64,000 nt of DNA from a virus: positions 32,001 to 96,000 of IMG/VR virus record IMGVR_UViG_3300020172_005639. One strand, 5' to 3'. Shown piece by piece: positions 1 to 64,000 of the stretch; positions within the stretch are counted from its first letter, which is position 1; the number at the start of each line of letters is the position of its first letter. The notes under the pieces were generated by a model that was not told the DNA's origin, ran no database searches, and saw only the letters and a program-made list of their open reading frames with translations. The position numbers were made by a program, and so were the translations under genes.

Positions 1-222
1 CGTTCCGTTGCCTCCGGTGGGGTTCCCAGAGTCGTCCTCCACCCACCAGCGGACTTGTTGGACGGGTATATTTAGCTGATCCATGTGGCATTTGTCCCGA
101 GGCGAAACGGGCATGTGCATCTCCTTGCCATCTATGAGCACTGCGACCTTGCACTCCCGCTTCTCGGCGTTGTACAGCAGGCAGTTCCCGCATACCTGTT
201 CGACTGGCTTTTTACTCGCCAT
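1..222 (-). CDS. Hypothetical protein with CxxC (partial, runs off window start)
   Basis: ATG at 222 with AGAGG upstream; MASKKPVEQVCGNCLLYN... is open to position 1; not in ORF track. Confidence 0.6.
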   Translation of the reverse strand, partial: MASKKPVEQVCGNCLLYNAEKRECKVAVLIDGKEMHMPVSPRDKCHMDQLNIPVQQVRWWVEDDSGNPTGGNGT

Positions 223-266
223 CTTGATAACCTCTCTGGGCTTACAATGCTCTAAAGGAGTGAAGC

Positions 267-902
267 ATGAAGGTAATATCCGCCGCAGCCCAGCAAAACA
301 ACGGGAAAGACGAGCTCTGCAACTACCTTGCGGAGCTGCTGCACGAGCTCTATGGGGAGCGGTGGATTCGGTCGGCGTTCGCAAACCCCGTGAAGGACAC
401 CTTCTGCGAGGCCTTCGGAGTCGACAGGGCCTTCATCGAGAAGTGGAAGAGGATTAACGAGCCGCCGCCTGGCTTCCTTATGCCGGTGAGGCAGGGCCTG
501 CAGTTCATCGGCGACGGCTTCCGGAAGATCAAGGAGAAGATATGGATCGAGATCGCCCTCAGGGGGCACGCAAACCTTATCATCAGCGACTCTCGATACG
601 TCAATGAGGCCGAGGCGGTCCGTAGGGTCGGGGGGTTGAATATCCTCGTCTACAGGCCTGGCTTCCTGAATGACGACCCTAATCCATCCGAGTCGCAGCT
701 CAGGCCGCTGGTCGAGTTTGCTTTAAGTAAGTTTGAGGAGGGCCCCCTCCCTTTCAGGGAAGACATGCTGGCAGCAGGAGCGCCCGAGGGCTTGGACCAG
801 TACGACTACTTCCTCGTGAACGGGGGCACGGTCGCAGATTTCCGTGCGAAGATTAAGTCGAAGCTAGTCCCTTGGGTTGCTGAGAGGCTTTCGCTTTCAT
901 GA
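267..902 (+). CDS. Deoxynucleoside monophosphate kinase (T4 gp1-like)
   Basis: P-loop-like NNGKD, FANPVK, RQGLQFIGD.FR, ISDSRYVNE and PSE motifs; AAGGAG SD. Confidence 0.8.
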   Translation: MKVISAAAQQNNGKDELCNYLAELLHELYGERWIRSAFANPVKDTFCEAFGVDRAFIEKWKRINEPPPGFLMPVRQGLQFIGDGFRKIKEKIWIEIALRGHANLIISDSRYVNEAEAVRRVGGLNILVYRPGFLNDDPNPSESQLRPLVEFALSKFEEGPLPFREDMLAAGAPEGLDQYDYFLVNGGTVADFRAKIKSKLVPWVAERLSLS

Positions 903-1600
903 ATGTTTTGATACCGATGGCTGGCCTTGGGACGAGGGTCTGCAGCAATGATCTGCCCAAGCCTCTTGTTCAGGTGGCTGGCCAGCCAATGATCCAACGC
1001 GTCGTCGACGCCCTCGGCTTGAAGAACAGGTATGTGTTCGTTGTGAGGAAAGAAGATGACGATAGATTTCATTTTGGTGATATCATGCGACGCTTCCTTG
1101 TTGATTTTGAAGTTGTTAGAGTTTCCGGTGTGACGGAGGGTGCCGCCTGCACCGCACTCCTTGCTTCGCAACTCGTATACGGCGATGAGCCATTGATGCT
1201 GTCCGTCTGCGATGCGGTCAACGACTTGGGGGCCAATTGGCAGGGTAGGTGCCTCGCTCAGGAGAAAGATGGCGTCATATTTTGCTTTAAGTCGGATCAC
1301 CCTGGCTACAGCTATGTCAAAACAGGCGAGGACGGCTTAGTTGAGGAGGTCGCCGAGAAGCGCGTCATATCGCAACTCGCCACTTCGGGAAACTACTTCT
1401 GGAGGCGTGGTTCGGACTTCGTGAGATATACAAAGAAAATGGTTGAGGAAGACTATCGCGTCAACAATGAGTTTTATCTAGCCCCCGCATTCAATTTAGC
1501 GGTAAGGGACGGCAAGCGAATTGGCACGGAGCTCATTAAAGAGGTCAACGACCTAGGCACTGTCGAAGGAATCTCTCTTTATTCTGCAAAAGTGAAATGA
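899..1600 (+). CDS. Sugar-phosphate nucleotidyltransferase-like (GT-A fold) protein
   Basis: LIPMAGLGTR, LPKPL, TEGAACT, EVAEKRVIS, NNEFYLAP, LGT motifs. Confidence 0.85.
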   Translation: MNVLIPMAGLGTRVCSNDLPKPLVQVAGQPMIQRVVDALGLKNRYVFVVRKEDDDRFHFGDIMRRFLVDFEVVRVSGVTEGAACTALLASQLVYGDEPLMLSVCDAVNDLGANWQGRCLAQEKDGVIFCFKSDHPGYSYVKTGEDGLVEEVAEKRVISQLATSGNYFWRRGSDFVRYTKKMVEEDYRVNNEFYLAPAFNLAVRDGKRIGTELIKEVNDLGTVEGISLYSAKVK

Positions 1601-2307
1601 GACCCATAACCATACTGCTGCGAGGCCAGCACTTCTTGGGTCTGTCTTCGCCTCACGGTAGAAGCTCTTACCAGAGGAATTTCTTCGACATCATAGATCA
1701 GTATTTGAAAAACGTGCCGCTCGCCTTTGAGTCTCAAGGTCGCTTTTTTAACGTAAGGGTCATTACTTATGATGGCCCCTGGGCGCACCAGCTTAATCAA
1801 GTGGCTGACAACCAATACATTCGTTTGATTCCCGAGGAGCTTCTCGGAAGCGTCGGATACAGGCAGTTCGAGGTTGTTTCCAAGGGTCTGGCGAATATCC
1901 CTCCGGACGATGGATCCGTCGTTCTAATTCTGCGCTTTGACTTGATTTACAAAAAACCGATCACGGAGTGGTTCGATTTCGACAAGGACTTTGATGTCTG
2001 CGTTCCGTTCAGGGAGGTAGGCTGGGAGCAGTGGTTTGACTACTGGGTGCCTTGGAAGGCGAAATACAGCAGCAAAAGAATGGGAGACTGCTTCCATATC
2101 ATCAACAACGAGAGGGGCAACCTCCGCAAGTTCATGCGCGCCATAGCCCATGACCCCAGATGCGCCCATGAGAAGCACGAGGACTTCTCGGGCAGAGGTC
2201 TGCGTGTGGATTTCTGCACCCAAGGCTTCTTCAACAGCGACACGGCTTGCGAGGGAAAGGGCGCGAACAACCCCCTGTACTCCCTTCAGCGCCCATCCCG
2301 TCTTTAG
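1597..2307 (+). CDS. Hypothetical protein, possible glycosyltransferase-like
   Basis: ILLRGQ N-terminus and LRFDL (RxD) motif; ATGA overlap with upstream gene. Confidence 0.55.
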   Translation: MRPITILLRGQHFLGLSSPHGRSSYQRNFFDIIDQYLKNVPLAFESQGRFFNVRVITYDGPWAHQLNQVADNQYIRLIPEELLGSVGYRQFEVVSKGLANIPPDDGSVVLILRFDLIYKKPITEWFDFDKDFDVCVPFREVGWEQWFDYWVPWKAKYSSKRMGDCFHIINNERGNLRKFMRAIAHDPRCAHEKHEDFSGRGLRVDFCTQGFFNSDTACEGKGANNPLYSLQRPSRL

Positions 2308-2440
2308 AGCGCCCTTGAGAACCTCTGAATCGTTTCCAAGCCGTTCTTTCCCGATATGATTTCCCCGAGTTCTGGGTGCGCTCCTGCGAGCCACCGTATG
2401 CCCAGCTTCGTGCCTTCACCTTTGAATGTGATCTGCTCGT

Positions 2441-3118
2441 CTAGGATTGTGAGGCGTGTGAGGTTTTTATGCGCTGCTTCAGTTTGCTCATGCCCACCTC
2501 TGTGAGCACCATAAATCCTAATCCCCTCATTTGGCAGTATTGATCGCATGCTGTCCATTTGGCTTTGTTCCTCGGCAACTGTGTTTGCTCTGAAGGCTTG
2601 ATCTCCCAGACCTCCACCCGTCCGTCGCTGAAGCTAACCTTCAGGTCTGGGTTGTACTGGTGGATTTGCCCTTCAAAGGTGTACTGCACCGAGAAGGGTT
2701 CGACTTCATATCCGATGACCTCGGGCATCGCCTCAAGGCACTCGTACACGTCACACTCCATCCCTGACCGATAGTGCATTTCCTTGCCGCCATTCTTGGT
2801 CGAAACCATGTATCCCTCCCTGAACATGGGGCGCCTCTGCTTTAGCCCCCCGTTGCTAGTTTTGTCCTTCCAAACGATCGCTTTCATCTGCCCGACTTTC
2901 GGCATTTGGTCGTAGGGATGCTTTGCCTTGAAGTGGGTCCTCACACACCTCACGGGACAGCCGCACCTCGCCAGCGGGCAGACGACGTACTCGCGTCCCT
3001 CCTCGTGGCTGTCTAGTATGTGTCCCTTGTACTCCTCGTAGCCATCGAAGTTGCATCCGCAGACGAAACATTGGTATCGCCTCTTTCCGGTTGGCTTCTC
3101 AAATGGGAGCTTGTTCAT
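2441..3118 (-). CDS. C2H2 zinc fingers fused to TnsA-N / T4 gp4-like PD-(D/E)xK endonuclease
   Basis: CFVC..H...H and CPLARC..H...H fingers; YRSGME, YNPD, EIKP, KW, LTE nuclease motifs. Confidence 0.8.
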   Translation of the reverse strand: MNKLPFEKPTGKRRYQCFVCGCNFDGYEEYKGHILDSHEEGREYVVCPLARCGCPVRCVRTHFKAKHPYDQMPKVGQMKAIVWKDKTSNGGLKQRRPMFREGYMVSTKNGGKEMHYRSGMECDVYECLEAMPEVIGYEVEPFSVQYTFEGQIHQYNPDLKVSFSDGRVEVWEIKPSEQTQLPRNKAKWTACDQYCQMRGLGFMVLTEVGMSKLKQRIKTSHASQS

Positions 3119-3528
3119 TTTTTTGCAGCGGCCATCATGATCTTGACTGCGCCCTCTTTGTCTATGACCTTGATTTTCGGCAGGTCCTTGAGTCCGAAAA
3201 CGCGCTCAATCCCGTTCTCGTCCTCGCCCTCCATGCACCTCAGTAGATTCACAGCTGAGAACCTAGCCTCATCACGGAAGCCTGGTTCCATCGGGTCGTC
3301 TTCGTCTTCCGTCTTTAGCTTGGCAAATATGAGCCTGCTTGGCTCCGGCGCCCCGAAAAGCTCTTTGCCCACGACGAAGAAGAGTATCACCTCGTGCTTG
3401 TCCAATATCTTCTCTATGGCATCTTTCGACTCGTTGATGGCCATGATTTGGTCCCAACGATCCATGAGGTCACGGAACCCGGAGAAACCAGGCGACTCTT
3501 CGGAAAAACTTTCAACATATTCCTTCAT
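3115..3528 (-). CDS. Hypothetical protein (probable late/virion)
   Basis: ORF from ATG 3528 (MKEYVESF...), 6 nt from the TATATA box. Confidence 0.7.
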   Translation of the reverse strand: MKEYVESFSEESPGFSGFRDLMDRWDQIMAINESKDAIEKILDKHEVILFFVVGKELFGAPEPSRLIFAKLKTEDEDDPMEPGFRDEARFSAVNLLRCMEGEDENGIERVFGLKDLPKIKVIDKEGAVKIMMAAAKK

Positions 3529-3534
3529 GAGAAA

Positions 3535-3540
3535 TATATA
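3535..3540. promoter_or_regulatory. Palindromic TATATA late-promoter-like box shared by two divergent genes
   Basis: Exactly 6 nt from ATG 3528 (-) and 6 nt from ATG 3547 (+). Confidence 0.6.
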
Positions 3541-3546
3541 GATGTT

Positions 3547-4005
3547 ATGCCACACACTTTCGCCGGCTTCCGGTTATTCTTGGAGGAGATGGACCCCTCG
3601 CCAGAAAAGTCGAGGGAGGACAGCGACTCCTCGTCTGAGGGAAGCGAGGGCTCAGAGGACTTCTTTGCTGCCTTGGGCGACGAGCAGGGCATGAACTGGG
3701 GAGACATTTCAAAGGTTTTCACCGGCGAACCTTGGATATCCACGCACTTCTCGCTGGGCTCCCCCGACCGTGAGGTACTCTATAAGATGTCGCCCTGGGA
3801 GATAGTTAAGGGCACCCTGACCCCCAAGGGAGCAGACATCCGTCTGAAGCCGATGAGGGCCGGGAGGAGCTACCTCAAGGGCAACAGGCTTAACAAGAGC
3901 GACTACTTCGACGACCGCCGTTACCACCTGAATCGGGCAGAGCTTCTGGACTTCCTGACGAAGGGCTGGACTCCTGCCGTGCAGGCCGCACAGGGAGCAA
4001 TGTGA
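3547..4005 (+). CDS. Hypothetical protein (probable virion internal protein)
   Basis: ATG 3547; N-terminal GFRLFLEE capsid-targeting-like motif. Confidence 0.7.
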   Translation: MPHTFAGFRLFLEEMDPSPEKSREDSDSSSEGSEGSEDFFAALGDEQGMNWGDISKVFTGEPWISTHFSLGSPDREVLYKMSPWEIVKGTLTPKGADIRLKPMRAGRSYLKGNRLNKSDYFDDRRYHLNRAELLDFLTKGWTPAVQAAQGAM

Positions 4006-4181
4006 TCAAGGGCTTCAAGGACTGGCTTAAATTGCAGGAGGTCGGCACCTCTGCGGGGATGGTCGCGCCCTTCGCCATGCCGATAGGGGCGTCCCCGGTT
4101 GCTAGGATGTACCCAGAACCAGTACTTTCCTCTCCCGATCCGTTCTTCAGGAAGCGCAAGAAGAAAAAGAAAGACCGCTGA
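4002..4181 (+). CDS. Small basic protein, 59 aa (MIKGFKDWLKLQE...RKRKKKKKDR)
   Basis: GTGA overlap with upstream stop, GGAG SD, FKDWL..QE motif, poly-Lys tail; below ORF-track cutoff. Confidence 0.65.
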   Translation: MIKGFKDWLKLQEVGTSAGMVAPFAMPIGASPVARMYPEPVLSSPDPFFRKRKKKKKDR

Positions 4182-4197
4182 ACCACGGAGTATTGGT

Positions 4198-4776
4198 TTG
4201 GACATAGCAGTCTGTTCTGCCTGCGACACCGAATATGCAGCGCTGCAGTCCCTAACGGCCCCCACAATAGCCGATTACTGCGAGTTTCAAGGATATGAGC
4301 CTAGAGTTTCGATATACCGGAGTATTATCAGGCCGCCTTCTTGGCACAAGCTTCTAGAGATAGGGAAGTGCTTGGCCGAGGGGTTTGAGGCGGTGCTCTG
4401 GGTGGACACCGACGCAATAGTCGTGCGTAAGCAGATGTCACTTCAGAGCCTGATGTTGGACGGCAAGAATCTTTACTTGAGCAGCAATTGGCTCGGGCTA
4501 AACTGTGGGGTGATCCTGGTGAGGAACACGCCCTCCATTCGGAGGCTGTTGCAGATGGCCTGGTCCCAGACGCAGCTCATCGACCATCCTTGGTGGGAGC
4601 AGGCCGCCATCAGGGCTATTCTGGACAACGGCCTTTTTGATCGGCACGAGCTTCTTGAGTTGCCGTCTAGTATTTTCAACAGCGAGGAGTATTATGGCGG
4701 TTGCCTTGTCTACCATATGCCTGACACGCCCTTAAGGGAGAGAATCAAGAGGTTCGGGGCTATACTAAAGCAATAA
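4198..4776 (+). CDS. Glycosyltransferase, GT34 (GMA12/MNN10)-like
   Basis: SWHK, LWVDTDA (DxD), LNCGV, WWEQAA; likely TTG start at 4198 after GGAG. Confidence 0.8.
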   Translation: MDIAVCSACDTEYAALQSLTAPTIADYCEFQGYEPRVSIYRSIIRPPSWHKLLEIGKCLAEGFEAVLWVDTDAIVVRKQMSLQSLMLDGKNLYLSSNWLGLNCGVILVRNTPSIRRLLQMAWSQTQLIDHPWWEQAAIRAILDNGLFDRHELLELPSSIFNSEEYYGGCLVYHMPDTPLRERIKRFGAILKQ

Positions 4777-4789
4777 TTTGGAGAGTCAG

Positions 4790-5665
4790 ATGAGAGTCGT
4801 GCGTTCCCCCAAGGTCTACCTTATCGCTAGGCCGCAGATCGTCGAGGAAGGATTGCAGGCATTTCTTTCGGAGCAAGGCTTGCGCTGGCCTACTGCTACT
4901 GATGGGGTCAGGGACGCAGAGAGGCTGGTTGAGGCGGCCGGCCGGTGTTGTTACATGAGCTTCGGAGACAAGGCAGGCAGCAAAACGAACTTCCGCTATA
5001 TCCAAAACTTGCTCGGCGTCAACGAGGACGGCAGCTTCAAGTCGGGCCCCGCCCACGGCAGCGTTGTTGAGCACCCATGCTGGAGCTTCCTCGTCGTCGG
5101 TGCGGGGCGTGGCTTCTCGCACGAGCAAGTGAGGCACAGGACAGGCTGGGCGTACAGCCAGATCAGCACGCGCTACTGCGACTTCGAGCGTGAGGAGTCA
5201 GAGGGCACATGGGACCCCGGCTTCTGCATACCCCCGATGGCCCAGCTCTCCGAACAGACCGCCTCTGCATTCGACCAGAGGTTGAGGGAAAGCCAAAATG
5301 CTTACTGCGACTTGCTGGGCAAGATAGAGACCGACCTCAAGAACAACCCGGCCTTCATGCAGACTCTTTCTGGTTATGACGACCGAGAGAAATCAAGAAT
5401 GCTTCGTAAGGCCGCCCGTGGCGCCGCAAGGGACATTTTGCCTATAGCCACCGAGGCGATTATGGTGATGAGCGCGAATGCGCGCGCGATCTGGAACTGC
5501 ATCGTCCTGAGGGGTAACGAGCACGCAGAGGCGGCCATAAGGGACATCTACGTTCAGATAGCCAAGATCATGGAGGCCGAGATGCCATCCTTGTTCAGAA
5601 ACATAAGGTATGAGCGCTGCTGGGACGGAACTGAAGTGGTAGTGATGCCTAGAGAGAAGCTCTGA
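4790..5665 (+). CDS. thyX: FAD-dependent thymidylate synthase
   Basis: AGRCCY, HGSVVEH, RGFSHEQVRHR..YSQISTRY, ARDILP, NAR motifs. Confidence 0.93.
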   Translation: MRVVRSPKVYLIARPQIVEEGLQAFLSEQGLRWPTATDGVRDAERLVEAAGRCCYMSFGDKAGSKTNFRYIQNLLGVNEDGSFKSGPAHGSVVEHPCWSFLVVGAGRGFSHEQVRHRTGWAYSQISTRYCDFEREESEGTWDPGFCIPPMAQLSEQTASAFDQRLRESQNAYCDLLGKIETDLKNNPAFMQTLSGYDDREKSRMLRKAARGAARDILPIATEAIMVMSANARAIWNCIVLRGNEHAEAAIRDIYVQIAKIMEAEMPSLFRNIRYERCWDGTEVVVMPREKL

Positions 5666-7143
5666 TGCCACGCCTGATAGACTGCTTCACCTTCCACAAT
5701 GAGACCAACATAGTCTGCTTCAGGATTGCGGAGCTCCGTCATGTTGTCGATACATTCGTTATAGTTGAGGCCACCAAGACGCACTCAGGCGAGGACAAGC
5801 CACTCTATTTTGATCAGATTGCGCACCTCTTCCCCGAAGTCCACATAGAGCGCGTAATCGTGGATGACATGCCAGACGGGCATGATCTCTGGGCGAGGGA
5901 GAAGCACCAGCGACGGTGTATCTCAAGGGGCCTCGACAGGCTTAACCTTTCTGATCATGATGTCATAACCGTCTGCGACGTCGACGAGATACCAGATTCC
6001 AGACTGCTTGAAACAGTCAGGAGGGATGGCGTCAGCGGCATCTGCAGCCTTCAGCAGCAAGCTTATTGCTACAACATCTGCTGCAGAATTATTTGCGATT
6101 ACTACAAAGGCTTCTGGACCCACGCCAAAATCGCCGAATATGCCACGGCAAAGTCTCTAGGCGATTTCGACGCGCTGCGCTTCTTTTCTTCTAGAACCCT
6201 TCCTGATGGCGGCTGGCACTTCAGCTTCTTCGGCGACGCTAATTTCTTCCAAACCAAGATGCGCAGCTATGCGCACCAGGAGCATAACACTCCAGATATA
6301 ACCACGGCCGCAGAGGAGTCCATTCGTCTGATGAGGGACCCTTTCTTAAGGGCAAACCCATCGATATATGCTGACCCGAGCGCAAATCCGTATCTTCCAC
6401 GGAACTGGAAGATGCTCGATCCAACAGACACGAAGAACGTAGATGTGGTCATGCTGTCAAATACCGCCGACGAAGGCATCTATGAGTGCGCCAAGCAGGC
6501 TCTCAGGACGATGAGGGAAGGCAACCCCAGCATTTCCTTCAACGTCATAGTCGTGGAGGGCAATGCAGAGGCAGAGTCTAATGGCTTCGTTCTCGAGGGC
6601 TGCAAATACTTAAGCGTGCCTGGCGAGTTCAACTACAACAGGTCTTTGAACTTCGGACTATCCCATTGCAGAACAGATTACATACTTCAGATAAATAATG
6701 ATATAATATTCGGGGAGAGATCGGTTGAGAATCTCCTCGAAGTCATGGACAGGCATGGCATGCAGTCTGCCTGTCCCTTGGAGCCCAACTACCACAACCG
6801 TGGGATGCCCGGGGTTGAGTCGGAGCCCTTCCACGAAGGCTACACGGTCGGGCAGCATTTGTTCGGTTGGTGCAAGTGCGTCAGGAAGAGGCTGCTGGAC
6901 AAGATCGGGCCATACGACGAGAGGTTTGTCTTCTACTGCCAGGATTGCGACTACGCCGAGGTTCTCCGTCGCGAGGGCGTGAGGCACTATTTGGTGACCA
7001 CATCGCACGTGCAGCATATGTTCGGCACCAGCACTAGGTTGATAAAGGAAAACAGGGAGAAATACTTGGCCAATCCCAGGCAGGTTTTTCAAGACAAGTG
7101 GGGCAAGCTTCCCGACGCCGTTTTTTATAGAAGTGGAGCCTAG
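5665..7143 (+). CDS. GT17 (beta-1,4-GlcNAc transferase-like) + GT2 fusion
   Basis: N-half DCFTFHNE, VEAT.THSG..KPLY, DVDEIP, GWHFSF, YAHQE; C-half FNYNRSLNFG, NND, YDERF. Confidence 0.85.
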   Translation: MPRLIDCFTFHNETNIVCFRIAELRHVVDTFVIVEATKTHSGEDKPLYFDQIAHLFPEVHIERVIVDDMPDGHDLWAREKHQRRCISRGLDRLNLSDHDVITVCDVDEIPDSRLLETVRRDGVSGICSLQQQAYCYNICCRIICDYYKGFWTHAKIAEYATAKSLGDFDALRFFSSRTLPDGGWHFSFFGDANFFQTKMRSYAHQEHNTPDITTAAEESIRLMRDPFLRANPSIYADPSANPYLPRNWKMLDPTDTKNVDVVMLSNTADEGIYECAKQALRTMREGNPSISFNVIVVEGNAEAESNGFVLEGCKYLSVPGEFNYNRSLNFGLSHCRTDYILQINNDIIFGERSVENLLEVMDRHGMQSACPLEPNYHNRGMPGVESEPFHEGYTVGQHLFGWCKCVRKRLLDKIGPYDERFVFYCQDCDYAEVLRREGVRHYLVTTSHVQHMFGTSTRLIKENREKYLANPRQVFQDKWGKLPDAVFYRSGA

Positions 7144-7818
7144 ATGCACGATACCGCAGAATCCAACTCAAAAAGGTTCATTGACGCGTATGTCAAGCTG
7201 CCAGGCCTGATGGTTGATATTGGCTCTCGCTTGGTCGCAAACGCCAAAACCTCTTTCTGCATACGCCACGCAACTCCGGAGTTCGTCGATTACGTCGGCG
7301 TTGACTTCCAAGCTGGAGATAATGTCGATCTGGTCATTGAGGACGGATGCAAGCTTCCGTTCGATGACGGGAGCGTCGACTATGTCGTCAGCAGCTCTTG
7401 CTTTGAGCACGCCGAACACTTCTGGCTCACATACTTGGAGGCTATGAGGATCTTGAAGCCGTCGGGTGTTCTTTATGTCTGCGCCCCATCCAACGGTCCT
7501 TGGCACAGGTTTCCGGTTGACTGCTGGAGATTCTACCCAGATAGCGCATCCTCTCTAGTTTCTTGGGGCAAGAAGAATGCCTTGAACAACTTGCTTCTTG
7601 AACAGTTCACCTCCTATGTGGTAGGAGATGTGTGGGAGGACTATGTTTTCGTCGTCCTCAAGGATGGCAAACAGATCGAGTCCCACCCAAGGAGAATACT
7701 TGACAACTTGACTGACTTCAAAAACGGCAGCGCCCATCCCCATCAAAATTTCCTTAATGTTAATGAGGGTTGGAATTTCTGGCTGCGAGCCCACAATGAG
7801 ATCATGAGAAGGAAGTAG
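7144..7818 (+). CDS. Class I SAM-dependent methyltransferase
   Basis: VDIGS, LPFDDGSVDYVVSSSCFEH, RILKPSG, HRFPVDCWRF. Confidence 0.85.
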   Translation: MHDTAESNSKRFIDAYVKLPGLMVDIGSRLVANAKTSFCIRHATPEFVDYVGVDFQAGDNVDLVIEDGCKLPFDDGSVDYVVSSSCFEHAEHFWLTYLEAMRILKPSGVLYVCAPSNGPWHRFPVDCWRFYPDSASSLVSWGKKNALNNLLLEQFTSYVVGDVWEDYVFVVLKDGKQIESHPRRILDNLTDFKNGSAHPHQNFLNVNEGWNFWLRAHNEIMRRK

Positions 7819-7865
7819 CTCTCAAAAGCCTAGCGCATATCCCCATACAATGGTGAGGGGGGTAT

Positions 7866-9257
7866 ATGCGAAACATCTACACTGAATTCTTGGACAAGGT
7901 AAAAAAAACCGATTTGGATATTGCGATCATAGGCGACGCTATGGTCGATGAGTATAGGCAAGTAGACATCAAGGGCATTTCCCCAGAGTTCCCGATCCCC
8001 GTCATGCGCGCACACGGCGAATCGCGCCTGCTTCCCGGTGGAGCAGCAAACGTCGCATATCAATTTGCAGGTTTCGGCAAGAAGGCCCCGCTGTATGCGT
8101 TTGTGGACTCGGAGGCTTCGACCGTGCTGGGTCAGTGCGGCGTCGACTTGAATCCATCACATGAGATTCCAACTCGGATACCTAGAAAGCAGCGTTTTTA
8201 CTGCGGCGACTTCCCTCTGACTAGGCTTGACATGGAGCAGGATGGCTACGGCCTTGTGCCCGAAGTACTTTGCCAGACTGCGAACGTTCTGTTCAGGTCG
8301 CTGCTGGACTATCGGTGCGTGATCTTTTCGGACTATGACAAAGGCGTTTTAAGGTATGCCACCCCAGAGCTGATACGGCGTTTCCCCATCTCAATCGTTG
8401 ACCCCAAGAACGGCAACCTTGAGCGATGGAGGGGCTGCACGGTCTTCAAGCCCAACGAGGCCGAGGCCTTGAGGCTGAGTGGCAAGAAGTGCGTTGTCGA
8501 GGCCGGAAAATACCTGAGCTCGTTTTTGGGCTCCAGCGTTGTGATCACGCAGGCCGGCAAGGGGGTCATGGTTTTCTGCGAAGGGCGCGACCCTGTCGTG
8601 GTGGCACCGCCCAGCAGGCTCGGTCGGCCCGAGTCAGTCATTGGCGCAGGCGACTGCTTCGTTGCTTTCCTGGCCATGTCTCTCTGCTGCGGATTCGACC
8701 TGCTGGAATCCGTGGAGATCGCATTCAGGGCGGGCACTATCTACGTCCGCAACAAGCACAATGAGCCTTTATCCCCGAGGAGGTTTCTGGCCGACGTCGA
8801 TCCCCTCGCTTCAAAGGTGATTGCAGAGGAGGATATACCACGAATTTTCTCGCAGCGCGACTACAGGCTGGTCTTCACCAATGGGTGCTACGATATGCTG
8901 CACCGTGGCCATGTGCACGGATTCCAGCATGTCCAGTCAACAGGGAGGCTGATTGTTGCCGTTAACGACGATGAGAGCGTTAGGGGTCTCAAGCCTGGCA
9001 GGCCCGTCCAGAGTCTTGAGGAAAGGTTGGAGATGGTGGCTTCTTGCCAGTTTGTGGACTTCGTGATTCCATTCAGCGATCCGACCCCTGAGCGGCTCAT
9101 TAGGCTGATCATGCCTGATGCGGTAGCAAAGGGCGAGGAGTATGCGGAGAGCGAGATAGTCGGGTTCGGCATAGCGCCTGAAATAATCAGGATACCCATG
9201 CTGAAGGGATTCTCCACGTCATCCCTGCTGGACAGGCTTTCGGCCAGAGCGAGATGA
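7866..9257 (+). CDS. hldE: Bifunctional heptose-7-P kinase / heptose-1-P adenylyltransferase
   Basis: GDAMVD, ISPEFPIPV, GGAANVA, SDYDKG, VDPK, GAGD; C-terminal FTNGCYDMLHRGH, KGFSTS. Confidence 0.9.
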   Translation: MRNIYTEFLDKVKKTDLDIAIIGDAMVDEYRQVDIKGISPEFPIPVMRAHGESRLLPGGAANVAYQFAGFGKKAPLYAFVDSEASTVLGQCGVDLNPSHEIPTRIPRKQRFYCGDFPLTRLDMEQDGYGLVPEVLCQTANVLFRSLLDYRCVIFSDYDKGVLRYATPELIRRFPISIVDPKNGNLERWRGCTVFKPNEAEALRLSGKKCVVEAGKYLSSFLGSSVVITQAGKGVMVFCEGRDPVVVAPPSRLGRPESVIGAGDCFVAFLAMSLCCGFDLLESVEIAFRAGTIYVRNKHNEPLSPRRFLADVDPLASKVIAEEDIPRIFSQRDYRLVFTNGCYDMLHRGHVHGFQHVQSTGRLIVAVNDDESVRGLKPGRPVQSLEERLEMVASCQFVDFVIPFSDPTPERLIRLIMPDAVAKGEEYAESEIVGFGIAPEIIRIPMLKGFSTSSLLDRLSARAR

Positions 9258-9260
9258 TGT

Positions 9261-9590
9261 TCAGGAGGGGATGCAAGCCTCGCACTTGCACCCCTCGCAG
9301 CATTGGTGCCCTGGGCAGCAGGAGCATGGGTCGCTATGAATCTTGAAGCACTTGCAGCAGTTTTTCGTGAGTCCGCAGCCCTTGCAACTTTTGCAGCTTT
9401 TGCAGCATATGCCGAGCTTTGAGCAAAAACAGCCATTTCCGCAACATTCGCAGCCGCAGTCGCATGGGACGCATGACTTCTTGATATAGATTTTTTTCTT
9501 CGTAAACCTCGCCTTGAAAATCTCAAACAGCGCCATGCCCGCAGCCACCGCAGATGAGATGGTCAGGAACTCTATCATGGCTTGTATCAT
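9261..9590 (-). CDS. Membrane-anchored Cys-rich metallothionein-like protein
   Basis: Hydrophobic N-terminal segment, Lys cluster, then 24 Cys in the last 70 aa; AGGGG SD. Confidence 0.65.
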   Translation of the reverse strand: MIQAMIEFLTISSAVAAGMALFEIFKARFTKKKIYIKKSCVPCDCGCECCGNGCFCSKLGICCKSCKSCKGCGLTKNCCKCFKIHSDPCSCCPGHQCCEGCKCEACIPS

Positions 9591-9636
9591 GCGCACCCCT
9601 ATGAAATGCTGTTTTATCACAAATATATAATCTGTC

Positions 9637-9918
9637 ATGGCTCAAAGAAAGAAGCACTTGGTCAACAAAGTCGCCAAGAAGCGATTTGATGGGAAGTGCA
9701 AGTTCTGTTCGTGTGATGTCTATGAGCTTCTTGATTTGCACCGGATCAAGGAGGGGTGTGACGGCGGGGCTTACACGGAGCCGAACACCGTCACTTGCTG
9801 TGCGAACTGCCACAGGCTGATACATGCCGGATATATAAAACTAGACAGGAAGTACCCCACTGTTTCGGGCAATTGGGTTCTTCACTACTGGATTGATGGG
9901 GTGGAGCACTATGACTGA
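9637..9918 (+). CDS. HNH endonuclease
   Basis: CKFC, LDLHRI, GGAY...N, CANCHRLIH. Confidence 0.85.
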   Translation: MAQRKKHLVNKVAKKRFDGKCKFCSCDVYELLDLHRIKEGCDGGAYTEPNTVTCCANCHRLIHAGYIKLDRKYPTVSGNWVLHYWIDGVEHYD

Positions 9919-9926
9919 AGGCCGAA

Positions 9927-10112
9927 ATGAAGACTTTTGAGGAATTCCTTAACGAGAGGGCCAAACCCCCTGGCTCCTTCACAAAGGCAAACAGCCCGAA
10001 CCGACTTCTGGCCAGGGGCGCATCGAGGCCTGCGTCCCCAACCAGACCCAAGTACGCTGGGCTGGCCATCACGAAAGTCTACCCTGTCGCTAAATTCGGC
10101 CGCACACTCTGA
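9927..10112 (+). CDS. Small basic protein with capsid-targeting-like N-terminus
   Basis: MKTFEEFLNE resembles T4 internal-protein N-termini. Confidence 0.65.
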   Translation: MKTFEEFLNERAKPPGSFTKANSPNRLLARGASRPASPTRPKYAGLAITKVYPVAKFGRTL

Positions 10113-10118
10113 TATCTC

Positions 10119-10709
10119 ATGGGTGTTTCGTATACAGGTGACGGCCTCACGGTCTTGATTTCATGCGACTGGATCGCCCAGCACGACTGGATGACATTCA
10201 TTTGCTGGCATTCTGTCCAGCAGAGTCTGCCAGACAGCAGGCTGCTGCTGGCTTGCAATCGGACAAAGATGGACTGCCACATGCTGACTTGGGCAAAGAG
10301 GGCCGGCGTGCCTATCATGACCAACAGGGCGGCCAGCCAATTCAATCAGGCAGACTGGGCCAGGGAAAGATTTGGAATTGACGGGCCCATTGTTGTCGCC
10401 CGCCCAGATGTCGCCTGCGTCAGGGATTTCGATGAGGCTGGGTTTGACAAGAATTCACTCGAGCGCACTCTGCTGCTTGATTTTTCGGGCGATCTTTGCA
10501 GCCCTGTCAAACAGGAAAATCCTACCGTATTCGTTAATTACCGTGACGGTTGGGGCAACTTTGTACCTTTTGAGTGGATAAATAGTGTCGAGCCTCCTTT
10601 GCTCGCCCGACGCGACTTCGGTTCCGTCGGAATGAGCTCCAACGAGGTGCGGATCTCGAGGCTGTGGAATTCGGCCGCCCTTTTGTACAAGACTTTATCA
10701 AGGGGATGA
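10119..10709 (+). CDS. Hypothetical protein (degenerate GT-like?)
   Basis: 196-aa ORF packed between neighbours. Confidence 0.6.
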   Translation: MGVSYTGDGLTVLISCDWIAQHDWMTFICWHSVQQSLPDSRLLLACNRTKMDCHMLTWAKRAGVPIMTNRAASQFNQADWARERFGIDGPIVVARPDVACVRDFDEAGFDKNSLERTLLLDFSGDLCSPVKQENPTVFVNYRDGWGNFVPFEWINSVEPPLLARRDFGSVGMSSNEVRISRLWNSAALLYKTLSRG

Positions 10710-10710
10710 T

Positions 10711-10986
10711 ATGAGAAGATTTGACTATGACGACAACGATGAGTTCCGTGAGGACGTCGATCGCTTCCTGAACGACAATGTCGACAAGTATGAGCAACTC
10801 GTGCAGGAAGAAATAGCGATGCAGGAGGCCCAGCTCGACATTGCGCACAGGGAAATCAACGTCAAGATTTTCAGGACTGCGATTCGCGTCTGCGAGAAGT
10901 CTTGGTTCTGGCCTTTTTACTCGCTCAACACTCGCTTGAAGATGATACATGAAACTGTCAAGCGCCTGAAAAAGCTCAACGACTGA
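10711..10986 (+). CDS. Hypothetical protein
   Basis: ORF with GGGGA SD. Confidence 0.65.
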   Translation: MRRFDYDDNDEFREDVDRFLNDNVDKYEQLVQEEIAMQEAQLDIAHREINVKIFRTAIRVCEKSWFWPFYSLNTRLKMIHETVKRLKKLND

Positions 10987-11010
10987 TTCAGGGTGCAGAA
11001 GAGGTGCAAT

Positions 11011-11346
11011 TTGCCGAATTTCTCTTTCTCATGCAAGAAGTGTTCTGCCAACTACTCGGACATAGTTCCGTTTGACCCGACGGGCAAGTACAAGGATGTG
11101 GCTTGCCCACGGTGCAAAAGCAAATCGAAGGTCAAGCTTATGACTACTTGCTCCTTCGCATTCGCTCAGCCCGAGGGGACTGACAAGTGGAACAGCGACT
11201 CGGCTGGTCATGACTATAGGTTCAAGCACAAGCTGCCTCAGGTGATTGAGGAGCGTAAGAACGCAGAACTCGCAAACCAAGGCGCGCTACCTTACAACCA
11301 GATAGACGATCTCGGCGACGACACTAACTGGGGTGACGTGAAGTAG
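11011..11346 (+). CDS. FmdB-like zinc-ribbon protein
   Basis: (M)PNFSFSCKKC...CPRCKS; TTG start after GAGGTG. Confidence 0.75.
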   Translation: MPNFSFSCKKCSANYSDIVPFDPTGKYKDVACPRCKSKSKVKLMTTCSFAFAQPEGTDKWNSDSAGHDYRFKHKLPQVIEERKNAELANQGALPYNQIDDLGDDTNWGDVK

Positions 11347-11371
11347 TGGTCGATATGATTAAATTTTTAAG

Positions 11372-11398
11372 AACCTAGCCTCACAGGCTAGGTTTTTT
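11372..11398 (+). terminator. Intrinsic terminator
   Basis: AACCTAGCCT-CAC-AGGCTAGGTT hairpin followed by a T run. Confidence 0.75.
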
Positions 11399-11455
11399 GT
11401 TTTGATATGGCCTTATAATGCTTACAAGGGCTGTCGATAATTTGGGGGTTTGCAC

Positions 11456-13534
11456 ATGATCAGCGTATTCAAGAAAGTCGTCGGCGGGTTTGACCGAGCA
11501 TCGTTCCTTAACCTGAACACAGAGATGAGCTTCGCTGAGTATCTGGAGTTCTGCTATCAGAAACCTAGGCTGCTGCGAAACTCCTGGCAGATTATCTTCG
11601 ACATGATCACCGAGAAGGGCAGCGTGACGGTCGAGGAGTATCGCAAGACATACCAGAATTACAAGTTCTTCGACGATCCTGATTGCCCGATCATTGGCTT
11701 GGTCCCCATGAAGGACGCCATCGTCAAGTTTATCAAGGGGGCCGCAGGAGGCTACGGAACGGAGAAACGCATACTGCTGCTGCATGGCCCCGTGGGCAGC
11801 TCGAAGTCAACTTTGTGCAGACTAATTAAGCGCAGCATGGAGAAATACTCAAGGACCGACGCAGGGGCTTGGTATTCCTTTAAGTGGGTTAACTTGCCAA
11901 CAGGCGCCGAGGGAATCTACACGGATTCCGAGTGCTTCTGCCCGATGCACGAGCAGCCCCTGAAGCTCTTGCCCATCGATCTGCGCCGTGGCGTCATGGT
12001 CGAGTTAAACGCCATCCATGAGAAGCAGGTGGTTGAGGAGAAGCGCGCAGACCTTTACACCCTGAAGTGCGAGGACGAGCTCGACCCGCTCTGCAAGAGG
12101 TTCATGAGTCTTCTTCTCAAGAAGTACGAGGGCGACCTCGAAAAAGTCCTTGAGAACCATGTTCGCGTCGTCCGCAAGGTCTACAGCGAGGCCGACCGCT
12201 GCGGCATCGCAACTTTCCAGCCGAAGGACGAGAAAAACCAGGACAGCACAGAACTCACTGGCGACCTGAACTTCCGCCAGATCGGCAACTTCGGCAGCGA
12301 CTCCGACCCGAGGGCCTTCAGCTTCGACGGCGAGTTCTGCGTAGGCAACCGTGGGATCATCGAGTTCATTGAGGCTCTCAAGCTCGATACCGCCTTCCTC
12401 TACGACCTCCTTGGCGCAAGCCAGGAGCAGAGCATCAAGCCGAAGAAGTTCAGCCAGGTCAGCATCGACGAGGCGATTATCGCTCACACGAATGACCCGG
12501 AGTTTCAGAAGCTCAAGAGCAACCAGTACATGGAGGCTTTCAGGGACCGGACCACCAAGATTGATGTCCCATACACGCTGAAGTGGTCCGAGGAGTTGAA
12601 GATTCTTGAGAAGGACTACGGCCCAGGCAAGGTGCGCCAGCACATTGCCCCCCACACCTTGGAGATCGCCGCCCTATGGAGCATCCTCACACGCCTCGAG
12701 GACGACAAGGACGGCAAGCTCTCACTTGTTGAGAAGGCCGAACTCTATGACGGCAAGCTTCTGCCTGGCTGGACTGAGGACTCCGTGAAGGAGCTCAAGG
12801 ACAAGTGCCCCGACGAGGGAATGCAGGGCGGGGTGAGCGTCCGATACCTACAGGACAAGATCAGCAACTGCCTGTCAAACAACCATGACTACGTCAACAT
12901 GTTCATGGTCCTCAACGAGTTGCGCGACGGCCTCGAACACAGCTCGCTGCTGACCAACAAGGAGCAGGTCAGCCGCTTCATCACCTGCATAGACCTAGCT
13001 CTGAAGAAGCTGACCGAAATCCTTAAGACGGAGGTGCAAAAGGCACTTGTGGGCGACGAAGAAGCAATCAAGAGGCTGTGCGCCAACTATATCGACAATG
13101 TAATGGCCTATATCTCCAAGAGCAAGATCAAGGACTTGATCACGGGCCAGGATCGAAAGCCTGACGAGAGACTGATGCGGGCCATAGAGGAGAAGATCCA
13201 GATTCCCGATACTGGCTGCGATGACTTCCGCAGGCAGATATCCTCTTTCATCGGGCACCTCGCCCATGAAGGCAAGAGCTTCCATTGGGACAGCAACCCG
13301 AAACTGCGCAAAGCCCTAGAGGCCAAGCTATTTGAGGATGTCAAAGACACCATCAAGCTGTCTGCTCTAAACGTGAGCGGAGCAACGGTCGTCGACAAGG
13401 ACATTCAAGAGAAGATCGATGCAGTCAAGACAAGGCTCATCAAGAAGTATGGCTACAACGAGCGCAGCGCCACGGATGTCCTCGATTTCGTCGGGGGCAT
13501 ATTCGCACGGGGCGACCTCGCCGAAGACGAGTAA
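11456..13534 (+). CDS. prkA: PrkA/YeaG family AAA+ (annotated serine protein kinase)
   Basis: [64 protein letters not shown]. Confidence 0.95.
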
Positions 13535-13546
13535 CAGGAGGCACCC

Positions 13547-13762
13547 ATGAACAATCCGTGGCTCATAAGCGCGTCCAAAAAGAAGATGTTTGAGGAGATC
13601 GACCAAATCGCCCTCAACATCTGGGGGCAGGACGGCACGCTCAGCGACTTTTTCGCGTCCCTGACTGACGAGCAGACTGATTTTCTCTTCGCCATGAAGA
13701 TTAAGGACTTCGCAAGCGACCCAATGGACCTGTCCTGCGGGTTTGAGCTTATACAACCGTGA
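13547..13762 (+). CDS. Hypothetical protein
   Basis: Strong AGGAGG SD, 71 aa. Confidence 0.65.
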   Translation: MNNPWLISASKKKMFEEIDQIALNIWGQDGTLSDFFASLTDEQTDFLFAMKIKDFASDPMDLSCGFELIQP

Positions 13763-13769
13763 GGTCGAA

Positions 13770-14594
13770 GTGAAGCATAATCTGCTGCTGGGAAACTCCA
13801 AGGGCTACAGCCTCGGGCAAATCAGGAACTGGCTGGTCAGCGCAATCAGGCACAGGGGCTCCTACGACATAGGCCTGCTGCTCTGCGACAATGACGCCGA
13901 GATTCTAGACTTCTGCGACGCTCACGGAGTCTATGTCTACCCCCACTTCGACCTCGCCGTGAGCGGGCAGGAATACTACTTTGCAAGGTGCGGCCTAGTT
14001 TCTGAAACCTTGAAGAAGGCTTCGACCACATATGTTCTTGCGACAGATATTAGGGATGTGGTTTTCCAGCGCGACCCCTTTCCCGATTTTATGCAGGCCC
14101 TCAATTACAAGAAGGGCGTCCTTACATCCGAGAATATTCTCTTGAGGGACGAACCTTGGAACATTAAGGTCTATAAAGAGATATACGGCGAGGAGAGTTT
14201 TGACGCCGTGAGTGACAAGGAGGTAATCAACAGCGGCGTTGTTTTTGGCGAGTCTATGTTTCTTTCAGAGATATTTATGATGCTGCAGGACGCAGCTAGG
14301 ATGCCGAACGCATGGGCAGAGCAGCCAGTGCTCAACCATCTTTATCACCAGTTCAGCATCATCAGGGACAACTTCAGCCTCGCAAATGCTGACGACAGGC
14401 TGGTTGCCCATATCGGCGTTTCGGGTCCGACCAATTGGTGGGAGTCATGGAACTTCAAGAAAAATCTTATTCGGGGCAGATCCGAGATTTGCGACGGCAT
14501 AATCACCGACGCGCATGGTGAGGCTTTTGCCATAGCCCACCAGTATGACAGAGTGGATGAATGGCGTCAGCAGGTCGATGCCATTTACGCCTGA
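13770..14594 (+). CDS. Glycosyltransferase-like (GT-A) protein
   Basis: TDIRDVVFQRDPF, INSGV, EQPVLN, HQYDR motifs. Confidence 0.75.
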   Translation: MKHNLLLGNSKGYSLGQIRNWLVSAIRHRGSYDIGLLLCDNDAEILDFCDAHGVYVYPHFDLAVSGQEYYFARCGLVSETLKKASTTYVLATDIRDVVFQRDPFPDFMQALNYKKGVLTSENILLRDEPWNIKVYKEIYGEESFDAVSDKEVINSGVVFGESMFLSEIFMMLQDAARMPNAWAEQPVLNHLYHQFSIIRDNFSLANADDRLVAHIGVSGPTNWWESWNFKKNLIRGRSEICDGIITDAHGEAFAIAHQYDRVDEWRQQVDAIYA

Positions 14595-14626
14595 AGTCGC
14601 ACTGGGTTTTATTGAGGAATCAAAAC

Positions 14627-15832
14627 ATGTGTCCCAGAAGAATAGAAGAGGATCACAAAGACTTTCGCGACGTAGTTTCCGGGCGAATCCGTAGGGAGCT
14701 GAAGAAGTTCATCAAGAGCGGCCAGATAGTCCGTAAGAGGGGCAAGAACGGCAAGATCAGCATCAGCATACCGAAGATCGACATCCCCCACATAGTGTAT
14801 GGCTCAAACGGCGAGGGCGCAGGCCGTGGCCCAGGCCAGGAGGGCGACGTAATCGGGAAGGATCCGGCCAAAGGCAAGGGGAATGGCGCCGGACAGGGCG
14901 AGTCAGAGGGCATCATCATCAACTTGACCCTTGAGGATGTCCTCAAGTTCATGCAGGACGAGCTTCAGCTCCCGAACCTCAAGAGGAAGCCCAATGAAAT
15001 TTACGACGAGGTCAAGATCAAGTACAACAAGATCAGCCTCATCGGCCCCGAATCGCTGCGCCACAACCGCCGGACTCTGATGCAGACATTGAAGCGTCAG
15101 GCCGCCGAGGGAACGCTCGACAAGCTTGAACACGTGCCTGGGCTGAAGGATGCCGTTCGCATCCTCCGCCCCATCAGCGAGGACAAGAGGTACAGGCAGT
15201 ACAACGAGATCAAGCTTCCGTCCAGCAACGCCCTCATCGTGTTTGCGCGCGACGGCTCTGGCTCTATGGATGAGGCGAAGTGTTCCATCGTCAGCGACAT
15301 GGCTTGGTGGATAGACACCTGGATACGCAGGTTCTATGAACGGGTGGACAGGTTGTATGTCTGGCACGACAGCACGGCTATGGAGGTCGACGAGGACAAG
15401 TTTTACAAGTACAGGTTCGGCGGCGGCACGACTTGCTCCTCGGCCCTGAAGTTCATCACCAAGCAGTTTGAGAACAGGTACACGCCGGACAAGTGGAATG
15501 TCTATGTTTTCTACTTCACGGATGGCGAGAACTGGGGCGAAGACAACGAGGTCTTCATCAACACACTCGCAGACGATTTCAAGCCTCACGTGGTGAACTT
15601 CACGGGCATCACTCAGATACTCGCTGCCAGCTACTCTGACTCAGTCAAGTACCATGTGGATGAGGCGATCAAAAGCGGCAGGCTGGACGGTGACTGCGTC
15701 AGGACAGTATCGATCGGCGGTGCTACGGACAACAAGTCTGCGTGGTCTATTTCCTCGCTGAGCGAGGACAACCGTAACCAGCAGATCATCGAGGCGATCC
15801 AGCAACTTCTTGGGAACCCCGCAAGGGCTTAG
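14627..15832 (+). CDS. yeaH: YeaH/YhbH (DUF444) vWA-domain protein
   Basis: Gly-rich GQG region, LQLPNL, RDGSGSM (MIDAS), GGTTCSSA, WNVY.FYFTDGENW. Confidence 0.92.
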   Translation: MCPRRIEEDHKDFRDVVSGRIRRELKKFIKSGQIVRKRGKNGKISISIPKIDIPHIVYGSNGEGAGRGPGQEGDVIGKDPAKGKGNGAGQGESEGIIINLTLEDVLKFMQDELQLPNLKRKPNEIYDEVKIKYNKISLIGPESLRHNRRTLMQTLKRQAAEGTLDKLEHVPGLKDAVRILRPISEDKRYRQYNEIKLPSSNALIVFARDGSGSMDEAKCSIVSDMAWWIDTWIRRFYERVDRLYVWHDSTAMEVDEDKFYKYRFGGGTTCSSALKFITKQFENRYTPDKWNVYVFYFTDGENWGEDNEVFINTLADDFKPHVVNFTGITQILAASYSDSVKYHVDEAIKSGRLDGDCVRTVSIGGATDNKSAWSISSLSEDNRNQQIIEAIQQLLGNPARA

Positions 15833-15841
15833 GGGGACGCA

Positions 15842-17440
15842 ATGTCCAGCAAGTTTTTCCATGGCTCCAGCGTGCTTTTGGGCGACAACACCGTTCCAGG
15901 GGTGCAGCTTACTCCAGAGCTGAAGAAGTACATACCGATGGTCCTCAAGGCATGCAAGGATTGGGGGCTGGATTTCAATCCGACCGTGGTTCAACTGCTG
16001 ACCTATGACGAGATCAGCGAGATCGCAGCATACGGGGGATTCCCTGTCCGCTTTCCGCACTGGTCCTTCGGCATGGAGTACGAAGAGCTCCAGCGTGGGT
16101 ACGAGTTTGGTGCTCACAAAATATATGAAATGGTTATCAATAGCAATCCCTGCTATATCTACAACCTTTCGAGCAACACACTTGCGGACCACCTCACCGT
16201 GGTTGCGCACGCCACAGGCCACAACGACTTCTTCAAGAACAACATACACTTTTCAGCGACCGACACGAACATGCTGAACAAGATGGCCAACCACGGCACA
16301 AGGATTAGGAAGTACATAGCCAGGTGGGGCAAGGAGAGGGTTACTGAGTTCCTTGACCACGTCATGAGGCTCGAAACGCTCATCGATGGTGCAGAGGCGT
16401 GGACTGAGCGAGTTGTAAAGGAACCGAACATTCGCGATGAGCGCAAGTACAGGAAGCCTCACAGGCTGACCGTCGACAAGAGCCGCATGTACATGGAGCC
16501 ATTCCTCAACACCTCCGACTTCCGGCGGCGCGAGAACGAGAGGGTTCATGAGAGAGACCTTGCCGACGAGTTGGGAATCTTCCGGAACCCAACCAAGAAC
16601 ATACTGGGCTTTCTGCGCGACAATGCCCCGCTCAAGCCATGGCAGGCCGACATAGTCGCCATGCTTTATGAGGAGGCGATGTACTTCTATCCGCAGCGCC
16701 AGACCAAGGTTCTGAACGAGGGGTGGGCCTCCACAGTCGACAGCGTCATCATGGCTGAGAACGGGCTGATCGGCTTGGGACAGTCAAGTCACGACTGCGG
16801 CATAGTCGAGTATTCCGCCCATAAGATGGGCGTCCTTGGCGGCAAGTACTCGACCAACCCCTACAAGCTGGGCTACTATCTCTTGGCAGATATCAGGGAG
16901 AGATGGGATAAGGGCCGTTTTGGCCAGGAGTGGGAGGAGTGCACGGACCTGCACAAGAAGGAGAACTGGGACCTCCCGACCAATCTGGGCAAGGACAAGA
17001 TTTTCGAGGTCAGGAAGTACTACGACGACCTAACCTTCATCCATGAGTTCTTCACCGAGGACTTCTGCCGCAAGCAGGAGTACTTCTATTGGAAGCACTA
17101 CCCGAACGGCGAATACAGGATAGAGAGCAGGGACTTCCTGAAGATCAAGCGTTCGCTGATGAGAAAGCACATCAACGGCGGATTGCCCGACATCAAACTT
17201 GCAGAGCCGAACTATGCGGGCCGTGGCATCATGATGCTCCAGCACGAACACGATGGCAGGGAGCTGTATCTGCCCTATATCTCGGATGTGCTTGCTTCCA
17301 TCAGGGCAATCTGGAATAATGACGTGATCCTCAGCACCGTCGCCGACTCTGGTGAGGAGGTCATCTTCTACGCCAGCGGCTCGATGCCAGAGCGCGTCGA
17401 TAGCATGACGAGGAAAAAGTTCGACGCAATGATGGGCTGA
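15842..17440 (+). CDS. spoVR: SpoVR/YcgB family protein
   Basis: GFPVRFPHWSFG, KIYEMVINSNPC, AHATGHNDFFKNN, PQRQTKVLNEGWAS, NPYKLG. Confidence 0.95.
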   Translation: MSSKFFHGSSVLLGDNTVPGVQLTPELKKYIPMVLKACKDWGLDFNPTVVQLLTYDEISEIAAYGGFPVRFPHWSFGMEYEELQRGYEFGAHKIYEMVINSNPCYIYNLSSNTLADHLTVVAHATGHNDFFKNNIHFSATDTNMLNKMANHGTRIRKYIARWGKERVTEFLDHVMRLETLIDGAEAWTERVVKEPNIRDERKYRKPHRLTVDKSRMYMEPFLNTSDFRRRENERVHERDLADELGIFRNPTKNILGFLRDNAPLKPWQADIVAMLYEEAMYFYPQRQTKVLNEGWASTVDSVIMAENGLIGLGQSSHDCGIVEYSAHKMGVLGGKYSTNPYKLGYYLLADIRERWDKGRFGQEWEECTDLHKKENWDLPTNLGKDKIFEVRKYYDDLTFIHEFFTEDFCRKQEYFYWKHYPNGEYRIESRDFLKIKRSLMRKHINGGLPDIKLAEPNYAGRGIMMLQHEHDGRELYLPYISDVLASIRAIWNNDVILSTVADSGEEVIFYASGSMPERVDSMTRKKFDAMMG

Positions 17441-17441
17441 C

Positions 17442-17690
17442 ATGGAGGAAACTGACATGGAAGAGACTAATCTGCTCCTTACCCAGGAGTTCATCGCCTT
17501 CTCCGACAAGATAAAGTCTATCTTTGAAGAGAAAAGCTCTAAAAAGGCGGAACTCAAGGCCTTTTTTGAGAAGATCACCGCCGAGATTAAGGGGCTAGAC
17601 GCCAAGGCCAAAGCCGCCGAGGACGATTTTAACGCTTGGAAGAAGTCCCAGTCGGCCAACCAAGAGGCTGCCCCCAAGACCAAGTCCTGA
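17442..17690 (+). CDS. Hypothetical coiled-coil protein
   Basis: 82-aa charged helical ORF abutting spoVR. Confidence 0.65.
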   Translation: MEETDMEETNLLLTQEFIAFSDKIKSIFEEKSSKKAELKAFFEKITAEIKGLDAKAKAAEDDFNAWKKSQSANQEAAPKTKS

Positions 17691-17707
17691 ATGCCGTAAG
17701 GGCCGAT

Positions 17708-19105
17708 ATGCAGCCTAAGATAGTCGGCTTTGAGCACCTCCATCTTCACACCGATAACTCCCTCCTCGATGGTTACGGGATGGTGGAGGAGTATGCTCAT
17801 CGCGCCCCCAAGATAAACCAGAAGTTCCTTACAGTCAGTGACCACGGGATGCTGGGGGCAATCCCGAGGCAGATCAGGGCTTGCGAAAAGGCGTGCGAGT
17901 CTAAGGGCAAAGACGCCCTGAGTCCGATCTTTGCGTGCGAGCTCTATGTCAACAGCCTGCAGCCAGAATCTGACAGCCTAGATGACGTGAGGGCTTTCAT
18001 TTCCACTTTGGATGATTCGCAAAAGTCTAGGTTCAAGAGCAGCGCGCACCTTCTAGCCATCGCCTACAACGAAACGGGCTACAAGAACCTTGTCCGGCTT
18101 TCCTCCTGGGGCTGGACGAGGGGCTTCTATGGGCGGCCTCGAGTGAATCACGAGCAGCTCCTGAAGCACAAGGAGGGATTATTCTTCACGAGCTGCTGCT
18201 ACAACAGCGAGATAGGCCGTGCGTTCGACTCAGGCGGCGAGGAGCTCGGGTTCGACATGGTCGAGCGCTACATCGAGATGTTTGGCAAGGATCATTTCTT
18301 TCTTGAGATCATGCTGCTTGACTTCAAGAAGCAAAAACCCTATGACGCATTCATCATCAAGGCGCACCAGAAGTACGGACTGAAGGTCATAGTGACACAG
18401 GACGTCCACTACTGCAACAAGGAGGACAGCAAATATCAGAGGCTCATGCTGATGGTGCAGACCGGCAAGACCGTAAGGCAGATAGAGGAGGCGCTGCGCG
18501 AGAACAGCGGCTATGACGCGTTTGAGTTGCAGGACAGCAACCTTTGGATGAAGTCGGAGGAGGAGCTAAATGAGAAGTGGGTTTCCGACTACATGGAGGT
18601 CGTTCCCTATGAGGTCTTCCAGCAGGCAAAGCTCAACACCGTCGAAATCTGCAACAAGGCCAAGGGCGTTAAGCTTGATAGGAGCCTTAAGTTGCCGAAC
18701 ATACCCGACGCAGATGACATACTGCGCGACGAGGTAAAGAGCGGCTTCTTCGCTAGGCGACTTCCCAAGAACAAGGTATACCTTGACAGGCTCAAGGAGG
18801 AGCTGAGCCTGATCACGCGCAAGGGCTTCGCAAGCTACTTCCTTATCCAGAAGATGATGACAGACGAGGCTAGGCGCGTCTGCTCCGACATCATAGGTTT
18901 CGGCGATGGAACCCAGGCGGTCGGTCCCGGGCGTGGTTCTGCGGTAGGCGCGCTTGTCTGCTACTGCCTCGGTATTACTTCCGTCGATCCAGTTAGGGAA
19001 GGACTGCTCTTCAGCCGATTTCTTAGTGAGGCCAGAGGTGGTAGGTCGCTTCAGTTGAGGTTCAGGAACATGGACCCGCTGCCGCCCGATCAAGCATTCA
19101 GCTGA
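17708..19105 (+). CDS. dnaE: DNA polymerase III alpha, N-terminal part (PHP domain + first palm segment)
   Basis: HLHLHT..SLLDG, SDHG, CELY, HLLA, SCC, DVHY, GFASYFL, GPGRGSAVG, LLFSRFL; ends before PDID. Confidence 0.93.
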   Translation: MQPKIVGFEHLHLHTDNSLLDGYGMVEEYAHRAPKINQKFLTVSDHGMLGAIPRQIRACEKACESKGKDALSPIFACELYVNSLQPESDSLDDVRAFISTLDDSQKSRFKSSAHLLAIAYNETGYKNLVRLSSWGWTRGFYGRPRVNHEQLLKHKEGLFFTSCCYNSEIGRAFDSGGEELGFDMVERYIEMFGKDHFFLEIMLLDFKKQKPYDAFIIKAHQKYGLKVIVTQDVHYCNKEDSKYQRLMLMVQTGKTVRQIEEALRENSGYDAFELQDSNLWMKSEEELNEKWVSDYMEVVPYEVFQQAKLNTVEICNKAKGVKLDRSLKLPNIPDADDILRDEVKSGFFARRLPKNKVYLDRLKEELSLITRKGFASYFLIQKMMTDEARRVCSDIIGFGDGTQAVGPGRGSAVGALVCYCLGITSVDPVREGLLFSRFLSEARGGRSLQLRFRNMDPLPPDQAFS

Positions 19106-19938
19106 ACGGCTCTTGTGACTTCGCTCGGCTCCACGGTGTTTTGCCTGATTCGTAGAACCCTGAAATTCTTCGGGTCGCAGCATGGCAGCGAGGACGCCTT
19201 GTACCTCAACAACTCCGGCCTGCTGAAGACCCAAGACAGCATTTGGTGCTGCCAATAGATTCTCCTGAAAACCTTTTCCTCATCGGGGTACAGCAGTGTC
19301 ATTCTAGGGTGGCAAATCGCGCCGGCGTAATGGCTGGTGCCCGTGTCGCAACCCACGAACATATGGGACAACTCTATGATGCGGAATGTCGTGTGGATAT
19401 TGTCGCTTGCGAAGACGCCATCGGTTTCTTGCACCAGAGAGGCCTTTGCCTTGTCTATCACCATCAGGGAGTTGGGCCAGTGCCTCCTGATTTCCTTGAA
19501 TACTTCCAGGGCGTTGGCGGGCGATAGCTCCCTGTCTTCGTTGTATTCGGCCTTCAGGCATGGGCAGAATACGCAGTCGTACCTTGCTTGGCTGCCGCTG
19601 TGGCAAGAGTTGGATGATGTGTAGAAACCCTCGTCCCTTAAAAAAGGCGCCCAGACCCAAAGATTGAGCGGGTCGAACTTGGGGAGTCTGCGTTCATTAC
19701 CCCTTACGAATCTCACAATTTCGCTGGGAAAAACTGCTGCGGCCGAAACCTTTTGGCATGCGTCTCTGTAGTCTATCTCTAGGCCTTTGTGCTTCAGGTA
19801 TGCCATCATGGCCGTCGTCTGTATCTCGTCGCCTATTCTGTTCTCGGGATGCTCGTGGTATATGCCGTACTCCACGCTCTCCCAGTTACTTTTGAACTCA
19901 AACCATATTTTGTCCATCTGACTCTCTCGGGTTGTCAT
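19090..19938 (-). CDS. GT9-like (GT-B) glycosyltransferase
   Basis: RIGDEI, FVGCDTGTSHYAGA. Confidence 0.7.
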   Translation of the reverse strand: MTTRESQMDKIWFEFKSNWESVEYGIYHEHPENRIGDEIQTTAMMAYLKHKGLEIDYRDACQKVSAAAVFPSEIVRFVRGNERRLPKFDPLNLWVWAPFLRDEGFYTSSNSCHSGSQARYDCVFCPCLKAEYNEDRELSPANALEVFKEIRRHWPNSLMVIDKAKASLVQETDGVFASDNIHTTFRIIELSHMFVGCDTGTSHYAGAICHPRMTLLYPDEEKVFRRIYWQHQMLSWVFSRPELLRYKASSLPCCDPKNFRVLRIRQNTVEPSEVTRAVQLNA

Positions 19939-20746
19939 GGAGTCCCGAAAAAGGGCAGCGAGCTATTTTAGCTTCGGCATTTGGCAAACCCTGATTGTTT
20001 AGTATCCTCTTCCGCTCCATGTAAAACGTGGTTGAGTCTTTGAAGGAATTCTCCTTCGGTTTTCCGAACTTTCTTTCGTTGTAACGCATCCAGTATTCAA
20101 AAACTTCATTTGACTCTTGGGTTTCCCTGTTCGCTTCTGACACTTCCAGTTTCCAATCCGATGAGTATGTCTCTCTCTGCATTGGTATCAACTGCGCTAT
20201 CGGGTTCGATTGGTCTCTTCTAAATGACACAGGCTCGTTGATCCTGTCGAAGACAAGGTTCATCCAGATGTCATATTGCATCCAGTCGGTTTCAAGAACT
20301 CCGTCCATGACATGGAAGGGCTGGGACTGGTAATTTATCGGGCTTTTGATGTGCAGGCACCATCCGGGTGGCGTCTTGAAGATCAGGCCGGTCCACAGCT
20401 GCAGAACGTTCGGCTCAACGCTGCCGAGAGACATCTTTGTCCTTCCCGTTCCGAACGGGCACCATTTGTCGGGGTTGACGCCGTCCTCGGGCCTCACCAG
20501 CCTTCGCACCAAGTGGGCGTCTTCGTCGGAGTTGTAGTACTCGTCTAGGAACCTGACCCCGAACTTTTCGCCCGTCCACACGACGTCAAAGTCGGATGGA
20601 GGGTAAAGCCACCAGCCAAGTGCGTTCACCGTGCTGAAGGGGTGGCACCACTTCACGCCCTCCTTATGGGCCGTACCGCAAAGGGTTTTCTCGGCCTTTT
20701 GTATGCGGCAGGCCTGTGGGTGCAGTTGGTAGGCCTGCAGCGACAT
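19898..20746 (-). CDS. DUF6065-like protein (trimeric dUTPase-like beta fold)
   Basis: C.PF..VNALGW, FKTPPGW.L....P.N, GVLETDW, PIAQLIP; first ATG outside the tmRNA body is at 20746. Confidence 0.7.
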   Translation of the reverse strand: MSLQAYQLHPQACRIQKAEKTLCGTAHKEGVKWCHPFSTVNALGWWLYPPSDFDVVWTGEKFGVRFLDEYYNSDEDAHLVRRLVRPEDGVNPDKWCPFGTGRTKMSLGSVEPNVLQLWTGLIFKTPPGWCLHIKSPINYQSQPFHVMDGVLETDWMQYDIWMNLVFDRINEPVSFRRDQSNPIAQLIPMQRETYSSDWKLEVSEANRETQESNEVFEYWMRYNERKFGKPKENSFKDSTTFYMERKRILNNQGLPNAEAKIARCPFSGLHDNPRESDGQNMV

Positions 20747-21094
20747 GGAGTTGAGGGGAGTCGAACCCCTGTCTTCAGCGAGAGACATCCGGACCTCTAC
20801 ATGCTTTTTGCGTCGTTCGTTTTCTGTCTTCGGACCACGGCGCACAGAGGTCTCTAGACAACACCAACATAAACTATCGCCACGCAAGTTGGCAGCGCGA
20901 CGTTTGCGGGATTTACTTCGGGCCTTTGGGCGCTACCCGCTCGCCCCCTCGGCCCGTGGCAGACCTAAATTAGGCAGCCAGGGAAAGAACAGTTTCGTCG
21001 TTTGTTGCGACAGCCGAATTTTTAAGAGGCCATTCGGCCAACCTCTGCATGCCATCCGGGCGCCGCACCGTTGAATCGATACCGGAACAACCCC
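20746..21094 (-). ncRNA. ssrA: tmRNA
   Basis: 5' GGGGTTG pairs with 3' CAACTCC-A (G3:U70 Ala determinant); T-arm AGGGGTTCGACTCCCCT; pk1 GAGG/CCTC + GCCGAA/TTCGGC; tag ORF ...(ATN)DETVLSLAA-TAA at 21008-20970. Confidence 0.93.
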
Positions 21095-21126
21095 GTTTTG
21101 TCGGAAGTAATTTTTCTCCCGACGAC

Positions 21127-21154
21127 ATTATATATGTAACACGGGCCGAATCAA
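21127..21154 (-). promoter_or_regulatory. Sigma70-like promoter for tmRNA (TTGATT-16-TATAAT), overlapping a + strand TATATA box
   Basis: Motifs read directly on the - strand. Confidence 0.45.
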
Positions 21155-21170
21155 TCCAAATGGAGAAATC

Positions 21171-22088
21171 ATGGGATACATTTCATTTCACGAGTATGTG
21201 GACAAGAATAGAAAGTCCCCCAAGAAGGGCGACAAATCGCCAAAAGCAAAAACTGCAGTTGTCGCCGACTACGACGGTCCCATGAAGGATTCGCCTGAGC
21301 TTGCGAAAATGCCAGCCGATGCTGGCGGAGTCGGCCAGTCCGGCAAAGTCACCCCCTACAAAGGCGGGAAGGACGCCGCTGACCCCAACAAGGGCAAGCT
21401 GGCGGACGGTCTGGCAAAGAAGCCCGGCAAACAGGGAATGGGAGAGCTTGGAAAGCCAGAGAAGGTTCTTGGCAACTATCCCTCCATCAAGACATCTGAG
21501 TGGCTTGACACCCACAAGGGCCTCTCCCTCTCGGAGTTCGCCAAAAAGGTGAGGGAGGATAGGCTGTCTGGCATCAAGAACCCCAGTCGCGCCTACGAGT
21601 CCATCAAGGAAACTGTCGATGTCTGCAAGAAAAACGGCTCTTATGTGATGGACGTGGTTCTTGAGATGAGGCGCTCCGGACTGGCAGGCACCTTTGTTTC
21701 CGTTCTTGCCCAACAGCCAGAGTGCATAAACGTCATCGCCCACATGATGGAGAATGACGAGAGCTTCGCCCGAAAGCTCAGCATGGCTTTGGAAGAAATG
21801 GTCGGTCCTCCCGTGGGCGGCGACGAAGAGATGGAAGACGATCGCGAGGATATGGGCGGCGAGCCGGAGGAGGGCGACGAGCCTGTCGATGGCGAGGCCG
21901 GAGAGTCTGATGATGAGGACATGGAGGACGCTGAGGCCGAAGGAGAGGACGAGCTCTCCGATGACGGCGAGGGCGACGAGGTTGAGGATGCAGAGATGGA
22001 GGTTGAGGTTAAACCCTTAGAGAAGCCCATGAGCAAGGCCAAGGACAACCTCCAGAAGATGCTCATGAAGATGATGGGTCACCGATAG
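21171..22088 (+). CDS. Probable prohead core/internal protein with acidic C-terminal tract
   Basis: MGYISFHEY start, K/G/P-rich middle, long D/E tract; upstream TATATA and GGAG. Confidence 0.65.
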   Translation: MGYISFHEYVDKNRKSPKKGDKSPKAKTAVVADYDGPMKDSPELAKMPADAGGVGQSGKVTPYKGGKDAADPNKGKLADGLAKKPGKQGMGELGKPEKVLGNYPSIKTSEWLDTHKGLSLSEFAKKVREDRLSGIKNPSRAYESIKETVDVCKKNGSYVMDVVLEMRRSGLAGTFVSVLAQQPECINVIAHMMENDESFARKLSMALEEMVGPPVGGDEEMEDDREDMGGEPEEGDEPVDGEAGESDDEDMEDAEAEGEDELSDDGEGDEVEDAEMEVEVKPLEKPMSKAKDNLQKMLMKMMGHR

Positions 22089-22115
22089 TCGGTTTTGCCA
22101 AAAAGTTTGATATGC

Positions 22116-22140
22116 AAGACCCCCTCTGACAGGGGGTCTT
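22116..22140 (+). terminator. Hairpin, probable terminator
   Basis: AAGACCCCCT-CTGAC-AGGGGGTCTT perfect 10-bp stem. Confidence 0.6.
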
Positions 22141-22181
22141 CTATTTATAATTGCTCGTCTATTTCTAAAAAAGGGCGAGCA

Positions 22182-23408
22182 ATGAAGATATCAGTTTTTA
22201 CTCCAACGCACAATCCGAAATATCTGAATAGGCTTTACGAGTCACTTAAGGCTCAAACATCACCTGACTGGGAGTGGGTGGTGGTTCCCAACGGGACCTG
22301 TGTTGTGAGTCTGCCGAGTGATCCACGCATCAAGGTGGTGGCCACGAATTCCAGCACCAATATCGGTTACCTTAAGAAGTTTGCCTGCTCACAAGCCACA
22401 GGTGAGATCTACATGGAGGTGGATCACGATGACGAGCTTTTCCCCGATGCCATAGCTGAGTGCGCCAAGGCCTTTTCAGACCCGACCGTGGATTTCGCCT
22501 ACTCCAACTGCTGCGACGTCACCGAGGGCTACAAGCCAAGGGTGTTCAGCGAGACTTTTGGGTGGCTCAACCGCCCCTGCAAATTCAAAGAACACGAGCT
22601 CATGGAGATGGTCTGCTTCGAGCCCGACCCTGCAAGCATCAGCAAGATATGGTTTGCCCCCAACCACTTCAGGGCATGGAGGGCGTCCTTCTACAACCGC
22701 ATCGGCGGCCATGACGAGTCGATGGACATTCTTGACGACCAGGACATTCTTTGCAGAACTTATATCCATGGCAAGATGCGCCATATCGACAAACCCCTTT
22801 ATGTCTACCACATCCATGAGGGTAACACCTGCTACGGCGACAAGAACGCCAAAATTCAGGACATGACTCTAGAGCTTCACGACAAGTACATCTACCAGCT
22901 CGTTGAGAAGTGGTGCGACCTAAAGGGACTCAAGAAGATTGACCTGTGCGGGGGCCACAGCAAGCCGCCCGGCTATGAGAGCATCGACCTCTTGAACGGC
23001 GACATCGTCCACGACCTCAACAAGCCTTGGCCCTTCAAGGATGGCGAGGTGGGTTTGTTCCGTGCGCACGACGCCCTGGAGCACCTATCGGACACAATCC
23101 ACGTGATGAAGGAGGCGCACAGGTGCCTTGCGCCCAAGGGTTGGTTCCTGACCTTCACCCCCTCAACCGACGGTCGAGGAGCCTTCCAAGACCCAACGCA
23201 CATCAAGTTTTTCAACAGCAACAGCTTCTGGTACTACACTAAGAAGGATCAGGCGCAGTACATCGGAACGCCGGTGAGGTTCCAACTAAATAGAATCAAG
23301 AATTACTACCCAAATGACTGGTGCAAGATGCACGACATCGTGTATGTTAAAGCCGATCTATACAAGTTTGACGAAACCGGGAGAACCCCGGGACTTATTG
23401 AGATCTGA
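22182..23408 (+). CDS. GT2 glycosyltransferase + SAM-methyltransferase-like fusion
   Basis: ISVFTPTHN, SLKAQT, EVDHDD; C-terminal IDLCGG, HDALEH, GAFQDPTH. Confidence 0.85.
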   Translation: MKISVFTPTHNPKYLNRLYESLKAQTSPDWEWVVVPNGTCVVSLPSDPRIKVVATNSSTNIGYLKKFACSQATGEIYMEVDHDDELFPDAIAECAKAFSDPTVDFAYSNCCDVTEGYKPRVFSETFGWLNRPCKFKEHELMEMVCFEPDPASISKIWFAPNHFRAWRASFYNRIGGHDESMDILDDQDILCRTYIHGKMRHIDKPLYVYHIHEGNTCYGDKNAKIQDMTLELHDKYIYQLVEKWCDLKGLKKIDLCGGHSKPPGYESIDLLNGDIVHDLNKPWPFKDGEVGLFRAHDALEHLSDTIHVMKEAHRCLAPKGWFLTFTPSTDGRGAFQDPTHIKFFNSNSFWYYTKKDQAQYIGTPVRFQLNRIKNYYPNDWCKMHDIVYVKADLYKFDETGRTPGLIEI

Positions 23409-23502
23409 GCTGTGCAAGCAACTGAGACGGACAGGCCTTGTAATCGCTGGGCTTGTCCGCAATTGTTTCAATTGCCTTCCAGAAAGGGGCTAGGACGAAA
23501 AC

Positions 23503-24471
23503 ATGCCATCGCCTGACAGTCGAATCTCAAGAATAAAAAGCATCATTAGGGGAAGCGGATTGTCTGAATATCAGGTTTTCCCAGTTTCCGATCAAGACAG
23601 GGCATCCGACAAGCTCACAGACTGCGTCCAGTGGACGTCTTCGGACAACAAGAATTTCATACCCACCTCTAGGACTGTTGAGAGACTGCCCCCTGGAACA
23701 TACGATATCGGCATGAACCAGGCCAATGGCCTGTTCTTCGAGAAGGTCCCGGTCTTGGAAAACGATCTGGTGGTCTTCCCGGAGAGCAACACCGAGAAGA
23801 TCGTCGGGGAGATTCGCCGCTTCTGGGATCGTGAGGAAATATACCGACGCCACAGGCTCGCCTTCAAGCGGGGTATACTTTTGTACGGCCCTCCGGGGTC
23901 TGGCAAGAGTTGCACGATACAGTTGGTCATGAACGACGTGGTGCAGAGGAATGGCATCGTCATTAACTTTTGCGAGGCCGACCTGTTTGTCGCAGGCGCA
24001 AGAAAGTTAAGAGAGATTCAGCCCGACACCCCCGTGGTCGTGCTGATGGAGGACGTAGACTCCATATTGCAAGACAACGAGGAGAGCTCCGTTCTCAATG
24101 TGCTGGACGGCGTGAACCAGATCGACAAGGTTGTGTTCCTCGCCACAACCAACTACCCCGAAAGGCTTGGCGAAAGAGTCATCAATAGGCCCAGCAGATT
24201 CGACAAGCGCTTTAAGATCGGATATCCAGACGAGAGGACGAGGCGGATATATTTTGAGCGAATCATCGGCGACAAGCTGATAGGCGATCTGAAAATCGAC
24301 TTGGACTTGTGGGTCAGGAAGACCGACGAGTTTAGCATGGCCCACCTTAAGGAGCTTTTTGTGGCGGTTGCAGTCCTTGGGGACGACTTCGACGAGGCAG
24401 TTGAAACTTTGATCTCAATGAAGGAAGATGGCATAAGCTCCAGAGATGATGCAAAGAAGATGGGCTTCTAG
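23503..24471 (+). CDS. AAA+ ATPase
   Basis: RGILLYGPPGSGKS, MEDVD, LNVLDG, TTNYPE, RPSRFD. Confidence 0.9.
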   Translation: MPSPDSRISRIKSIIRGSGLSEYQVFPVSDQDRASDKLTDCVQWTSSDNKNFIPTSRTVERLPPGTYDIGMNQANGLFFEKVPVLENDLVVFPESNTEKIVGEIRRFWDREEIYRRHRLAFKRGILLYGPPGSGKSCTIQLVMNDVVQRNGIVINFCEADLFVAGARKLREIQPDTPVVVLMEDVDSILQDNEESSVLNVLDGVNQIDKVVFLATTNYPERLGERVINRPSRFDKRFKIGYPDERTRRIYFERIIGDKLIGDLKIDLDLWVRKTDEFSMAHLKELFVAVAVLGDDFDEAVETLISMKEDGISSRDDAKKMGF

Positions 24472-24480
24472 GGGAGAAAA

Positions 24481-26034
24481 ATGGACATCGCCGTATATGG
24501 CTGGCATGACTCCTCTGTCTGCGTCAAGGACGGCGGGAAGTATTTTGTTTATGAGTTCGAGCGTTTCGTCAATAGGCGTTACGCAGTCATGACGCAGCAG
24601 TACCCTTCGGCCTCCCAACCGCAAGGCGAGGTCGTGGACTTTCTAAGCTACATCAAACACCGACACCGTGTCCCACACATTGACTTAGTTCTCTGCGACC
24701 AGATATTCGATTGCGACCATCACACTTTCAAGTCGGTCTTCAGCGTGGGGCAGTACCGCAAGTTTGGCCACCACTTAGCCCATGCCTATGGAGCCTACGC
24801 GCAGAGCCCATTTGAGAACTGCTTCGTAATATCCTATGACGGTTCAGGCGAGAATGAGGACGGCAGCAACAGCAGCTTCACGGTTTGGAGTGCAAGCCCT
24901 GATGGCATGGCTCTACTGAACGATTTTCAGCCATACTTCTCGCACAGCTTGGGCAACTGCTACCTAGCCCTAACCGTGCCGCTGGCATCAATAAAGAAGC
25001 CCGTAAAGGACCCAGACAACTACTATTTCTATGGCGGCAGCGCAGGCAAGCTCATGGGTCTGGCCGCATTCGGCACACCGGTAGAGGACTGGAAACCCCA
25101 CTTCCGTGCTTTTTTTGACGGAGGAAGAGTTTGCGATGAAAAGAGTTTGAGCGATAGCATAGGCATCGATATCGGGCGCTTCAACCACTTGCACGGGCAG
25201 ACTGAATTCGACTTTGCTGCCACTATTCAGTGGGCTTTTGAAGACAAGTTCTTTAGGATTTTTGACACCTTGGGCATTCCTCAAGGATCAAGCATTTGCA
25301 TGACTGGCGGATGCGCCCTGAACATAAATGTCAACCAGAGGCTGGCTGACATGGGATACAAACTGTTTGTTCCGCCAAATCCATCTGATTGTGGGCTGAC
25401 GCTAGGGATGCTAAGCGCGCATCATGGCGACAGGAATATCGACGTCACCTATTCAGGCTTCGATATTCTCGACCACGAAGCTCATGGGCTCCGCAGCGAG
25501 CCGATGGACATTGCCGGACTCGCTTCCAGTCTGTTTTTCCGTCGCAAGATAGTGGGCTTGATACAGGGCTCCTCTGAATGTGGGCCTAGAGCTTTGTGCA
25601 ACCGCAGTATAATTTGCTATCCAGATATTCCTATGCTCAAGGAGAGAATCAACTCTGACATCAAGTTCAGAGAGTGGTTCAGGCCTTTTGGAACCGTTGT
25701 GAGGGCAGAGGATATAGACAGGTTCTTCGTGAACGGCAGAGAGTCGAGATTCATGAGCTTATGTCCGACGCTTCGCAAAGAGTACCAGTTTCCCAGCATA
25801 ACCCACGTGGACGGCACCTGTAGGGTCCAAACCGTTTCGGCATCGCAAAATCCTCTGGCGCACTCTCTGCTTTCGGAACTGGAGAACCTCGGGGCTTTGC
25901 CGATTCTCCTCAACACCAGCTTCAACACGAAGGGCAAGCCAATTCTCACTAGGCTCTCTGATGCTGCTGCAACGCTTCACGAAACAAAGCTTGAAGGTTT
26001 CTATTACGAGGGCAGGTTTTATGAGAGGGCATAG
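24481..26034 (+). CDS. O-carbamoyltransferase (NodU/CmcH family)
   Basis: HDSS, HHLAHA, DGSGE, GKLMGLA, GGCALN, ECGPRAL.NRS, KFREWFRPF, HVDGTCRVQTV, NTSFN. Confidence 0.92.
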   Translation: MDIAVYGWHDSSVCVKDGGKYFVYEFERFVNRRYAVMTQQYPSASQPQGEVVDFLSYIKHRHRVPHIDLVLCDQIFDCDHHTFKSVFSVGQYRKFGHHLAHAYGAYAQSPFENCFVISYDGSGENEDGSNSSFTVWSASPDGMALLNDFQPYFSHSLGNCYLALTVPLASIKKPVKDPDNYYFYGGSAGKLMGLAAFGTPVEDWKPHFRAFFDGGRVCDEKSLSDSIGIDIGRFNHLHGQTEFDFAATIQWAFEDKFFRIFDTLGIPQGSSICMTGGCALNINVNQRLADMGYKLFVPPNPSDCGLTLGMLSAHHGDRNIDVTYSGFDILDHEAHGLRSEPMDIAGLASSLFFRRKIVGLIQGSSECGPRALCNRSIICYPDIPMLKERINSDIKFREWFRPFGTVVRAEDIDRFFVNGRESRFMSLCPTLRKEYQFPSITHVDGTCRVQTVSASQNPLAHSLLSELENLGALPILLNTSFNTKGKPILTRLSDAAATLHETKLEGFYYEGRFYERA

Positions 26035-26521
26035 CGTGTTGAAGATTTTGCTTGATGAGGAGTATATCCTCGTTCTGGATACGGACAGTTTAATTATCGA
26101 CTTTTATCGTGAGATATGCTCGTTTTGCACGGGTCATGATGCGGACTCATGTCGGAGCATGGTTGAGTCCGATCGTTTCCATGATGATTTTCAGGATGAG
26201 AACCCTTTTTCGGTGAATATCAAATACAAGGATGACGGGGAGGGCGGTGAAACCCCTTGCTCTGTCTGGCTAAACAAACGATATGGCTGCGACGAGGATG
26301 GCAACTTCGGTTTATTGGATGAGAACAACTTTCAGTCCTACGGCTTTCCTGCGCCCATGAGCGTCGGTATATTCTTCCTGACTGAGCCCACGCAGACCCA
26401 GATAAACTTGATTCGGTCAAGGGCCGAGGCGTTTCTGGCAGAGCGCAAGCCCTCCCCGAAGCTTGAGTCTCTTCGCCTTATCACCCATACCAAGTACGGC
26501 GAAGAGCGCGTCCTGAGCTAG
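26021..26521 (+). CDS. Hypothetical protein
   Basis: ORF filling the gap; start uncertain. Confidence 0.55.
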   Translation: MRGHSVLKILLDEEYILVLDTDSLIIDFYREICSFCTGHDADSCRSMVESDRFHDDFQDENPFSVNIKYKDDGEGGETPCSVWLNKRYGCDEDGNFGLLDENNFQSYGFPAPMSVGIFFLTEPTQTQINLIRSRAEAFLAERKPSPKLESLRLITHTKYGEERVLS

Positions 26522-26528
26522 GAGAGCT

Positions 26529-29273
26529 ATGAGCAAGGAATCGTTCGTAGCCATTTGCGAGGATGCGTTCAAGTCGAAGGGCTTGCAGAAAAACCCTAGG
26601 TTTGTCAAGCGCTTCCGCTGGGAGATCGATGAAATCCTCGGTAAGGAGGATCACCAGTACTTTCTTGACCTTGTTGAGAGCAAGACGCGCTACCCCATGA
26701 ACCAGAACAACCTTCTGGTCTGCTGGCTGCTGGGCATAGTTCCCGACTTCGACATAGAGAGAGAGCCTGCGAGCGTCTTCACGGGCGACTTGCCCGATAT
26801 CGATATTGACTACCTCCCTGAAATCAGGGAGTACCTCAAGAACAGGTGGTCGATCGAAAAATTTGGCTCAGAGCACGTCTGCAATATCGGCAGCTATACT
26901 ACGTTCGGAATCAAGTCGGCGCTGATCGACATGGCCAGGGTCCACGAGGCTCCCCGTGAGGAGGTCATGGCCATCACCAAGAACCTAGAGGACAAGGACG
27001 AGGACGGGAAACTGTTGACCTGGGACTCTGCAGTCCGCATCCACCCCGAGCTCAAGCAGTATGCTGAAAAGCATCCAGAGGTCGCTGAGGCTGCTAAGAA
27101 CTTGCTGAACAGGAACCGTGCGATGGGTGTCCATGCCGGTGGCCTTATCATATCGAGCATTCCGCTACACGACCTAGTTCCGTTGGTGAAAAGAAAGGAG
27201 GCACCGCAGGCTTCCGCTTGGGTTGAAGGTCTGCACGGGCAAGAGCTCCAGCCCGTCGGGCTGGTGAAGTTCGACCTTTTGGTGATCAGTAACCTACTCC
27301 AGATTGCCAGATGCTGCGACCTCGTCAAGAAGCGCCACGGATTGCAGGGGATTTGCGCAAGGCCAGAGGAGTCCGACTGGACAGACGTGCACGCTTGGCG
27401 AGACAACCCCAAGTCCCTCGCAATGGCGAACGAGGGCGACCTCAAGTGCATCTTCCAGTTCGACAGCGAAGGGATGCGCGCCCTCGTGAAGTCTGGCGGC
27501 GTGAACAGGTTCGAGGACATGGTGGCATACTCTGCTCTCTTTAGGCCAGGTTGCTTGGCCAGTGGCATGACGAAGCTTTACATTGAGCGCAAGCGGGGCA
27601 GGGACTCCTTTGAACTTCACCCGATCATGCAGCCCATACTCGAGAAGACTTACGGCATCATGGTCTACCAAGAACAGATCATGCAGATCCTCCATGTGGT
27701 CGGGGAAATTCCCCTCAAGGACTGCGAGGCAGTAAGGAAGGCAATCAGCAAGAAGAAGATCGAGCAGTTCATCAAGTACAAGGAGCAGTTCGTAATCAAT
27801 GGCCAGCGCAAGCTCTCGTCCAGCGAGAAAGAACTAGAGGCGCTGTGGAGCCAGATCGAGTCATGGGCCGGCTACGGCTTCAACGCGTCTCATGCCGTCG
27901 CATACACCTATATCTCTATGTGGCTCCTTTATCTGAAGTCCCACTACCCCTCGGAGTTCTACACGGCGATATTGAGCTGCGAAACGCTTAGTGACAAGAT
28001 CAAGGACGTGAAGATGGAGGCTCGCATCCACGGCGTCGAGATGCACAGGCTAGACGTGAACAAATCCTCGCCCAACTTCAGCCTTGTCAACGAGGTCATC
28101 TACTATGGCTTCCAGAACGTGAAGGGGATCGGAGAGGGCCCGGCGCAGAGGCTCGCAGCAAACGCGCCATACAAGTCCTTCGAGGACTTCGTTGTCAGGT
28201 TCGGAACGGACGCCGGAGTGCTCAAGCCCATAGTCGCGCTGCGCTGCTTCAGGGACTGCGACCCTGTCACTTTGTGGAAGTTTGCAGATCACTACAAGGA
28301 CAGACTTAAGAAGATAGAGGACAGGCGCAAAAGGTTTGAGTCTTCGCTCTTGGGATATGAGGAGGAGTTGCAGTCGCTGCTTCCTGGATTTCCCAAGAAG
28401 TTGTCTGATTTTAATGGCGAAAACCCGTTCGATCACAGGATTTTCAAGGAAAAGTTCGACATTGACCAGGAGATCCTGACCGTTAAGACAGTTCCCTGTG
28501 ATCTGGGGGAGGGAGAGGCTGTCGTTGAGAACGAGTTCGTGGACGTGCCTGACGGTGATGCCACGATAGAAAGGATCGTTAAGAAGCATTACAAAAAGAT
28601 AGAGGTCAAAAAGACTTTTAACAGGTGGAAGGAGCTCAAGAAGCTGTGGGTCAAGCGCCAGAAATCCATAGACAGGCAGAACGCGCTGGCAAATGACGAG
28701 ATGCCCAAGCTGGTTCACTTCAACCCAGAGGACCATCCAATCGACGGAGAGTTGCTGCGGGAGCTCCGCAACCCCGTAGCGTGCGAGGAGAAGTTCTACG
28801 GGTTTGCTTGGATTCATGAGCTGGAGCGAAGTCCAGACTATACGGGCAACAAAACTTTCTCCGACTGCAAAAACGTTGCCGAAGGCGCAGCCTACCCCGT
28901 GGAGATGAAGGTCAAGAAGACGGTGGAAGCCAAGAGCCGCAAGGGTCATTCCTACCGTCAGGTCATAGCAGAGGACGCCACCGGGGCAGAGGCGAAGATC
29001 AATGTTTGGTCTGATGACTGGTCTCGCTGGCAGTCAGAATTAAAGGTGGCTAACTTACTTAGAGTAAGGCTGCAACCGCCCTCTGGCGGCTTCAATACCT
29101 ACACTCTGGAGTCCAACCAGCAGGGCAAGTTCCGTGGAAGGCTCCGGTACAGGGACAAGGACGATGATCCGAGAATCTTCGTCATGAAGCCGGGCGTCAA
29201 GGAAGACGAAAAGTTCATGACTGACGAGGAAGTCCTTGCGCAGTTCGAGAAATGCAACGTGGAAAACCCATGA
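26529..29273 (+). CDS. dnaE: DNA polymerase III alpha, C-terminal part (catalytic palm, thumb, fingers, HhH, OB)
   Basis: DLPDIDID, GVHAGG, LVKFDLL, IFQF, ALFRPG, TYGIMVYQEQ, YGFNASHA.AY, KGIG; own GGAG SD. Confidence 0.93.
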   Translation: MSKESFVAICEDAFKSKGLQKNPRFVKRFRWEIDEILGKEDHQYFLDLVESKTRYPMNQNNLLVCWLLGIVPDFDIEREPASVFTGDLPDIDIDYLPEIREYLKNRWSIEKFGSEHVCNIGSYTTFGIKSALIDMARVHEAPREEVMAITKNLEDKDEDGKLLTWDSAVRIHPELKQYAEKHPEVAEAAKNLLNRNRAMGVHAGGLIISSIPLHDLVPLVKRKEAPQASAWVEGLHGQELQPVGLVKFDLLVISNLLQIARCCDLVKKRHGLQGICARPEESDWTDVHAWRDNPKSLAMANEGDLKCIFQFDSEGMRALVKSGGVNRFEDMVAYSALFRPGCLASGMTKLYIERKRGRDSFELHPIMQPILEKTYGIMVYQEQIMQILHVVGEIPLKDCEAVRKAISKKKIEQFIKYKEQFVINGQRKLSSSEKELEALWSQIESWAGYGFNASHAVAYTYISMWLLYLKSHYPSEFYTAILSCETLSDKIKDVKMEARIHGVEMHRLDVNKSSPNFSLVNEVIYYGFQNVKGIGEGPAQRLAANAPYKSFEDFVVRFGTDAGVLKPIVALRCFRDCDPVTLWKFADHYKDRLKKIEDRRKRFESSLLGYEEELQSLLPGFPKKLSDFNGENPFDHRIFKEKFDIDQEILTVKTVPCDLGEGEAVVENEFVDVPDGDATIERIVKKHYKKIEVKKTFNRWKELKKLWVKRQKSIDRQNALANDEMPKLVHFNPEDHPIDGELLRELRNPVACEEKFYGFAWIHELERSPDYTGNKTFSDCKNVAEGAAYPVEMKVKKTVEAKSRKGHSYRQVIAEDATGAEAKINVWSDDWSRWQSELKVANLLRVRLQPPSGGFNTYTLESNQQGKFRGRLRYRDKDDDPRIFVMKPGVKEDEKFMTDEEVLAQFEKCNVENP

Positions 29274-29773
29274 CTGAAGAACTCCATATCGACGAAAGCA
29301 ACTTTAATGACTACTTCAGGGATTGCCGGATAAGCAAGCCGGAACGTGGCGACGTGATGGCCTGTTACACGGCCGTAGCAGAGTTTGTCGATGGCCACAT
29401 GAAAAAGGACATCATTGATCTCCTCGCCAACAATGAAAAGGCAGTGGCGGCAACCAACGTCATGCGGAAGCTAGGCTGTGCAACACAGCGCGACGCCTTT
29501 CGAGTCTGCCGTGAGATCGCTGAAGACCTCGACTCCGGGCTTTCTGCCGAGGAGGTTGAGAAGAAGAGCTATAGGTATCAGTTTGAAATGTTCTTCTACA
29601 CGAAAAAAGAGTACGTTCCGATCGACGATCTGCACTGGTCCATCATCAATATCGCCAACCTAGATGCCTTCCTTGACAACCAAAATAGGAAGGTGACCAT
29701 CTCCAGCAAAATCATAGACCCTTCCACTCCTGTTGAAGACAAGATGGAAGAGCCAGTTTCGGTGGCGGAATGA
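29270..29773 (+). CDS. Hypothetical protein
   Basis: ATGA overlap with dnaE-C stop. Confidence 0.7.
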   Translation: MTEELHIDESNFNDYFRDCRISKPERGDVMACYTAVAEFVDGHMKKDIIDLLANNEKAVAATNVMRKLGCATQRDAFRVCREIAEDLDSGLSAEEVEKKSYRYQFEMFFYTKKEYVPIDDLHWSIINIANLDAFLDNQNRKVTISSKIIDPSTPVEDKMEEPVSVAE

Positions 29774-29777
29774 TGAG

Positions 29778-30332
29778 ATGCGTTCAGAAAATTTCGTCCT
29801 TATAGACAATCTACGAGTGGCGAAGCCAGGCTGCTTCGCAAGGTGCAGGGCTTACGAAAACGAACGCTACAGAATCGATCACTGGTTCTATTGTCGCGAC
29901 ATTTTTCACCACGTGCTGTCCAAGTTGGACATATTTTTCTTCAGCCACAAGATCGGCCAGTCCAGAGGTATTATAGCCTTCATGCTCAAAGCAGAGGAGA
30001 TGCTGTGCGTCTCCCCGAGGTCCGATTATGGCCTTACCCAGCGGAAGACCGTGATGTGGGTAAGGCCAAGTAGTTGGTGGATTAGGCATGCCATGAGGCG
30101 CTCCTTATTCACAATTCTTCTGCGCGCCAGTCTTGAGTATGACGCCAAGATAGAGAACTTCAAGGAAACGCTTTTAAAGGACAAGTACCTTTGCGAAACC
30201 ATTTATGCGGTAGAGAGGTTTTTTTCAGGACATACGAGGTATGTCGGCAGAAAGCGTGGCTGGCACAAGCAATTCTTCCTGTGCAATCCTTCCAAACAGG
30301 AAATCGATAGGCTTTTGGCGATTCCAAAGTGA
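29778..30332 (+). CDS. Hypothetical protein, paralog of 56243..56905
   Basis: Shared RRSLFT.L.R and GW...F motifs. Confidence 0.7.
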   Translation: MRSENFVLIDNLRVAKPGCFARCRAYENERYRIDHWFYCRDIFHHVLSKLDIFFFSHKIGQSRGIIAFMLKAEEMLCVSPRSDYGLTQRKTVMWVRPSSWWIRHAMRRSLFTILLRASLEYDAKIENFKETLLKDKYLCETIYAVERFFSGHTRYVGRKRGWHKQFFLCNPSKQEIDRLLAIPK

Positions 30333-30341
30333 GGTTAAAAA

Positions 30342-30971
30342 ATGGACAGAATAGAAATAATCAATCGGCTCATATCGGAATTCTGCCTCGACAGGTATCT
30401 GGAAATCGGCGTCTGGAGGGGCGACTGCTATTTAAGAGTCACATGTAAAGAGAAGGTTGGAGTGGATCTATTCCCAATCTATCAAGATGGCGTGCACGCC
30501 ATGACAAGCGACGAATTCTTCAGGACTTACCAAGGCCCCAAGTTCGATCTGGTTTTCATAGATGGCAACCATGAATCAGAGCAGGCATACCGAGACATCA
30601 GGAATGCTTTGGGAAGCCTCAGCGACCATGGTTTCGTGGTTTGCCACGACTGCTGCCCTCTCTCCGAGATCGAGCAGCGCGTCCCACGAGAGCAGGATCT
30701 CTGGACTGGAGACGTTTGGAAGGCCATACATTCTTTGCGAGTCGACAGGGATGACGTGAGTGCAACAACGTTCGACTGTGATTATGGCTGCTGTGTCATC
30801 TCAAAGTTCCCTTCAGTCGCTTATCGTCCACCGACCAAATCCATTGACTGGTCATACTATCAAAGCTATAGCAAGGATTTCTTGAACCTCAAGCCTGCAT
30901 CCTATTTTGAGCAGTTTATTTTGAATCTCAAAGATGCAATCGCAAAAAACCTACAGAACAGAGATATATAA
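30342..30971 (+). CDS. Class I SAM methyltransferase (Methyltransf_24-like)
   Basis: YLEIGV, MTSDEFF, FDLVFIDGNH, HDC, WTGDVWKA. Confidence 0.85.
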   Translation: MDRIEIINRLISEFCLDRYLEIGVWRGDCYLRVTCKEKVGVDLFPIYQDGVHAMTSDEFFRTYQGPKFDLVFIDGNHESEQAYRDIRNALGSLSDHGFVVCHDCCPLSEIEQRVPREQDLWTGDVWKAIHSLRVDRDDVSATTFDCDYGCCVISKFPSVAYRPPTKSIDWSYYQSYSKDFLNLKPASYFEQFILNLKDAIAKNLQNRDI

Positions 30972-30974
30972 ATA
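30967..30974 (+). promoter_or_regulatory. T4-type late promoter TATAAATA
   Basis: Exact match upstream of the 31002 ORF. Confidence 0.6.
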
Positions 30975-31001
30975 TTAGCCTTCACATAGACAAGGATCGA
31001 C

Positions 31002-31796
31002 ATGAACAGCATGATGGATGACATCAACAAATTCGCTAAGATCTGGGACAAGGCCGTGGAGAGCGGCGTCTTCGGCGATGCGAAGCCGAAAGAGGAACCC
31101 GCCCAGACCCAAGACGATCATGGGGAGGACTTCTTCGGCAACTTTAACAGCAACGAGTACGATATTGATCGCCCGATCAACGAGTGCGATTCCAAGTATT
31201 GGAAGGAGCTTGCCAAATCTGCCAAGGAACGAGCTCCCTATTCATTTGATCTCACAGAAGATAAGGAAATCTCCAAGCCTGCGGCCAAGGAAATGGCCAA
31301 GCGTCTGGGTAGCACCTTCAATCCCGTGTACCCAAACACGATGGGCAAGGATCAAGACCTTGGTACACCCGTCAAGGTAACGCAGAACTGGGGCGTGGGC
31401 GGCAAGGAGTTGAACGACCTTGAGGATCTCAAGAAGAGGCTCTACGACTTGGAGGTCAAGCTTAGCTCTGCAGGCATCATCAAGGTCGAAAAGAAGAAGG
31501 ACAAGGACGAGAGCACCCTCCTGAAGTCCATGGCCGATCTTAAGAAGCAGATCGACGATCTCAGCGACAAGCTTAACGGAAACAGGACGGACGAAGCGAC
31601 TTACAGCGGCGACCCGAAGAGGATCAAGGCGAAGTACTCTGGCATAGACGCGAACGGCAAGCCCTTTAAGGCTGGCGACATGGTCACCTACTTCTCTAGG
31701 ACGAAGAGCATATTCTCGGGACAAGAGGGTGAGAAGGAGTATCGCGACTTCCTTTCTGCAAAAGGTGACGAGGAAGGAATGCCCTATGCTAGCTAG
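31002..31796 (+). CDS. Hypothetical charged coiled-coil protein (probable late/virion)
   Basis: Late box and AAGGA SD; repeated LxE sites. Confidence 0.7.
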   Translation: MNSMMDDINKFAKIWDKAVESGVFGDAKPKEEPAQTQDDHGEDFFGNFNSNEYDIDRPINECDSKYWKELAKSAKERAPYSFDLTEDKEISKPAAKEMAKRLGSTFNPVYPNTMGKDQDLGTPVKVTQNWGVGGKELNDLEDLKKRLYDLEVKLSSAGIIKVEKKKDKDESTLLKSMADLKKQIDDLSDKLNGNRTDEATYSGDPKRIKAKYSGIDANGKPFKAGDMVTYFSRTKSIFSGQEGEKEYRDFLSAKGDEEGMPYAS

Positions 31797-31810
31797 GGCG
31801 AGAGGTAAAC

Positions 31811-31993
31811 ATGACAGAGTATGACATCAATTATGTAAAGTTTCTCAGCGGAATGATCAGCGAGGAAGCTTACTACGAGCTCCAAGAGGCAGAAGGAAAT
31901 CTCCAGCTTTTGGATAAGTCTAAAAAGGCCTTCAAGATTCTGCCGGGCGACCTTGACGACATCGATCCCGTCAGCAAGCCTCACAAGAATTAG
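31811..31993 (+). CDS. Small protein sharing an N-terminal motif with 62001..63083
   Basis: YDINY..FLSGMISE; GAGG SD. Confidence 0.65.
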   Translation: MTEYDINYVKFLSGMISEEAYYELQEAEGNLQLLDKSKKAFKILPGDLDDIDPVSKPHKN

Positions 31994-32021
31994 TCGCAAG
32001 ACATATCGGCGAGGTTTTTTG

Positions 32022-32056
32022 CTCCGACGGATGGTAGAATTGACCATCCGTCGGAG
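32022..32056 (+). promoter_or_regulatory. 14-bp hairpin containing an extended -10 box and the SD of the next gene
   Basis: CTCCGACGGATGGT-AGAATTG-ACCATCCGTCGGAG; TGGTAGAAT at 32032-32040. Confidence 0.65.
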
Positions 32057-32064
32057 TTTCAATT

Positions 32065-32601
32065 ATGTCATCCGTTTGGCGCGCACCAGGTGATGTCCTC
32101 GACTTGCTTCTTTCCATAAAATCGAGGCACCACTCTCCTCGCCTAGATTTTTGCACGGTTGCAGTTTGCTTTGACGAAAGCAAGCCGTTCCTTAAAAATA
32201 AAATCAACCTTGGCAAGCTCACTAAGTTCTCAAACCTGGTTAGGCTTTACCAACGGGAGAAGTACGACTTCTGCCTGACAATTCCTTCCGAGGTTTGGGG
32301 CTCAATACTTTGCGACCAGAGTCAAAAGGAGGCCTACATCGACCTACAACTGACCCGCTGCGATATTGAATACATGCCTGAAGAGATTGAGGAAAACAAC
32401 AAGAAGAAGAAGGTCGTGGACGAGTTTGGCCGGGTAAAGTACACCAACCAGCCCAAACTAGACGCAGCTGGCGAGTTGAAGTGGAAAGTGCAGCCGTTGG
32501 ACCTTGAGGTTTTCACCCAGAACGTGCGCCGCTATGGCGTCTGGCTGGTTGATCTGGGTGCTTTGCGGGACGCCATCGAAGAATCCTCTCAAGACAATTG
32601 A
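32065..32601 (+). CDS. Putative phage metallopeptidase-like protein, HEXXH lost
   Basis: YDF.L.I...W, AYIDLQLTRC, DLEVF..NVRRYG.W. Confidence 0.6.
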   Translation: MSSVWRAPGDVLDLLLSIKSRHHSPRLDFCTVAVCFDESKPFLKNKINLGKLTKFSNLVRLYQREKYDFCLTIPSEVWGSILCDQSQKEAYIDLQLTRCDIEYMPEEIEENNKKKKVVDEFGRVKYTNQPKLDAAGELKWKVQPLDLEVFTQNVRRYGVWLVDLGALRDAIEESSQDN

Positions 32602-32630
32602 TTCCCTAGATAAATAAATCGGGGGATTAT

Positions 32631-33062
32631 ATGTCGCGATCCAAAGCATTCGAAATCATTCTTCTAGGTTTGTGGCTTCTCATAGTCGCCACCCTGGTAT
32701 TCAGGTACTTCAAACCTAGGCAAGAGATTTATGTGCCTAAGGATATAGCGGAGAAGGAGTCGCAGCCGCTTCCTACAAGTAAGAGCCTACCGATTAAGCG
32801 GATTGTCCAGGTCGATAGCGACACCTTTGATATCACCTTGCGCAAGGGCGACCGCAGGCTGATACTTGATCTTCCAAATACTGTTGCAGCCGAAGCTAAG
32901 TCCAAAACCACCCAGCTCCTGAACAACATCGTTAACCCTAGGTGCATACTGCAAAGCAGAAGGGACGACGGGAGTTGGGTAGGGACACTAATTTATTCGC
33001 TGGATGGCAAAGACCAGGACATCATGGATTGGCTTAAAAATGGCAAATTTGTTTATGAGTGA
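32631..33062 (+). CDS. Membrane-anchored protein with SNase/OB-like domain
   Basis: N-terminal TM; VDSDTF and WLKNG resemble thermonuclease; TAAATA box upstream. Confidence 0.5.
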   Translation: MSRSKAFEIILLGLWLLIVATLVFRYFKPRQEIYVPKDIAEKESQPLPTSKSLPIKRIVQVDSDTFDITLRKGDRRLILDLPNTVAAEAKSKTTQLLNNIVNPRCILQSRRDDGSWVGTLIYSLDGKDQDIMDWLKNGKFVYE

Positions 33063-33074
33063 CTCCAGTATGAC

Positions 33075-33266
33075 ATGGAGCAGAAATTCATAATCCGTTG
33101 CCTCAAATGCAGATGGGCCAAGCTCACGACGGGCATTAGTTCAGATCTCGCCGATCTTACGGAAATCCCTTCAAACTGCAGCAATTGCGGCAAGCCGAGA
33201 GAGTTTCGCTGCCCAAGGTGCGGTCGCGTCGCCAAAATGACACGGATCAAGGTGCCACCCTCATGA
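33075..33266 (+). CDS. Small zinc-ribbon protein
   Basis: Three CxxC pairs. Confidence 0.65.
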   Translation: MEQKFIIRCLKCRWAKLTTGISSDLADLTEIPSNCSNCGKPREFRCPRCGRVAKMTRIKVPPS

Positions 33267-34435
33267 AATTCTTTTCCCACTGCAAGCGCAGCATGGGCAA
33301 TGGTCTTCTTATGGTCAAGGAGAAACTCTTTGAGACCGTGAGGTTTACCGTTTTCAAGTTCAACAACCGTCCGATCCCGAAGGACAAGAGAAGGATTCTG
33401 ATCATCGGTTGCTTCAGCGAGTTCGGGTGTGAGTCCATCGGTCTCCACTATTGCATACCCAAGCTCATATCGCACAATCCAGCAGCCTATGTGGTCGCTG
33501 TCGGTTGGTATGGCAGGGAATACCTTTACAGGCACCTTGTAGACGAGTACTGGGAGATCGAGGAGTCCGCCATGTTTCTGCGCGAGTACTCGAATGCGTT
33601 TGCCAGCACATCAAAGAACATAAAGAGGATTGAGCGCGCCCTTGAGCAGCATGGAGTAGTGTTTAAGACAGACAGAATGGGCCAGATGTGCGTCGGGAAT
33701 AAGTGTAATGTCTGCAAGACTTTCTGGGGAGGCGAAGATCCCAACGAGCGGTGCCCGAAATGCTATGGAGCCAACATAGAGAGGAGCCTTCTCGCAGATG
33801 TCGGTTACTACAAGACGCAAGCGGTCCCGATACCTCGCCCTTCTCCATCGATTGTAGAGAGAGCCAAGTCCATGCTGGGCAGAAACCCAGTGGGCATTTT
33901 TGCGCGTGGCCGTGCTGCATATGGGCGCAACCTGCCCTCCTCTTTCTACGAGCGCCTGATCTCACTTCTGGAAAGCATGGGTTACAATCCGATATGGCTG
34001 GGCGAGAAGCAGAGCGTTTTGCCGTGCCCATGCCCCCGCATAACAGACTTCAGCAGAATGCCCGAGTCGCGTGAACTTGAGCTCACTCTGGGGATCATAT
34101 CGCAACTGAAGTTCACCATCCAGTTCTGGACTGCATCAACTAGGTTCGCCTCAATGATGGGAACGCCATGGATTCTTTTTGAGACCCCCGACCAGATCGT
34201 GGGTAACGGGCAGGAGGGCAAGAGGATAGCTCTCACTACTGACTTGGACAAGAAGAAGCTTGTGCTGTCGCAGTTCATGAGCGCACTAGAAGACCAAGAC
34301 GGGACTCTCTCTCTCGTTCGCAGAGCGGTGGAGGAGCTAGTTGACGGCAACTGGAAGGATGTCCTAGGCCAAGTTGATAATCCCTCCGGGGTCGATGACA
34401 TGCTCAAGAAGCAAGAAAAGTGGAGGGTGGCGTGA
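33263..34435 (+). CDS. GT9-like glycosyltransferase with zinc-ribbon insert
   Basis: SEFG, LVDEYW, RNLP..FY..LI, WTASTRFASMMGTP; CNVC/CPKC insert. Confidence 0.6.
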   Translation: MKFFSHCKRSMGNGLLMVKEKLFETVRFTVFKFNNRPIPKDKRRILIIGCFSEFGCESIGLHYCIPKLISHNPAAYVVAVGWYGREYLYRHLVDEYWEIEESAMFLREYSNAFASTSKNIKRIERALEQHGVVFKTDRMGQMCVGNKCNVCKTFWGGEDPNERCPKCYGANIERSLLADVGYYKTQAVPIPRPSPSIVERAKSMLGRNPVGIFARGRAAYGRNLPSSFYERLISLLESMGYNPIWLGEKQSVLPCPCPRITDFSRMPESRELELTLGIISQLKFTIQFWTASTRFASMMGTPWILFETPDQIVGNGQEGKRIALTTDLDKKKLVLSQFMSALEDQDGTLSLVRRAVEELVDGNWKDVLGQVDNPSGVDDMLKKQEKWRVA

Positions 34436-35577
34436 TCTCCGTACCTGATTTCCTGAAAAGGGCCGCAGACAGGAACGGCTTCGTGCGGGAGCGCTTCTCC
34501 GATGCAAACGCGCCGACTGACTTCACAAGCATCTGCATCATGCCTTTCTTCGGGGACTCCAGAGGCAGCGCCATACTATCAAGTCTACTTCTCAACAGGT
34601 ACAGGTCGGAGGTCAGAGGTTCCAAGTATTTCATTCTGGCCTCTTGGCCTGGGATGCAGGGGCTTTTCCCCTACGTCGACGAATACTGGGCTTTCAATGA
34701 TCAGGCAGTCATCAAGCGCTTCTACGAGGGGGCGGATGAGCTCCGAAACACCTCCGACCTAACCCCCACCTTCTTGAGAAACCTAAATGAGTTCTTCAGG
34801 GAGGTCATTGACGCCAAGGATCTCCAGAAGTATTACAGGAACGGGCTGACTAATGCGTTCTTCGAGAGGTTTACCGACACAAAGAGGTTCCTTCCATTCA
34901 TCCCCAGCCTCTCGATACTGGGCAAGGAGTTCAACCGTGACTTCATGACGAAGTCTGGCTACAAGGTCTTCATCCACCCATCGATATTCTGCAAGTTCTG
35001 GCAGTACGGGACGAGCAATAACCTGAGGACGAAGAGGGAGTTCTGGGTTGAACTCTGCAAGCACCTGCACTCCGAGGGAATGACGCCAGTGGTCTGGCAG
35101 AATTTCAACGCTTGGGACATCGCTGAGGATGTGAAAGAGTATGCAGTCGTTTATCGCGACAACGACATGATTAGGGCGCTCTGCTTAATGAGGTCGTGCT
35201 CAGTCGTTTTGGACTGCTTCAACGGCCTCGGTAGATTTGGGCTTATCGCTCGCACTCCGATTCTGGCGTTGGACGAGGGCTCCAGGTATACCTACACCAG
35301 AGAGCGGGAGATAGACGATTTGCTCGGAGGCAAGAGCACTCCTCGACAATATATTTTCACTTTTTGCACTATTTTAACAGACGGCAGCCCTGAGTTCTGG
35401 AAGAGCGACATCTTCAGGAACATATCGGGAAAGCTGGATTACATGTTGCCAGCCATAGACAGGGATTTGTTGGCTTCAACTTCAGAGTCACAGGAGTTAG
35501 TGCCATACGCTGACGCCGTGCACCTTAAGAAGCGAAAACGGCTCGGCACAAGGTTCATCAAGATCGAACACGATTGA
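34420..35577 (+). CDS. GT9-like protein, diverged tandem paralog of upstream gene
   Basis: FFGD, WPG..LFPYVDEYW, REFWVEL, VLDCFNG. Confidence 0.55.
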   Translation: MEGGVISVPDFLKRAADRNGFVRERFSDANAPTDFTSICIMPFFGDSRGSAILSSLLLNRYRSEVRGSKYFILASWPGMQGLFPYVDEYWAFNDQAVIKRFYEGADELRNTSDLTPTFLRNLNEFFREVIDAKDLQKYYRNGLTNAFFERFTDTKRFLPFIPSLSILGKEFNRDFMTKSGYKVFIHPSIFCKFWQYGTSNNLRTKREFWVELCKHLHSEGMTPVVWQNFNAWDIAEDVKEYAVVYRDNDMIRALCLMRSCSVVLDCFNGLGRFGLIARTPILALDEGSRYTYTREREIDDLLGGKSTPRQYIFTFCTILTDGSPEFWKSDIFRNISGKLDYMLPAIDRDLLASTSESQELVPYADAVHLKKRKRLGTRFIKIEHD

Positions 35578-35586
35578 GGATTTAAA

Positions 35587-35862
35587 ATGGCATGCAGAGT
35601 TGAGGTGAGGGATCTCCCTTCCAATCCCACATGGTACGAGCGTGAGATTGCTTTCAAGAAAATGTTCGCAGCCTTTAACAAAAAGGTCGCCGAAGCAGGC
35701 ATCAGGCAGGCGCTGAAGGAGCGGGAGTATTACGAGAGCCCCGGACAATCAAGGAGGCGCAAGCGGCGCGAGTCCGAGAACCAGCGACTGAAAGAAAAGC
35801 TGCGCGAGAACTTCCCCCAGAAGAGGAAGCCCAAGAAGAACGACAAGAAGAAGGACAAGTAG
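35587..35862 (+). CDS. rpsU: 30S ribosomal protein bS21
   Basis: FNKKV.EAGI...LKEREYYESPGQSRRRKRRE. Confidence 0.85.
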   Translation: MACRVEVRDLPSNPTWYEREIAFKKMFAAFNKKVAEAGIRQALKEREYYESPGQSRRRKRRESENQRLKEKLRENFPQKRKPKKNDKKKDK

Positions 35863-35863
35863 G

Positions 35864-36127
35864 ATGAGCAAGAAGGGGACAATCATGAGCCTGCACGTCG
35901 ACCCCGAGACGCAGGAGAAGATGAAGGCCCACGCAAAGAAGCGGAACGTTAGTGTTTCCAAGTTCATTCGCGACCTCGTCGATAAAACCTTGGCCGACCC
36001 GAGCGAGGACGTGGATACAGTAATCTTTCGCGTGCCCAACTCTGCCAAGAGGGATGTGCACACGCTCACTTCTTGGTTCCAACAGCGCATAGACGCCGTC
36101 GTGAGGGCCGTTGTAGGTGAACATTAA
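35864..36127 (+). CDS. Ribbon-helix-helix/CopG-like DNA-binding protein
   Basis: SLHVDPET.EKMK..A...NVSVSKFIRDLV. Confidence 0.65.
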   Translation: MSKKGTIMSLHVDPETQEKMKAHAKKRNVSVSKFIRDLVDKTLADPSEDVDTVIFRVPNSAKRDVHTLTSWFQQRIDAVVRAVVGEH

Positions 36128-36629
36128 GTCGGTTGAACTTGAGCTGGTCGCAGAGAGCGCAATACCGGACGCCCAGCCGGCCTCCGGCATCAGCCTAGCA
36201 GCACTTTTCGTTGCTGCCCTGAAAATGGAGCACCTCTGCACCAAGGAGTCAGGCATAGGGTTGAGTGCAGTTCAGGTCGGCATGCCCTGGGAAATATTCG
36301 TGGTGCGTCGAGGTTGCGGCACGTCATCTGAACATTATGAGTATTACGTGGATTGCAGGTACTTCAGCCAGAGTCATGAAACAATCAAGTCCATAGAGGG
36401 ATGCCTTTCGCTCAAAAGGGACGGCAAGCCCCGAAGGTTTGAGGTTGAGAGGTACAAGCAAGTCAGCATCATAGGTAAAAGGCTGCTGATGGGTCCTGAA
36501 GGCTTACCGATATTGGAGGATGTGGATTTCAAGGAGGAGGGCCTGTACGGCATCGTCTTCCAGCACGAAATTGACCACAGCATGGGAATCCTCATCTCAC
36601 AGATAGGCACAGAGTTAGAGGTCGCTTGA
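36117..36629 (+). CDS. def: Peptide deformylase
   Basis: GIGLSAVQVG, EGCLS, QHEIDH. Confidence 0.92.
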   Translation: MNIKSVELELVAESAIPDAQPASGISLAALFVAALKMEHLCTKESGIGLSAVQVGMPWEIFVVRRGCGTSSEHYEYYVDCRYFSQSHETIKSIEGCLSLKRDGKPRRFEVERYKQVSIIGKRLLMGPEGLPILEDVDFKEEGLYGIVFQHEIDHSMGILISQIGTELEVA

Positions 36630-36630
36630 A

Positions 36631-36903
36631 ATGTTGAGTCTTAAGCAGTTGGATGACATTTGCATGGTCGATAACAATAGTTCTGAAAGGTGCAGATATC
36701 TGACGACGGACGAGAACGAGTTCGGCAAGTTCTACTGCATGAAGCTTTCCTCGCGACGGCAACAGATCGATCAGGAAGTCGAGGAATATCTTGTGGAGAT
36801 GCGCAGGCTGGGTAGGGATCCTAACCACAATCTTCCGCTAGGCGACAACTGCCAAGGCTACCCGCTCTTCAGGAATATTGAGCAGGGATACGACAAGCAC
36901 TAG
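36631..36903 (+). CDS. Hypothetical Cys-containing protein
   Basis: 90-aa ORF with GAGG SD. Confidence 0.65.
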   Translation: MLSLKQLDDICMVDNNSSERCRYLTTDENEFGKFYCMKLSSRRQQIDQEVEEYLVEMRRLGRDPNHNLPLGDNCQGYPLFRNIEQGYDKH

Positions 36904-37400
36904 ATAAGGCGCCGCTTGATCATCAGATAAACTTCTCTTGCCCTTTTGTCGTCTACGGCCGCCTTCAGAATCGATTCGTTGAGAATAGGGCTGTTGAACC
37001 TCGCTATCTCCCTGGCCATCATTTCGGTTGCTCTCTCGCTCTTGATTGCCCTGTCGCGATAGTACCAGAGGAACATGCCTAGGACGATGATTGAGAAGAT
37101 GAAGATCAGAGCACCATCCCCCTGTATTATCTGAATGCCCGTGTTCTCGTTCCTTGAAACTGCTGCATTCAGGTTCAAAAGTCCCGACTGTATCTCCTTC
37201 AGCTTGCTGTTCTGGTAGCTCATTTCTTGCCTGATCTTGCCCAGCTCTGCCATGACGCCGTTTTGGTTGCTTTTGATGTCCTCAATTTTACCGTTGTTGT
37301 CGATCTTGGGTTGATTCCTAGGATTGAAGTTGGCGCACCCGCTACAGATCGCTGAAATCACAAGAACGACCAATGTAGCTGTCTTAATTTTCCTGTTCAT
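36900..37400 (-). CDS. Lipoprotein with coiled coil and downstream TM helix (u-spanin-like topology)
   Basis: MNRKIK + hydrophobic core + CSGC lipobox; TM LIFIFSIIVLGMFLWYY; TAAATA box at 37460-37455. Confidence 0.6.
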   Translation of the reverse strand: MNRKIKTATLVVLVISAICSGCANFNPRNQPKIDNNGKIEDIKSNQNGVMAELGKIRQEMSYQNSKLKEIQSGLLNLNAAVSRNENTGIQIIQGDGALIFIFSIIVLGMFLWYYRDRAIKSERATEMMAREIARFNSPILNESILKAAVDDKRAREVYLMIKRRLI

Positions 37401-37542
37401 ATTTTCCTCTTGCGCTGTGTCTTGTCTGACATACAATTATTTTTCCCATTTATGTATTTACGTCGGTCGTAAATGAGGTATAGTCATTCGATTTCAAGGA
37501 ATCGCGTTTGCAAAGGGCGCGTCAAGCACAAGGAGGTGTCAA

Positions 37543-37959
37543 GTGGCTCTGCACATCAATCATTTTCTGGACGAAGAAATCGACTCACATTCACTCTTTA
37601 CTGAAGAAGAGAGGAATGCTGCCGAGCAGACGAGGCAGGTGGAGGTTGCAAAAGTCCACATGCTGCGCTTCTTCGCCGACAAGCGTCTCCACACGGGCGG
37701 TCAGGTCAGCAAGGCTTTCCTCTTTAAGGACCGTCGGCTGTCGATGGTTATGAGATTCTCCATAGCGGAGGGCGTCGATCGCGCCTACATTGCGCTGGAG
37801 GAGTTGAGCGGAAACGTCATGGGTGGCCTTCCAGGCGACACGCAACTTGTTCTTGACACTCTCAATCTGCTCAGTCAATCGGGAGTGCCCCAGAAATATG
37901 CGGGCGGCATGCTATGCGTATATCTTGAGCTCATAGAGGGATACTTTTTTGCACCGTGA
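37543..37959 (+). CDS. Hypothetical protein
   Basis: GTG start with AGGAGG SD. Confidence 0.65.
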   Translation: MALHINHFLDEEIDSHSLFTEEERNAAEQTRQVEVAKVHMLRFFADKRLHTGGQVSKAFLFKDRRLSMVMRFSIAEGVDRAYIALEELSGNVMGGLPGDTQLVLDTLNLLSQSGVPQKYAGGMLCVYLELIEGYFFAP

Positions 37960-37960
37960 T

Positions 37961-38247
37961 ATGGCTTGGGTCGGGAGGCTTTACGAAACTTCCGAAATTC
38001 CCAAAGATAAGCGATACTTGCTTAAATACTTCAGCAATCCTCTACAAGAGGCCGTCCTGCGGTATCAGCTTGTCTTTGGGGACACCAAGAACTTTGTTGA
38101 CCACACTGGCATAGTGGTGCAAGAGCGATGGCTAAAGACTTTGAGGGAGCGCATGGAGGAGTTGGAGGAAGCGAAAAAGACTGCTAGGGCTTTGCTGGAC
38201 TTCACGAAACTTGCAGAGATAGAGTCGGGAGACTACAAGGCGGAAAA

Positions 38248-38251
<4 letters not shown>
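37961..38251 (+). CDS. Hypothetical protein
   Basis: ATG 37961; overlaps rmlB start. Confidence 0.65.
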
Positions 38252-39216
<965 letters not shown>

Positions 39217-39248
39217 GCGAAATCTGCGTATCCGTAATACATACATTT

Positions 39249-39470
39249 ATGTCACTCATATCCTATTCAGAATGGAAGGCCAAGTACTCCGAATCCAGTC
39301 CGATGACCCGGATTAGGGCCGGCCTGCCAAACCAGTATCCGATGCCTGCCGATGTAATGTCGCGAAGCACTCCCTCGCCAGAGGTGATGAAGATGGCAAT
39401 CGCTAAGTTCGGGAGTCTAGGTCGCAAAAAGAAGTCCTCAAAGAAAAGCTTTAAAAAGAAAAAGAGGTAG
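39249..39470 (+). CDS. Small basic protein with poly-Lys tail (probable internal head protein)
   Basis: MSLISYSEW...E; TACATA box 5 nt before ATG. Confidence 0.65.
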   Translation: MSLISYSEWKAKYSESSPMTRIRAGLPNQYPMPADVMSRSTPSPEVMKMAIAKFGSLGRKKKSSKKSFKKKKR

Positions 39471-39471
39471 C

Positions 39472-39942
39472 ATGGACTTTTTCTCGCTCCATGACCTACT
39501 TGAGGCGAAGAAGTCCCGAACATCACCCGTGGCCCGTGGCGACATGGACCGATGGCTGAAGTCCGTGGAGGATCTTGCCCGTGATCTTGAGCAATTCAAG
39601 AAGGTGAAGAAGGAAACCGACAAGAAGGTTAAGGAGCTGAAGCGCAAGCATAAGGAGGCCAAGGAGAGGACCGAGAGGCTTGCGAGGGAAAAGGAGGCTG
39701 CTCAAGCGAGAACGAAGGCCGACTTGCTGAGAGCCAAGAGGGATAGGGATGCCAAGCGAGAGTCTGAGGTTGACGAAAAGGGCAAGCGCAAGGAAAAGAC
39801 TGATGCTCAGAAGGCCCAAAAGAAGACCCGGCCCGATAAGAACCAAAACATCACCAAGTCGCGCCGTATAATTGGAAAGAAGGGGCAGCGCCGTGACGGA
39901 AGACAACAGACAGCTCGTACCCGTAGACCAGCAGAGGAATAA
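39472..39942 (+). CDS. Lys/Arg-rich coiled-coil protein
   Basis: FSLHDLLE start, highly basic. Confidence 0.65.
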   Translation: MDFFSLHDLLEAKKSRTSPVARGDMDRWLKSVEDLARDLEQFKKVKKETDKKVKELKRKHKEAKERTERLAREKEAAQARTKADLLRAKRDRDAKRESEVDEKGKRKEKTDAQKAQKKTRPDKNQNITKSRRIIGKKGQRRDGRQQTARTRRPAEE

Positions 39943-40348
39943 CGCATTCCTCAGGCTTCTGCGCAAGGTTCACCGCAATATCTGCGTCGTGCCGACGAAG
40001 TCCTCAACCGTCGTCGTCCTCGTGGCGGTGAACCGAGATCCCAGCCAAAACATCATAAGAAAGCTAAGTTGCAGGCGTGGAATCCCTATCGGGGGCTACG
40101 TGTACGATGTGCAGGCTGACTCTTACTTTTATAATTGCGAGGACTTTCTGCATCTTGGGTCTGTGCCCGTTTCCTTCATGATCAGAATGCAAGAGGATTT
40201 TGAGTGGCAGGAATACGTGCCCATGCCCGAGTCCGTGATCAAAACCTTTCTGACCAAGGGGCAGAAGAAGATGCTCTCTTCTTTTCGACGACGTTTCAAG
40301 TCGCCCGAACACACCATATCGCTAGTTCAACTTATAGACCCTAATTAA
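39893..40348 (+). CDS. Hypothetical protein
   Basis: Probable GTG start at 39893. Confidence 0.6.
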   Translation: MTEDNRQLVPVDQQRNNAFLRLLRKVHRNICVVPTKSSTVVVLVAVNRDPSQNIIRKLSCRRGIPIGGYVYDVQADSYFYNCEDFLHLGSVPVSFMIRMQEDFEWQEYVPMPESVIKTFLTKGQKKMLSSFRRRFKSPEHTISLVQLIDPN

Positions 40349-40376
40349 ATTCCCTGCACGCCCCATAAATAAACTC

Positions 40377-41195
40377 ATGGCATGTTATTCAGGTTCCGGC
40401 TACACTTCAGGCATAGGGTGCTCCACTCAGGCTGGTTGTCCCGATGAGTATGGTTGCATACCGGGCAAGTGTCCCGACTTTACAATCCGAAGGCACGACA
40501 CCAAGCCTGCATTCAAGGTCAGGGTTGAGGACTGCGATGGCCCCCTTGACCTGACAGACCTTGTCCTTGAGGCCTCAATGTGGGCCAAGGGAAGGCTCAA
40601 GACTGCGATCGACACGGACGACACGGTGATTGGACTAGCCGATAATATCGGCTTTAATCAGATTATGGTTGGCGATGTGATTCTGATGGAGCAAACGCGC
40701 TCGCCTGAGAAGATGCTTGTTCTGGGCTTTGACGAGTCGAACAGGGTTTTCGAGGTGCAGAGGGGTTATCACGGCACACCAGTTCAATCATGGAGGAAGG
40801 GGTCTAGGCTGAAGATCATAAAGTTCACCAACGCCAGCGGCTCCACCGAGATGGTATATCACGATGAGCTTCAGTTGGACGGTAACATTACGCAGGATGT
40901 GCTTCTGGACAGTTACCTCGTCTATGACTTCTCTGCAAACGACACATGCTTGCCTGGTTGCTACCACATGGAATTCAAGCTCATAAAGATGCTCCTCTTG
41001 GAGGTATCGGCACAATCGGATATCCCAAGCGGCCTTTTGCCGAGCAATATCATTCCCAGCTTTACTCCTTCGAGTTATACGCCATCCAACTTTGACTGTG
41101 GTATGGCTCCTGGTATAGAGTGGATTCGTCGTTTCCCGGTTGATGGCGAGGGATTCCTCATCAAAATCTGGGATTCTCCCACCATCGATGACTGA
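40377..41195 (+). CDS. Probable virion structural protein (BppU N-terminal-like)
   Basis: IRRHDT.P, PLDLTD, PG.Y..EF, RFP..G...I pattern; TAAATA box 5 nt before ATG. Confidence 0.55.
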   Translation: MACYSGSGYTSGIGCSTQAGCPDEYGCIPGKCPDFTIRRHDTKPAFKVRVEDCDGPLDLTDLVLEASMWAKGRLKTAIDTDDTVIGLADNIGFNQIMVGDVILMEQTRSPEKMLVLGFDESNRVFEVQRGYHGTPVQSWRKGSRLKIIKFTNASGSTEMVYHDELQLDGNITQDVLLDSYLVYDFSANDTCLPGCYHMEFKLIKMLLLEVSAQSDIPSGLLPSNIIPSFTPSSYTPSNFDCGMAPGIEWIRRFPVDGEGFLIKIWDSPTIDD

Positions 41196-41227
41196 GTTTC
41201 TTGGCCACAGCAAGAGAGAGAGAGCAA

Positions 41228-41800
41228 ATGACATCCGGTTTTTACGGCAGGGGCAAGCGCTTCGGCAGGGACACTAAAGATCCCCGGCAGCAGGATGAGC
41301 ACAGGATAAACTACCACATTCGCGTTCCGCAGATACGAGTGATTCGCGAGGAAGAGCAGCTCGGGGTCATGTCCACGGATGAGGCCCGTCGCATTGCCCA
41401 AGACGAGGGCATGGACCTTGTTGAGATAGTTCCCACTGCAAAGCCTCCCGTCTGCAGAATCATGGATTACGGCAGGTACAAGTTTGAGCAGGCAATCAAG
41501 AAGAAAGAGGCCGCAAAAAAGCAGAGGGAATCGCAGTCTCAGCTCAAGGAGATTCGATTAAGGCCTGGCATCGCCGAACATGACGCAGAGATAAAAGTCG
41601 CTCAAGCCAAGAAATTCCTTGCCGAGGGCAACAAGGTGCAGTTCTTTCTCCGGTTTCGTGGTCACAGGGAGATGGCACTCAAGGAGCAGGGTTTCAGGGT
41701 CGTACAGAAAATCATAGAGATGCTTTCTGAAGAATCTATTCTAGAGAGGTCCCCAAGCATGGAGGGCCGCTCGATTATTTGCGTGCTCTCACCCAAGTAA
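41228..41800 (+). CDS. infC: Translation initiation factor IF-3
   Basis: RIN..I....IRVI, QLGVM, DLVEI.P.AKPPVCRIMDYGRYKFE, LKEIRL, KFL.EGNKV, FRG.RE. Confidence 0.95.
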   Translation: MTSGFYGRGKRFGRDTKDPRQQDEHRINYHIRVPQIRVIREEEQLGVMSTDEARRIAQDEGMDLVEIVPTAKPPVCRIMDYGRYKFEQAIKKKEAAKKQRESQSQLKEIRLRPGIAEHDAEIKVAQAKKFLAEGNKVQFFLRFRGHREMALKEQGFRVVQKIIEMLSEESILERSPSMEGRSIICVLSPK

Positions 41801-41811
41801 AGAGGCGGAGT

Positions 41812-43053
41812 ATGGTTTCGGATGATCTGCTTGAGCGCGCACGGGCTCTTCAAGAGACTGTTCTGTCACGTCTCGCCTCTGGGCCGCCGTCGGTCGGCCA
41901 TCAAAGGCCCGAGTTGCTCAAAAGAATTAAGAATTACCCGATTGAGTTGCTCAAGTTTGCCCTCGGCGATTTCGGCGTGTCCCTTGGCTCATTCGTCAAA
42001 ACTCTTGATCTCGATCACCCCGAGTGCCACTCCGTAAGCGAATTGATATTCGGGGTCGATGGGTCCTTTGCGAAGAACTTCATGGACTTTTTGTCCATCG
42101 CTGAATTCTCAAAGCAAAACTCCTTGGATAGCTGCTTTCCTTTTCTCGGGAAAACTATGGTGAAGGAGTACATCAACAAGTCCCTTTACAAGAAGTTGGA
42201 ATCTGGGCAGATCGCCCGGAGCTACATACGTCTCGTCCAGGATGCACCGCATAGGCAGGCTTTGAGAAAAAGCAAGAACACTCAGATTATCGACTTGCAG
42301 ATGTTAAGCAGGAAGGGCGATGACTTCTGGAACGCGCAGTGCGACAACTTCGATAGATTCATCAGATTTGACAGCGCCTATGAGAAGGAGATCGAAACTG
42401 CGGAGAGGAAGAGGAGCAGATACGAGGAGATGGGCTGTACGACCCTCGCTTCGGAGATAGCCAGAAGTATTGGGGTCTTTAGGGAAAATGCGCAGAACGC
42501 ATACTATGGGTTCAACCGGGTCACGATGACTAGCGTCGCAGTTATACTTGCGAAGTTTTTGGGCTACAGATATGTCGAAGAGAAGCAGTACAATATCGGC
42601 GGCCACAGCTACACATCGGAGTCAAGGATCGTAATCGACCAGAGTTGTTTCGGCGACTACAGGTTTGCAATAGACAGGATTGTGTCGGGCCTTACGCAAG
42701 ATGAGGCCATGGGCAAGATACTTGGCGCCGACCATGTGTACCGTCCAAAGATATATTCCTACCAGAACATGATCGACTTGGCACCAGATGGCGTGCGAAA
42801 AATAGTGGATACTCTAGAGTCCTTCCCAGAGGCAAACGGCAAGCCCGTTTTCGACCACTTTGGCGTGATCGTTCCGAGCGTAATCTACTCCGAAAGCTGT
42901 TTTCGGGACAGCATAGGCCTGATCAGAAAAATCGATGACATGCAAGAACTCAGCGTTCTCCTTGACAGGTCACTTGTTAAAACCAAGTCCGTCATTCCCG
43001 TTCTTATTGGGGAGAGGGACAATAAGTGTTACTTCATTTCTTTGTGGGTATAG
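41812..43053 (+). CDS. Hypothetical protein
   Basis: Long ORF with GGAG SD. Confidence 0.7.
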   Translation: MVSDDLLERARALQETVLSRLASGPPSVGHQRPELLKRIKNYPIELLKFALGDFGVSLGSFVKTLDLDHPECHSVSELIFGVDGSFAKNFMDFLSIAEFSKQNSLDSCFPFLGKTMVKEYINKSLYKKLESGQIARSYIRLVQDAPHRQALRKSKNTQIIDLQMLSRKGDDFWNAQCDNFDRFIRFDSAYEKEIETAERKRSRYEEMGCTTLASEIARSIGVFRENAQNAYYGFNRVTMTSVAVILAKFLGYRYVEEKQYNIGGHSYTSESRIVIDQSCFGDYRFAIDRIVSGLTQDEAMGKILGADHVYRPKIYSYQNMIDLAPDGVRKIVDTLESFPEANGKPVFDHFGVIVPSVIYSESCFRDSIGLIRKIDDMQELSVLLDRSLVKTKSVIPVLIGERDNKCYFISLWV

Positions 43054-43055
43054 CC

Positions 43056-43340
43056 ATGCTTTACAGTCTCAACAGGGAAGAGCTTCTCAACTTCGCAAAG
43101 ATGGTCTTTGATGCTAGCGTCGACAACTATGTCGACTTGCGTGAGCAGACTTGCGAGCATATCTTGGACTCATTTCTTGCTGACAAAAAAACTTCTGTAT
43201 CAAACACTCATTTTAGTTACAACCCAGGTGCGATCAGCGTCTTCCCGACAGTTGATTTCTCCAACTCGGCGAACGTCTTCATGGTTAGCGATGGCATGAT
43301 CACCTCGGGGTTGGTGACAAACATAAACTCAGCGAGCTGA
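43056..43340 (+). CDS. Hypothetical protein
   Basis: ATG 43056 just after upstream stop. Confidence 0.6.
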   Translation: MLYSLNREELLNFAKMVFDASVDNYVDLREQTCEHILDSFLADKKTSVSNTHFSYNPGAISVFPTVDFSNSANVFMVSDGMITSGLVTNINSAS

Positions 43341-43355
43341 AAGGTTCATAAGGCC

Positions 43356-43718
43356 ATGGCAAAGAGCAAGATTATCACCACCGATAACATACTGCCCCTG
43401 ATCGGTTCAGACCCGGTCGTGTCGAGGGTGGTTGGGGTCAAGCCCTGCGGTTCGCAGGTGCTTGTCGAAATCCTTACACCACAGGAGATGATGGGCACGA
43501 CCCTCGCAGTCGGCGACAAAGCCGACCTGAAGGTGCCGCTTCAGGGATACGTGAAGGCGGTCGGGCCGGGATTCAAGGGCGAGGACTACGGGTTCAAAGT
43601 CGGTGATCGCGTCTTGATCTCCGGCAGCGGCATCATGGCTCCAGAGTATGACGACTGCCACCGCACTCGTTTCTTTATGGAGCCACACGCAATCAAAAGC
43701 GTATTACTTGAGGAATGA
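43356..43718 (+). CDS. groES: GroES-like co-chaperonin
   Basis: VKPCGSQVLVE, QGYVKAVGPG, FKVGDRVL. Confidence 0.75.
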   Translation: MAKSKIITTDNILPLIGSDPVVSRVVGVKPCGSQVLVEILTPQEMMGTTLAVGDKADLKVPLQGYVKAVGPGFKGEDYGFKVGDRVLISGSGIMAPEYDDCHRTRFFMEPHAIKSVLLEE

Positions 43719-44785
43719 AACCAGACTACTACGCCGTTCTCGGGGTGAGCAAGGAGGCCACTCAGGACGAGATCACCAAGGCTTACCGCAAGGGAGCCAA
43801 GACTCACCATCCCGACGTCAACCCAGGCGATCCCGAGGCGCCCAAGCGCTTTCAGGAGATTCAAGAAGCACACGATATCCTGTCCGACCAGAACAAGCGC
43901 GCGCAGTATGACGCTAGGTCGTCGGGTATGTTCTTCCGTAGGCGACCAGATGGTGATGGATCGCCATTCGGCAGCCCCTTCATGGACATGATGAGTGAGG
44001 TCTTGTCGCGCAAAAGCTTCAAAGGCAAGAACGCTCACGCAAAGGTCGATATCGACCTTCGGGATGTCATGTCGGGATGCACAAAGACCCTGGTTGTCAA
44101 CGTCCGTACCAAATGCGATGACTGCAAGGGCAGCGGGGTCGCAAGCACCCAGTCTTGCGACCAATGCCATGGCTCTGGTTTTTTGGTGGTGAACAACGCT
44201 CCATTCGAGTTTCGCCAGAATTGCTTCGGCTGCCAAGGCACTGGCAGGGTTAACCCCCAGCCATGCGAAGCGTGTCGAGGCATGGGGGCCAAGGGGGAAC
44301 ACGAAAGGTCGATCCAACTGCGAATTCCAGCCGGCATAGAAAGCGGCATGAGCATTCGCATTCATGGTCAGGGCGAGGAAAGCATCAACGATGGTTCGCT
44401 AGGCGATCTTATAGTTGCTGTGTCCGTGAAGCCCCACCCTGTTTTCACAAGAGATGGCGCAGACCTTCATATGGACGTCCCTGTGACCTACACACAGCTA
44501 GCGCTGGGGACCGACCTCCCAATTTTGGGGTTGCATGGGGAAGAAATGGTCGTGAAAGTGCCATGCAGGGCCCCGTCCCATGCCAAACTCAAGCTCAAGG
44601 GCAGGGGTCTGGCCTTCCCAAACGGCATCGTTGGCGACCTTTACGTCACGATCAAGCTCGAAACTCCCAAAGAGATTTCTGGAAGGCACGCCGAGCTTAT
44701 CGCAGAGCTCTCTAGCATTGAGTCCACGCTTAAATTGCCGAGGCGTGAAGCATGGATAAAAAACATGGCAACTGTCAATACATAG
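43715..44785 (+). CDS. dnaJ: DnaJ (class A) chaperone
   Basis: DYYAVLGV, HPD, four CxxCxGxG repeats, IPAGI, GDL. Confidence 0.93.
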   Translation: MKPDYYAVLGVSKEATQDEITKAYRKGAKTHHPDVNPGDPEAPKRFQEIQEAHDILSDQNKRAQYDARSSGMFFRRRPDGDGSPFGSPFMDMMSEVLSRKSFKGKNAHAKVDIDLRDVMSGCTKTLVVNVRTKCDDCKGSGVASTQSCDQCHGSGFLVVNNAPFEFRQNCFGCQGTGRVNPQPCEACRGMGAKGEHERSIQLRIPAGIESGMSIRIHGQGEESINDGSLGDLIVAVSVKPHPVFTRDGADLHMDVPVTYTQLALGTDLPILGLHGEEMVVKVPCRAPSHAKLKLKGRGLAFPNGIVGDLYVTIKLETPKEISGRHAELIAELSSIESTLKLPRREAWIKNMATVNT

Positions 44786-44819
44786 TTAAAAGGAGTTTGA
44801 AACCGTAGTAGGAGTTGCC

Positions 44820-45029
44820 ATGAATAATGTGAATAATAGATTTTTCTGGATCGTCGTTGGCCTTACTGCTGTCATGCTCTTTTTGGGCGTCGGCAGTAAG
44901 TTCCTTGTTGACAAGGTCGCCGATGTCGTTGTCGAAAAACTTAAGAAAGACTACAGCCCCAGCCCATATGGTCCGGGGATCGATCCTGATAAAATTGACA
45001 TTGATAAGATTAAGTCTAAAGGTTCTTGA
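44820..45029 (+). CDS. Small membrane protein
   Basis: One TM; AGGAG SD; YSPSPYGPG.DPDK. Confidence 0.65.
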   Translation: MNNVNNRFFWIVVGLTAVMLFLGVGSKFLVDKVADVVVEKLKKDYSPSPYGPGIDPDKIDIDKIKSKGS

Positions 45030-45372
45030 GTATCTGAAAACTTTGTATTTTCGAGGGCAAGCCCGAGGCGTCGCCTGGGAGCCTGGTCATCCTGACCAGC
45101 ACCATGCGGCCAACCTCGGGTTTCTCCTTTAAGCGGCAGAACTCGTCGTACGTGAAGAAAAGCTGAGTGCCGTCCCCGAGTTGGACGAAAATCGGGTTTC
45201 TCTTTTGCTGAACAATCGCAATGCGCGCACGCCGAACCATAGTGGGCAAGCCCAAAGATAGGCCGGGCAGTCTGATACCTTGGACCCAGTCGGACGCTCC
45301 CTCAATGCACAATGCCCCGTGCAGCTCCAGAAGTACCCTGAATTCAGCGTAGTTTTTGAAATTAAGTTTCAT
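45016..45372 (-). CDS. Hypothetical late protein
   Basis: MKLNFKNY.E; TAAATA box at 45405-45400. Confidence 0.65.
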   Translation of the reverse strand: MKLNFKNYAEFRVLLELHGALCIEGASDWVQGIRLPGLSLGLPTMVRRARIAIVQQKRNPIFVQLGDGTQLFFTYDEFCRLKEKPEVGRMVLVRMTRLPGDASGLPSKIQSFQILKNL

Positions 45373-45409
45373 GCTGACTCTTTTACCTTAAACCACAGGT
45401 ATTTAGGCT

Positions 45410-45709
45410 ATGAACAGCAAATATAGAATAAGAAGCTCGTCTGCCATAGTGAGTATGTCCATATCCTTCTCAGGTCCCGAAGGCGAATTGATGCAAATTC
45501 TGGTTGACGTGGATTTTGCCAATGACAGGGTATACTTCAACGAGAAGACGGAAGGCATTGACTATGTTGATCTTGAGCAAGAGATATTGAGGCACCTGAG
45601 ACCAGAGGGGGTTCAGGCGCCTGTTTTAAATTCGGACATCAGGAAGCAAATAAATGATGTTCGAAAGGGCGTGTTCCAGGGAAAGAGCATTTACGATGGA
45701 GTTAAATAA
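45410..45709 (+). CDS. Hypothetical protein
   Basis: ORF coupled to the next gene (TAATG). Confidence 0.6.
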   Translation: MNSKYRIRSSSAIVSMSISFSGPEGELMQILVDVDFANDRVYFNEKTEGIDYVDLEQEILRHLRPEGVQAPVLNSDIRKQINDVRKGVFQGKSIYDGVK

Positions 45710-46077
45710 TGTCAGTAAGAAACACAGAAGGCTTTAAGTTCACAGTGGTCAGCACGGGTAACGCCGACGTCGACTCCAGAAAGTCCACCAATCTTCGCCA
45801 TACCACCCTTGATTCTATGCTCCGAGCCATCGATGCCAAGTCTATGGACGAGCAGGTGAAGGAGGAGCTGAAGAAGATGGCCAAGGGTTATCCTGAGCAG
45901 GCTCTTGAGAGTTGGAAAAAGAACTTCAACCTACATGTGCAGAGGGCAAGGCAGAAGGTCAGGGACAGAAACAAACCGCTACCTGCCCCAGAGCCCGAGT
46001 CCCTGGAAATCCCGGCACAGGAGGTGACGCCGCAGCAGCCGCCTCCTGTGCATGCAATTGAAGAATCCGCTGATTGA
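45709..46077 (+). CDS. Hypothetical protein
   Basis: GGAG SD; Pro-rich C-terminus. Confidence 0.6.
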   Translation: MSVRNTEGFKFTVVSTGNADVDSRKSTNLRHTTLDSMLRAIDAKSMDEQVKEELKKMAKGYPEQALESWKKNFNLHVQRARQKVRDRNKPLPAPEPESLEIPAQEVTPQQPPPVHAIEESAD

Positions 46078-46087
46078 GGTGGTCAAA

Positions 46088-46297
46088 ATGAAGGCATATG
46101 CAATTATTTCAATAGCACGACAAGTCGACGGGGAGTACTGCATAGTAAAAGTCGATGGAGCATATAAGGATCGCAGCCGAGCTCAGTTGTTGGCGGAGGG
46201 GCTGGCCAAGAAGTACGCAGAGACTATCCAGACCGCCTCTGGACCAATTCAGTGCATTTGCGAGCGTGGCATTTTTGAGTTGGATATTGAGGAATAG
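46088..46297 (+). CDS. Hypothetical protein
   Basis: GAGGTGG SD before ATG 46088. Confidence 0.6.
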   Translation: MKAYAIISIARQVDGEYCIVKVDGAYKDRSRAQLLAEGLAKKYAETIQTASGPIQCICERGIFELDIEE

Positions 46298-46328
46298 TCA
46301 TTAGAATAACATAAACGGAGAACCCCAG

Positions 46329-47060
46329 ATGGCGACACCAGCTTACAATCCGCTCGAAGGCGAGCGACCAGAGATGACCGTTAAGCTTCACGAGAACTCC
46401 GACGATTATATTTCAATCATCATCGTCCACAGGGACAGGCCAGAGTACCTAAATATATGCTTACAGTCTATAGCAGTAACATCATTCAACAACAACTATG
46501 AGATTATCGTAGTCGATAACGGCAGCGGAAAGGAGTCGCAGGACTTCCTCAAGGACATTGAGGGCGAAGTGAAGGTTGTCAGGAACGAAAAGAACCTGTA
46601 CTGGTCGTCGGCCTGCAACAAAGGCGTGCAGGCGGCAGACAAGAACAGCAAGTACTTCATCTTCATGCACTGCGACGTGGTCGTGCTCAACCCAGCCTGG
46701 ATCGACCTGCTCGTCAACGTTTCGGAGGCGCAGCAATCCGGTTATGTCGGCATCGATACGCAGTCATACATGATGGGCTCGCAGAAAGTGGAGTTCATGC
46801 AGGAATACGTCATCCTCGTGACGAGGGAGGCATGGAAAGACATCGGGCCTTGGCCTGAGCAGCTGCCGCAGGTGGGCCACGCATTCATCATGACGATGAG
46901 GGCCCAGAACAAGGGCCACAAACCCCAGATCATGAAGAACCAGATTGTTCACCACTACCGCATCTTCAGCCTCGATATCTCCGACTACGAGAGAATGACG
47001 GAGCAGGCGATGACAACCCTTCCCAAGTTGATGACAGAGGTGCAGACGCGCGCTTTATGA
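46329..47060 (+). CDS. GT2 family glycosyltransferase
   Basis: ISIIIV, CLQSI, YEIIVVDNGS, ACNKG, FMHCDV. Confidence 0.85.
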   Translation: MATPAYNPLEGERPEMTVKLHENSDDYISIIIVHRDRPEYLNICLQSIAVTSFNNNYEIIVVDNGSGKESQDFLKDIEGEVKVVRNEKNLYWSSACNKGVQAADKNSKYFIFMHCDVVVLNPAWIDLLVNVSEAQQSGYVGIDTQSYMMGSQKVEFMQEYVILVTREAWKDIGPWPEQLPQVGHAFIMTMRAQNKGHKPQIMKNQIVHHYRIFSLDISDYERMTEQAMTTLPKLMTEVQTRAL

Positions 47061-47761
47061 GATGCACGTTAAAAACCGATGAGGTTGCGGTTTTCGACGA
47101 TCTGTTCGAACCTGACAGGTTCAAGCACTTCGTCCAGTACTTCAACACACTTGACTTTCGTTTCAGGCACAGCGATGGCTGGCTGAAGGTGTGGAAGTTG
47201 ACCGACGGGAACATACTTTCGGGGAAGGAGCTGCAAGCCTCTCGCGCCCCGTTTAACAACCAGATGGACTGGGTGCACTACATGGTTAGCGCCTTGTCCC
47301 AGTCGCATGCCAAGGAAATCTGTGGCGAGTTCGGCAAGGACTATCATGAGATTATTTATACCCCATACGTCTACCCGATAGGCACTCGCATATCTTGGCA
47401 CGACGACCATGGCTACTCTGCCGCCTGCATTTTCTACTGCCACCCATCATGGCACCCAGAGTGGGGAGGCGAGCTCCAGATTGCCAAGACAGACAGTTTT
47501 ACGGAGGCGGTGGACGACCCAATAGATGACCAGATACAGCGAAAATACATTCCCAGGCTCCTGAACAAGCATGGTTTTGGAACCTACATATCGCCGTTGC
47601 CCAACCGCATGGTGTTTACCAAGGGCAGCGTTTGGCATGCAATAAATCGCGTGGACAAAATCGCTGGCGACTCCGCAAGGCACTCCGTCGTCGCCTTCTT
47701 CCGAAAGCGCGACGAGCCAAAGCCTATCGCTTCAGCTTCTCAATCTTGTCAAGGAACTTGA
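47057..47761 (+). CDS. 2OG-Fe(II) oxygenase (prolyl-hydroxylase-like)
   Basis: WHDD, W..EWGGEL, PNRMVF, WHAI, R.S. Confidence 0.85.
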   Translation: MRCTLKTDEVAVFDDLFEPDRFKHFVQYFNTLDFRFRHSDGWLKVWKLTDGNILSGKELQASRAPFNNQMDWVHYMVSALSQSHAKEICGEFGKDYHEIIYTPYVYPIGTRISWHDDHGYSAACIFYCHPSWHPEWGGELQIAKTDSFTEAVDDPIDDQIQRKYIPRLLNKHGFGTYISPLPNRMVFTKGSVWHAINRVDKIAGDSARHSVVAFFRKRDEPKPIASASQSCQGT

Positions 47762-48200
47762 ACCAGTCCTCATTGTGCCAAACGACTGGCGCGTGGTTGC
47801 TGTATTTGGCCGCATAGCTCATGCAGAATATTTCCTCGTCATTCTGACGCAAAGCCTTCTTCTGCTCTTCTTTGTCAAACTTGTCGATCTGGGCCTGCTT
47901 AGTCCTTTTCAGGATTTTCGACCACTCTTTCTTGAGCTCGTTTGTGACTAGGTACTCCCAGACTAGGTGAGCGATCTCGTGCAGAGTCGTGAACATACGA
48001 CTGTAGTTCCAAGGCGCAGCGACGACGATCCTGTCTTTGTAGATGTAGCCTATGTGCTGGTTGTCGCCGTTGAGGGTGTTGCCGGGCGTGTACTTGAACT
48101 TGTAGCCGTCAAGAAGGTCACGGTGTCCTTTGGGGAGACTGTCTAGCAGCTTCCCCACGTTACGCTTCTCTTCGAATTCAAGAAATTGTTTGAAACTCAT
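47724..48200 (-). CDS. Zincin metallopeptidase-like late protein
   Basis: LHEIAH plus downstream EE.F; MSFKQFLE start; TAAATA box at 48220-48215. Confidence 0.7.
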   Translation of the reverse strand: MSFKQFLEFEEKRNVGKLLDSLPKGHRDLLDGYKFKYTPGNTLNGDNQHIGYIYKDRIVVAAPWNYSRMFTTLHEIAHLVWEYLVTNELKKEWSKILKRTKQAQIDKFDKEEQKKALRQNDEEIFCMSYAAKYSNHAPVVWHNEDWFKFLDKIEKLKR

Positions 48201-48279
48201 TTTCTCCCCCACTTTATTTAGGACCGAAGCTCTTTTTCAGATGTGCATCCGGAAAAAAAATGGTGGGCTTAAATAAGGT

Positions 48280-49020
48280 ATGTCCAAGCAAAAACAAAAG
48301 CCGAAAACCTCGAGACCCAAGCCAGGCCAGCCCAAGCCGGCAAGCGAGACGCCGCAACACAAGAGGGCCTTCCATCTTGAGTTTATCACTCCTGCGCAAA
48401 AGATGGCTTGGGCAAGCTTCGATCAGCACGATGTGATTTTCCTTCTGGGAGCTCCTGGCGTGGGCAAGTCCCATTTGGCTTGCGCCTTCGCAATCAGCGA
48501 GGTGCTGTCCAAGCGCAAGAAGAAGATCGTTCTCACGAGACCCATAGTCGAGGCTGGCGGCGAGTCCATCGGATATCTGCCCGGTACATTCGAGGAGAAG
48601 GTCAACCCATACATGCTGCCACTATACGACTGCATGGACAGGATGCTTGGTCCCGTCGGCCCGCAGCGCGATATAATCAACAAGAGCGTTGAGCTTGCTC
48701 CCATCTGCTTCATGCGAGGCCGCACATTCAACGATGCAGTCTGCATCTTTGACGAGGCGCAGAATGCCACTTTTTCGCAGATTAAGTTATTCTTGACCCG
48801 CTTCGGAAAGAACAGCAAGGTCATCATCACCGGCGACCCGATGCAGAGCGATCTCAAGCCTGCCGATCGCGCTCTCATGAAGGTCGTCGACAAACTTTCT
48901 ACCGTAAACGGGATTGGAGTGATCACCTTCAAGGCTAACTCTATCGTGCGCCACCCCTTGATTGCTTCAATACTTAACAAACTTGAGGATAAGGAGGAAA
49001 ATGGCTCTAGTAGTTCCTAA
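48280..49020 (+). CDS. phoH: PhoH-like ATPase
   Basis: GAPGVGKS, TRP.VE, GYLPG, FMRGRTF, DEAQN, LTR, GDPMQSD, IVRHP. Confidence 0.95.
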   Translation: MSKQKQKPKTSRPKPGQPKPASETPQHKRAFHLEFITPAQKMAWASFDQHDVIFLLGAPGVGKSHLACAFAISEVLSKRKKKIVLTRPIVEAGGESIGYLPGTFEEKVNPYMLPLYDCMDRMLGPVGPQRDIINKSVELAPICFMRGRTFNDAVCIFDEAQNATFSQIKLFLTRFGKNSKVIITGDPMQSDLKPADRALMKVVDKLSTVNGIGVITFKANSIVRHPLIASILNKLEDKEENGSSSS

Positions 49021-49411
49021 CGGTGGTGAAACCGTTCTTCTCGACAGGCTCTTGAAGCTGACGAACGTCACCGACAACTATCTGCTTCACCTCTATAAAA
49101 ACAACTACACTCCGCTGTCCACTTCGGTGAAGTCGGACTTCACGGAGGCCGACTTCACCAACTATGCAGCGACGACGCTGACACGCTCCACTTGGGCGTC
49201 CTCTACCTTGAACGGCAGCAACAAGGCACAGAGCACCTACGCAGCCCAGAGCTGGACTTGCGGTGTGACGACCAATACTGTGTACGGCTACTACATGACA
49301 GACAGCACGGACACAACTTTATTGTGGGCTGAGCAGTTTGGCATAGCCAGGACGCTTGCCGAGAATGATATTCTGAGCGTCACGCCTGTTTTCACGTTAA
49401 GTAGCGAGTGA
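49001..49411 (+). CDS. Probable tail/virion structural protein
   Basis: Thr/Ser-rich beta protein; L.LY.N, TVYGYY, LLWAE; AGGAGG SD. Confidence 0.7.
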   Translation: MALVVPNGGETVLLDRLLKLTNVTDNYLLHLYKNNYTPLSTSVKSDFTEADFTNYAATTLTRSTWASSTLNGSNKAQSTYAAQSWTCGVTTNTVYGYYMTDSTDTTLLWAEQFGIARTLAENDILSVTPVFTLSSE

Positions 49412-49450
49412 TTTGCAGTGCGATTTGGCTACACATCCAGTAGATAGTGC

Positions 49451-51256
49451 ATGCCTTATAACGAGACTATGTCCGGCGGCGTTTTGGTGGGCGGGAACTG
49501 CTCGGACACCATGGTCATGGAGAACGTTGCCTCGGGCGGCGCTTCGGCAGGCGGATCCTCATCCAACAACCTCTCAATGTACAACCTTGCCTCTGGAGGC
49601 GTTTCCGCCGGGGGCTCAGCTGTAATAAGCATTGGTTTCAGTGCGTCAGGCGGCGCAACGCTTTCCGGATCAGCATTGGTAGGGATTGGCGTCGCTGCCT
49701 CGGGTGGCGTGGCTTGTGGCGGCCAAGCTAATTACACGATAGTCTTTGATCAGGCGTATGTATTCAATGTAAATGCCTATCTTACGGCTGATCAGGCTTA
49801 TACCTTCAACATAGGCCGATCTCCTCTGAGGTACTATCGCGTTCAGGGGTGCTGCGTCTATCCGACTGCTGCCGGCAGCGGCTTGCCGGAGCAGCCCTTC
49901 CCCGGTGGGTGCGATGTGGTTGGCATAGAGACAGATGACGACCAGTGCACGGGCGCTTTGGGCAAGAACCAGTATACTCAAAACATAATCGCAAGGGATA
50001 TCCAAGAGGTATGCGAAAAGCTCTCAAGGAGCAAGCTTCGCTGGCAGATATGCAGCCTCAAGCGATGGAGCAGGCTTGCCGACCCGAGGCTCCGGCCTGA
50101 GGACGATGAGTGCAATGTCCTTGAAGAAGTCCCTTTCGCCGATATCCCCGCCTGTCTTGAGTTCACTCTTGCCATAGACAGCCTGACAAAAATCAAAGCC
50201 ATCGTTGAGGTGACCCAGGACTTCCACGATTACGATGGCTCTGGCACCATCACTATGGGCGGTGAAGCCCCTGCTGCGATTACGGCTGGTGGCACCACTC
50301 CTACCGTCTGGAACTATTCCTTCGTGAGTTCTGGTGGCCTTATAGTCATGGGCGGAACGGGAGCTACTTCATCGTTTGAGAGCGACTACCTCATCACAAC
50401 AATCGTTACCGTGAGCCTGCCTCTGGAGGAGCCTGTTTTTGCGACAACCGATGCGCTGCCTGAAATACAGTCAAACAACGATGCAATAGTCACCAGTTGC
50501 GCAACTTGCAACGCGTTGCCCATAAACCTATTCCTGACCCATAACCTTACGGTGCCGGGTCTTTTCTACAACTTCCTTCAACGAAACAACCTAAAGATTC
50601 CGCAGGCTATACAGATGAGTTACAGCCCCACCCAGGTTGCTTGGATTGCCACGATCCAGTACAAGGGCATCACCGAGTCAAACAGCACGCTGGACAACTG
50701 GAGGCTGGTATTTGAGTTCGCATGCACAGACTATATTTCCGGCGAATACACCGGCAATCCAGTCATCAAGTTCTCAATGACCGTCAACAAGAAAAACCTC
50801 ACGACGAACAAGTCGGCAGAAACCAAGTTCATGATGACGCTTCCTCCTGTCGGTTTTTGCGCGTCTGTCAACAACTTCAGAAATACCTTCAACTGGCTTT
50901 TCAACTTCCCCACCCAGTATGTCCGCAACAGCGCAAACCTCACCGTGCAGTCGTTGATCTACTACGACAACATAGGAATGTTCTCATCCAAGCAGTGGAT
51001 GATGTACCCCAACCTATCCTTCACCATCTTAAGGGATCCCGTGCAGTCAGGAAGCAGCTTCTACGACCTGTCGCCAATTGTTCCGCAGCCAACTCCTGTA
51101 CTGGGTAGGAATATTGAGAGTATACTTGGTTTGCCGCCATCGCCGTATATCGTCGATCGACCCAAGCGCATCTACGTTCAGCCTCCGATCGTGCCAACGG
51201 AATCCGCTGTCCCCGGCATTAGGCAGACTGGCACACAAGTTCTCACGGAGACTTGA
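49451..51256 (+). CDS. Probable virion structural protein with Gly-rich quasi-repeats
   Basis: Repeated ASGG..(A/C)GG units; TAGATA box 4 nt before ATG. Confidence 0.7.
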   Translation: MPYNETMSGGVLVGGNCSDTMVMENVASGGASAGGSSSNNLSMYNLASGGVSAGGSAVISIGFSASGGATLSGSALVGIGVAASGGVACGGQANYTIVFDQAYVFNVNAYLTADQAYTFNIGRSPLRYYRVQGCCVYPTAAGSGLPEQPFPGGCDVVGIETDDDQCTGALGKNQYTQNIIARDIQEVCEKLSRSKLRWQICSLKRWSRLADPRLRPEDDECNVLEEVPFADIPACLEFTLAIDSLTKIKAIVEVTQDFHDYDGSGTITMGGEAPAAITAGGTTPTVWNYSFVSSGGLIVMGGTGATSSFESDYLITTIVTVSLPLEEPVFATTDALPEIQSNNDAIVTSCATCNALPINLFLTHNLTVPGLFYNFLQRNNLKIPQAIQMSYSPTQVAWIATIQYKGITESNSTLDNWRLVFEFACTDYISGEYTGNPVIKFSMTVNKKNLTTNKSAETKFMMTLPPVGFCASVNNFRNTFNWLFNFPTQYVRNSANLTVQSLIYYDNIGMFSSKQWMMYPNLSFTILRDPVQSGSSFYDLSPIVPQPTPVLGRNIESILGLPPSPYIVDRPKRIYVQPPIVPTESAVPGIRQTGTQVLTET

Positions 51257-51258
51257 TC

Positions 51259-51561
51259 ATGGAATTATGGTTACTCTGGGCAGTATTGGCATTTTGTATC
51301 TCAAATTTTGTCCTCCTCTTTTTTCTGGGGCTTTTCGTGGTAAGATCACACGAGCAGTCGAGAGGCATGATTGGGGGACTCGCAGAGATGATTGCTGGCG
51401 CCCCCGAGATCGAGCCCGAAGTCCCAGGTCAAAAAACTTGGGACCAGAAGTACGAGGAGGAACTTGAGGCATTTTCACGGAGGATTCGTGGAACCTCCGG
51501 TTTAGCCGACCTTCCCTCTGCCATGCCTTACAACTCACAAGTTCCCAAAGACCCTGCATGA
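51259..51561 (+). CDS. Membrane protein
   Basis: Long N-terminal hydrophobic segment. Confidence 0.65.
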   Translation: MELWLLWAVLAFCISNFVLLFFLGLFVVRSHEQSRGMIGGLAEMIAGAPEIEPEVPGQKTWDQKYEEELEAFSRRIRGTSGLADLPSAMPYNSQVPKDPA

Positions 51562-51577
51562 GGCATGAAGTCTCTCC

Positions 51578-52570
51578 ATGGTGTATCGCAAAACATATCG
51601 CAAGTTTCACATTCAGCGCAGATTCGGAGTTGAGCTTGAGCTTGGATCTGACATTTCCAAAAGAAGAATAGCGAATGTAATCAAAAGTTGCAGCGACAGA
51701 GCCGTAAAGGTTGCAAAATATAGCCAGACGTCTGGCAATGATTTCTGGCACGTAAAGGAGGACGCCACTTGCGGCCCCAGTGGCAGAAACGGTCCTAGGG
51801 GAGTTGAGGTTGCGTCCTTTATCGGCTCTGGTTCCACCGATATTTCACACCTCTCTGACGTCGTTGACAAACTCGCCTGCTTTGGCTGCTCGGTCAATAA
51901 CAACTGTGGCCTCCATGTTCATGTGGACGTGGCTGACCTTCATATTGAGCAACTGGGCTGGATATGCGCGTGGTGGATCAAGTGCGAGCTGCCCTTGAGC
52001 ATGGCGCTGCCGCTGCGACGACTGGGAAACACATACTGCAAGTTTATCTTTCCACCCTTTCTCGAGACTGTCGTAAAGAACGGCGTGCTGCTTGACAGGT
52101 CCATGCCTTTGAGTCCTCATTTCTCCGGCCCCACTTTATTCACCGTCCTCACTCAAAGGCTAAGGCCGCCGACTACGGAAGAAAGACGATGCAATCTCAA
52201 CCTGACTAACATAGTCAATTCAAGCGCGCTGATGCAGGGCAAGACCACCCTTGAGCTACGCTGGCCTGAAGGTTCCATAAAGTCCCTCGATGTTCGTTCT
52301 TGGACAAAGCTTTTTCTCCTGTTCGTGGACTCGTGCAAAAACAAGGGTATGCCTCAGGACCTTAGTCCGTGTGGCATAGCCCAGATGATGGAGTGTCTTG
52401 GTTTGCATGATGATATGCACTCACTTGTGCTAAGTCCTTCCCTTAGTGAGTGCAAACGCTGGCTGCTGGACCGCATAACGAAGCATCTTCCGGAAACCAA
52501 AAAGCTTTACTCAAAGTCCCTAGTAAGCCAGTATTTGAGGGAGGCTAGCAACTTGAGTACTGCTGAATAG
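51578..52570 (+). CDS. Putative amidoligase (COOH-NH2 ligase family)
   Basis: RRFGVELE, WHVKED, VEVAS, CGLHVH, TLELR. Confidence 0.85.
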   Translation: MVYRKTYRKFHIQRRFGVELELGSDISKRRIANVIKSCSDRAVKVAKYSQTSGNDFWHVKEDATCGPSGRNGPRGVEVASFIGSGSTDISHLSDVVDKLACFGCSVNNNCGLHVHVDVADLHIEQLGWICAWWIKCELPLSMALPLRRLGNTYCKFIFPPFLETVVKNGVLLDRSMPLSPHFSGPTLFTVLTQRLRPPTTEERRCNLNLTNIVNSSALMQGKTTLELRWPEGSIKSLDVRSWTKLFLLFVDSCKNKGMPQDLSPCGIAQMMECLGLHDDMHSLVLSPSLSECKRWLLDRITKHLPETKKLYSKSLVSQYLREASNLSTAE

Positions 52571-52682
52571 CTTTTTGATTGGCTTGAGATTGGTCATTTG
52601 GCTTTATTTCTAGGTTTTTTCATATTCGCAACAGGCTATCAAGAATAGATTTTGGAATAGCTTTTTGAATAGCTTTTGATTG
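52565..52682 (+). repeat. GAATAGCTTTT direct repeats
   Basis: Copies at 52565, then 52643 (degenerate), 52655 and 52667 in 12-bp tandem register. Confidence 0.8.
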
Positions 52683-52701
52683 CATAAATAATTTGTCGGG
52701 G

Positions 52702-52730
52702 TTGACCCATATCTCCCTCGGCATTACACT
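52702..52730 (+). promoter_or_regulatory. Sigma70-like promoter TTGACC-17-TACACT
   Basis: Canonical spacing, upstream of the sigma factor gene. Confidence 0.7.
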
Positions 52731-52793
52731 ACAACTTAACACTTGTAAACACTTTATTTACACTTTCTTTACACTGAGACACTGATGAACACT
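52726..52793 (+). repeat. Seven ACACT repeats at 8-13 bp spacing
   Basis: At 52726, 52739, 52749, 52760, 52771, 52779, 52789. Confidence 0.8.
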
Positions 52794-53291
52794 TTTGAAA
52801 AACTTATTGAAGATCACATACCCGTAGCCAAGACCATCGCAAGAAGCCACAAGAGCAAGTACCATCAAATCTCGATTGACGAGCTTGAGGCTGCCGCACT
52901 TTATGGCCTCGTCCATGCCGCAAACAAGTTCGATGAAATTCGTGGCATACCCTTCATTAGGTTTGCGAGCAAGCGCATGTATGGTGCGATTATTGACTAC
53001 GTAAACGAGCTTCTGGTAGGTCCGAAGGGTGACAAAAAACTTGCCGAACAACTGCCGGAGGAAATCAAGACAGAGTCTGAGCAGAATTCTCACATCCATT
53101 TTGAGGAGTTGATATGTTTTCTGCCCAAACGCACGCAGTTTATCATGCGAAGGGTTTATGTCTTTGAGGATTCGCTGGCCGACATATCAAGCGTGTTGAA
53201 CATCGGTGAATCGAGGATAAGCCAAATAGTTGCAAAAGCTCGAAAGACCATAGAGGATCGTATCGGGAAATTATATGGCTCCGTGGCCTAA
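52785..53291 (+). CDS. RNA polymerase sigma factor (FliA/WhiG-like regions 2 and 4, region 3 largely missing)
   Basis: GLVHAANKFD..RG..F..FA..R..GAIID; LADIS.VLNIGESRISQI. Confidence 0.85.
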   Translation: MNTFEKLIEDHIPVAKTIARSHKSKYHQISIDELEAAALYGLVHAANKFDEIRGIPFIRFASKRMYGAIIDYVNELLVGPKGDKKLAEQLPEEIKTESEQNSHIHFEELICFLPKRTQFIMRRVYVFEDSLADISSVLNIGESRISQIVAKARKTIEDRIGKLYGSVA

Positions 53292-53298
53292 ATAGGGC

Positions 53299-54189
53299 AT
53301 GGAGTTTGCCATGAGACAAATAGCTTGCGGACTTTTTCTACTGATGTCATTCTGTGTAGTCGCCCAAGCACAAGAGGACCCCAAGGAGGTTCAGCAAAAG
53401 GATGATCCCGAGCTGAAAGAACTCCAGTGGAATAGGTATGAAACGGGCAAGCTTGTGGTTGTCAGCATCGACAAGGACCTCGGCGAGAAGTTGAGTGAAA
53501 GCGTTTCCGAAATCAAATCCGATGTCCTGACGCGCTGGGGCTTTCCCGACGTGGAACTGGGCAAAGAGTGCAGAATATTTTGCGTTCCCAAGCTGGGCTT
53601 GCTCACCAAGCTTTTTAACTTGAGCGCCCCGAGGATGCAGGTGCGTAAGGAGCTATACGCAATCTGGACTGTACTTGACCAGGATCTCCAGAAATCGGTC
53701 GCCCCGCATCTTACTTCCGTGATGCTTCTGGAGTACGAGGCTAAAGAGGGAATTGCTCTCCCGATATGGTTCAAGCGGGGTGCCCACCGACTTGCGTCTG
53801 GCCCCGAGGACGTAAGGCAGCAGCTGACAGACTACCATGCTACGGCTAAGCGGGAGCAGTTTGCTTACACGGCGCAGAAGATGTTTATGTATACCGAGGA
53901 TGAGTACAACAAGCAAAGTGCGGAGAACAAAAAGGCCTTTGACCTTCAGGCGATTTGCCTCTGCCTCATGCTCAGGCAAGAGCTCGGCGAGGCTAAGCTT
54001 CAGGGTTTCTTGAGGCTCCAGAACAGAAACAAGCCCGAGTCCGTTCTTCGGGCCATATACGGCTACGACGGCTTCACAGGCTCCATGAGGAGCTTTGAGG
54101 AGAAATACTACGACTTTATCAAAGACTTGACCAATGAGGCTGCTGACGGGAGAGTTCCTGACTCCTACCTCACAATTCGGTCAAGATAG
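53299..54189 (+). CDS. Secreted protein (peptidase MA-like fold, catalytic motif absent)
   Basis: Signal peptide ending AQA; LPIWF..G; no HEXXH. Confidence 0.6.
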   Translation: MEFAMRQIACGLFLLMSFCVVAQAQEDPKEVQQKDDPELKELQWNRYETGKLVVVSIDKDLGEKLSESVSEIKSDVLTRWGFPDVELGKECRIFCVPKLGLLTKLFNLSAPRMQVRKELYAIWTVLDQDLQKSVAPHLTSVMLLEYEAKEGIALPIWFKRGAHRLASGPEDVRQQLTDYHATAKREQFAYTAQKMFMYTEDEYNKQSAENKKAFDLQAICLCLMLRQELGEAKLQGFLRLQNRNKPESVLRAIYGYDGFTGSMRSFEEKYYDFIKDLTNEAADGRVPDSYLTIRSR

Positions 54190-54196
54190 GAGGCAT

Positions 54197-54499
54197 ATGC
54201 TTTTACTGATTATTTCATGGCTAATTTTTGGATTGATTGTCGGTTTCTTAGCCAAGCTTCTTCACCCAGGCGATGAGCCTGTAGGTTTCGTCGCAACGGT
54301 CGCGCTAGGCGTAGTCGGATCATTCGTGGGCGGAATACTTAACTGGCTAATCTTCGGCGGAACCAGTCCGCTTCAGGCAAGCGGTTTTGTCATGTCGATA
54401 ATTGGCGGCATCATTACCTGCGCTGCTTGGCGTTGGTACAATCTTAAATTCGCAAGCAGTGGTCCGAGGAACTTCCTGTCTGGAAAGAAAATGGATTGA
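54197..54499 (+). CDS. GlsB/YeaQ/YmgE (transglycosylase-associated) membrane protein
   Basis: WLIFGLIVG.LAK.L.PG, LGVVGSFVGG, SIIG. Confidence 0.85.
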   Translation: MLLLIISWLIFGLIVGFLAKLLHPGDEPVGFVATVALGVVGSFVGGILNWLIFGGTSPLQASGFVMSIIGGIITCAAWRWYNLKFASSGPRNFLSGKKMD

Positions 54500-54541
54500 T
54501 ATTTCCTATAAACAACGGCTCGCATAAGCTCCTATAATTCT

Positions 54542-54793
54542 ATGACTATAGGAGGCGCGCCGTTGAAAGGATCATTTGACCCCAAGGTGCTTGCCAAGCT
54601 AAAGGAAAAGTACTCGCACTTGCACCCGCTGCTTTTCTTCAGGTCGATGGAGAGGGCAAAAACGAACGGCGATCTTTTCGACATATTAGACACCGTGGCC
54701 TCCCTTCCTGTTGTTTGGTGTGATCGCACTTCAAGGTGGATTCATGTGGAAGACATTTATTTCAAGAAGGATTTTTTGCAAGAGCAAATTTAG
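54542..54793 (+). CDS. Hypothetical protein
   Basis: 83-aa ORF, stop adjacent to next ATG. Confidence 0.6.
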   Translation: MTIGGAPLKGSFDPKVLAKLKEKYSHLHPLLFFRSMERAKTNGDLFDILDTVASLPVVWCDRTSRWIHVEDIYFKKDFLQEQI

Positions 54794-55450
54794 ATGAGAA
54801 TTTACGAGGAATACCTCAACAGGCATAGCATCACCGACTTTCCGGTGATCCACCACTGCCCAAACGCAGCTTTTGTTGTGAAGTTCAATGACAAGGACAG
54901 CTGGCTTGATTTTGCCAACGTGTCGGAGGACTTCATTCGGAACTCCACGCCGTTCGCAGTTTTCCATATTTCTTGGATCAGCGCAAATGTAAGGCCTGGC
55001 GAGTATGTGCTTAGCCTCAAGTCGCCAATCCATGACGTTTTCGGCTCCAGCGGATATTTCAACAATATCTTTTCAGAGCGAGTCAAGTGGCACAACTACG
55101 AGACGGCATTGACATCAATATGCGACCGTCTGTCGGGAAGCCTAATCTACGACCAAGGCCTTGATCTGATCATGGCTCTTTGGGAGATGTTCGTGTACAG
55201 CCACGACTCTTGGTTCTGCCGCCAAGGCGGTGATATTAAATACATTTTATATCAAACTTTAGACAAAGATATTCAGATAGCACACAGGGCGTGTTGCATA
55301 CAGGAGATGTTGCGAAAACTCGGCAACGTCAACGCAAACCTTGTGAAAGTCTGGAGAAACGAGTACCTGTGCTATACTCAGACGGAAACAAGGTGGTTCA
55401 TACGGTTAGTCAAACAGCCATGCCCAAAGACTATTCTCCAGTTAAGCTGA
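54794..55450 (+). CDS. Hypothetical protein
   Basis: 218-aa ORF. Confidence 0.65.
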   Translation: MRIYEEYLNRHSITDFPVIHHCPNAAFVVKFNDKDSWLDFANVSEDFIRNSTPFAVFHISWISANVRPGEYVLSLKSPIHDVFGSSGYFNNIFSERVKWHNYETALTSICDRLSGSLIYDQGLDLIMALWEMFVYSHDSWFCRQGGDIKYILYQTLDKDIQIAHRACCIQEMLRKLGNVNANLVKVWRNEYLCYTQTETRWFIRLVKQPCPKTILQLS

Positions 55451-56265
55451 AGAACCCAGCCGCTCATGGCGTGATGGTGCGGCTGCTTCATGGACAGAAG
55501 CTGCAGCTGCATTTCGAAGGGCCACAGAACATAGAAAACAAAATGGAAGTCATCGGAGACTTCCTGACTGTGGACGATATCTTGCGGGAAGGCGATGGCT
55601 GGCTCGCCACCATTAGCCAAAACAGACCCGTCATACTGGACAACACGCTTTACTTGGGCTGCATAAGCCTTTTCGGTCAAGAGGACAAAAGGGTGGGCTC
55701 AGTCTGTGTGGTCTCTAAAAATTCGAACGACGATGTCATGACCGTCATCAATCCGAAAAGTCAGTTCTGCAACGTTGAGCTCAACCAGGTTCTGGACGTC
55801 ATAGTCCAGACCGACAGCGTTGCTTCAAGATATGCGGCTTATCCAGTCTGCGGCGATCTTTGCATGGAGCTCATACAGCAATACTGCAAGCCCTGTCAAA
55901 TGAACGGTTGCGATGGCCTTGAGCATGTGTTCAGATTCAGATTCGACTCGCAGAGCGTGGATAAGTTCTCGAGCCGACCAGTTGGCAAGTTTGATGGGGG
56001 ACAAATCTTATTCGTGAGTTCTAGGGGCCATAGGAGGACTCTCAAGTTGATCTGCTCTTGGAGGGGGAAGTCTTCCGTTTACAAGGCTCTGCTGCTGCCA
56101 AGAATTCCCTCGTCCAACGCCATAGCTAGCTACAAGAAGCAAAAAAAGGTCTGCCTCAAATCCGATGTTTCATTGAGAAGGATTGACTCGGAGGACTTGG
56201 AGGCTGGCTGTAACGTCTTGCTGTCGAAGAATCGGCGAGGTGATGATGCCGGCTCAATACGATGA
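55420..56265 (+). CDS. Hypothetical protein
   Basis: Probable ATG 55420. Confidence 0.65.
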   Translation: MPKDYSPVKLKNPAAHGVMVRLLHGQKLQLHFEGPQNIENKMEVIGDFLTVDDILREGDGWLATISQNRPVILDNTLYLGCISLFGQEDKRVGSVCVVSKNSNDDVMTVINPKSQFCNVELNQVLDVIVQTDSVASRYAAYPVCGDLCMELIQQYCKPCQMNGCDGLEHVFRFRFDSQSVDKFSSRPVGKFDGGQILFVSSRGHRRTLKLICSWRGKSSVYKALLLPRIPSSNAIASYKKQKKVCLKSDVSLRRIDSEDLEAGCNVLLSKNRRGDDAGSIR

Positions 56266-56905
56266 ACAAATCAAGGTAAGCATGGCTTACTGCGCGCCTC
56301 CACCAGGGCAGTTTGGCATTCCTGGGGCCTCGGGGTTGACGGTGGCTTCGTGGGATCATTGCAGAGAGCAGTTTGCGGCCAAGTTCGGCAGGGATATTCC
56401 CGAGTTCTTCGTGAGTCACCTTGAGGGCAGGGGTATTTGCATATCTGAATTCATTTGTCATTTTGAGGAGGTCTTGACATCGGACATTGGCAAAAACAAG
56501 TTTTTTCACTCCAGGTTTTCTCCCACGACAAACCCAAGCGTGACACTCATCAAGCCCAGTCAGTTCTGGAGAGAGTGTTTTTTCCGGAGGTCTTTGTTCA
56601 CCCTCCTAGTCCGGAGCGGGCAAAACTATTGTCCAGACATTAAGAACTTCGACGATTGCCTCTTCGGCAATTACAAGGAGTGCCAGTTTATAAGGGAAAC
56701 GAAGAAGGCTGTGGTCAGGTTCATGTTCGGATTCACTGTCTTTCAAGGAAACCATCCTCCCGCCTCTGGATCTACGGTGATTAAACATGGGTGGCGAGAG
56801 GAGTTTGACAAGAGCGATGAACCCACTATAAGGAAGAAGCTAGCTATTCCCGACTATGCGCAGCGGTCCTACAACATAGTCGGTCTAGACGCCTTGTGGG
56901 CATGA
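56243..56905 (+). CDS. Hypothetical protein, paralog of 29778..30332
   Basis: GAGG SD; shared motifs. Confidence 0.7.
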   Translation: MMPAQYDEQIKVSMAYCAPPPGQFGIPGASGLTVASWDHCREQFAAKFGRDIPEFFVSHLEGRGICISEFICHFEEVLTSDIGKNKFFHSRFSPTTNPSVTLIKPSQFWRECFFRRSLFTLLVRSGQNYCPDIKNFDDCLFGNYKECQFIRETKKAVVRFMFGFTVFQGNHPPASGSTVIKHGWREEFDKSDEPTIRKKLAIPDYAQRSYNIVGLDALWA

Positions 56906-57615
56906 CTATGAGCAGATGGTTTTTCACCAGTGATCTTCATCTGGACCACGCAAAAATAATTCGTTACTGCAACAGGCCTTTTGGCTCGGTTGAGGAGATG
57001 AACGAAGGAATCATTGGCGCAATCAATGACAGTGTAGGACTCAAAGACAATCTGCTTGTACTGGGGGACTTTTGCTTGGTCAAAGCCAGCAACGCGCTGG
57101 AGCGTTATTCTCATTTCCGGTCACAGATACGCTGTGAAAACGTAACCCTTGTGCTGGGCAACCACGACAGGGAAAAGGAGGCCTCAAGAGTATTCGGGTC
57201 ATGTTCGCAGATTCAAACCCTAAATGTGGATGGCAACTACATAGTCTGCAGCCACTATCCCATGCGCTCTTGGGACAGGGCGGCGCACGGCTCATGGATG
57301 CTTTACGGCCATGTCCACAACGCGTATCGCCATGAGGACGAGGCGGGCCTCCCGACATGGAAGGATTTGCACTTCAGGGGAGTATTTTCAAGCATATTGG
57401 CGAGGCACGGCGTTGAATCGCAGCAGATATTGAATGAGTTGATGACGGGGCTTGTTTCGCTATCTGGTAGCAACCTCACCCTTGATGTGGGCGTCGATAA
57501 CGTCAGGCATGGCAAAGCCTTCGGTGCGCCTTGGTCTCTTAAGGAGGTCGCAGAAATCATGGCCATGAAGCGGCCTCTGTGGGAGATGCGTAGGCAAATA
57601 TCAAAGAGGTGTTGA
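56902..57615 (+). CDS. Calcineurin-like metallophosphoesterase
   Basis: SDLH, LGDF, GNHD, SHYP, GHVH, DVGVD. Confidence 0.9.
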   Translation: MTMSRWFFTSDLHLDHAKIIRYCNRPFGSVEEMNEGIIGAINDSVGLKDNLLVLGDFCLVKASNALERYSHFRSQIRCENVTLVLGNHDREKEASRVFGSCSQIQTLNVDGNYIVCSHYPMRSWDRAAHGSWMLYGHVHNAYRHEDEAGLPTWKDLHFRGVFSSILARHGVESQQILNELMTGLVSLSGSNLTLDVGVDNVRHGKAFGAPWSLKEVAEIMAMKRPLWEMRRQISKRC

Positions 57616-57641
57616 CTGGCCGATGATTCATAGTTTACAGT
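57612..57641 (+). promoter_or_regulatory. Sigma70-like promoter TTGACT-18-TACAGT
   Basis: Motifs read directly; predicted start coincides with the structured leader. Confidence 0.45.
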
Positions 57642-57741
57642 TCCTCCCGACGCAGGCACAGTCGAACTATGTGGCCGCAACCTGCGCTCTGTGGTCACAT
57701 AAGATTGAAGGATTGTGTCCCAAATGGCACAAGTTACTGTG

Positions 57742-58113
57742 ATGAACAGGAAGTTTTTAGCCTTGGCTTTTGTGCTGGCAATCGCTTCGATCTCGGAGGC
57801 TGGTCCTTTTGGACTCGTCCGTGGTCGCAGTAACAGCTCTAATTCTGGCACAGGTTCCGCTGCTGGAAGCACCGGCACCGTCTACTATGACAACGGCGAG
57901 CTGAGCTCTGCCCAGGGCGTGGCCAACAGGATGGCCAGATTGCTCAGGATTGGGCACTTCGGCAATCCTCAAGGTGGATATGAGGGCGTGGGCTCCGGGG
58001 CTACACCCCAGCAGGCCGAGTGGAATTGCTGTTATAGGCGGCAGATGGCCCCTCGCGACGTCGGTTACGCGCATGGAGCAAACGGACTTTGGTACTGCTG
58101 TTGCAGGTACTAA
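57742..58113 (+). CDS. Secreted Cys-rich protein (CAP-like, planctomycete-type)
   Basis: Signal peptide ending SEA; EGVG, NCCY, GLWYCCCRY. Confidence 0.7.
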   Translation: MNRKFLALAFVLAIASISEAGPFGLVRGRSNSSNSGTGSAAGSTGTVYYDNGELSSAQGVANRMARLLRIGHFGNPQGGYEGVGSGATPQQAEWNCCYRRQMAPRDVGYAHGANGLWYCCCRY

Positions 58114-58126
58114 CCTAGATTTGGTG

Positions 58127-58154
58127 CGGGCAGGGGTTGATGCCCCCCTGCCCG
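58127..58154 (+). terminator. GC-rich hairpin, possible terminator
   Basis: CGGGCAGGGG/CCCCTGCCCG; T-run not immediately adjacent. Confidence 0.5.
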
Positions 58155-58217
58155 TGTCGCTATGGAGTTGGTTTTTTGTTTTAGCGAATTGTGTTCAGGG
58201 CAGTACTCAATTGGATC

Positions 58218-59129
58218 ATGAAGATAGCAATATGCCCCCTTGTGTCACACGATATCTGGCGCGCCAAGCGCTGCATAGTAAGCTGCCACCTTCAACTTGA
58301 GCACGCCAGCATAAGCCACAGCCTCGTAGTTCATATAAATTCGTTGGACGAATCCTTCGCAGACGAGATGGTTTCGTTCTGTGAAGATGGCGGATATCGT
58401 TATCTCAAATCGGTTTCTGATGGCACCCCATCCACGGGCAAGAACGCAATTTTGGATTTTCTGGCTCAATCATTATTTGATGGCGCCTGCCTTGTCGATG
58501 GCGACGACTTCCTCTACCCCGTTTCCTTCATGCAGATCGCAAACCATCTGCATCAGTTCGGCGAAACTGATCTCTTGGTCAACCATGCCATGGATTGCGT
58601 GGTAAGGAGCGAGTTCGCCGATCCATCCATGCACCCCGTGGTCGGCGATGGCGTCAGCGCAATAGTGTGGGGGTCAAATAACTGGAAGATGCCTTCAATA
58701 TACGGTACGGGCCCGAATCCCATAACGCAGCCGTCTGTTCCACAATGGCCAATAAGCCTGGGAAGGCATCAGTACTACAGCAAGAGGCTTGCCAAGGCGC
58801 TCAAGTTCGATCCAAGGATAGTCGTCGGAGAGGATGTGATGCTTGAGTTTGAGGCCCTGCATTTGCACCAAGTCGGGGAACTTGTCTTCTTTATGACATT
58901 CGGAAGCGACATGTACGTCTTTGACAGGACTCTAAACAACAACATAGAGAAAAAACACGCAGACCAAAAGCACGAGTACTTCAGGCTGATTCAGCAGAAG
59001 CTTCAGAAATACGATCAGGAGCGCCTGGATCCGAGGGAATTGCCTTGTTGCTTTCCTAAAATAGCCTATTCCTACTCTGATAAAATAGAGTTTATACAAG
59101 GACTCTATAAGGAGTTAGCCATAACATGA
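58218..59129 (+). CDS. Glycosyltransferase-like (GT-A) protein
   Basis: SDGTPSTGKN, VDGDDFLYP, GED. Confidence 0.7.
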   Translation: MKIAICPLVSHDIWRAKRCIVSCHLQLEHASISHSLVVHINSLDESFADEMVSFCEDGGYRYLKSVSDGTPSTGKNAILDFLAQSLFDGACLVDGDDFLYPVSFMQIANHLHQFGETDLLVNHAMDCVVRSEFADPSMHPVVGDGVSAIVWGSNNWKMPSIYGTGPNPITQPSVPQWPISLGRHQYYSKRLAKALKFDPRIVVGEDVMLEFEALHLHQVGELVFFMTFGSDMYVFDRTLNNNIEKKHADQKHEYFRLIQQKLQKYDQERLDPRELPCCFPKIAYSYSDKIEFIQGLYKELAIT

Positions 59130-59935
59130 ACTACCGATACAGCATCGGCCAGCAGGTCGTATTCCTGAACCAGTTAGCCCTCGTAAGGTCTCTTGGTTCG
59201 ACTGCACAAAGCAAGCCAAAGTACTTTCTGGCAGTCGGCGATGCCGAGCTGGAAATGTGGGTGCCAGAGGAGGAGATTGAGGTCGGGCAGATTACGGGGC
59301 CGCCCATCACAACCTTCAACAGGCGCATGCCGCACCTGTGCATAGTCGACAACTTTTACAAAAACCCCGACGAAATCAGGGCCTTGGCGCTTGAGCAGCA
59401 ATTTGAGGCCGACAACCGCTTCTACAAGGGCAAGAGGACCAAAGAGCGGTTCTTGTGGCCCTTCTTGCGCGAAGAGTTTGAGAGAATCCTCGGCCGCACT
59501 ATCGTGGACTGGCTCAACCAGCCTGCCAACGGCTGCTTCCAGGTCACGGGCTACGACGACCCCCTCGTGTGGCACAGCGACGCCCAGAGCTACGCAGCTG
59601 CTATCTACTTAAGTCCGCACGCTCCTGTCGGCGCCGGCACGAGCTTCTGGCAGGACCGAAAATACTCAGCCAGAAGGCCTCCGGTTCACCCGCTTGAATT
59701 CGACCGCTTCCCCTCGGACCAGGCCAGAAGCGACGCGTACAATGACATATACAGCCAGTACAACCTTCTGCACGGCGACAACTGGGAGCTCGTCGACAAG
59801 GTGGGCGCCGTCTACAACAGGCTTGCGATCTGGGACGCTCAGATGATACATTCTGCGAGCACCTACGAGGGTCTGCCAAGCGATATCGTGGACAAGGCCC
59901 GATTGGTCCAGCTTTTCTTCTTTACCATCAAGTAG
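59126..59935 (+). CDS. 2OG-Fe(II) oxygenase-like (DUF6445-like) protein with extra N-terminal domain
   Basis: IVDNFY.NPD.IR, WHSD, AAAIYL, GTSFW, YNRL, IHSA, RLVQLFFF. Confidence 0.8.
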   Translation: MNYRYSIGQQVVFLNQLALVRSLGSTAQSKPKYFLAVGDAELEMWVPEEEIEVGQITGPPITTFNRRMPHLCIVDNFYKNPDEIRALALEQQFEADNRFYKGKRTKERFLWPFLREEFERILGRTIVDWLNQPANGCFQVTGYDDPLVWHSDAQSYAAAIYLSPHAPVGAGTSFWQDRKYSARRPPVHPLEFDRFPSDQARSDAYNDIYSQYNLLHGDNWELVDKVGAVYNRLAIWDAQMIHSASTYEGLPSDIVDKARLVQLFFFTIK

Positions 59936-60007
59936 GGGCTGAAGATGACAAGGCAGGAGTAAGGCTACCTAGCAATTATTTGCAAGTTGACTGATAAATA
60001 AATCCAG

Positions 60008-60098
60008 AGCCCTCGGGCTTCGACTCCGTCGATGACAACCAGCGCTCGCAAGGAGTAACTGCATAAGAGGCCAAGATGGCTGCTGGTCGAGACGGGTC
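60008..60098 (+). ncRNA. Candidate structured RNA or leader downstream of a TAAATA box
   Basis: Nested stems read by eye (see findings). Confidence 0.35.
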
Positions 60099-60110
60099 AT
60101 TGCAAAAAAC

Positions 60111-60371
60111 ATGATTAACATCCACCAAATCAACGCCGAGCTCTCCAAGACGTCTGAATCTGACATAAGGCTTGATTTTTATTTGGTATCCAAGGAAAAA
60201 GATTGCTTTTTCGTGGTGGATAAAGCAGAATGTCATCCAGCGCTTTCGACGCAATTGTGGAGGAGCAACTACATCCTTGCGGATGCTGCCGCAGATTGGT
60301 CGATTGCGGATTGGTTGAAAGAACTAGAGAGCATGGCGAGGGAAAACCGTAGTGAAAATGTCCTTAAGTGA
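60111..60371 (+). CDS. Hypothetical protein
   Basis: 86-aa ORF. Confidence 0.55.
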   Translation: MINIHQINAELSKTSESDIRLDFYLVSKEKDCFFVVDKAECHPALSTQLWRSNYILADAAADWSIADWLKELESMARENRSENVLK

Positions 60372-60516
60372 GGCTTACTTGATCTGGGATCGCATTACCT
60401 TTTCCCAAAAGCTGGAGCTTTTGAGCCTAGCTCGGAGAGCTTGCCCAGAAAAAGTTGGCTATAGGACGATTGATGCTGAATGGAGGCCCTCTTTAGATGA
60501 GGAACCCAATCCATGA
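60358..60516 (+). CDS. Small hypothetical protein, 52 aa
   Basis: MSLSEAYLIW...EEPNP fills the gap; ATGA overlap with clpS; not in ORF track. Confidence 0.45.
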   Translation: MSLSEAYLIWDRITFSQKLELLSLARRACPEKVGYRTIDAEWRPSLDEEPNP

Positions 60517-60821
60517 GTGCCGCCACGCTTGATAGCCCAGAAACAAAGACGATCACTCAGCGACCCTACAATGTTATCCTTCTGAATGACGACGACCACT
60601 CCGTCGTATATGTAGTCGACCTTTGCTTCAAGGTATTCCGCATGAGCGAGCAGGACGGGTTAAGGGTGGCGAATGAAGTGCACTTTTCCGGAAGGTCTAT
60701 TGTTTACTCGGGCTCGCTTGAAGTGGCTGAACTCAAGCAAGAACAAGTTCACGGTTTCGGCCCTGACGCGCGCGTACCACGCTGCAAGGGCAGCATGACG
60801 GCAATCATAGAGCAGGCATGA
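60513..60821 (+). CDS. clpS: ATP-dependent Clp protease adaptor ClpS
   Basis: YNVILLNDDDHS..YV, EVH..GR, E.AELK. Confidence 0.9.
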   Translation: MSAATLDSPETKTITQRPYNVILLNDDDHSVVYVVDLCFKVFRMSEQDGLRVANEVHFSGRSIVYSGSLEVAELKQEQVHGFGPDARVPRCKGSMTAIIEQA

Positions 60822-60822
60822 A

Positions 60823-61707
60823 ATGATAGTACAGTACGCGCCGGTCATCCGTAGCTTCAACGGGCACGCTAAACGCTGCATCTTGTCTTGCGCCCGACAG
60901 AGCGAAAGTCTAGGTGAATTGAATTTCTGCACCGTAGCCTATTTCCTTGGCGACGATGGCGGAGGCGTAGCTTGGTGCAACTCGCTTGGGATCAAATGCA
61001 AGCTCATAGACTGCGCTCCCTCGCAGGGATCAGTACGCAAGGCAGTCTGGGACAAGTTTCTTTTGAGCTCAGGCGACGCGCTAGTCCAGCTTGAACAGAA
61101 CCTCTTTCTTTACCCTTGCGCTGGCGATAGGCTGCAGTCACATTTGTTACAGTACCCCAGCACTGACTTGCTCGTCACAAAGCCCAAAGACGTCATCACT
61201 CTTGAGAATCCGAACCAAGACGCTTCAAACTGCTTCAGGGTTGGCGATCGATGGACGCAGATTTGGACAACTCACAATGTGACGCTTGGGTATAGTTGCG
61301 GACCTGGAAGGCATCCCTACCACGAGGACCCGAACAATGGTTTTGGAAGCCAGGGCATTCACGTCTTCAAAACAAGAAAACTCATTGAGTCGCTCCAGCA
61401 CTTGCCTGCGATTGAGATATTCGACCACATAAATGTCGAACTCAACGCATTGAGACTGCACCAGCGGGGCGATATCGTTTTTATGCTGACCTTCCTATCC
61501 GATTTTTTGGTTGAGGACTGGTCGGCTCCATTTCTGCTGCCGCAGGCGTCAGCAGAAGCCATGCTCTCTGGAAAAGACGAGATCGTGAGTTCACTCAATC
61601 TCATGTCGCCCGGAAGGTCGAGCTTTGAGGAGTTGCCGGTGCGATTTCCGCAGATCAGTATGTCGGTGTCGGACAAGCTGAAGTACCTTGAAGACAAAAC
61701 AATTTGA
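60823..61707 (+). CDS. GT-like paralog of 58218..59129 lacking DxD
   Basis: AKRCI.SC, FLYP, TDLLV, AL.LHQ.G..VF..TF.SD, ELP..FP.I..S.SDK shared. Confidence 0.7.
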   Translation: MIVQYAPVIRSFNGHAKRCILSCARQSESLGELNFCTVAYFLGDDGGGVAWCNSLGIKCKLIDCAPSQGSVRKAVWDKFLLSSGDALVQLEQNLFLYPCAGDRLQSHLLQYPSTDLLVTKPKDVITLENPNQDASNCFRVGDRWTQIWTTHNVTLGYSCGPGRHPYHEDPNNGFGSQGIHVFKTRKLIESLQHLPAIEIFDHINVELNALRLHQRGDIVFMLTFLSDFLVEDWSAPFLLPQASAEAMLSGKDEIVSSLNLMSPGRSSFEELPVRFPQISMSVSDKLKYLEDKTI

Positions 61708-61714
61708 GGTTGTC

Positions 61715-61945
61715 ATGAGCGAAGACAAGAATGCAGAATCGGGATTTCTGGCTTTGGGAGCAGTGTTCGTGATGATTTGCCTTTTCTTCCTAGCCGCCTG
61801 GCCTTTCCAGGCGCTTTGGAACTTCGACTTGTGCCAGGTCGTTGATGGCGTGCATGAGATCACCTATTTTCAGGCAGTTGGATTGGTTGCTCTTGTCTAT
61901 ATAACAGGGAAGGTATTTATGCTTGGGCAAAGCTCAAGCAAGTAG
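61715..61945 (+). CDS. Two-TM membrane protein
   Basis: GAGG SD; two hydrophobic helices; EITYFQAVGL. Confidence 0.65.
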   Translation: MSEDKNAESGFLALGAVFVMICLFFLAAWPFQALWNFDLCQVVDGVHEITYFQAVGLVALVYITGKVFMLGQSSSK

Positions 61946-62000
61946 GAGCCACTTGGGAATAGTCTTCTTGATTTAAAGGCATATATAAGTCGGAGGCTTT

Positions 62001-63083
62001 ATGAAGTACGACTTGAACTACACCCTTTATCTAAGCGGTCTGATCAGCGAGAATCGCTTCTATGACATCTGCGAAAGGTCGGCGCAGGAGATCAAGGCTA
62101 TGCCTGCCCCCAAAGATGGACGCTGGCTGGGGAAAGATAATTATGTTTTCAACATTGAGGGTGACGATTGCGTCGACGATATGGGGAATCGGCTCAACAG
62201 TTATTGCTACAAAGTCAAATTCGACGCATATCAATCTCGCGTATCGATCAGCTTCGACAGACTCGGAAGCTACGGCGATCAAAATCTCGGTTTGGGCCAG
62301 CAAGTTTTCGACGGAGTTAGAAAGGCTGTTTCTGAATACATCGCCAAGAACAAACCAGAATTGTTGAAGTGGTCTCCTGTTCGAAGCAAAGAAGGCAAAG
62401 AGTCAAGAAGCAAGGCCTACGAAATATGGTCGGTCAAGGCCCTATGGCCAGAGCTTTATGTAAGCCCGAGCGTTAACCTTTGGGTGCGTCGGGACGTCTA
62501 CGACAAGCAATATGTCCCCAACGGCTATCCCCCAGTGCCACCGGACGCCAAAAAGACATTGAAGTCGCTGAACGACTTCAGAAACTCCACCTCTGGTCTG
62601 GAAACAAATTTCAACAAACTTCTCACCAGCAGAACATATAGACGATCAGGATATTTTGTCGTAAAAAGCGATCCGCAATCAAACAAAGCCATAATTTATC
62701 ACATCGAAGAAGATGGAAAATGGAACAAGGAATACAGAGAAAAAACCAGCGTTCGCGAGCTTTTGCCGGATTTCAGTCCGGCATCAACGATGGATGCTCT
62801 ACGTGTAGCTGACCAGATGATTAAAGCCGGTCAGAAAGAACAATTGGATTGGTTCCCGCCGGAACTTGTAACAGCCTACCAAAGCGAAGGCAAGCGAATG
62901 GCCCTGGGAGCTGCTAAAACCGCTCTTGGTACGGTTGGAAAAGGCATAGGACTCGCCTTGACCCCGCTGGATGCAGCAGACCAATACATTCGTCCGAAGG
63001 TAGAAAAACAAGTAGAAAAGATCGCATCGAAAATCCCATCGAAAAGTGCTAGACCAAATACAGAGCGTTCCGACGACTGGTAG
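62001..63083 (+). CDS. Hypothetical late protein (probable virion)
   Basis: TATATA box, GGAGG SD, LSGLISE motif. Confidence 0.7.
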   Translation: MKYDLNYTLYLSGLISENRFYDICERSAQEIKAMPAPKDGRWLGKDNYVFNIEGDDCVDDMGNRLNSYCYKVKFDAYQSRVSISFDRLGSYGDQNLGLGQQVFDGVRKAVSEYIAKNKPELLKWSPVRSKEGKESRSKAYEIWSVKALWPELYVSPSVNLWVRRDVYDKQYVPNGYPPVPPDAKKTLKSLNDFRNSTSGLETNFNKLLTSRTYRRSGYFVVKSDPQSNKAIIYHIEEDGKWNKEYREKTSVRELLPDFSPASTMDALRVADQMIKAGQKEQLDWFPPELVTAYQSEGKRMALGAAKTALGTVGKGIGLALTPLDAADQYIRPKVEKQVEKIASKIPSKSARPNTERSDDW

Positions 63084-63274
63084 GGAACAATCCTTTTGAA
63101 CGAAATCATAATCCTTGAATGTGCTGATAGGCAACTCAATAGGCAGAGTATCCCACAAGGTAGATGAGCTATTGCCTCTGTTACACTGCCTGGTCCTTTT
63201 GGCTATAGTTTTCTTGCTGAACAAGACCGACGAAAAACTCTTTTAATTCGTCAGCAAAAATTCTATATATTTTT

Positions 63275-63682
63275 ATGTCAGGCAGCCTTGGTTTTTCTGA
63301 TTATGTCATGCTGCGCGAGGACTTCCGGTCCAAGACGCCCTTGTACCCTTTGGGCTATGGCGGGATCGGACTATATCCCACTCAATATTTCATGCCCTAT
63401 TCTGCCGATGCAGTTCTTTACATCACCCAGGACGAGCGTTTATTTACCAATGGCGACGGACCACCGCATGACATCAGGCATTTGCCCGGGCACAAGCAGT
63501 ATGGAGACAAGTGCAACAACGGCGAGAACGAGCCCTTTGACATAAAAGACGTGCCAGGCAAATGCAAGGAGCCAGAAGTCAAGATGCCTGCTGGCAAAGT
63601 GATTCCGTACAGGGGCTTTTTGAGGCTGAACGGCGCTCTCCGTCCCCTGGTACCCACGAACAACAAGATGCCACCGGAGTAA
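63275..63682 (+). CDS. Hypothetical late protein
   Basis: TATATA box 5 nt before ATG; GFSDY..LRE. Confidence 0.65.
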   Translation: MSGSLGFSDYVMLREDFRSKTPLYPLGYGGIGLYPTQYFMPYSADAVLYITQDERLFTNGDGPPHDIRHLPGHKQYGDKCNNGENEPFDIKDVPGKCKEPEVKMPAGKVIPYRGFLRLNGALRPLVPTNNKMPPE

Positions 63683-63684
63683 GA

Positions 63685-64000
63685 ATGAATTTCAAAGAAT
63701 ACACCTTTGAGCGCAACATGCGCGATTGGGACGGACTCCAGTTCCTCTTCGAGGCCACCGAGGAGGCGATTGAGCAGCACCAGCCTCAGGATGGCAAGTG
63801 GATCGACCTTGATAGTGACTATGCTACTTATAGGTTCAACGTGGCGGGCGATCCCTGTGGATCGAAGCAGACTCCATGTTACGTCGTGAACATAAGCGGC
63901 AGCGACACAGACGTTTCTACCGGAGTGTCCATAGCCTTCAGCAGACAGGGCAGCTATGGAGACACGGAGAGAGACGAACCCTACGATGTGCTCCTCGGCG
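63685..64000 (+). CDS. Hypothetical protein, paralog of 62001..63083 (partial, runs off window end)
   Basis: MNFKEYTFE...DGKW...Y.FN..GD.C...CY.V...VSI.F.R.GSYGD; not in ORF track. Confidence 0.7.
   Translation, partial: MNFKEYTFERNMRDWDGLQFLFEATEEAIEQHQPQDGKWIDLDSDYATYRFNVAGDPCGSKQTPCYVVNISGSDTDVSTGVSIAFSRQGSYGDTERDEPYDVLLG

Follow-up and report, generated by a model that had tools for sequence, protein, structure and literature searches.

The closest described counterparts of the protein reported here are the metallothioneins, a group that includes vertebrate MT1/2, the copper-thioneins of crustaceans and fungi, the bacterial SmtA/BmtA proteins and MymT; in vertebrate metallothionein, 20 cysteines bind seven divalent ions. 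Small membrane-associated phage proteins offer further points of comparison. The Pf3 coat protein is inserted N-out/C-in, and T5 Llp and T4 Imm/Sp are small phage lipoproteins or N-anchored proteins that block superinfection. In metagenome surveys, metallothioneins have been reported among phage or viral auxiliary genes (PMC12917443, with reference to Huang et al. 2021; PMC13317609). We found no account in the literature of a membrane-anchored phage metallothionein or of a cysteine-rich family adjacent to hldE. Here we describe a phage gene, next to hldE, whose predicted product combines a putative membrane anchor with a tail of metallothionein-like composition.

The gene lies in a 64-kb window, the whole stretch of DNA analyzed here, which was taken from a 120.5-kb IMG/VR viral contig. 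CheckV puts the completeness of this contig at 28%, implying a genome of about 400 kb or more, and the contig, from a freshwater phage, has the genes expected of a huge phage. The set includes a PrkA–DUF444–SpoVR triad, a DnaE-type polymerase in two genes, ThyX, IF3, DnaJ, a GroES-like protein, ClpS, a sigma factor and PhoH (Table 1), and annotation of the contig with Pfam and PHROGs gave numerous glycosyl- and methyltransferase genes. DNA nearly identical to the contig is present in freshwater and lake metagenomes of several studies; the 22 runs listed included no RNA run. The closest GenBank phage is the uncultured phage LR756511.1 (595 kb), whose PrkA is 66% identical to that of the window; the latter is about 32% identical to the 'serine kinase' genes of Thermus phages. 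The first of the two DnaE genes carries the PHP domain and the start of the NTPase domain, and the second the remaining NTPase domain, finger and HHH; the 7.4 kb that separates the two contains a pair of minus-strand genes and genes for a glycosyl/methyltransferase, an AAA ATPase and a carbamoyltransferase. The best bacterial genome matches of the phage IF3 (42–52% identity) come from many phyla, with MAGs of Myxococcota/Kofleriaceae and Dormibacterota at the top, and because of this scatter IF3 gives no host signal. A search for pmoC (PF04896), sought as a link to phages of copper-dependent methanotrophs, gave no match, and neither did the control genomes.

The cysteine-rich ORF occupies exactly the space that hldE and an HNH endonuclease gene leave between them, as the lone opposite-strand insert amid plus-strand genes. 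By synteny, hldE is the convergent neighbor and the positional anchor of the family, and the HNH gene adjoins the cysteine-rich gene in three related loci as well (L002, L003 and L045). The stop codons of hldE and of the cysteine-rich gene are separated by 3 nt (window 9255-9263), and no terminator-like hairpin lies between them, so that the convergent transcripts must overlap; in several relatives, the two ORFs themselves overlap by a few bases. The longest version of the ORF starts at 9638 and encodes 125 aa. We prefer the start at 9590 because it is preceded by an AGGGG motif, with a GGAG-type Shine–Dalgarno sequence at equal distance in 9 of 10 family members inspected, because the more distant homolog P0002 starts at the matching position, and because gene callers chose the 109-aa version in 6 of 10 members of the nearest 90% cluster. 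The motif TTATATAT occurs five times in the window against 0.39 copies expected (9623-9630, 9831-9838, 21128-21135, 30964-30971 and 61981-61988). One copy lies 33 nt upstream of the ATG of the cysteine-rich gene and another 36 nt upstream of the gene at 21171, and TATATA is found upstream of 7 of 10 family members. We infer that TTATATAT is a candidate phage promoter element.

Table 1. Features of the cysteine-rich locus, of the surrounding window and of related hldE loci (window positions unless a locus is named)
Feature	Position	Strand	Remarks
CDS, 109-aa Cys-rich protein, predicted membrane-anchored	9261..9590	-	stop 9261-9263, ATG 9588-9590
Predicted transmembrane helix, residues 4-25, AMIEFLTISSAVAAGMALFEIF	9516..9581	-	Kyte-Doolittle and AF2
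Basic juxtamembrane linker KARFTKKKIYIKK, residues 26-38	9477..9515	-	predicted positive-inside determinant
Conserved Cys-rich core, residues 40-81	9348..9473	-	common to short-form (74-80 aa) relatives
C-terminal Cys-rich extension, residues 82-109	9264..9347	-	8 Cys, conserved CCPxHxCC; long-form relatives only
Shine-Dalgarno-like AGGGG	9596..9600	-	6-10 nt upstream of 9590 ATG
TTATATAT, candidate promoter element	9623..9630	-	in 46-nt divergent spacer common to HNH gene
hldE-like bifunctional heptose kinase/adenylyltransferase	7866..9257	+	Pfam PfkB and CTP_transf_like, PHROG 7878
HNH endonuclease gene	9637..9918	+	PHROGs HNH families; divergent neighbor
TnsA-like / phage endonuclease I-like gene	2441-3118	-	sits among plus-strand sugar-nucleotide and glycosyltransferase genes
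PrkA / DUF444 (YeaH-like) / SpoVR triad, complete	11450-17440
DnaE-type DNA polymerase III alpha, two genes	17636-19105 and 26529-29273
Phage IF3, GroES-like, full-length DnaJ, sigma-70-type factor, ClpS	41201-41800, 43356-44785, 52785-53291, 60513-60821
Lipoprotein-like occupant of the position next to hldE	L025:3859-4026	-
Lipoprotein-like occupant	L031:3877-4092	-
Lipoprotein-like occupant	L034:3857-4024	-
Lipoprotein-like occupant	L038:3907-4083	-
Lipoprotein-like occupant	L041:4320-4508	-
Lipoprotein-like occupant	L043:3849-4031	-

Comparison with the IMG/VR contig L002, which encodes a relative 77% identical to the window protein, showed 16, 12 and 47 nucleotide differences at the first, second and third codon positions, respectively. 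Within the cysteine-rich region 23 codons differ synonymously and 10 non-synonymously, and in the head region these numbers are 11 and 15. All 24 cysteines are invariant in four sequences, the window protein and its relatives at 77, 56 and 45% identity, and likewise among the 11 sequences of the nearest cluster, where P0024 is identical to the window protein; in the nearest 90% cluster the cysteine domain does not vary, whereas the helix does. The gene was found identical or nearly identical on contigs of four lake or freshwater runs from different studies, and three independent runs that span it entirely show it intact, with zero differences. Given its cysteine density, codon-position bias, invariant cysteines and intactness in independent metagenomes, we regard the ORF as a genuine gene under purifying selection.

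One sequence departs from this picture. P0003, encoded on a JGI contig of 1.8 kb, shares 98% identity with the window protein in residues 1-64, where it has the change R28S, and continues after CDCGCE with 31 unrelated residues that include one cysteine and are encoded nowhere in the contig of the window. The R28S change (9507 C>A) is also found in run X12, on a contig that ends at 9463. P0003 may be either a natural allele that lacks most of the tail or an assembly chimera; being nearly identical up to that point, it indicates that the tail may be dispensable, unless its contig is chimeric. P0003 is also what could be cited for the view that the ORF is no functional gene, merely a chance or decaying reading frame within an intergenic gap. 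Set against the third-position bias of the substitutions, cysteines invariant across 19 sequences (see below), a conserved Shine–Dalgarno sequence, a position kept in many phage lineages and an intact gene in independent metagenomes, that view is almost certainly wrong and can be treated as effectively refuted.

Few relatives of the protein were found. A word-indexed search of 5.8 billion proteins returned three matches, and a HMMER profile search of 1.84 billion cluster representatives (E<=1e-3) returned four, one of them a 27-aa fragment. Another of the four, P0005 (1246 aa, E = 6e-4), was rejected as spurious, since it is a repeat protein without the cysteine-rich tail. With a wider profile built from 12 sequences, 13 clusters were found among the 5.8 billion proteins; none is named more precisely than 'hypothetical protein', none contains a Pfam domain, and all family members with DNA at hand are on viral (phage) or metagenome contigs. 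No Pfam family matched the window protein and three relatives at E<=10, and Pfam and NCBIfam gave no relevant match for 21-22 family members, apart from stray sub-threshold matches to the heads of a few relatives (E<=10). PHROGs had no match for the window protein, and no PDB sequence matched the family profile at E<=10; the composition filters of HMMER may hide weak matches in these Pfam, NCBIfam, PHROGs and PDB searches. Feature searches of the ESM Atlas, one with the whole protein and one with the tail, restricted to named clusters, yielded no match that could be used. Nothing was found by tblastn in 50,697 GenBank phage records, a result that is not evidence of absence because the low-complexity filter of BLAST probably masks the tail. 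Collectively, these searches place the window protein in an undescribed, tiny and phage-restricted family, outside every catalogued one.

The original prediction had named a homolog search and conservation of the cysteine pattern as its checks, and both the gene and its cysteine pattern proved to be conserved. Beyond the invariance of all 24 cysteines down to 45% identity, an alignment of 19 sequences, 30–77% identical to the window protein, retains 13 cysteines and one glycine throughout (C40, C43, C45, C47, C49, C50, C56, G60, C62, C63, C66, C72, C79 and C81). Two forms can be distinguished in this alignment: a short one of 74–80 aa, made of head and core, and a long one that adds a 28-residue extension with eight cysteines. 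H95 is invariant in the seven long forms, and position 85 is His in six of them and Cys in L003. The number of cysteines in the tail is 24, 27, 28 or 29 in the long forms and 17 or 18 in the short ones. Residues other than cysteine that are conserved in the close clade are G46, G60, G73, P93, H95 and D44/E48. The short-form relative P0008 (117 aa; seven contigs, the longest of 52 kb) apparently has two tandem hydrophobic heads of the type MS(K/N)W(N/I)DS before its cysteine core, which could be a duplication or a mis-called start that spans two genes.

The architecture first described for the protein, a hydrophobic N-terminal helix and a Lys-rich segment followed by 24 cysteines in 70 aa, was confirmed, on a strand (minus) that the original prediction had left unstated. 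From C40 to S109, 34% of the residues are cysteines, arranged in 5 CC, 7 CxC and 9 CxxC motifs when overlapping motifs are counted. This tail (70-71 aa) is rich in K, G and S, and contains two F, two H and no W or Y. When stop-to-stop ORFs of at least 40 aa in all six frames of the window were ranked by the maximum number of cysteines per 60 aa, the cysteine-rich ORF reached 21 and the next two, among those listed with at least 10, reached 11 and 10. A filter for a hydrophobic head followed by a cysteine-rich tail passed this ORF alone in the 120.5-kb contig. AF2 predicted a helix at residues 2-29, with a pLDDT of about 80 when four sequences were used and 91-93 when 19 were used, and no fold for the tail, where pLDDT stayed below 55 with either set. 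This pattern of a confident helix and a tail with no predicted fold is expected of a domain that requires metal; it is compatible with metal binding and is no evidence of it. The glycine at position 18 of the helix is invariant in the alignment of the four closest sequences.

The distribution of charges around the helix bears on the location of the tail. In the window protein, six K/R are found within 15 residues after the hydrophobic segment and none before it. The same layout recurs in the family: a hydrophobic head is present in 21 sequences, and in 18 of them the residues ahead of it include no K/R and usually one or two D/E (for example MIQAMIE, MSNWID, MNNFYEN and MDTTSE), whereas in 20 the 15 residues that follow it include two to six K/R. 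According to the positive-inside rule, an acidic N-flank combined with a basic C-flank is the signature of N-out/C-in proteins. The window protein shows one helix, a positive C-flank and no positive N-flank, and by pattern reading it lacks the basic n-region and lipobox cysteine of lipoproteins, features that were read in L025, L031, L038, L041 and L043, which encode proteins at the corresponding position in other phages. The charge layout thus predicts an N-out/C-in orientation and a cytoplasmic location for the cysteine tail of the window family, which is how the topology prediction proposed at the outset turned out. A tail in the cytoplasm would favor metal–thiolate clusters or a thiol-redox role over disulfides.

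In order to see how the position next to hldE is used elsewhere, we took the best 80 of 563 viral hldE loci, by HldE alignment, and searched them all with one fixed filter. An ORF passed if it began with ATG, encoded 40-160 aa including a hydrophobic head, and contained no fewer than 8 Cys, with a Cys content of 15% or more beyond residue 25. Such an ORF was present in 24 of these 80 loci. It always lies on the strand opposite hldE and downstream of that gene, and in 16 of the 24 no more than 50 nt separate it from the end of the hldE match. HldE identity to the window's copy reaches 35% or more in 48 of the best 80 loci, and all 24 belong to this group; the 32 loci with HldE of 28-31% identity have none. 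In all 471 kb of the 80 loci only 25 ORFs passed the filter, namely these 24 and one antisense shadow, and none was found upstream of hldE. The count includes some redundancy, as L006 and L010 duplicate the contigs L002 and L003, and one protein is common to L019 and L020; it leaves out L032 and L033, where a cysteine-rich ORF is cut by the end of the locus, and L045, which has no hydrophobic head. Other related hldE loci have different genes at this position. In LR756511.1, an ORF with a head and a cysteine tail abuts hldE on the opposite strand.

Homology among these occupants was assessed by scoring each against the profile of the window clade, together with 200 shuffles of its tail. For L008, L015/L019, L027, L011, L045 and L048, none of the 200 shuffles reached the real score, which indicates order-specific similarity to the window clade; L047 (2/200) and L039 (7/200) are counted in the same group. 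No order-specific similarity was detected by this procedure for L025, L031, L034, L038, L041, L043, L001, L030, L082, L012, L026 and L036. Not all of the occupants are demonstrably homologous. When five large related phage records were searched with the family profile, only G003 gave a match (the L011 ORF, E = 2e-6), and since the profile finds no match in LR756511.1, its ORF is a positional and compositional analog only.

Six of the occupants, all among those lacking order-specific similarity, look like lipoproteins (Table 1). They are 55-71 aa long and consist of a lipoprotein-like signal peptide followed by 11-17 Cys in 36-50 residues. Read heuristically, the signal comprises an MK/MR n-region, a 12-17 aa h-region and a Gly at -1 before the Cys, a charge layout opposite to that of the window family. 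These proteins would be exported, and a cytoplasmic metal sponge would not fit them if all occupants shared one function. Taken together, small cysteine-rich proteins with a predicted tether occupy a conserved slot beside hldE across a broad group of large phages, a slot that is absent from the annotation resources Pfam, PHROGs and NCBIfam.

We propose that the window protein is a single-pass inner-membrane protein with its N-terminus out and its C-terminus in, whose short acidic N-tail and single helix would hold the 70-residue tail of 24 cysteines at the membrane on its cytoplasmic side. Under the reducing conditions there, a tail so rich in cysteine and devoid of a hydrophobic core would be expected to fold only around soft metals, Zn(II), Cu(I) or Cd(II), as metal–thiolate clusters; by analogy with vertebrate metallothionein, it could bind about eight Zn or Cd ions, or more Cu(I). 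The protein may then play a membrane-tethered metallothionein-like role, as a sink or buffer for metals during infection and secondarily for oxidants and electrophiles. Reduced thiols, 34% Cys, K/G/S spacers, the lack of W and Y and the lack of a predicted fold make a metal–thiolate domain the simplest reading of the tail, and metal ligands are preferred to fixed disulfides because cysteine parity varies, His and Cys are exchanged at position 85 and H95 is invariant. The whole chain, from insertion through a cytoplasmic tail to metal–thiolate clusters acting as a metal and redox buffer at the membrane, is the best reading we can offer, one to which we would give not quite an even chance. Membrane insertion, orientation, metal binding and a benefit to the phage are all inferred from the sequence. 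Several observations count against it: the hydrophobic segment is only moderately hydrophobic (best Kyte–Doolittle 19-mer, 1.74) and carries two conserved Glu, the protein has no sequence match to metallothioneins, lipoprotein-type proteins occupy the same slot, and the P0003 allele exists. With only about 28% of the genome on the contig, moreover, missing partner genes are weak evidence.

That ultra-high-sulfur, disulfide-linked proteins have a similar composition also counts against this reading. In a different picture, the tail lies outside the cytoplasm, is disulfide-bonded and forms part of a small, moron-like protein tethered in the envelope, which might, for example, block superinfection or stiffen the envelope. 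The lipoprotein-like character of the six positional analogs fits this picture, as do the even number of cysteines in the window protein (24), the isolated position of the gene on the strand opposite to its plus-strand neighbors, an arrangement frequent in morons, and the rapid turnover of sequence, length and anchor type at a fixed position, as in arms-race genes of host–phage or phage–phage conflict. However, export would require 4-6 Lys/Arg to be translocated, given the basic residues that follow the helix in 20 of 21 family sequences; cysteine parity is not conserved among close homologs, one position exchanges His for Cys, and the lipobox-type proteins, which share no order-specific similarity with the window clade, may be unrelated. 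We therefore think a disulfide-bonded, external tail unlikely for the window protein, and note that the lipoprotein-type analogs keep such an exported alternative alive for the wider class of slot occupants. The tail might instead be cytoplasmic, as in our preferred reading, and serve not as a buffer but as a structural array of Zn knuckles or Fe-S sites that docks at the membrane onto a specific protein of the host or the phage, or onto nucleic acid, and so inhibits or recruits it. The evidence on topology and cysteine conservation is the same for both, and strictly invariant spacing with conserved residues other than cysteine is more order than a pure sponge needs; in addition, the cysteine domain stays invariant in the nearest 90% cluster while the helix varies. 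On the other hand, 34% Cys far exceeds what zinc knuckles or Fe-S sites need, no CxxCxxCxxxCP-type motif is present, AF2 gives no fold, and the gene neighborhood indicates no partner, since hldE and the HNH gene are on the other strand and have different functions. A docking array seems improbable to us.

The protein is small, and its cysteine-rich C-terminal 'core' behind an N-terminal segment also resembles a precursor peptide, in which the hydrophobic head would be a leader and the core would undergo modification (thioether, thiooxazole or similar) before its release. Leaders do not usually consist of a transmembrane helix and a Lys cluster behind it, though, and the genes for RiPP maturases, namely radical SAM (PF04055), MNIO (MbnB/TglH; PF05114) and YcaO (PF02624), are absent from the 120.5-kb contig as well as from among the neighbors in L002, L003 and L001; the NCBIfam and Pfam models of RiPP precursor families gave no match either. 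With about 28% of the genome in hand a maturase could lie elsewhere, and still we hold a precursor peptide to be very improbable.

A membrane-tethered metal buffer, then, remains our preferred reading of the window protein, and it invites a broader and more doubtful one of the slot as a whole. The slot might hold fast-evolving, position-locked genes for cysteine arrays that are tethered to the host membrane and serve there as metal traps made by the virus; the window family would sit on the cytoplasmic face and intercept Zn or Cu at the sites of its delivery or uptake by transporters, and the lipoprotein-type occupants would do the same on the periplasmic side. We regard this as a speculative proposal that is rather less probable than not. 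If it were true, the slot would represent a new class of phage auxiliary genes that manipulate the metal economy of the host, and the window family would include the first natural transmembrane-anchored metallothionein. For the window protein itself, metal binding by the tail would mean that huge phages manipulate host metal or thiol chemistry at the membrane. Where metallothioneins are displayed on cells in order to capture metals, a natural, compact, membrane-tethered cysteine array may also be of interest.

The locus can be compared with several known systems. Among small tethered proteins, the window protein may be likened to the chlamydial OmcA-type cysteine-rich outer-membrane lipoproteins and to T5 Llp and T4 Imm/Sp, from which it differs in the absence of a lipobox, in its opposite charge bias and in having no Pfam match to such families; in the positional analogs L025, L031, L034, L038, L041 and L043, a lipoprotein-like signal precedes a cysteine-rich mature part. 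The Pf3 major coat protein is likewise small and encoded by a phage, and its single helix lies between an acidic N-tail, also short, and a basic C-flank, which gives the N-out/C-in orientation. The analogy is one of topology only, as the two share no sequence similarity and Pf3 coat lacks a cysteine-rich tail.

The tail is most like the metallothioneins: about one third of its residues are Cys, in CC, CxC and CxxC motifs with Lys, Gly and Ser as spacers, aromatic residues are almost lacking, and no fold is predicted without metal. In size, cysteine motifs and paucity of aromatics it falls within the operational class of metallothioneins, and it matches no profile of the catalogued metallothionein families, whether Pfam and NCBIfam models or solved metallothionein structures. 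The 'animal-type' signature seen in the original prediction is thus a compositional resemblance only, because no sequence link to any metallothionein family was found even at E<=10, and we would call the protein metallothionein-like by composition only. The accompanying remark on the many Zn and Fe proteins of the window is correct, in that the window has a Zn ribbon, HNH, a DnaJ Zn finger, a 2OG-Fe(II) oxygenase and a metallophosphoesterase, but trivial, and says nothing about the cysteine-rich gene. SmtA-type bacterial proteins contain fewer cysteines than the 24 in 70 aa of the tail, and in contrast to metallothioneins generally, the window protein has a predicted transmembrane anchor, is encoded by a phage and has no detectable sequence relationship to them. 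With the viral metallothioneins reported so far it shares the idea of metal-sequestering genes carried by viruses; in those reports, the proteins are named by annotation and described without a membrane anchor, whereas the window family matches no annotated family. If its tail binds metals, the virus would encode a metallothionein-like protein that carries a membrane anchor of its own and is unrelated in sequence to known families.

What the first reader, a model, noticed from the sequence alone, without database searches (positions are those of the whole stretch)
17708..29273. Intein-less two-gene DnaE with a duplicated palm segment and complementary motif loss
Seen: Pol III alpha is encoded by two genes 7.4 kb apart. 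The N gene (465 aa) has the PHP domain plus GPGRGS and LLFSRFL..AR, then stops before the catalytic aspartates. The C gene (914 aa) has PDIDID and KFD. It starts with an ~85-aa decayed second copy of the N gene's last region (KN..YLDRLKEEL..I..KG...YFL / LVCYCLGI versus KN..FVKRF.WEI..I..K....YFL / LVCWLLGI), in which GRGS and the RF..R arginines are gone. No intein block A start or HN-C junction is visible. Known: the GS motif and these arginines bind the dNTP triphosphate, and the cyanobacterial split DnaE is rejoined by a split intein. Inference: neither half is a complete polymerase, so the active site may be assembled in trans as a heterodimer after duplication and subfunctionalisation.
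Basis: partly seen in the sequence, partly recalled or inferred. Interest (0 to 1): 0.85.

Follow-up and report, generated by a model that had tools for sequence, protein, structure and literature searches.

The report
Two-gene phage DnaE, no intein
A clade of huge freshwater phages encodes its Pol III-type DNA polymerase as two separate genes cut through the active site, apparently working as a two-subunit enzyme, and a closely related phage still has the single-gene form.

Summary
The N gene (17708-19105, 465 aa) carries the PHP domain and the first third of the palm, including the GPGRGS and LLFSRFL..AR motifs. The C gene (26529-29273, 914 aa) carries the rest: DxDxD, K-F-D, fingers and HhH. 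The cut lies at Pfam PF07733 position 98|100. No intein or intron was found.

The first 86 residues of C are a diverged second copy of N residues about 343-424 (hhalign E 9.6e-6). This copy is not decaying: dN/dS is 0.07, and it has its own invariant N-x-N-N-L motif.

The split is present in 8 IMG/VR loci, 15 protein clusters and independent metagenome assemblies. The gap holds 2.9 to 13 kb of unrelated cargo. The split genes form one clade (100/98) whose sister, LR756511, has a fused 1179-aa gene.

The complex model scores ipSAE 0.87, against 0.00 for the best control. It places N's GS strand against C's DxD strand, and puts both the C head and the N tail in the interface.

Best reading: an obligate non-covalent two-subunit polymerase that arose by overlap duplication and complementary loss.

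Iyer et al. 2021 already predicted a split minimal Pol III alpha in other jumbo phages, so I class this as a new variant of a known kind. The scan's other notes on this stretch are unchecked first-reader notes.

The parts
17708..19105 (+). dnaE-N gene, 465 aa: PHP domain plus the NTP-binding part of the palm, then a short tail
17735..18313 (+). PHP domain (aa 10-202)
   Evidence: Pfam PF02811, E 1.6e-32. D21, H46, E78, H114, C164, D232 and H234 are invariant in 16 of 16 rows.
18722..19036 (+). Palm segment, functional copy (aa 339-443), with GPGRGS (18923-18940) and LLFSRFLSEAR
   Evidence: PF07733 positions 3-98. 59 of 99 residues are identical to the fused outgroup. It is the best conserved part of N, with mean pairwise identity 0.74.
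19037..19102 (+). N tail (aa 444-465). G444, G445, S447, L450 and F452 are invariant in 4 of 4 rows. SLQLRF sits where fused genes have the DxDxD strand, so it may be a degenerate copy of that strand (inference).
   Evidence: pLDDT is below 50 when N is folded alone. Residues 436-463 lie in the modelled interface.
19106..26528 (.). 7.4 kb of cargo between the halves: 19090-19938(-) unknown; 19898-20887(-) DUF6065; tmRNA 20743-21094(-); 21171-22088(+) unknown; 22095-23408(+) GT2 + methyltransferase; 23503-24471(+) AAA ATPase; 24481-26034(+) carbamoyltransferase; 25961-26521(+) phrog_23621
   Evidence: The content differs between relatives.
26529..29273 (+). dnaE-C gene, 914 aa. An AGGAG sequence lies about 5 nt before the ATG, and the upstream gene ends 8 nt before it.
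26529..26786 (+). C head (aa 1-86): diverged second copy of N aa ~343-424. It lacks the GS loop and the LLFSRF..R helix, and has the invariant residues N58, N60, N61 and L62.
   Evidence: dN/dS is 0.068. Helices 3-16, 23-38, 42-50 and 63-67 have pLDDT 82-95.
26796..26810 (+). Catalytic DxDxD strand (D90, D92, D94)
   Evidence: Invariant in 25 of 25 rows. Aligns to the PDIDTD stretch of Taq.
27267..27275 (+). K247-F248-D249 (third acidic residue)
   Evidence: K247 and D249 are invariant in 25 of 25 rows.
27303..27800 (+). Finger domain (aa 259-424)
   Evidence: PF17657, E 3.7e-38
28032..28250 (+). HhH domain (aa 502-574)
   Evidence: PF14579, E 2.2e-11

Best explanation
This is a C-family (DnaE-type) DNA polymerase that underwent gene fission in the ancestor of a clade of huge freshwater phages. 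It now most likely works as an obligate non-covalent heterodimer.

- The N subunit supplies the PHP domain and the dNTP-triphosphate-binding half of the nucleotidyltransferase fold (GS loop and arginines).
- The C subunit supplies the metal-binding aspartates, thumb, fingers, HhH and the C-terminal domains.

The fission left an overlap. Both genes once held the same ~80-110 residues of palm. N kept the working copy. C lost the motifs from its copy but kept it as a helical docking module, and the N tail may be the matching relic of the DxD strand. I infer that head and tail act as the straps that hold the two chains together.

Shown: anatomy, homology of the overlap, one origin from a fused ancestor, purifying selection, and absence of a recognisable intein or intron.
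Inferred: binding, composite active site, docking role of head and tail, and the order of events.
For: - The cut is clean, at PF07733 position 98|100, equivalent to Taq 458|460.
- The same cut occurs in 5 of 5 related virus records searched. In four of them both halves lie on the record, N upstream of C on the same strand, with gaps of 2.9, 5, 6.5 and 13 kb. The window has 7.4 kb. G002 holds only the C half on a contig that starts 4 kb upstream.
- 15 protein clusters carry the head. Fourteen are 909-1147 aa and one, P0017, is 552 aa. None has a PHP hit.
- In the tree of 24 rows, the 7 split rows form one clade (100/98), sister to fused LR756511 (100/100). The 15 other rows are fused and 1 is intron-type.
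- N and C each have LR756511 as their best phage hit (55.5% and 47.3%), with the next hits near 33%.
- The GS/Arg motifs are invariant in N. D90, D92, D94, K247 and D249 are invariant in C.
- Window versus L014: dN/dS is 0.007 for N, 0.023 for its palm segment and 0.068 for the head.
- Independent assemblies bridge the N stop (runs X2, X4 and X7, three studies) and the C start (X2). Table 5 lists no contig joined across the gap.
- Complex model: ipSAE 0.87 (runs 0.85-0.88) against 0.00 for the best of 3 controls. In the tool's calibration this mark was reached by 58 of 80 solved complexes and 2 of 110 mismatched pairs. The runs share at least 92% of contacts and the partner pLDDT is at least 88.
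- In that model C:95 touches N:405/406. C:454-461 touches N:407, 413, 426, 431 and 433. Head residues 31-62 and tail residues 436-463 are in the interface.
- The N tail is disordered when N is folded alone (pLDDT below 50).
Against: - There is no experiment.
- The complex pass is expected for halves of a protein whose whole structure is solved, so it may come from the model's memory. It shows likeness, not binding (the tool's own caveat).
- I had no coordinates, so where the head sits is known only from contact lists.
- In the C-alone model the head was not superposed on the canonical palm segment in 15 of 16 DnaE/PolC rows, which is uninformative either way.
- The head is less conserved (0.42 mean identity) than the catalytic core (0.65-0.71).
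- Only 5 of its 13 invariant residues fall in the modelled interface.
- The resemblance of the N tail to the DxD strand rests on 6 residues and cannot be tested statistically.
- All virus records are fragments (8-40% complete), so a second, whole dnaE elsewhere in the genome is not excluded.
- A family A polymerase domain is present in 3 of 5 records, so the split enzyme need not be the only polymerase.
Confidence: 0.75

Rival explanations
1. The two products do not form one polymerase. N is a free-standing PHP exonuclease or phosphoesterase with a vestigial palm stump. C works alone or with another partner, binding dNTP in a different way, or has a non-polymerase role.
For: - PHP ligand positions are conserved in N.
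- The two genes sit in different transcription contexts. N is followed by convergent genes, and C is the last gene of a sugar or modification cassette.
- The C head has its own invariant Asn-rich motif where the GS loop was.
Against: - The palm stump is the most conserved part of N (0.74 against 0.68 for PHP).
- The stump keeps every dNTP-binding motif residue invariant, which a vestige would not.
- C lacks the GS loop and both arginines in 7 of 7 heads.
- N and C stay syntenic in all 6 records where both are seen.
- The complex model places the N motifs at the C active site.
Confidence: 0.12
2. The halves are rejoined after transcription or translation, by an unrecognised split intein, a trans-splicing intron or another ligation, so that a single chain is restored.
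For: - Split-intein 'fractured' dnaE genes exist in phage-like metagenome loci (PMC2677866, passages read).
- A relative (L039) carries a 1.1-kb LAGLIDADG-bearing, intron-like insertion at this very codon boundary.
- One clade member has a true intein elsewhere in C.
Against: - No intein family hits the N tail or the C head at E <= 10, while Pfam does find the intein of P0018.
- There is no Cys/Ser/Thr-led intein start after FLSEAR and no His-Asn plus nucleophile before the DxD strand.
- The N tail varies in length at its end.
- No Rfam intron was found at gathering score or at E <= 1.
- The gap holds genes on both strands and a tmRNA.
- Joining N to C would duplicate about 80 residues of palm.
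Confidence: 0.05
3. The split is a dead or dying gene, or an assembly artefact.
For: The records are metagenome assemblies and fragments.
Against: - The same arrangement occurs in 8 IMG/VR loci from different samples.
- Contigs of runs from three other studies bridge the junctions.
- Both frames are open in all of them.
- dN/dS is 0.007-0.07.
- The catalytic residues are invariant.
Confidence: 0.02

Closest known systems
Split 'minimal' DNA polymerase III alpha of group 2.2 jumbo phages (Iyer, Anantharaman, Krishnan, Burroughs, Aravind 2021, PMC7824862; I read passages of sections 3.4.1 and 3.5 and the Figure 3 legend)
   Same: The Pol-beta-type catalytic module is divided into an N-terminal NTP-binding protein and a C-terminal Mg- and template-binding protein, encoded by separate genes. 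No intein is reported, and the authors predict that the two reconstitute one enzyme.
   Different: - That version is described as minimal, without the other Pol III domains. It accompanies a family B polymerase and is read as ancient.
- Here the enzyme is full size (PHP, fingers, HhH, long C-terminus).
- No family B polymerase was found in 0 of 5 partial records.
- A fused sister gene shows that this fission is recent and derived.
- An overlapping duplicated segment is kept in both halves.
- I did not compare sequences with their proteins, because no accession was fetched.
Intein-less split phage enzymes: gp43A/43B family B polymerase of Aeromonas phages 25/44RR, split NrdA of Aeh1, T4 topoisomerase gp39/gp60 (PMC2988022, passages read); PhiKZ DNAP-N + DNAP-C (PMC13648687, abstract read)
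   Same: A contiguous replication enzyme is encoded in two genes. The products reassemble non-covalently and are active. The cut lies in a functionally critical region, and mobile DNA is implicated at the site.
   Different: - Those are family B polymerases or other enzymes.
- Their gap is a homing endonuclease gene or a short untranslated spacer, not 3-13 kb of changing cargo.
- The passages I read describe no duplicated overlap.
Split-intein DnaE of cyanobacteria and 'fractured' dnaE loci (PMC2677866, passages read; PMC3919608, passages read)
   Same: dnaE is encoded in two genes.
   Different: Those are rejoined by protein trans-splicing at other insertion points. Here no intein parts were found.
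Intron-type interruption at the same site (locus L039, a 218,948-bp virus contig)
   Same: The interruption falls between the P-D and I-D-V-D codons of the same catalytic strand.
   Different: It is 1.1 kb long with one LAGLIDADG ORF. The exon ends read through to a normal sequence with no overlap. The upstream exon ends in T and the insert ends in G, as group I introns do (a rule I recall). Rfam did not call it.
Gene fission by duplication and complementary degeneration (the Drosophila 'monkey king' case; recalled, not fetched)
   Same: A partial duplicate and the parent each lose complementary parts, which leaves two genes that together cover the ancestral protein.
   Different: That is a eukaryotic case with separate domains. 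Here the cut runs through one catalytic fold, and the shared segment is retained.

Membership tests
C-family DNA polymerase, DnaE type (Pol III alpha) | PHP domain at the N-terminus | tested here: met
   PF02811, E 1.6e-32 in N
C-family DNA polymerase, DnaE type (Pol III alpha) | Pol-beta-like palm with a GS motif, two Asp on one strand and a third Asp | tested here: met
   All are present and invariant, but they lie on two chains: G406-S411 in N, and D90, D92 and D249 in C.
C-family DNA polymerase, DnaE type (Pol III alpha) | Finger and HhH domains; overall fold | tested here: met
   PF17657 and PF14579. C model residues 86-530 match E. coli alpha residues 397-837: Z 25.8, rmsd 4.1, 425 aligned.
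C-family DNA polymerase, DnaE type (Pol III alpha) | One polypeptide | tested here: not met
   Two ORFs lie 7,423 bp apart. The same holds in the relatives.
Split-intein (trans-splicing) DnaE | Intein N-part at the end of the first gene and C-part at the start of the second | tested here: not met
   No intein or Hint family at E <= 10. The positive control P0018 was detected.
Intron-interrupted dnaE (as in L039) | A self-splicing RNA between exons that read through without overlap | tested here: not met
   No Rfam intron. The gap holds genes on both strands. The halves overlap by about 80 residues.
Split minimal Pol III alpha of group 2.2 jumbo phages (PMC7824862) | Cut between the NTP-binding and Mg-binding subdomains | tested here: met
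Split minimal Pol III alpha of group 2.2 jumbo phages (PMC7824862) | No other Pol III domains; accompanies a family B polymerase | tested here: not met
   PHP, finger and HhH are present. PF00136 was found in 0 of 5 partial records, though absence from fragments is weak evidence.
Split minimal Pol III alpha of group 2.2 jumbo phages (PMC7824862) | Sequence kinship with their proteins | not tested
   Their sequences were not fetched.

The most novel reading that the evidence does not exclude
The retained overlap is the mechanism of the fission. A partial duplication gave both genes the same palm segment, so no intermediate was ever inactive. One copy then kept catalysis. The other was re-used, together with the N tail, as a strap that makes the two chains an obligate pair with a composite active site. 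The gap so created became a stable landing pad for 3-13 kb of changing cargo, including a tmRNA, inside an essential replication gene. With the fused sister enzyme in LR756511, this would be a natural before-and-after pair for studying how a polymerase active site can be divided between subunits.
Probability: 0.45. Interest if true: 0.7.

Novelty: new variant of a known kind. Interest (0 to 1): 0.6.

Why it matters
C-family replicases are treated as single-chain catalytic subunits. Surveys of bacterial DnaE report only intein splits and frameshift fragments (PMC3919608, passages read).

Here the cut lies between the dNTP-binding motifs and the metal-binding aspartates of a full-size enzyme. 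It is evolutionarily stable, and a close fused relative is available for comparison. That makes three questions directly testable:
- whether a Pol-beta-type active site can be built from two chains;
- what holds the chains together;
- whether separating the PHP/NTP half from the catalytic half allows separate regulation.

It is also a clear prokaryotic-virus example of gene fission through duplication and complementary loss.

Tried and rejected
- Plain BLASTP of N against C found only a 9-residue match (E 0.96). Profile methods were needed.
- Pfam does not call the head at E <= 10.
- blastn-short between the N end and the C head found only chance 7-8-mers.
- Rfam found no intron in the window or in L039. 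The only hit in the gap is a tmRNA.
- The promoter scan was at chance level (7 found, 7.1 expected). Terminator-like sites numbered 20 against 12.7 expected. I did not use either result.
- I tried to infer the order of events from synteny. In fused L001, homologs of g21171 and the AAA ATPase lie upstream of dnaE, whereas in the window they lie inside the gap. But no ortholog of the AAA gene was found in G001, G003 or G004, and the gaps of L010 and L049 hold unrelated genes. The choice between 'N copy inserted upstream' and 'cargo inserted into dnaE' therefore stays open.
- In the C-alone model the head is not superposed on the canonical palm segment in 15 of 16 DnaE/PolC rows. This is uninformative.
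- Foldseek output gave no aligned ranges.
- No listed run that holds the stretch is on record as RNA, so there are no expression or splicing data.
- Parts of the stretch lack cover in some runs. No conclusion is drawn from that.
- PF00136 was found in 0 of 5 records and PF00476 in 3 of 5. The records are fragments.
- Paper searches found no description of a full-size intein-less split DnaE with an overlap. Supplements were not seen, and those of PMC7824862 may list related proteins.
- Rows left out of the tree: L018 and L026 (near copies of L015 and L025); L020, L021 and L038 (my motif pattern did not find the DxD strand); L008, L011, L014, L016, L023, L031, L034, L035 and L037 (partial or near-duplicate loci).
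- ORF continuity was tested in 21 loci: 20 had a single ORF, and L039 did not.

Full report
WHAT IS THERE

The window is part of a 120.5-kb IMG/VR virus record that CheckV estimates at 28% complete, which implies a phage of roughly 400 kb. Two + strand ORFs, 17708-19105 (465 aa, 'N') and 26529-29273 (914 aa, 'C'), lie 7,423 bp apart.

Pfam reads the two ORFs as follows:
- N is PHP (aa 10-202, E 1.6e-32) plus DNA_pol3_alpha profile positions 3-98 of 260.
- C is profile positions 100-259, the finger domain and HHH_6.

PHROG 405 (DNA polymerase, 1190 positions) is covered at positions 43-439 by N and at 436-1054 by C. Against solved structures, N stops at Taq alpha 458 / E. coli 396, and C aa 87 starts at Taq 460 / E. 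coli 398. The cut therefore falls between the LLFxRFL..R helix and the DxD strand, inside the nucleotidyltransferase core.
- N holds G406-P-G-R-G-S411 and R437/R443.
- C holds D90, D92, D94 and K247-F-D249.
- By the offsets, D90 and D92 fall on E. coli 401 and 403, which I recall as the catalytic aspartates.
- That the GS motif and the arginines bind the triphosphate is established knowledge from the Taq and PolC ternary complexes. I recall this and did not re-read it.

THE OVERLAP

The first 86 residues of C precede the DxD strand and align with the fused homolog's residues about 340-440. They lack the GS loop and the LLFSRF..R helix. The evidence for homology is:
- BLASTP alone is not significant.
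- A profile of 12 fused palm segments scores the 7 heads of the clade at 8.7-19.1 bits, against 8.9 for the best of 1,400 shuffles. Six of 7 heads exceed that value.
- hhalign of heads against N ends gives E 9.6e-6 over 62 columns, with the gap over the GS loop.
- tblastn alignments to fused Streptomyces and Rhodococcus phage DnaEs start at C aa 9-13.
- PHROG 11165 matches both N 354-443 and C 15-542 with the same profile start.

The two copies have diverged very unevenly. The N copy keeps 59 of 99 residues identical to the fused outgroup. The head keeps 11 of 35 in the only local alignment found.

After FLSEAR, N continues with a tail. Its first ten residues are conserved (G444, G445, S447, L450 and F452 are invariant in 4 of 4 rows). 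Its SLQLRF keeps the hydrophobic positions of the D-I-D-I-D-F/Y strand. This suggests that the duplicated block ran through that strand, but the stretch is too short to test.

IT IS NOT A RELIC

Between the window and the near-identical locus L014, the head has 15 synonymous and 5 non-synonymous differences (dN/dS 0.068). All of N gives 0.007.

Across five genomes, mean pairwise identity by region is:
- head: 0.42
- C-terminal third of C: 0.45
- fingers and palm: 0.65-0.71
- N palm segment: 0.74

The head has derived invariant residues (R28, E32, E35, I36, N58, N60, N61, L62, L67, L68, D75). AlphaFold2 folds it as four helices with pLDDT 82-95.

NOT AN ARTEFACT, AND NOT REJOINED IN ANY WAY I COULD DETECT

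Eight IMG/VR loci carry a C gene with the head (L004-L007, L009-L011, L014).

In six records both halves are seen, N upstream of C on the same strand. The gaps are:
- 2.9 kb in L010/L011
- 5 kb in L006
- 6.5 kb in L005
- 7.4 kb in L014 and the window
- 13 kb in G001/L049

The database search with the head alone returned 15 clusters. Fourteen are 909-1147 aa and one, P0017, is 552 aa. None has a PHP hit.

Contigs from runs of three other studies bridge the N stop. One bridges the C start with at most 3 differing letters. Table 5 lists no contig joined across the gap.

No intein family matches the N tail or the C head at E <= 10. Pfam does find a real intein at aa 468-673 of clade member P0018, so the search can detect inteins in this clade. 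Rfam finds no intron. The gap holds genes on both strands and a tmRNA.

ORIGIN

In a tree of the C part (24 rows), the 7 split rows form one clade (100/98). Its sister is the fused 1179-aa gene of LR756511, a 595-kb uncultured phage (100/100). The other 15 rows are fused, and L039 is interrupted by an intron-like element.

N and C each have LR756511 as their closest phage relative. Both therefore descend from one fused gene, and the fission happened once.

The gap content is unrelated between lineages:
- L010: an asparaginase-like gene plus an unknown ORF.
- L049: a GDP-mannose dehydratase, a 2198-aa Stig1-repeat protein and a GT2.
- Crown group: GT2-methyltransferase, with or without the AAA ATPase and the carbamoyltransferase.

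The gap is thus a cargo hot spot, while the two halves stay put. Whether a partial N copy was first placed upstream, or DNA was inserted with a staggered duplication, could not be settled.

The site itself attracts mobile DNA. L039 has a 1.1-kb insert with a LAGLIDADG ORF exactly between the P-D and I-D-V-D codons.

HOW IT LIKELY WORKS

C lacks the GS loop and both arginines in 7 of 7 heads, and N lacks the aspartates. Each keeps its own set invariant. The simplest reading is a composite active site.

The complex model (N 1-465 with C 1-530, both given as alignments) scored ipSAE 0.87 (runs 0.85-0.88), against 0.00 for the best of three controls. The runs share at least 92% of contacts and the partner pLDDT is at least 88. 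In the tool's calibration this mark was reached by 58 of 80 solved complexes and 2 of 110 mismatched pairs. Its contacts are:
- C:95, just after the DxDxD strand, touches N:405/406, the strand that leads into the GS loop.
- The C helix 97-112 packs on the N helix around 384-388.
- C fingers 452-462 touch N:407, 413, 426 and 431-433.
- Head residues 31-62 and tail residues 436-463 are in the interface.

So it is N's copy, not the head, that takes the canonical place, and the head and the tail sit at the seam. The tail is disordered when N is folded alone.

This pass may come from the model's memory of whole DnaE structures, so it shows likeness rather than binding.

WHAT IS KNOWN

- Iyer et al. 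2021 predicted a split minimal Pol III alpha in group 2.2 jumbo phages, with NTP-binding and Mg-binding halves on separate, distant genes (PMC7824862, passages read).
- Intein-less split phage enzymes that reassemble are documented for gp43A/B, NrdA and topoisomerase (PMC2988022, passages read), and for the PhiKZ family B polymerase (PMC13648687, abstract read).
- Split-intein dnaE is known in cyanobacteria and in 'fractured' loci (PMC2677866, passages read).
- A survey of bacterial DnaE mentions only intein splits and frameshift fragments (PMC3919608, passages read).
- My five searches found no report of a full-size DnaE split without an intein, none of a retained overlap, and none of a fused sister.

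VERDICT

- Class: new variant of a known kind.
- Interest: 0.6.
- Confidence in the heterodimer reading: 0.75.

Noticed in passing
window 20743-21094 (-): A phage-encoded tmRNA lies inside the gap between the two dnaE halves. Rfam RF00023 scores 107.2 bits over the full model. ARAGORN gives the tag peptide DETVLSLAA. Metagenome contig depth spikes here, and many variant letters come from other organisms' tmRNA.
   Followed up: partly
L039 8905-10027: A 218,948-bp virus contig has dnaE interrupted between the P-D and I-D-V-D codons by about 1.1 kb that holds a LAGLIDADG ORF (PF14528, E 5.5e-11). The exon ends read through cleanly, the upstream exon ends in T and the insert ends in G. It looks like a group I intron, but Rfam did not call it.
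   Followed up: partly
protein P0018 (aa 468-673), a clade member's C gene: A head-bearing C protein of 1147 aa carries a true intein (PF14890, E 2.6e-8) between the finger and HhH domains.
   Followed up: partly
window 15842-17440 (+), and upstream: A SpoVR-like gene (PF04293, E 5.5e-103) lies directly upstream of dnaE-N. It is conserved next to dnaE in relatives and in the fused outgroup.
   Followed up: no
G000:C1:10849-11670 (outside the window); also G001 and G003: A short (440-478 aa) family A DNA polymerase domain ORF is present in 3 of 5 related records. No family B polymerase was found in 0 of 5.
   Followed up: no
L049 3789-10385 (-): The 13-kb gap of one relative holds a 2198-aa protein with 15 Stig1-like repeats (PF04885, E 7e-89), next to a GDP-mannose dehydratase and a GT2.
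   Followed up: no
window 20481-22059: In run X4 one contig joins 20481 to 22059 with two other letters between (table 5c). This may be a strain that lacks the tmRNA and the following ORF. The main joint table does not list it.
   Followed up: no
window 22095-26034 (+): The cargo cassette holds a GT2 glycosyltransferase fused to a methyltransferase, an AAA ATPase and a Nol-type carbamoyltransferase. The AAA ATPase and the carbamoyltransferase are present in only some relatives.
   Followed up: partly
window 27525-27925: Contig depth rises about tenfold in X2 and two- to fourfold in the other three runs, with many loose ends, over the most conserved DnaE finger motifs. This is probably other organisms' dnaE laid on the stretch.
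   Followed up: no
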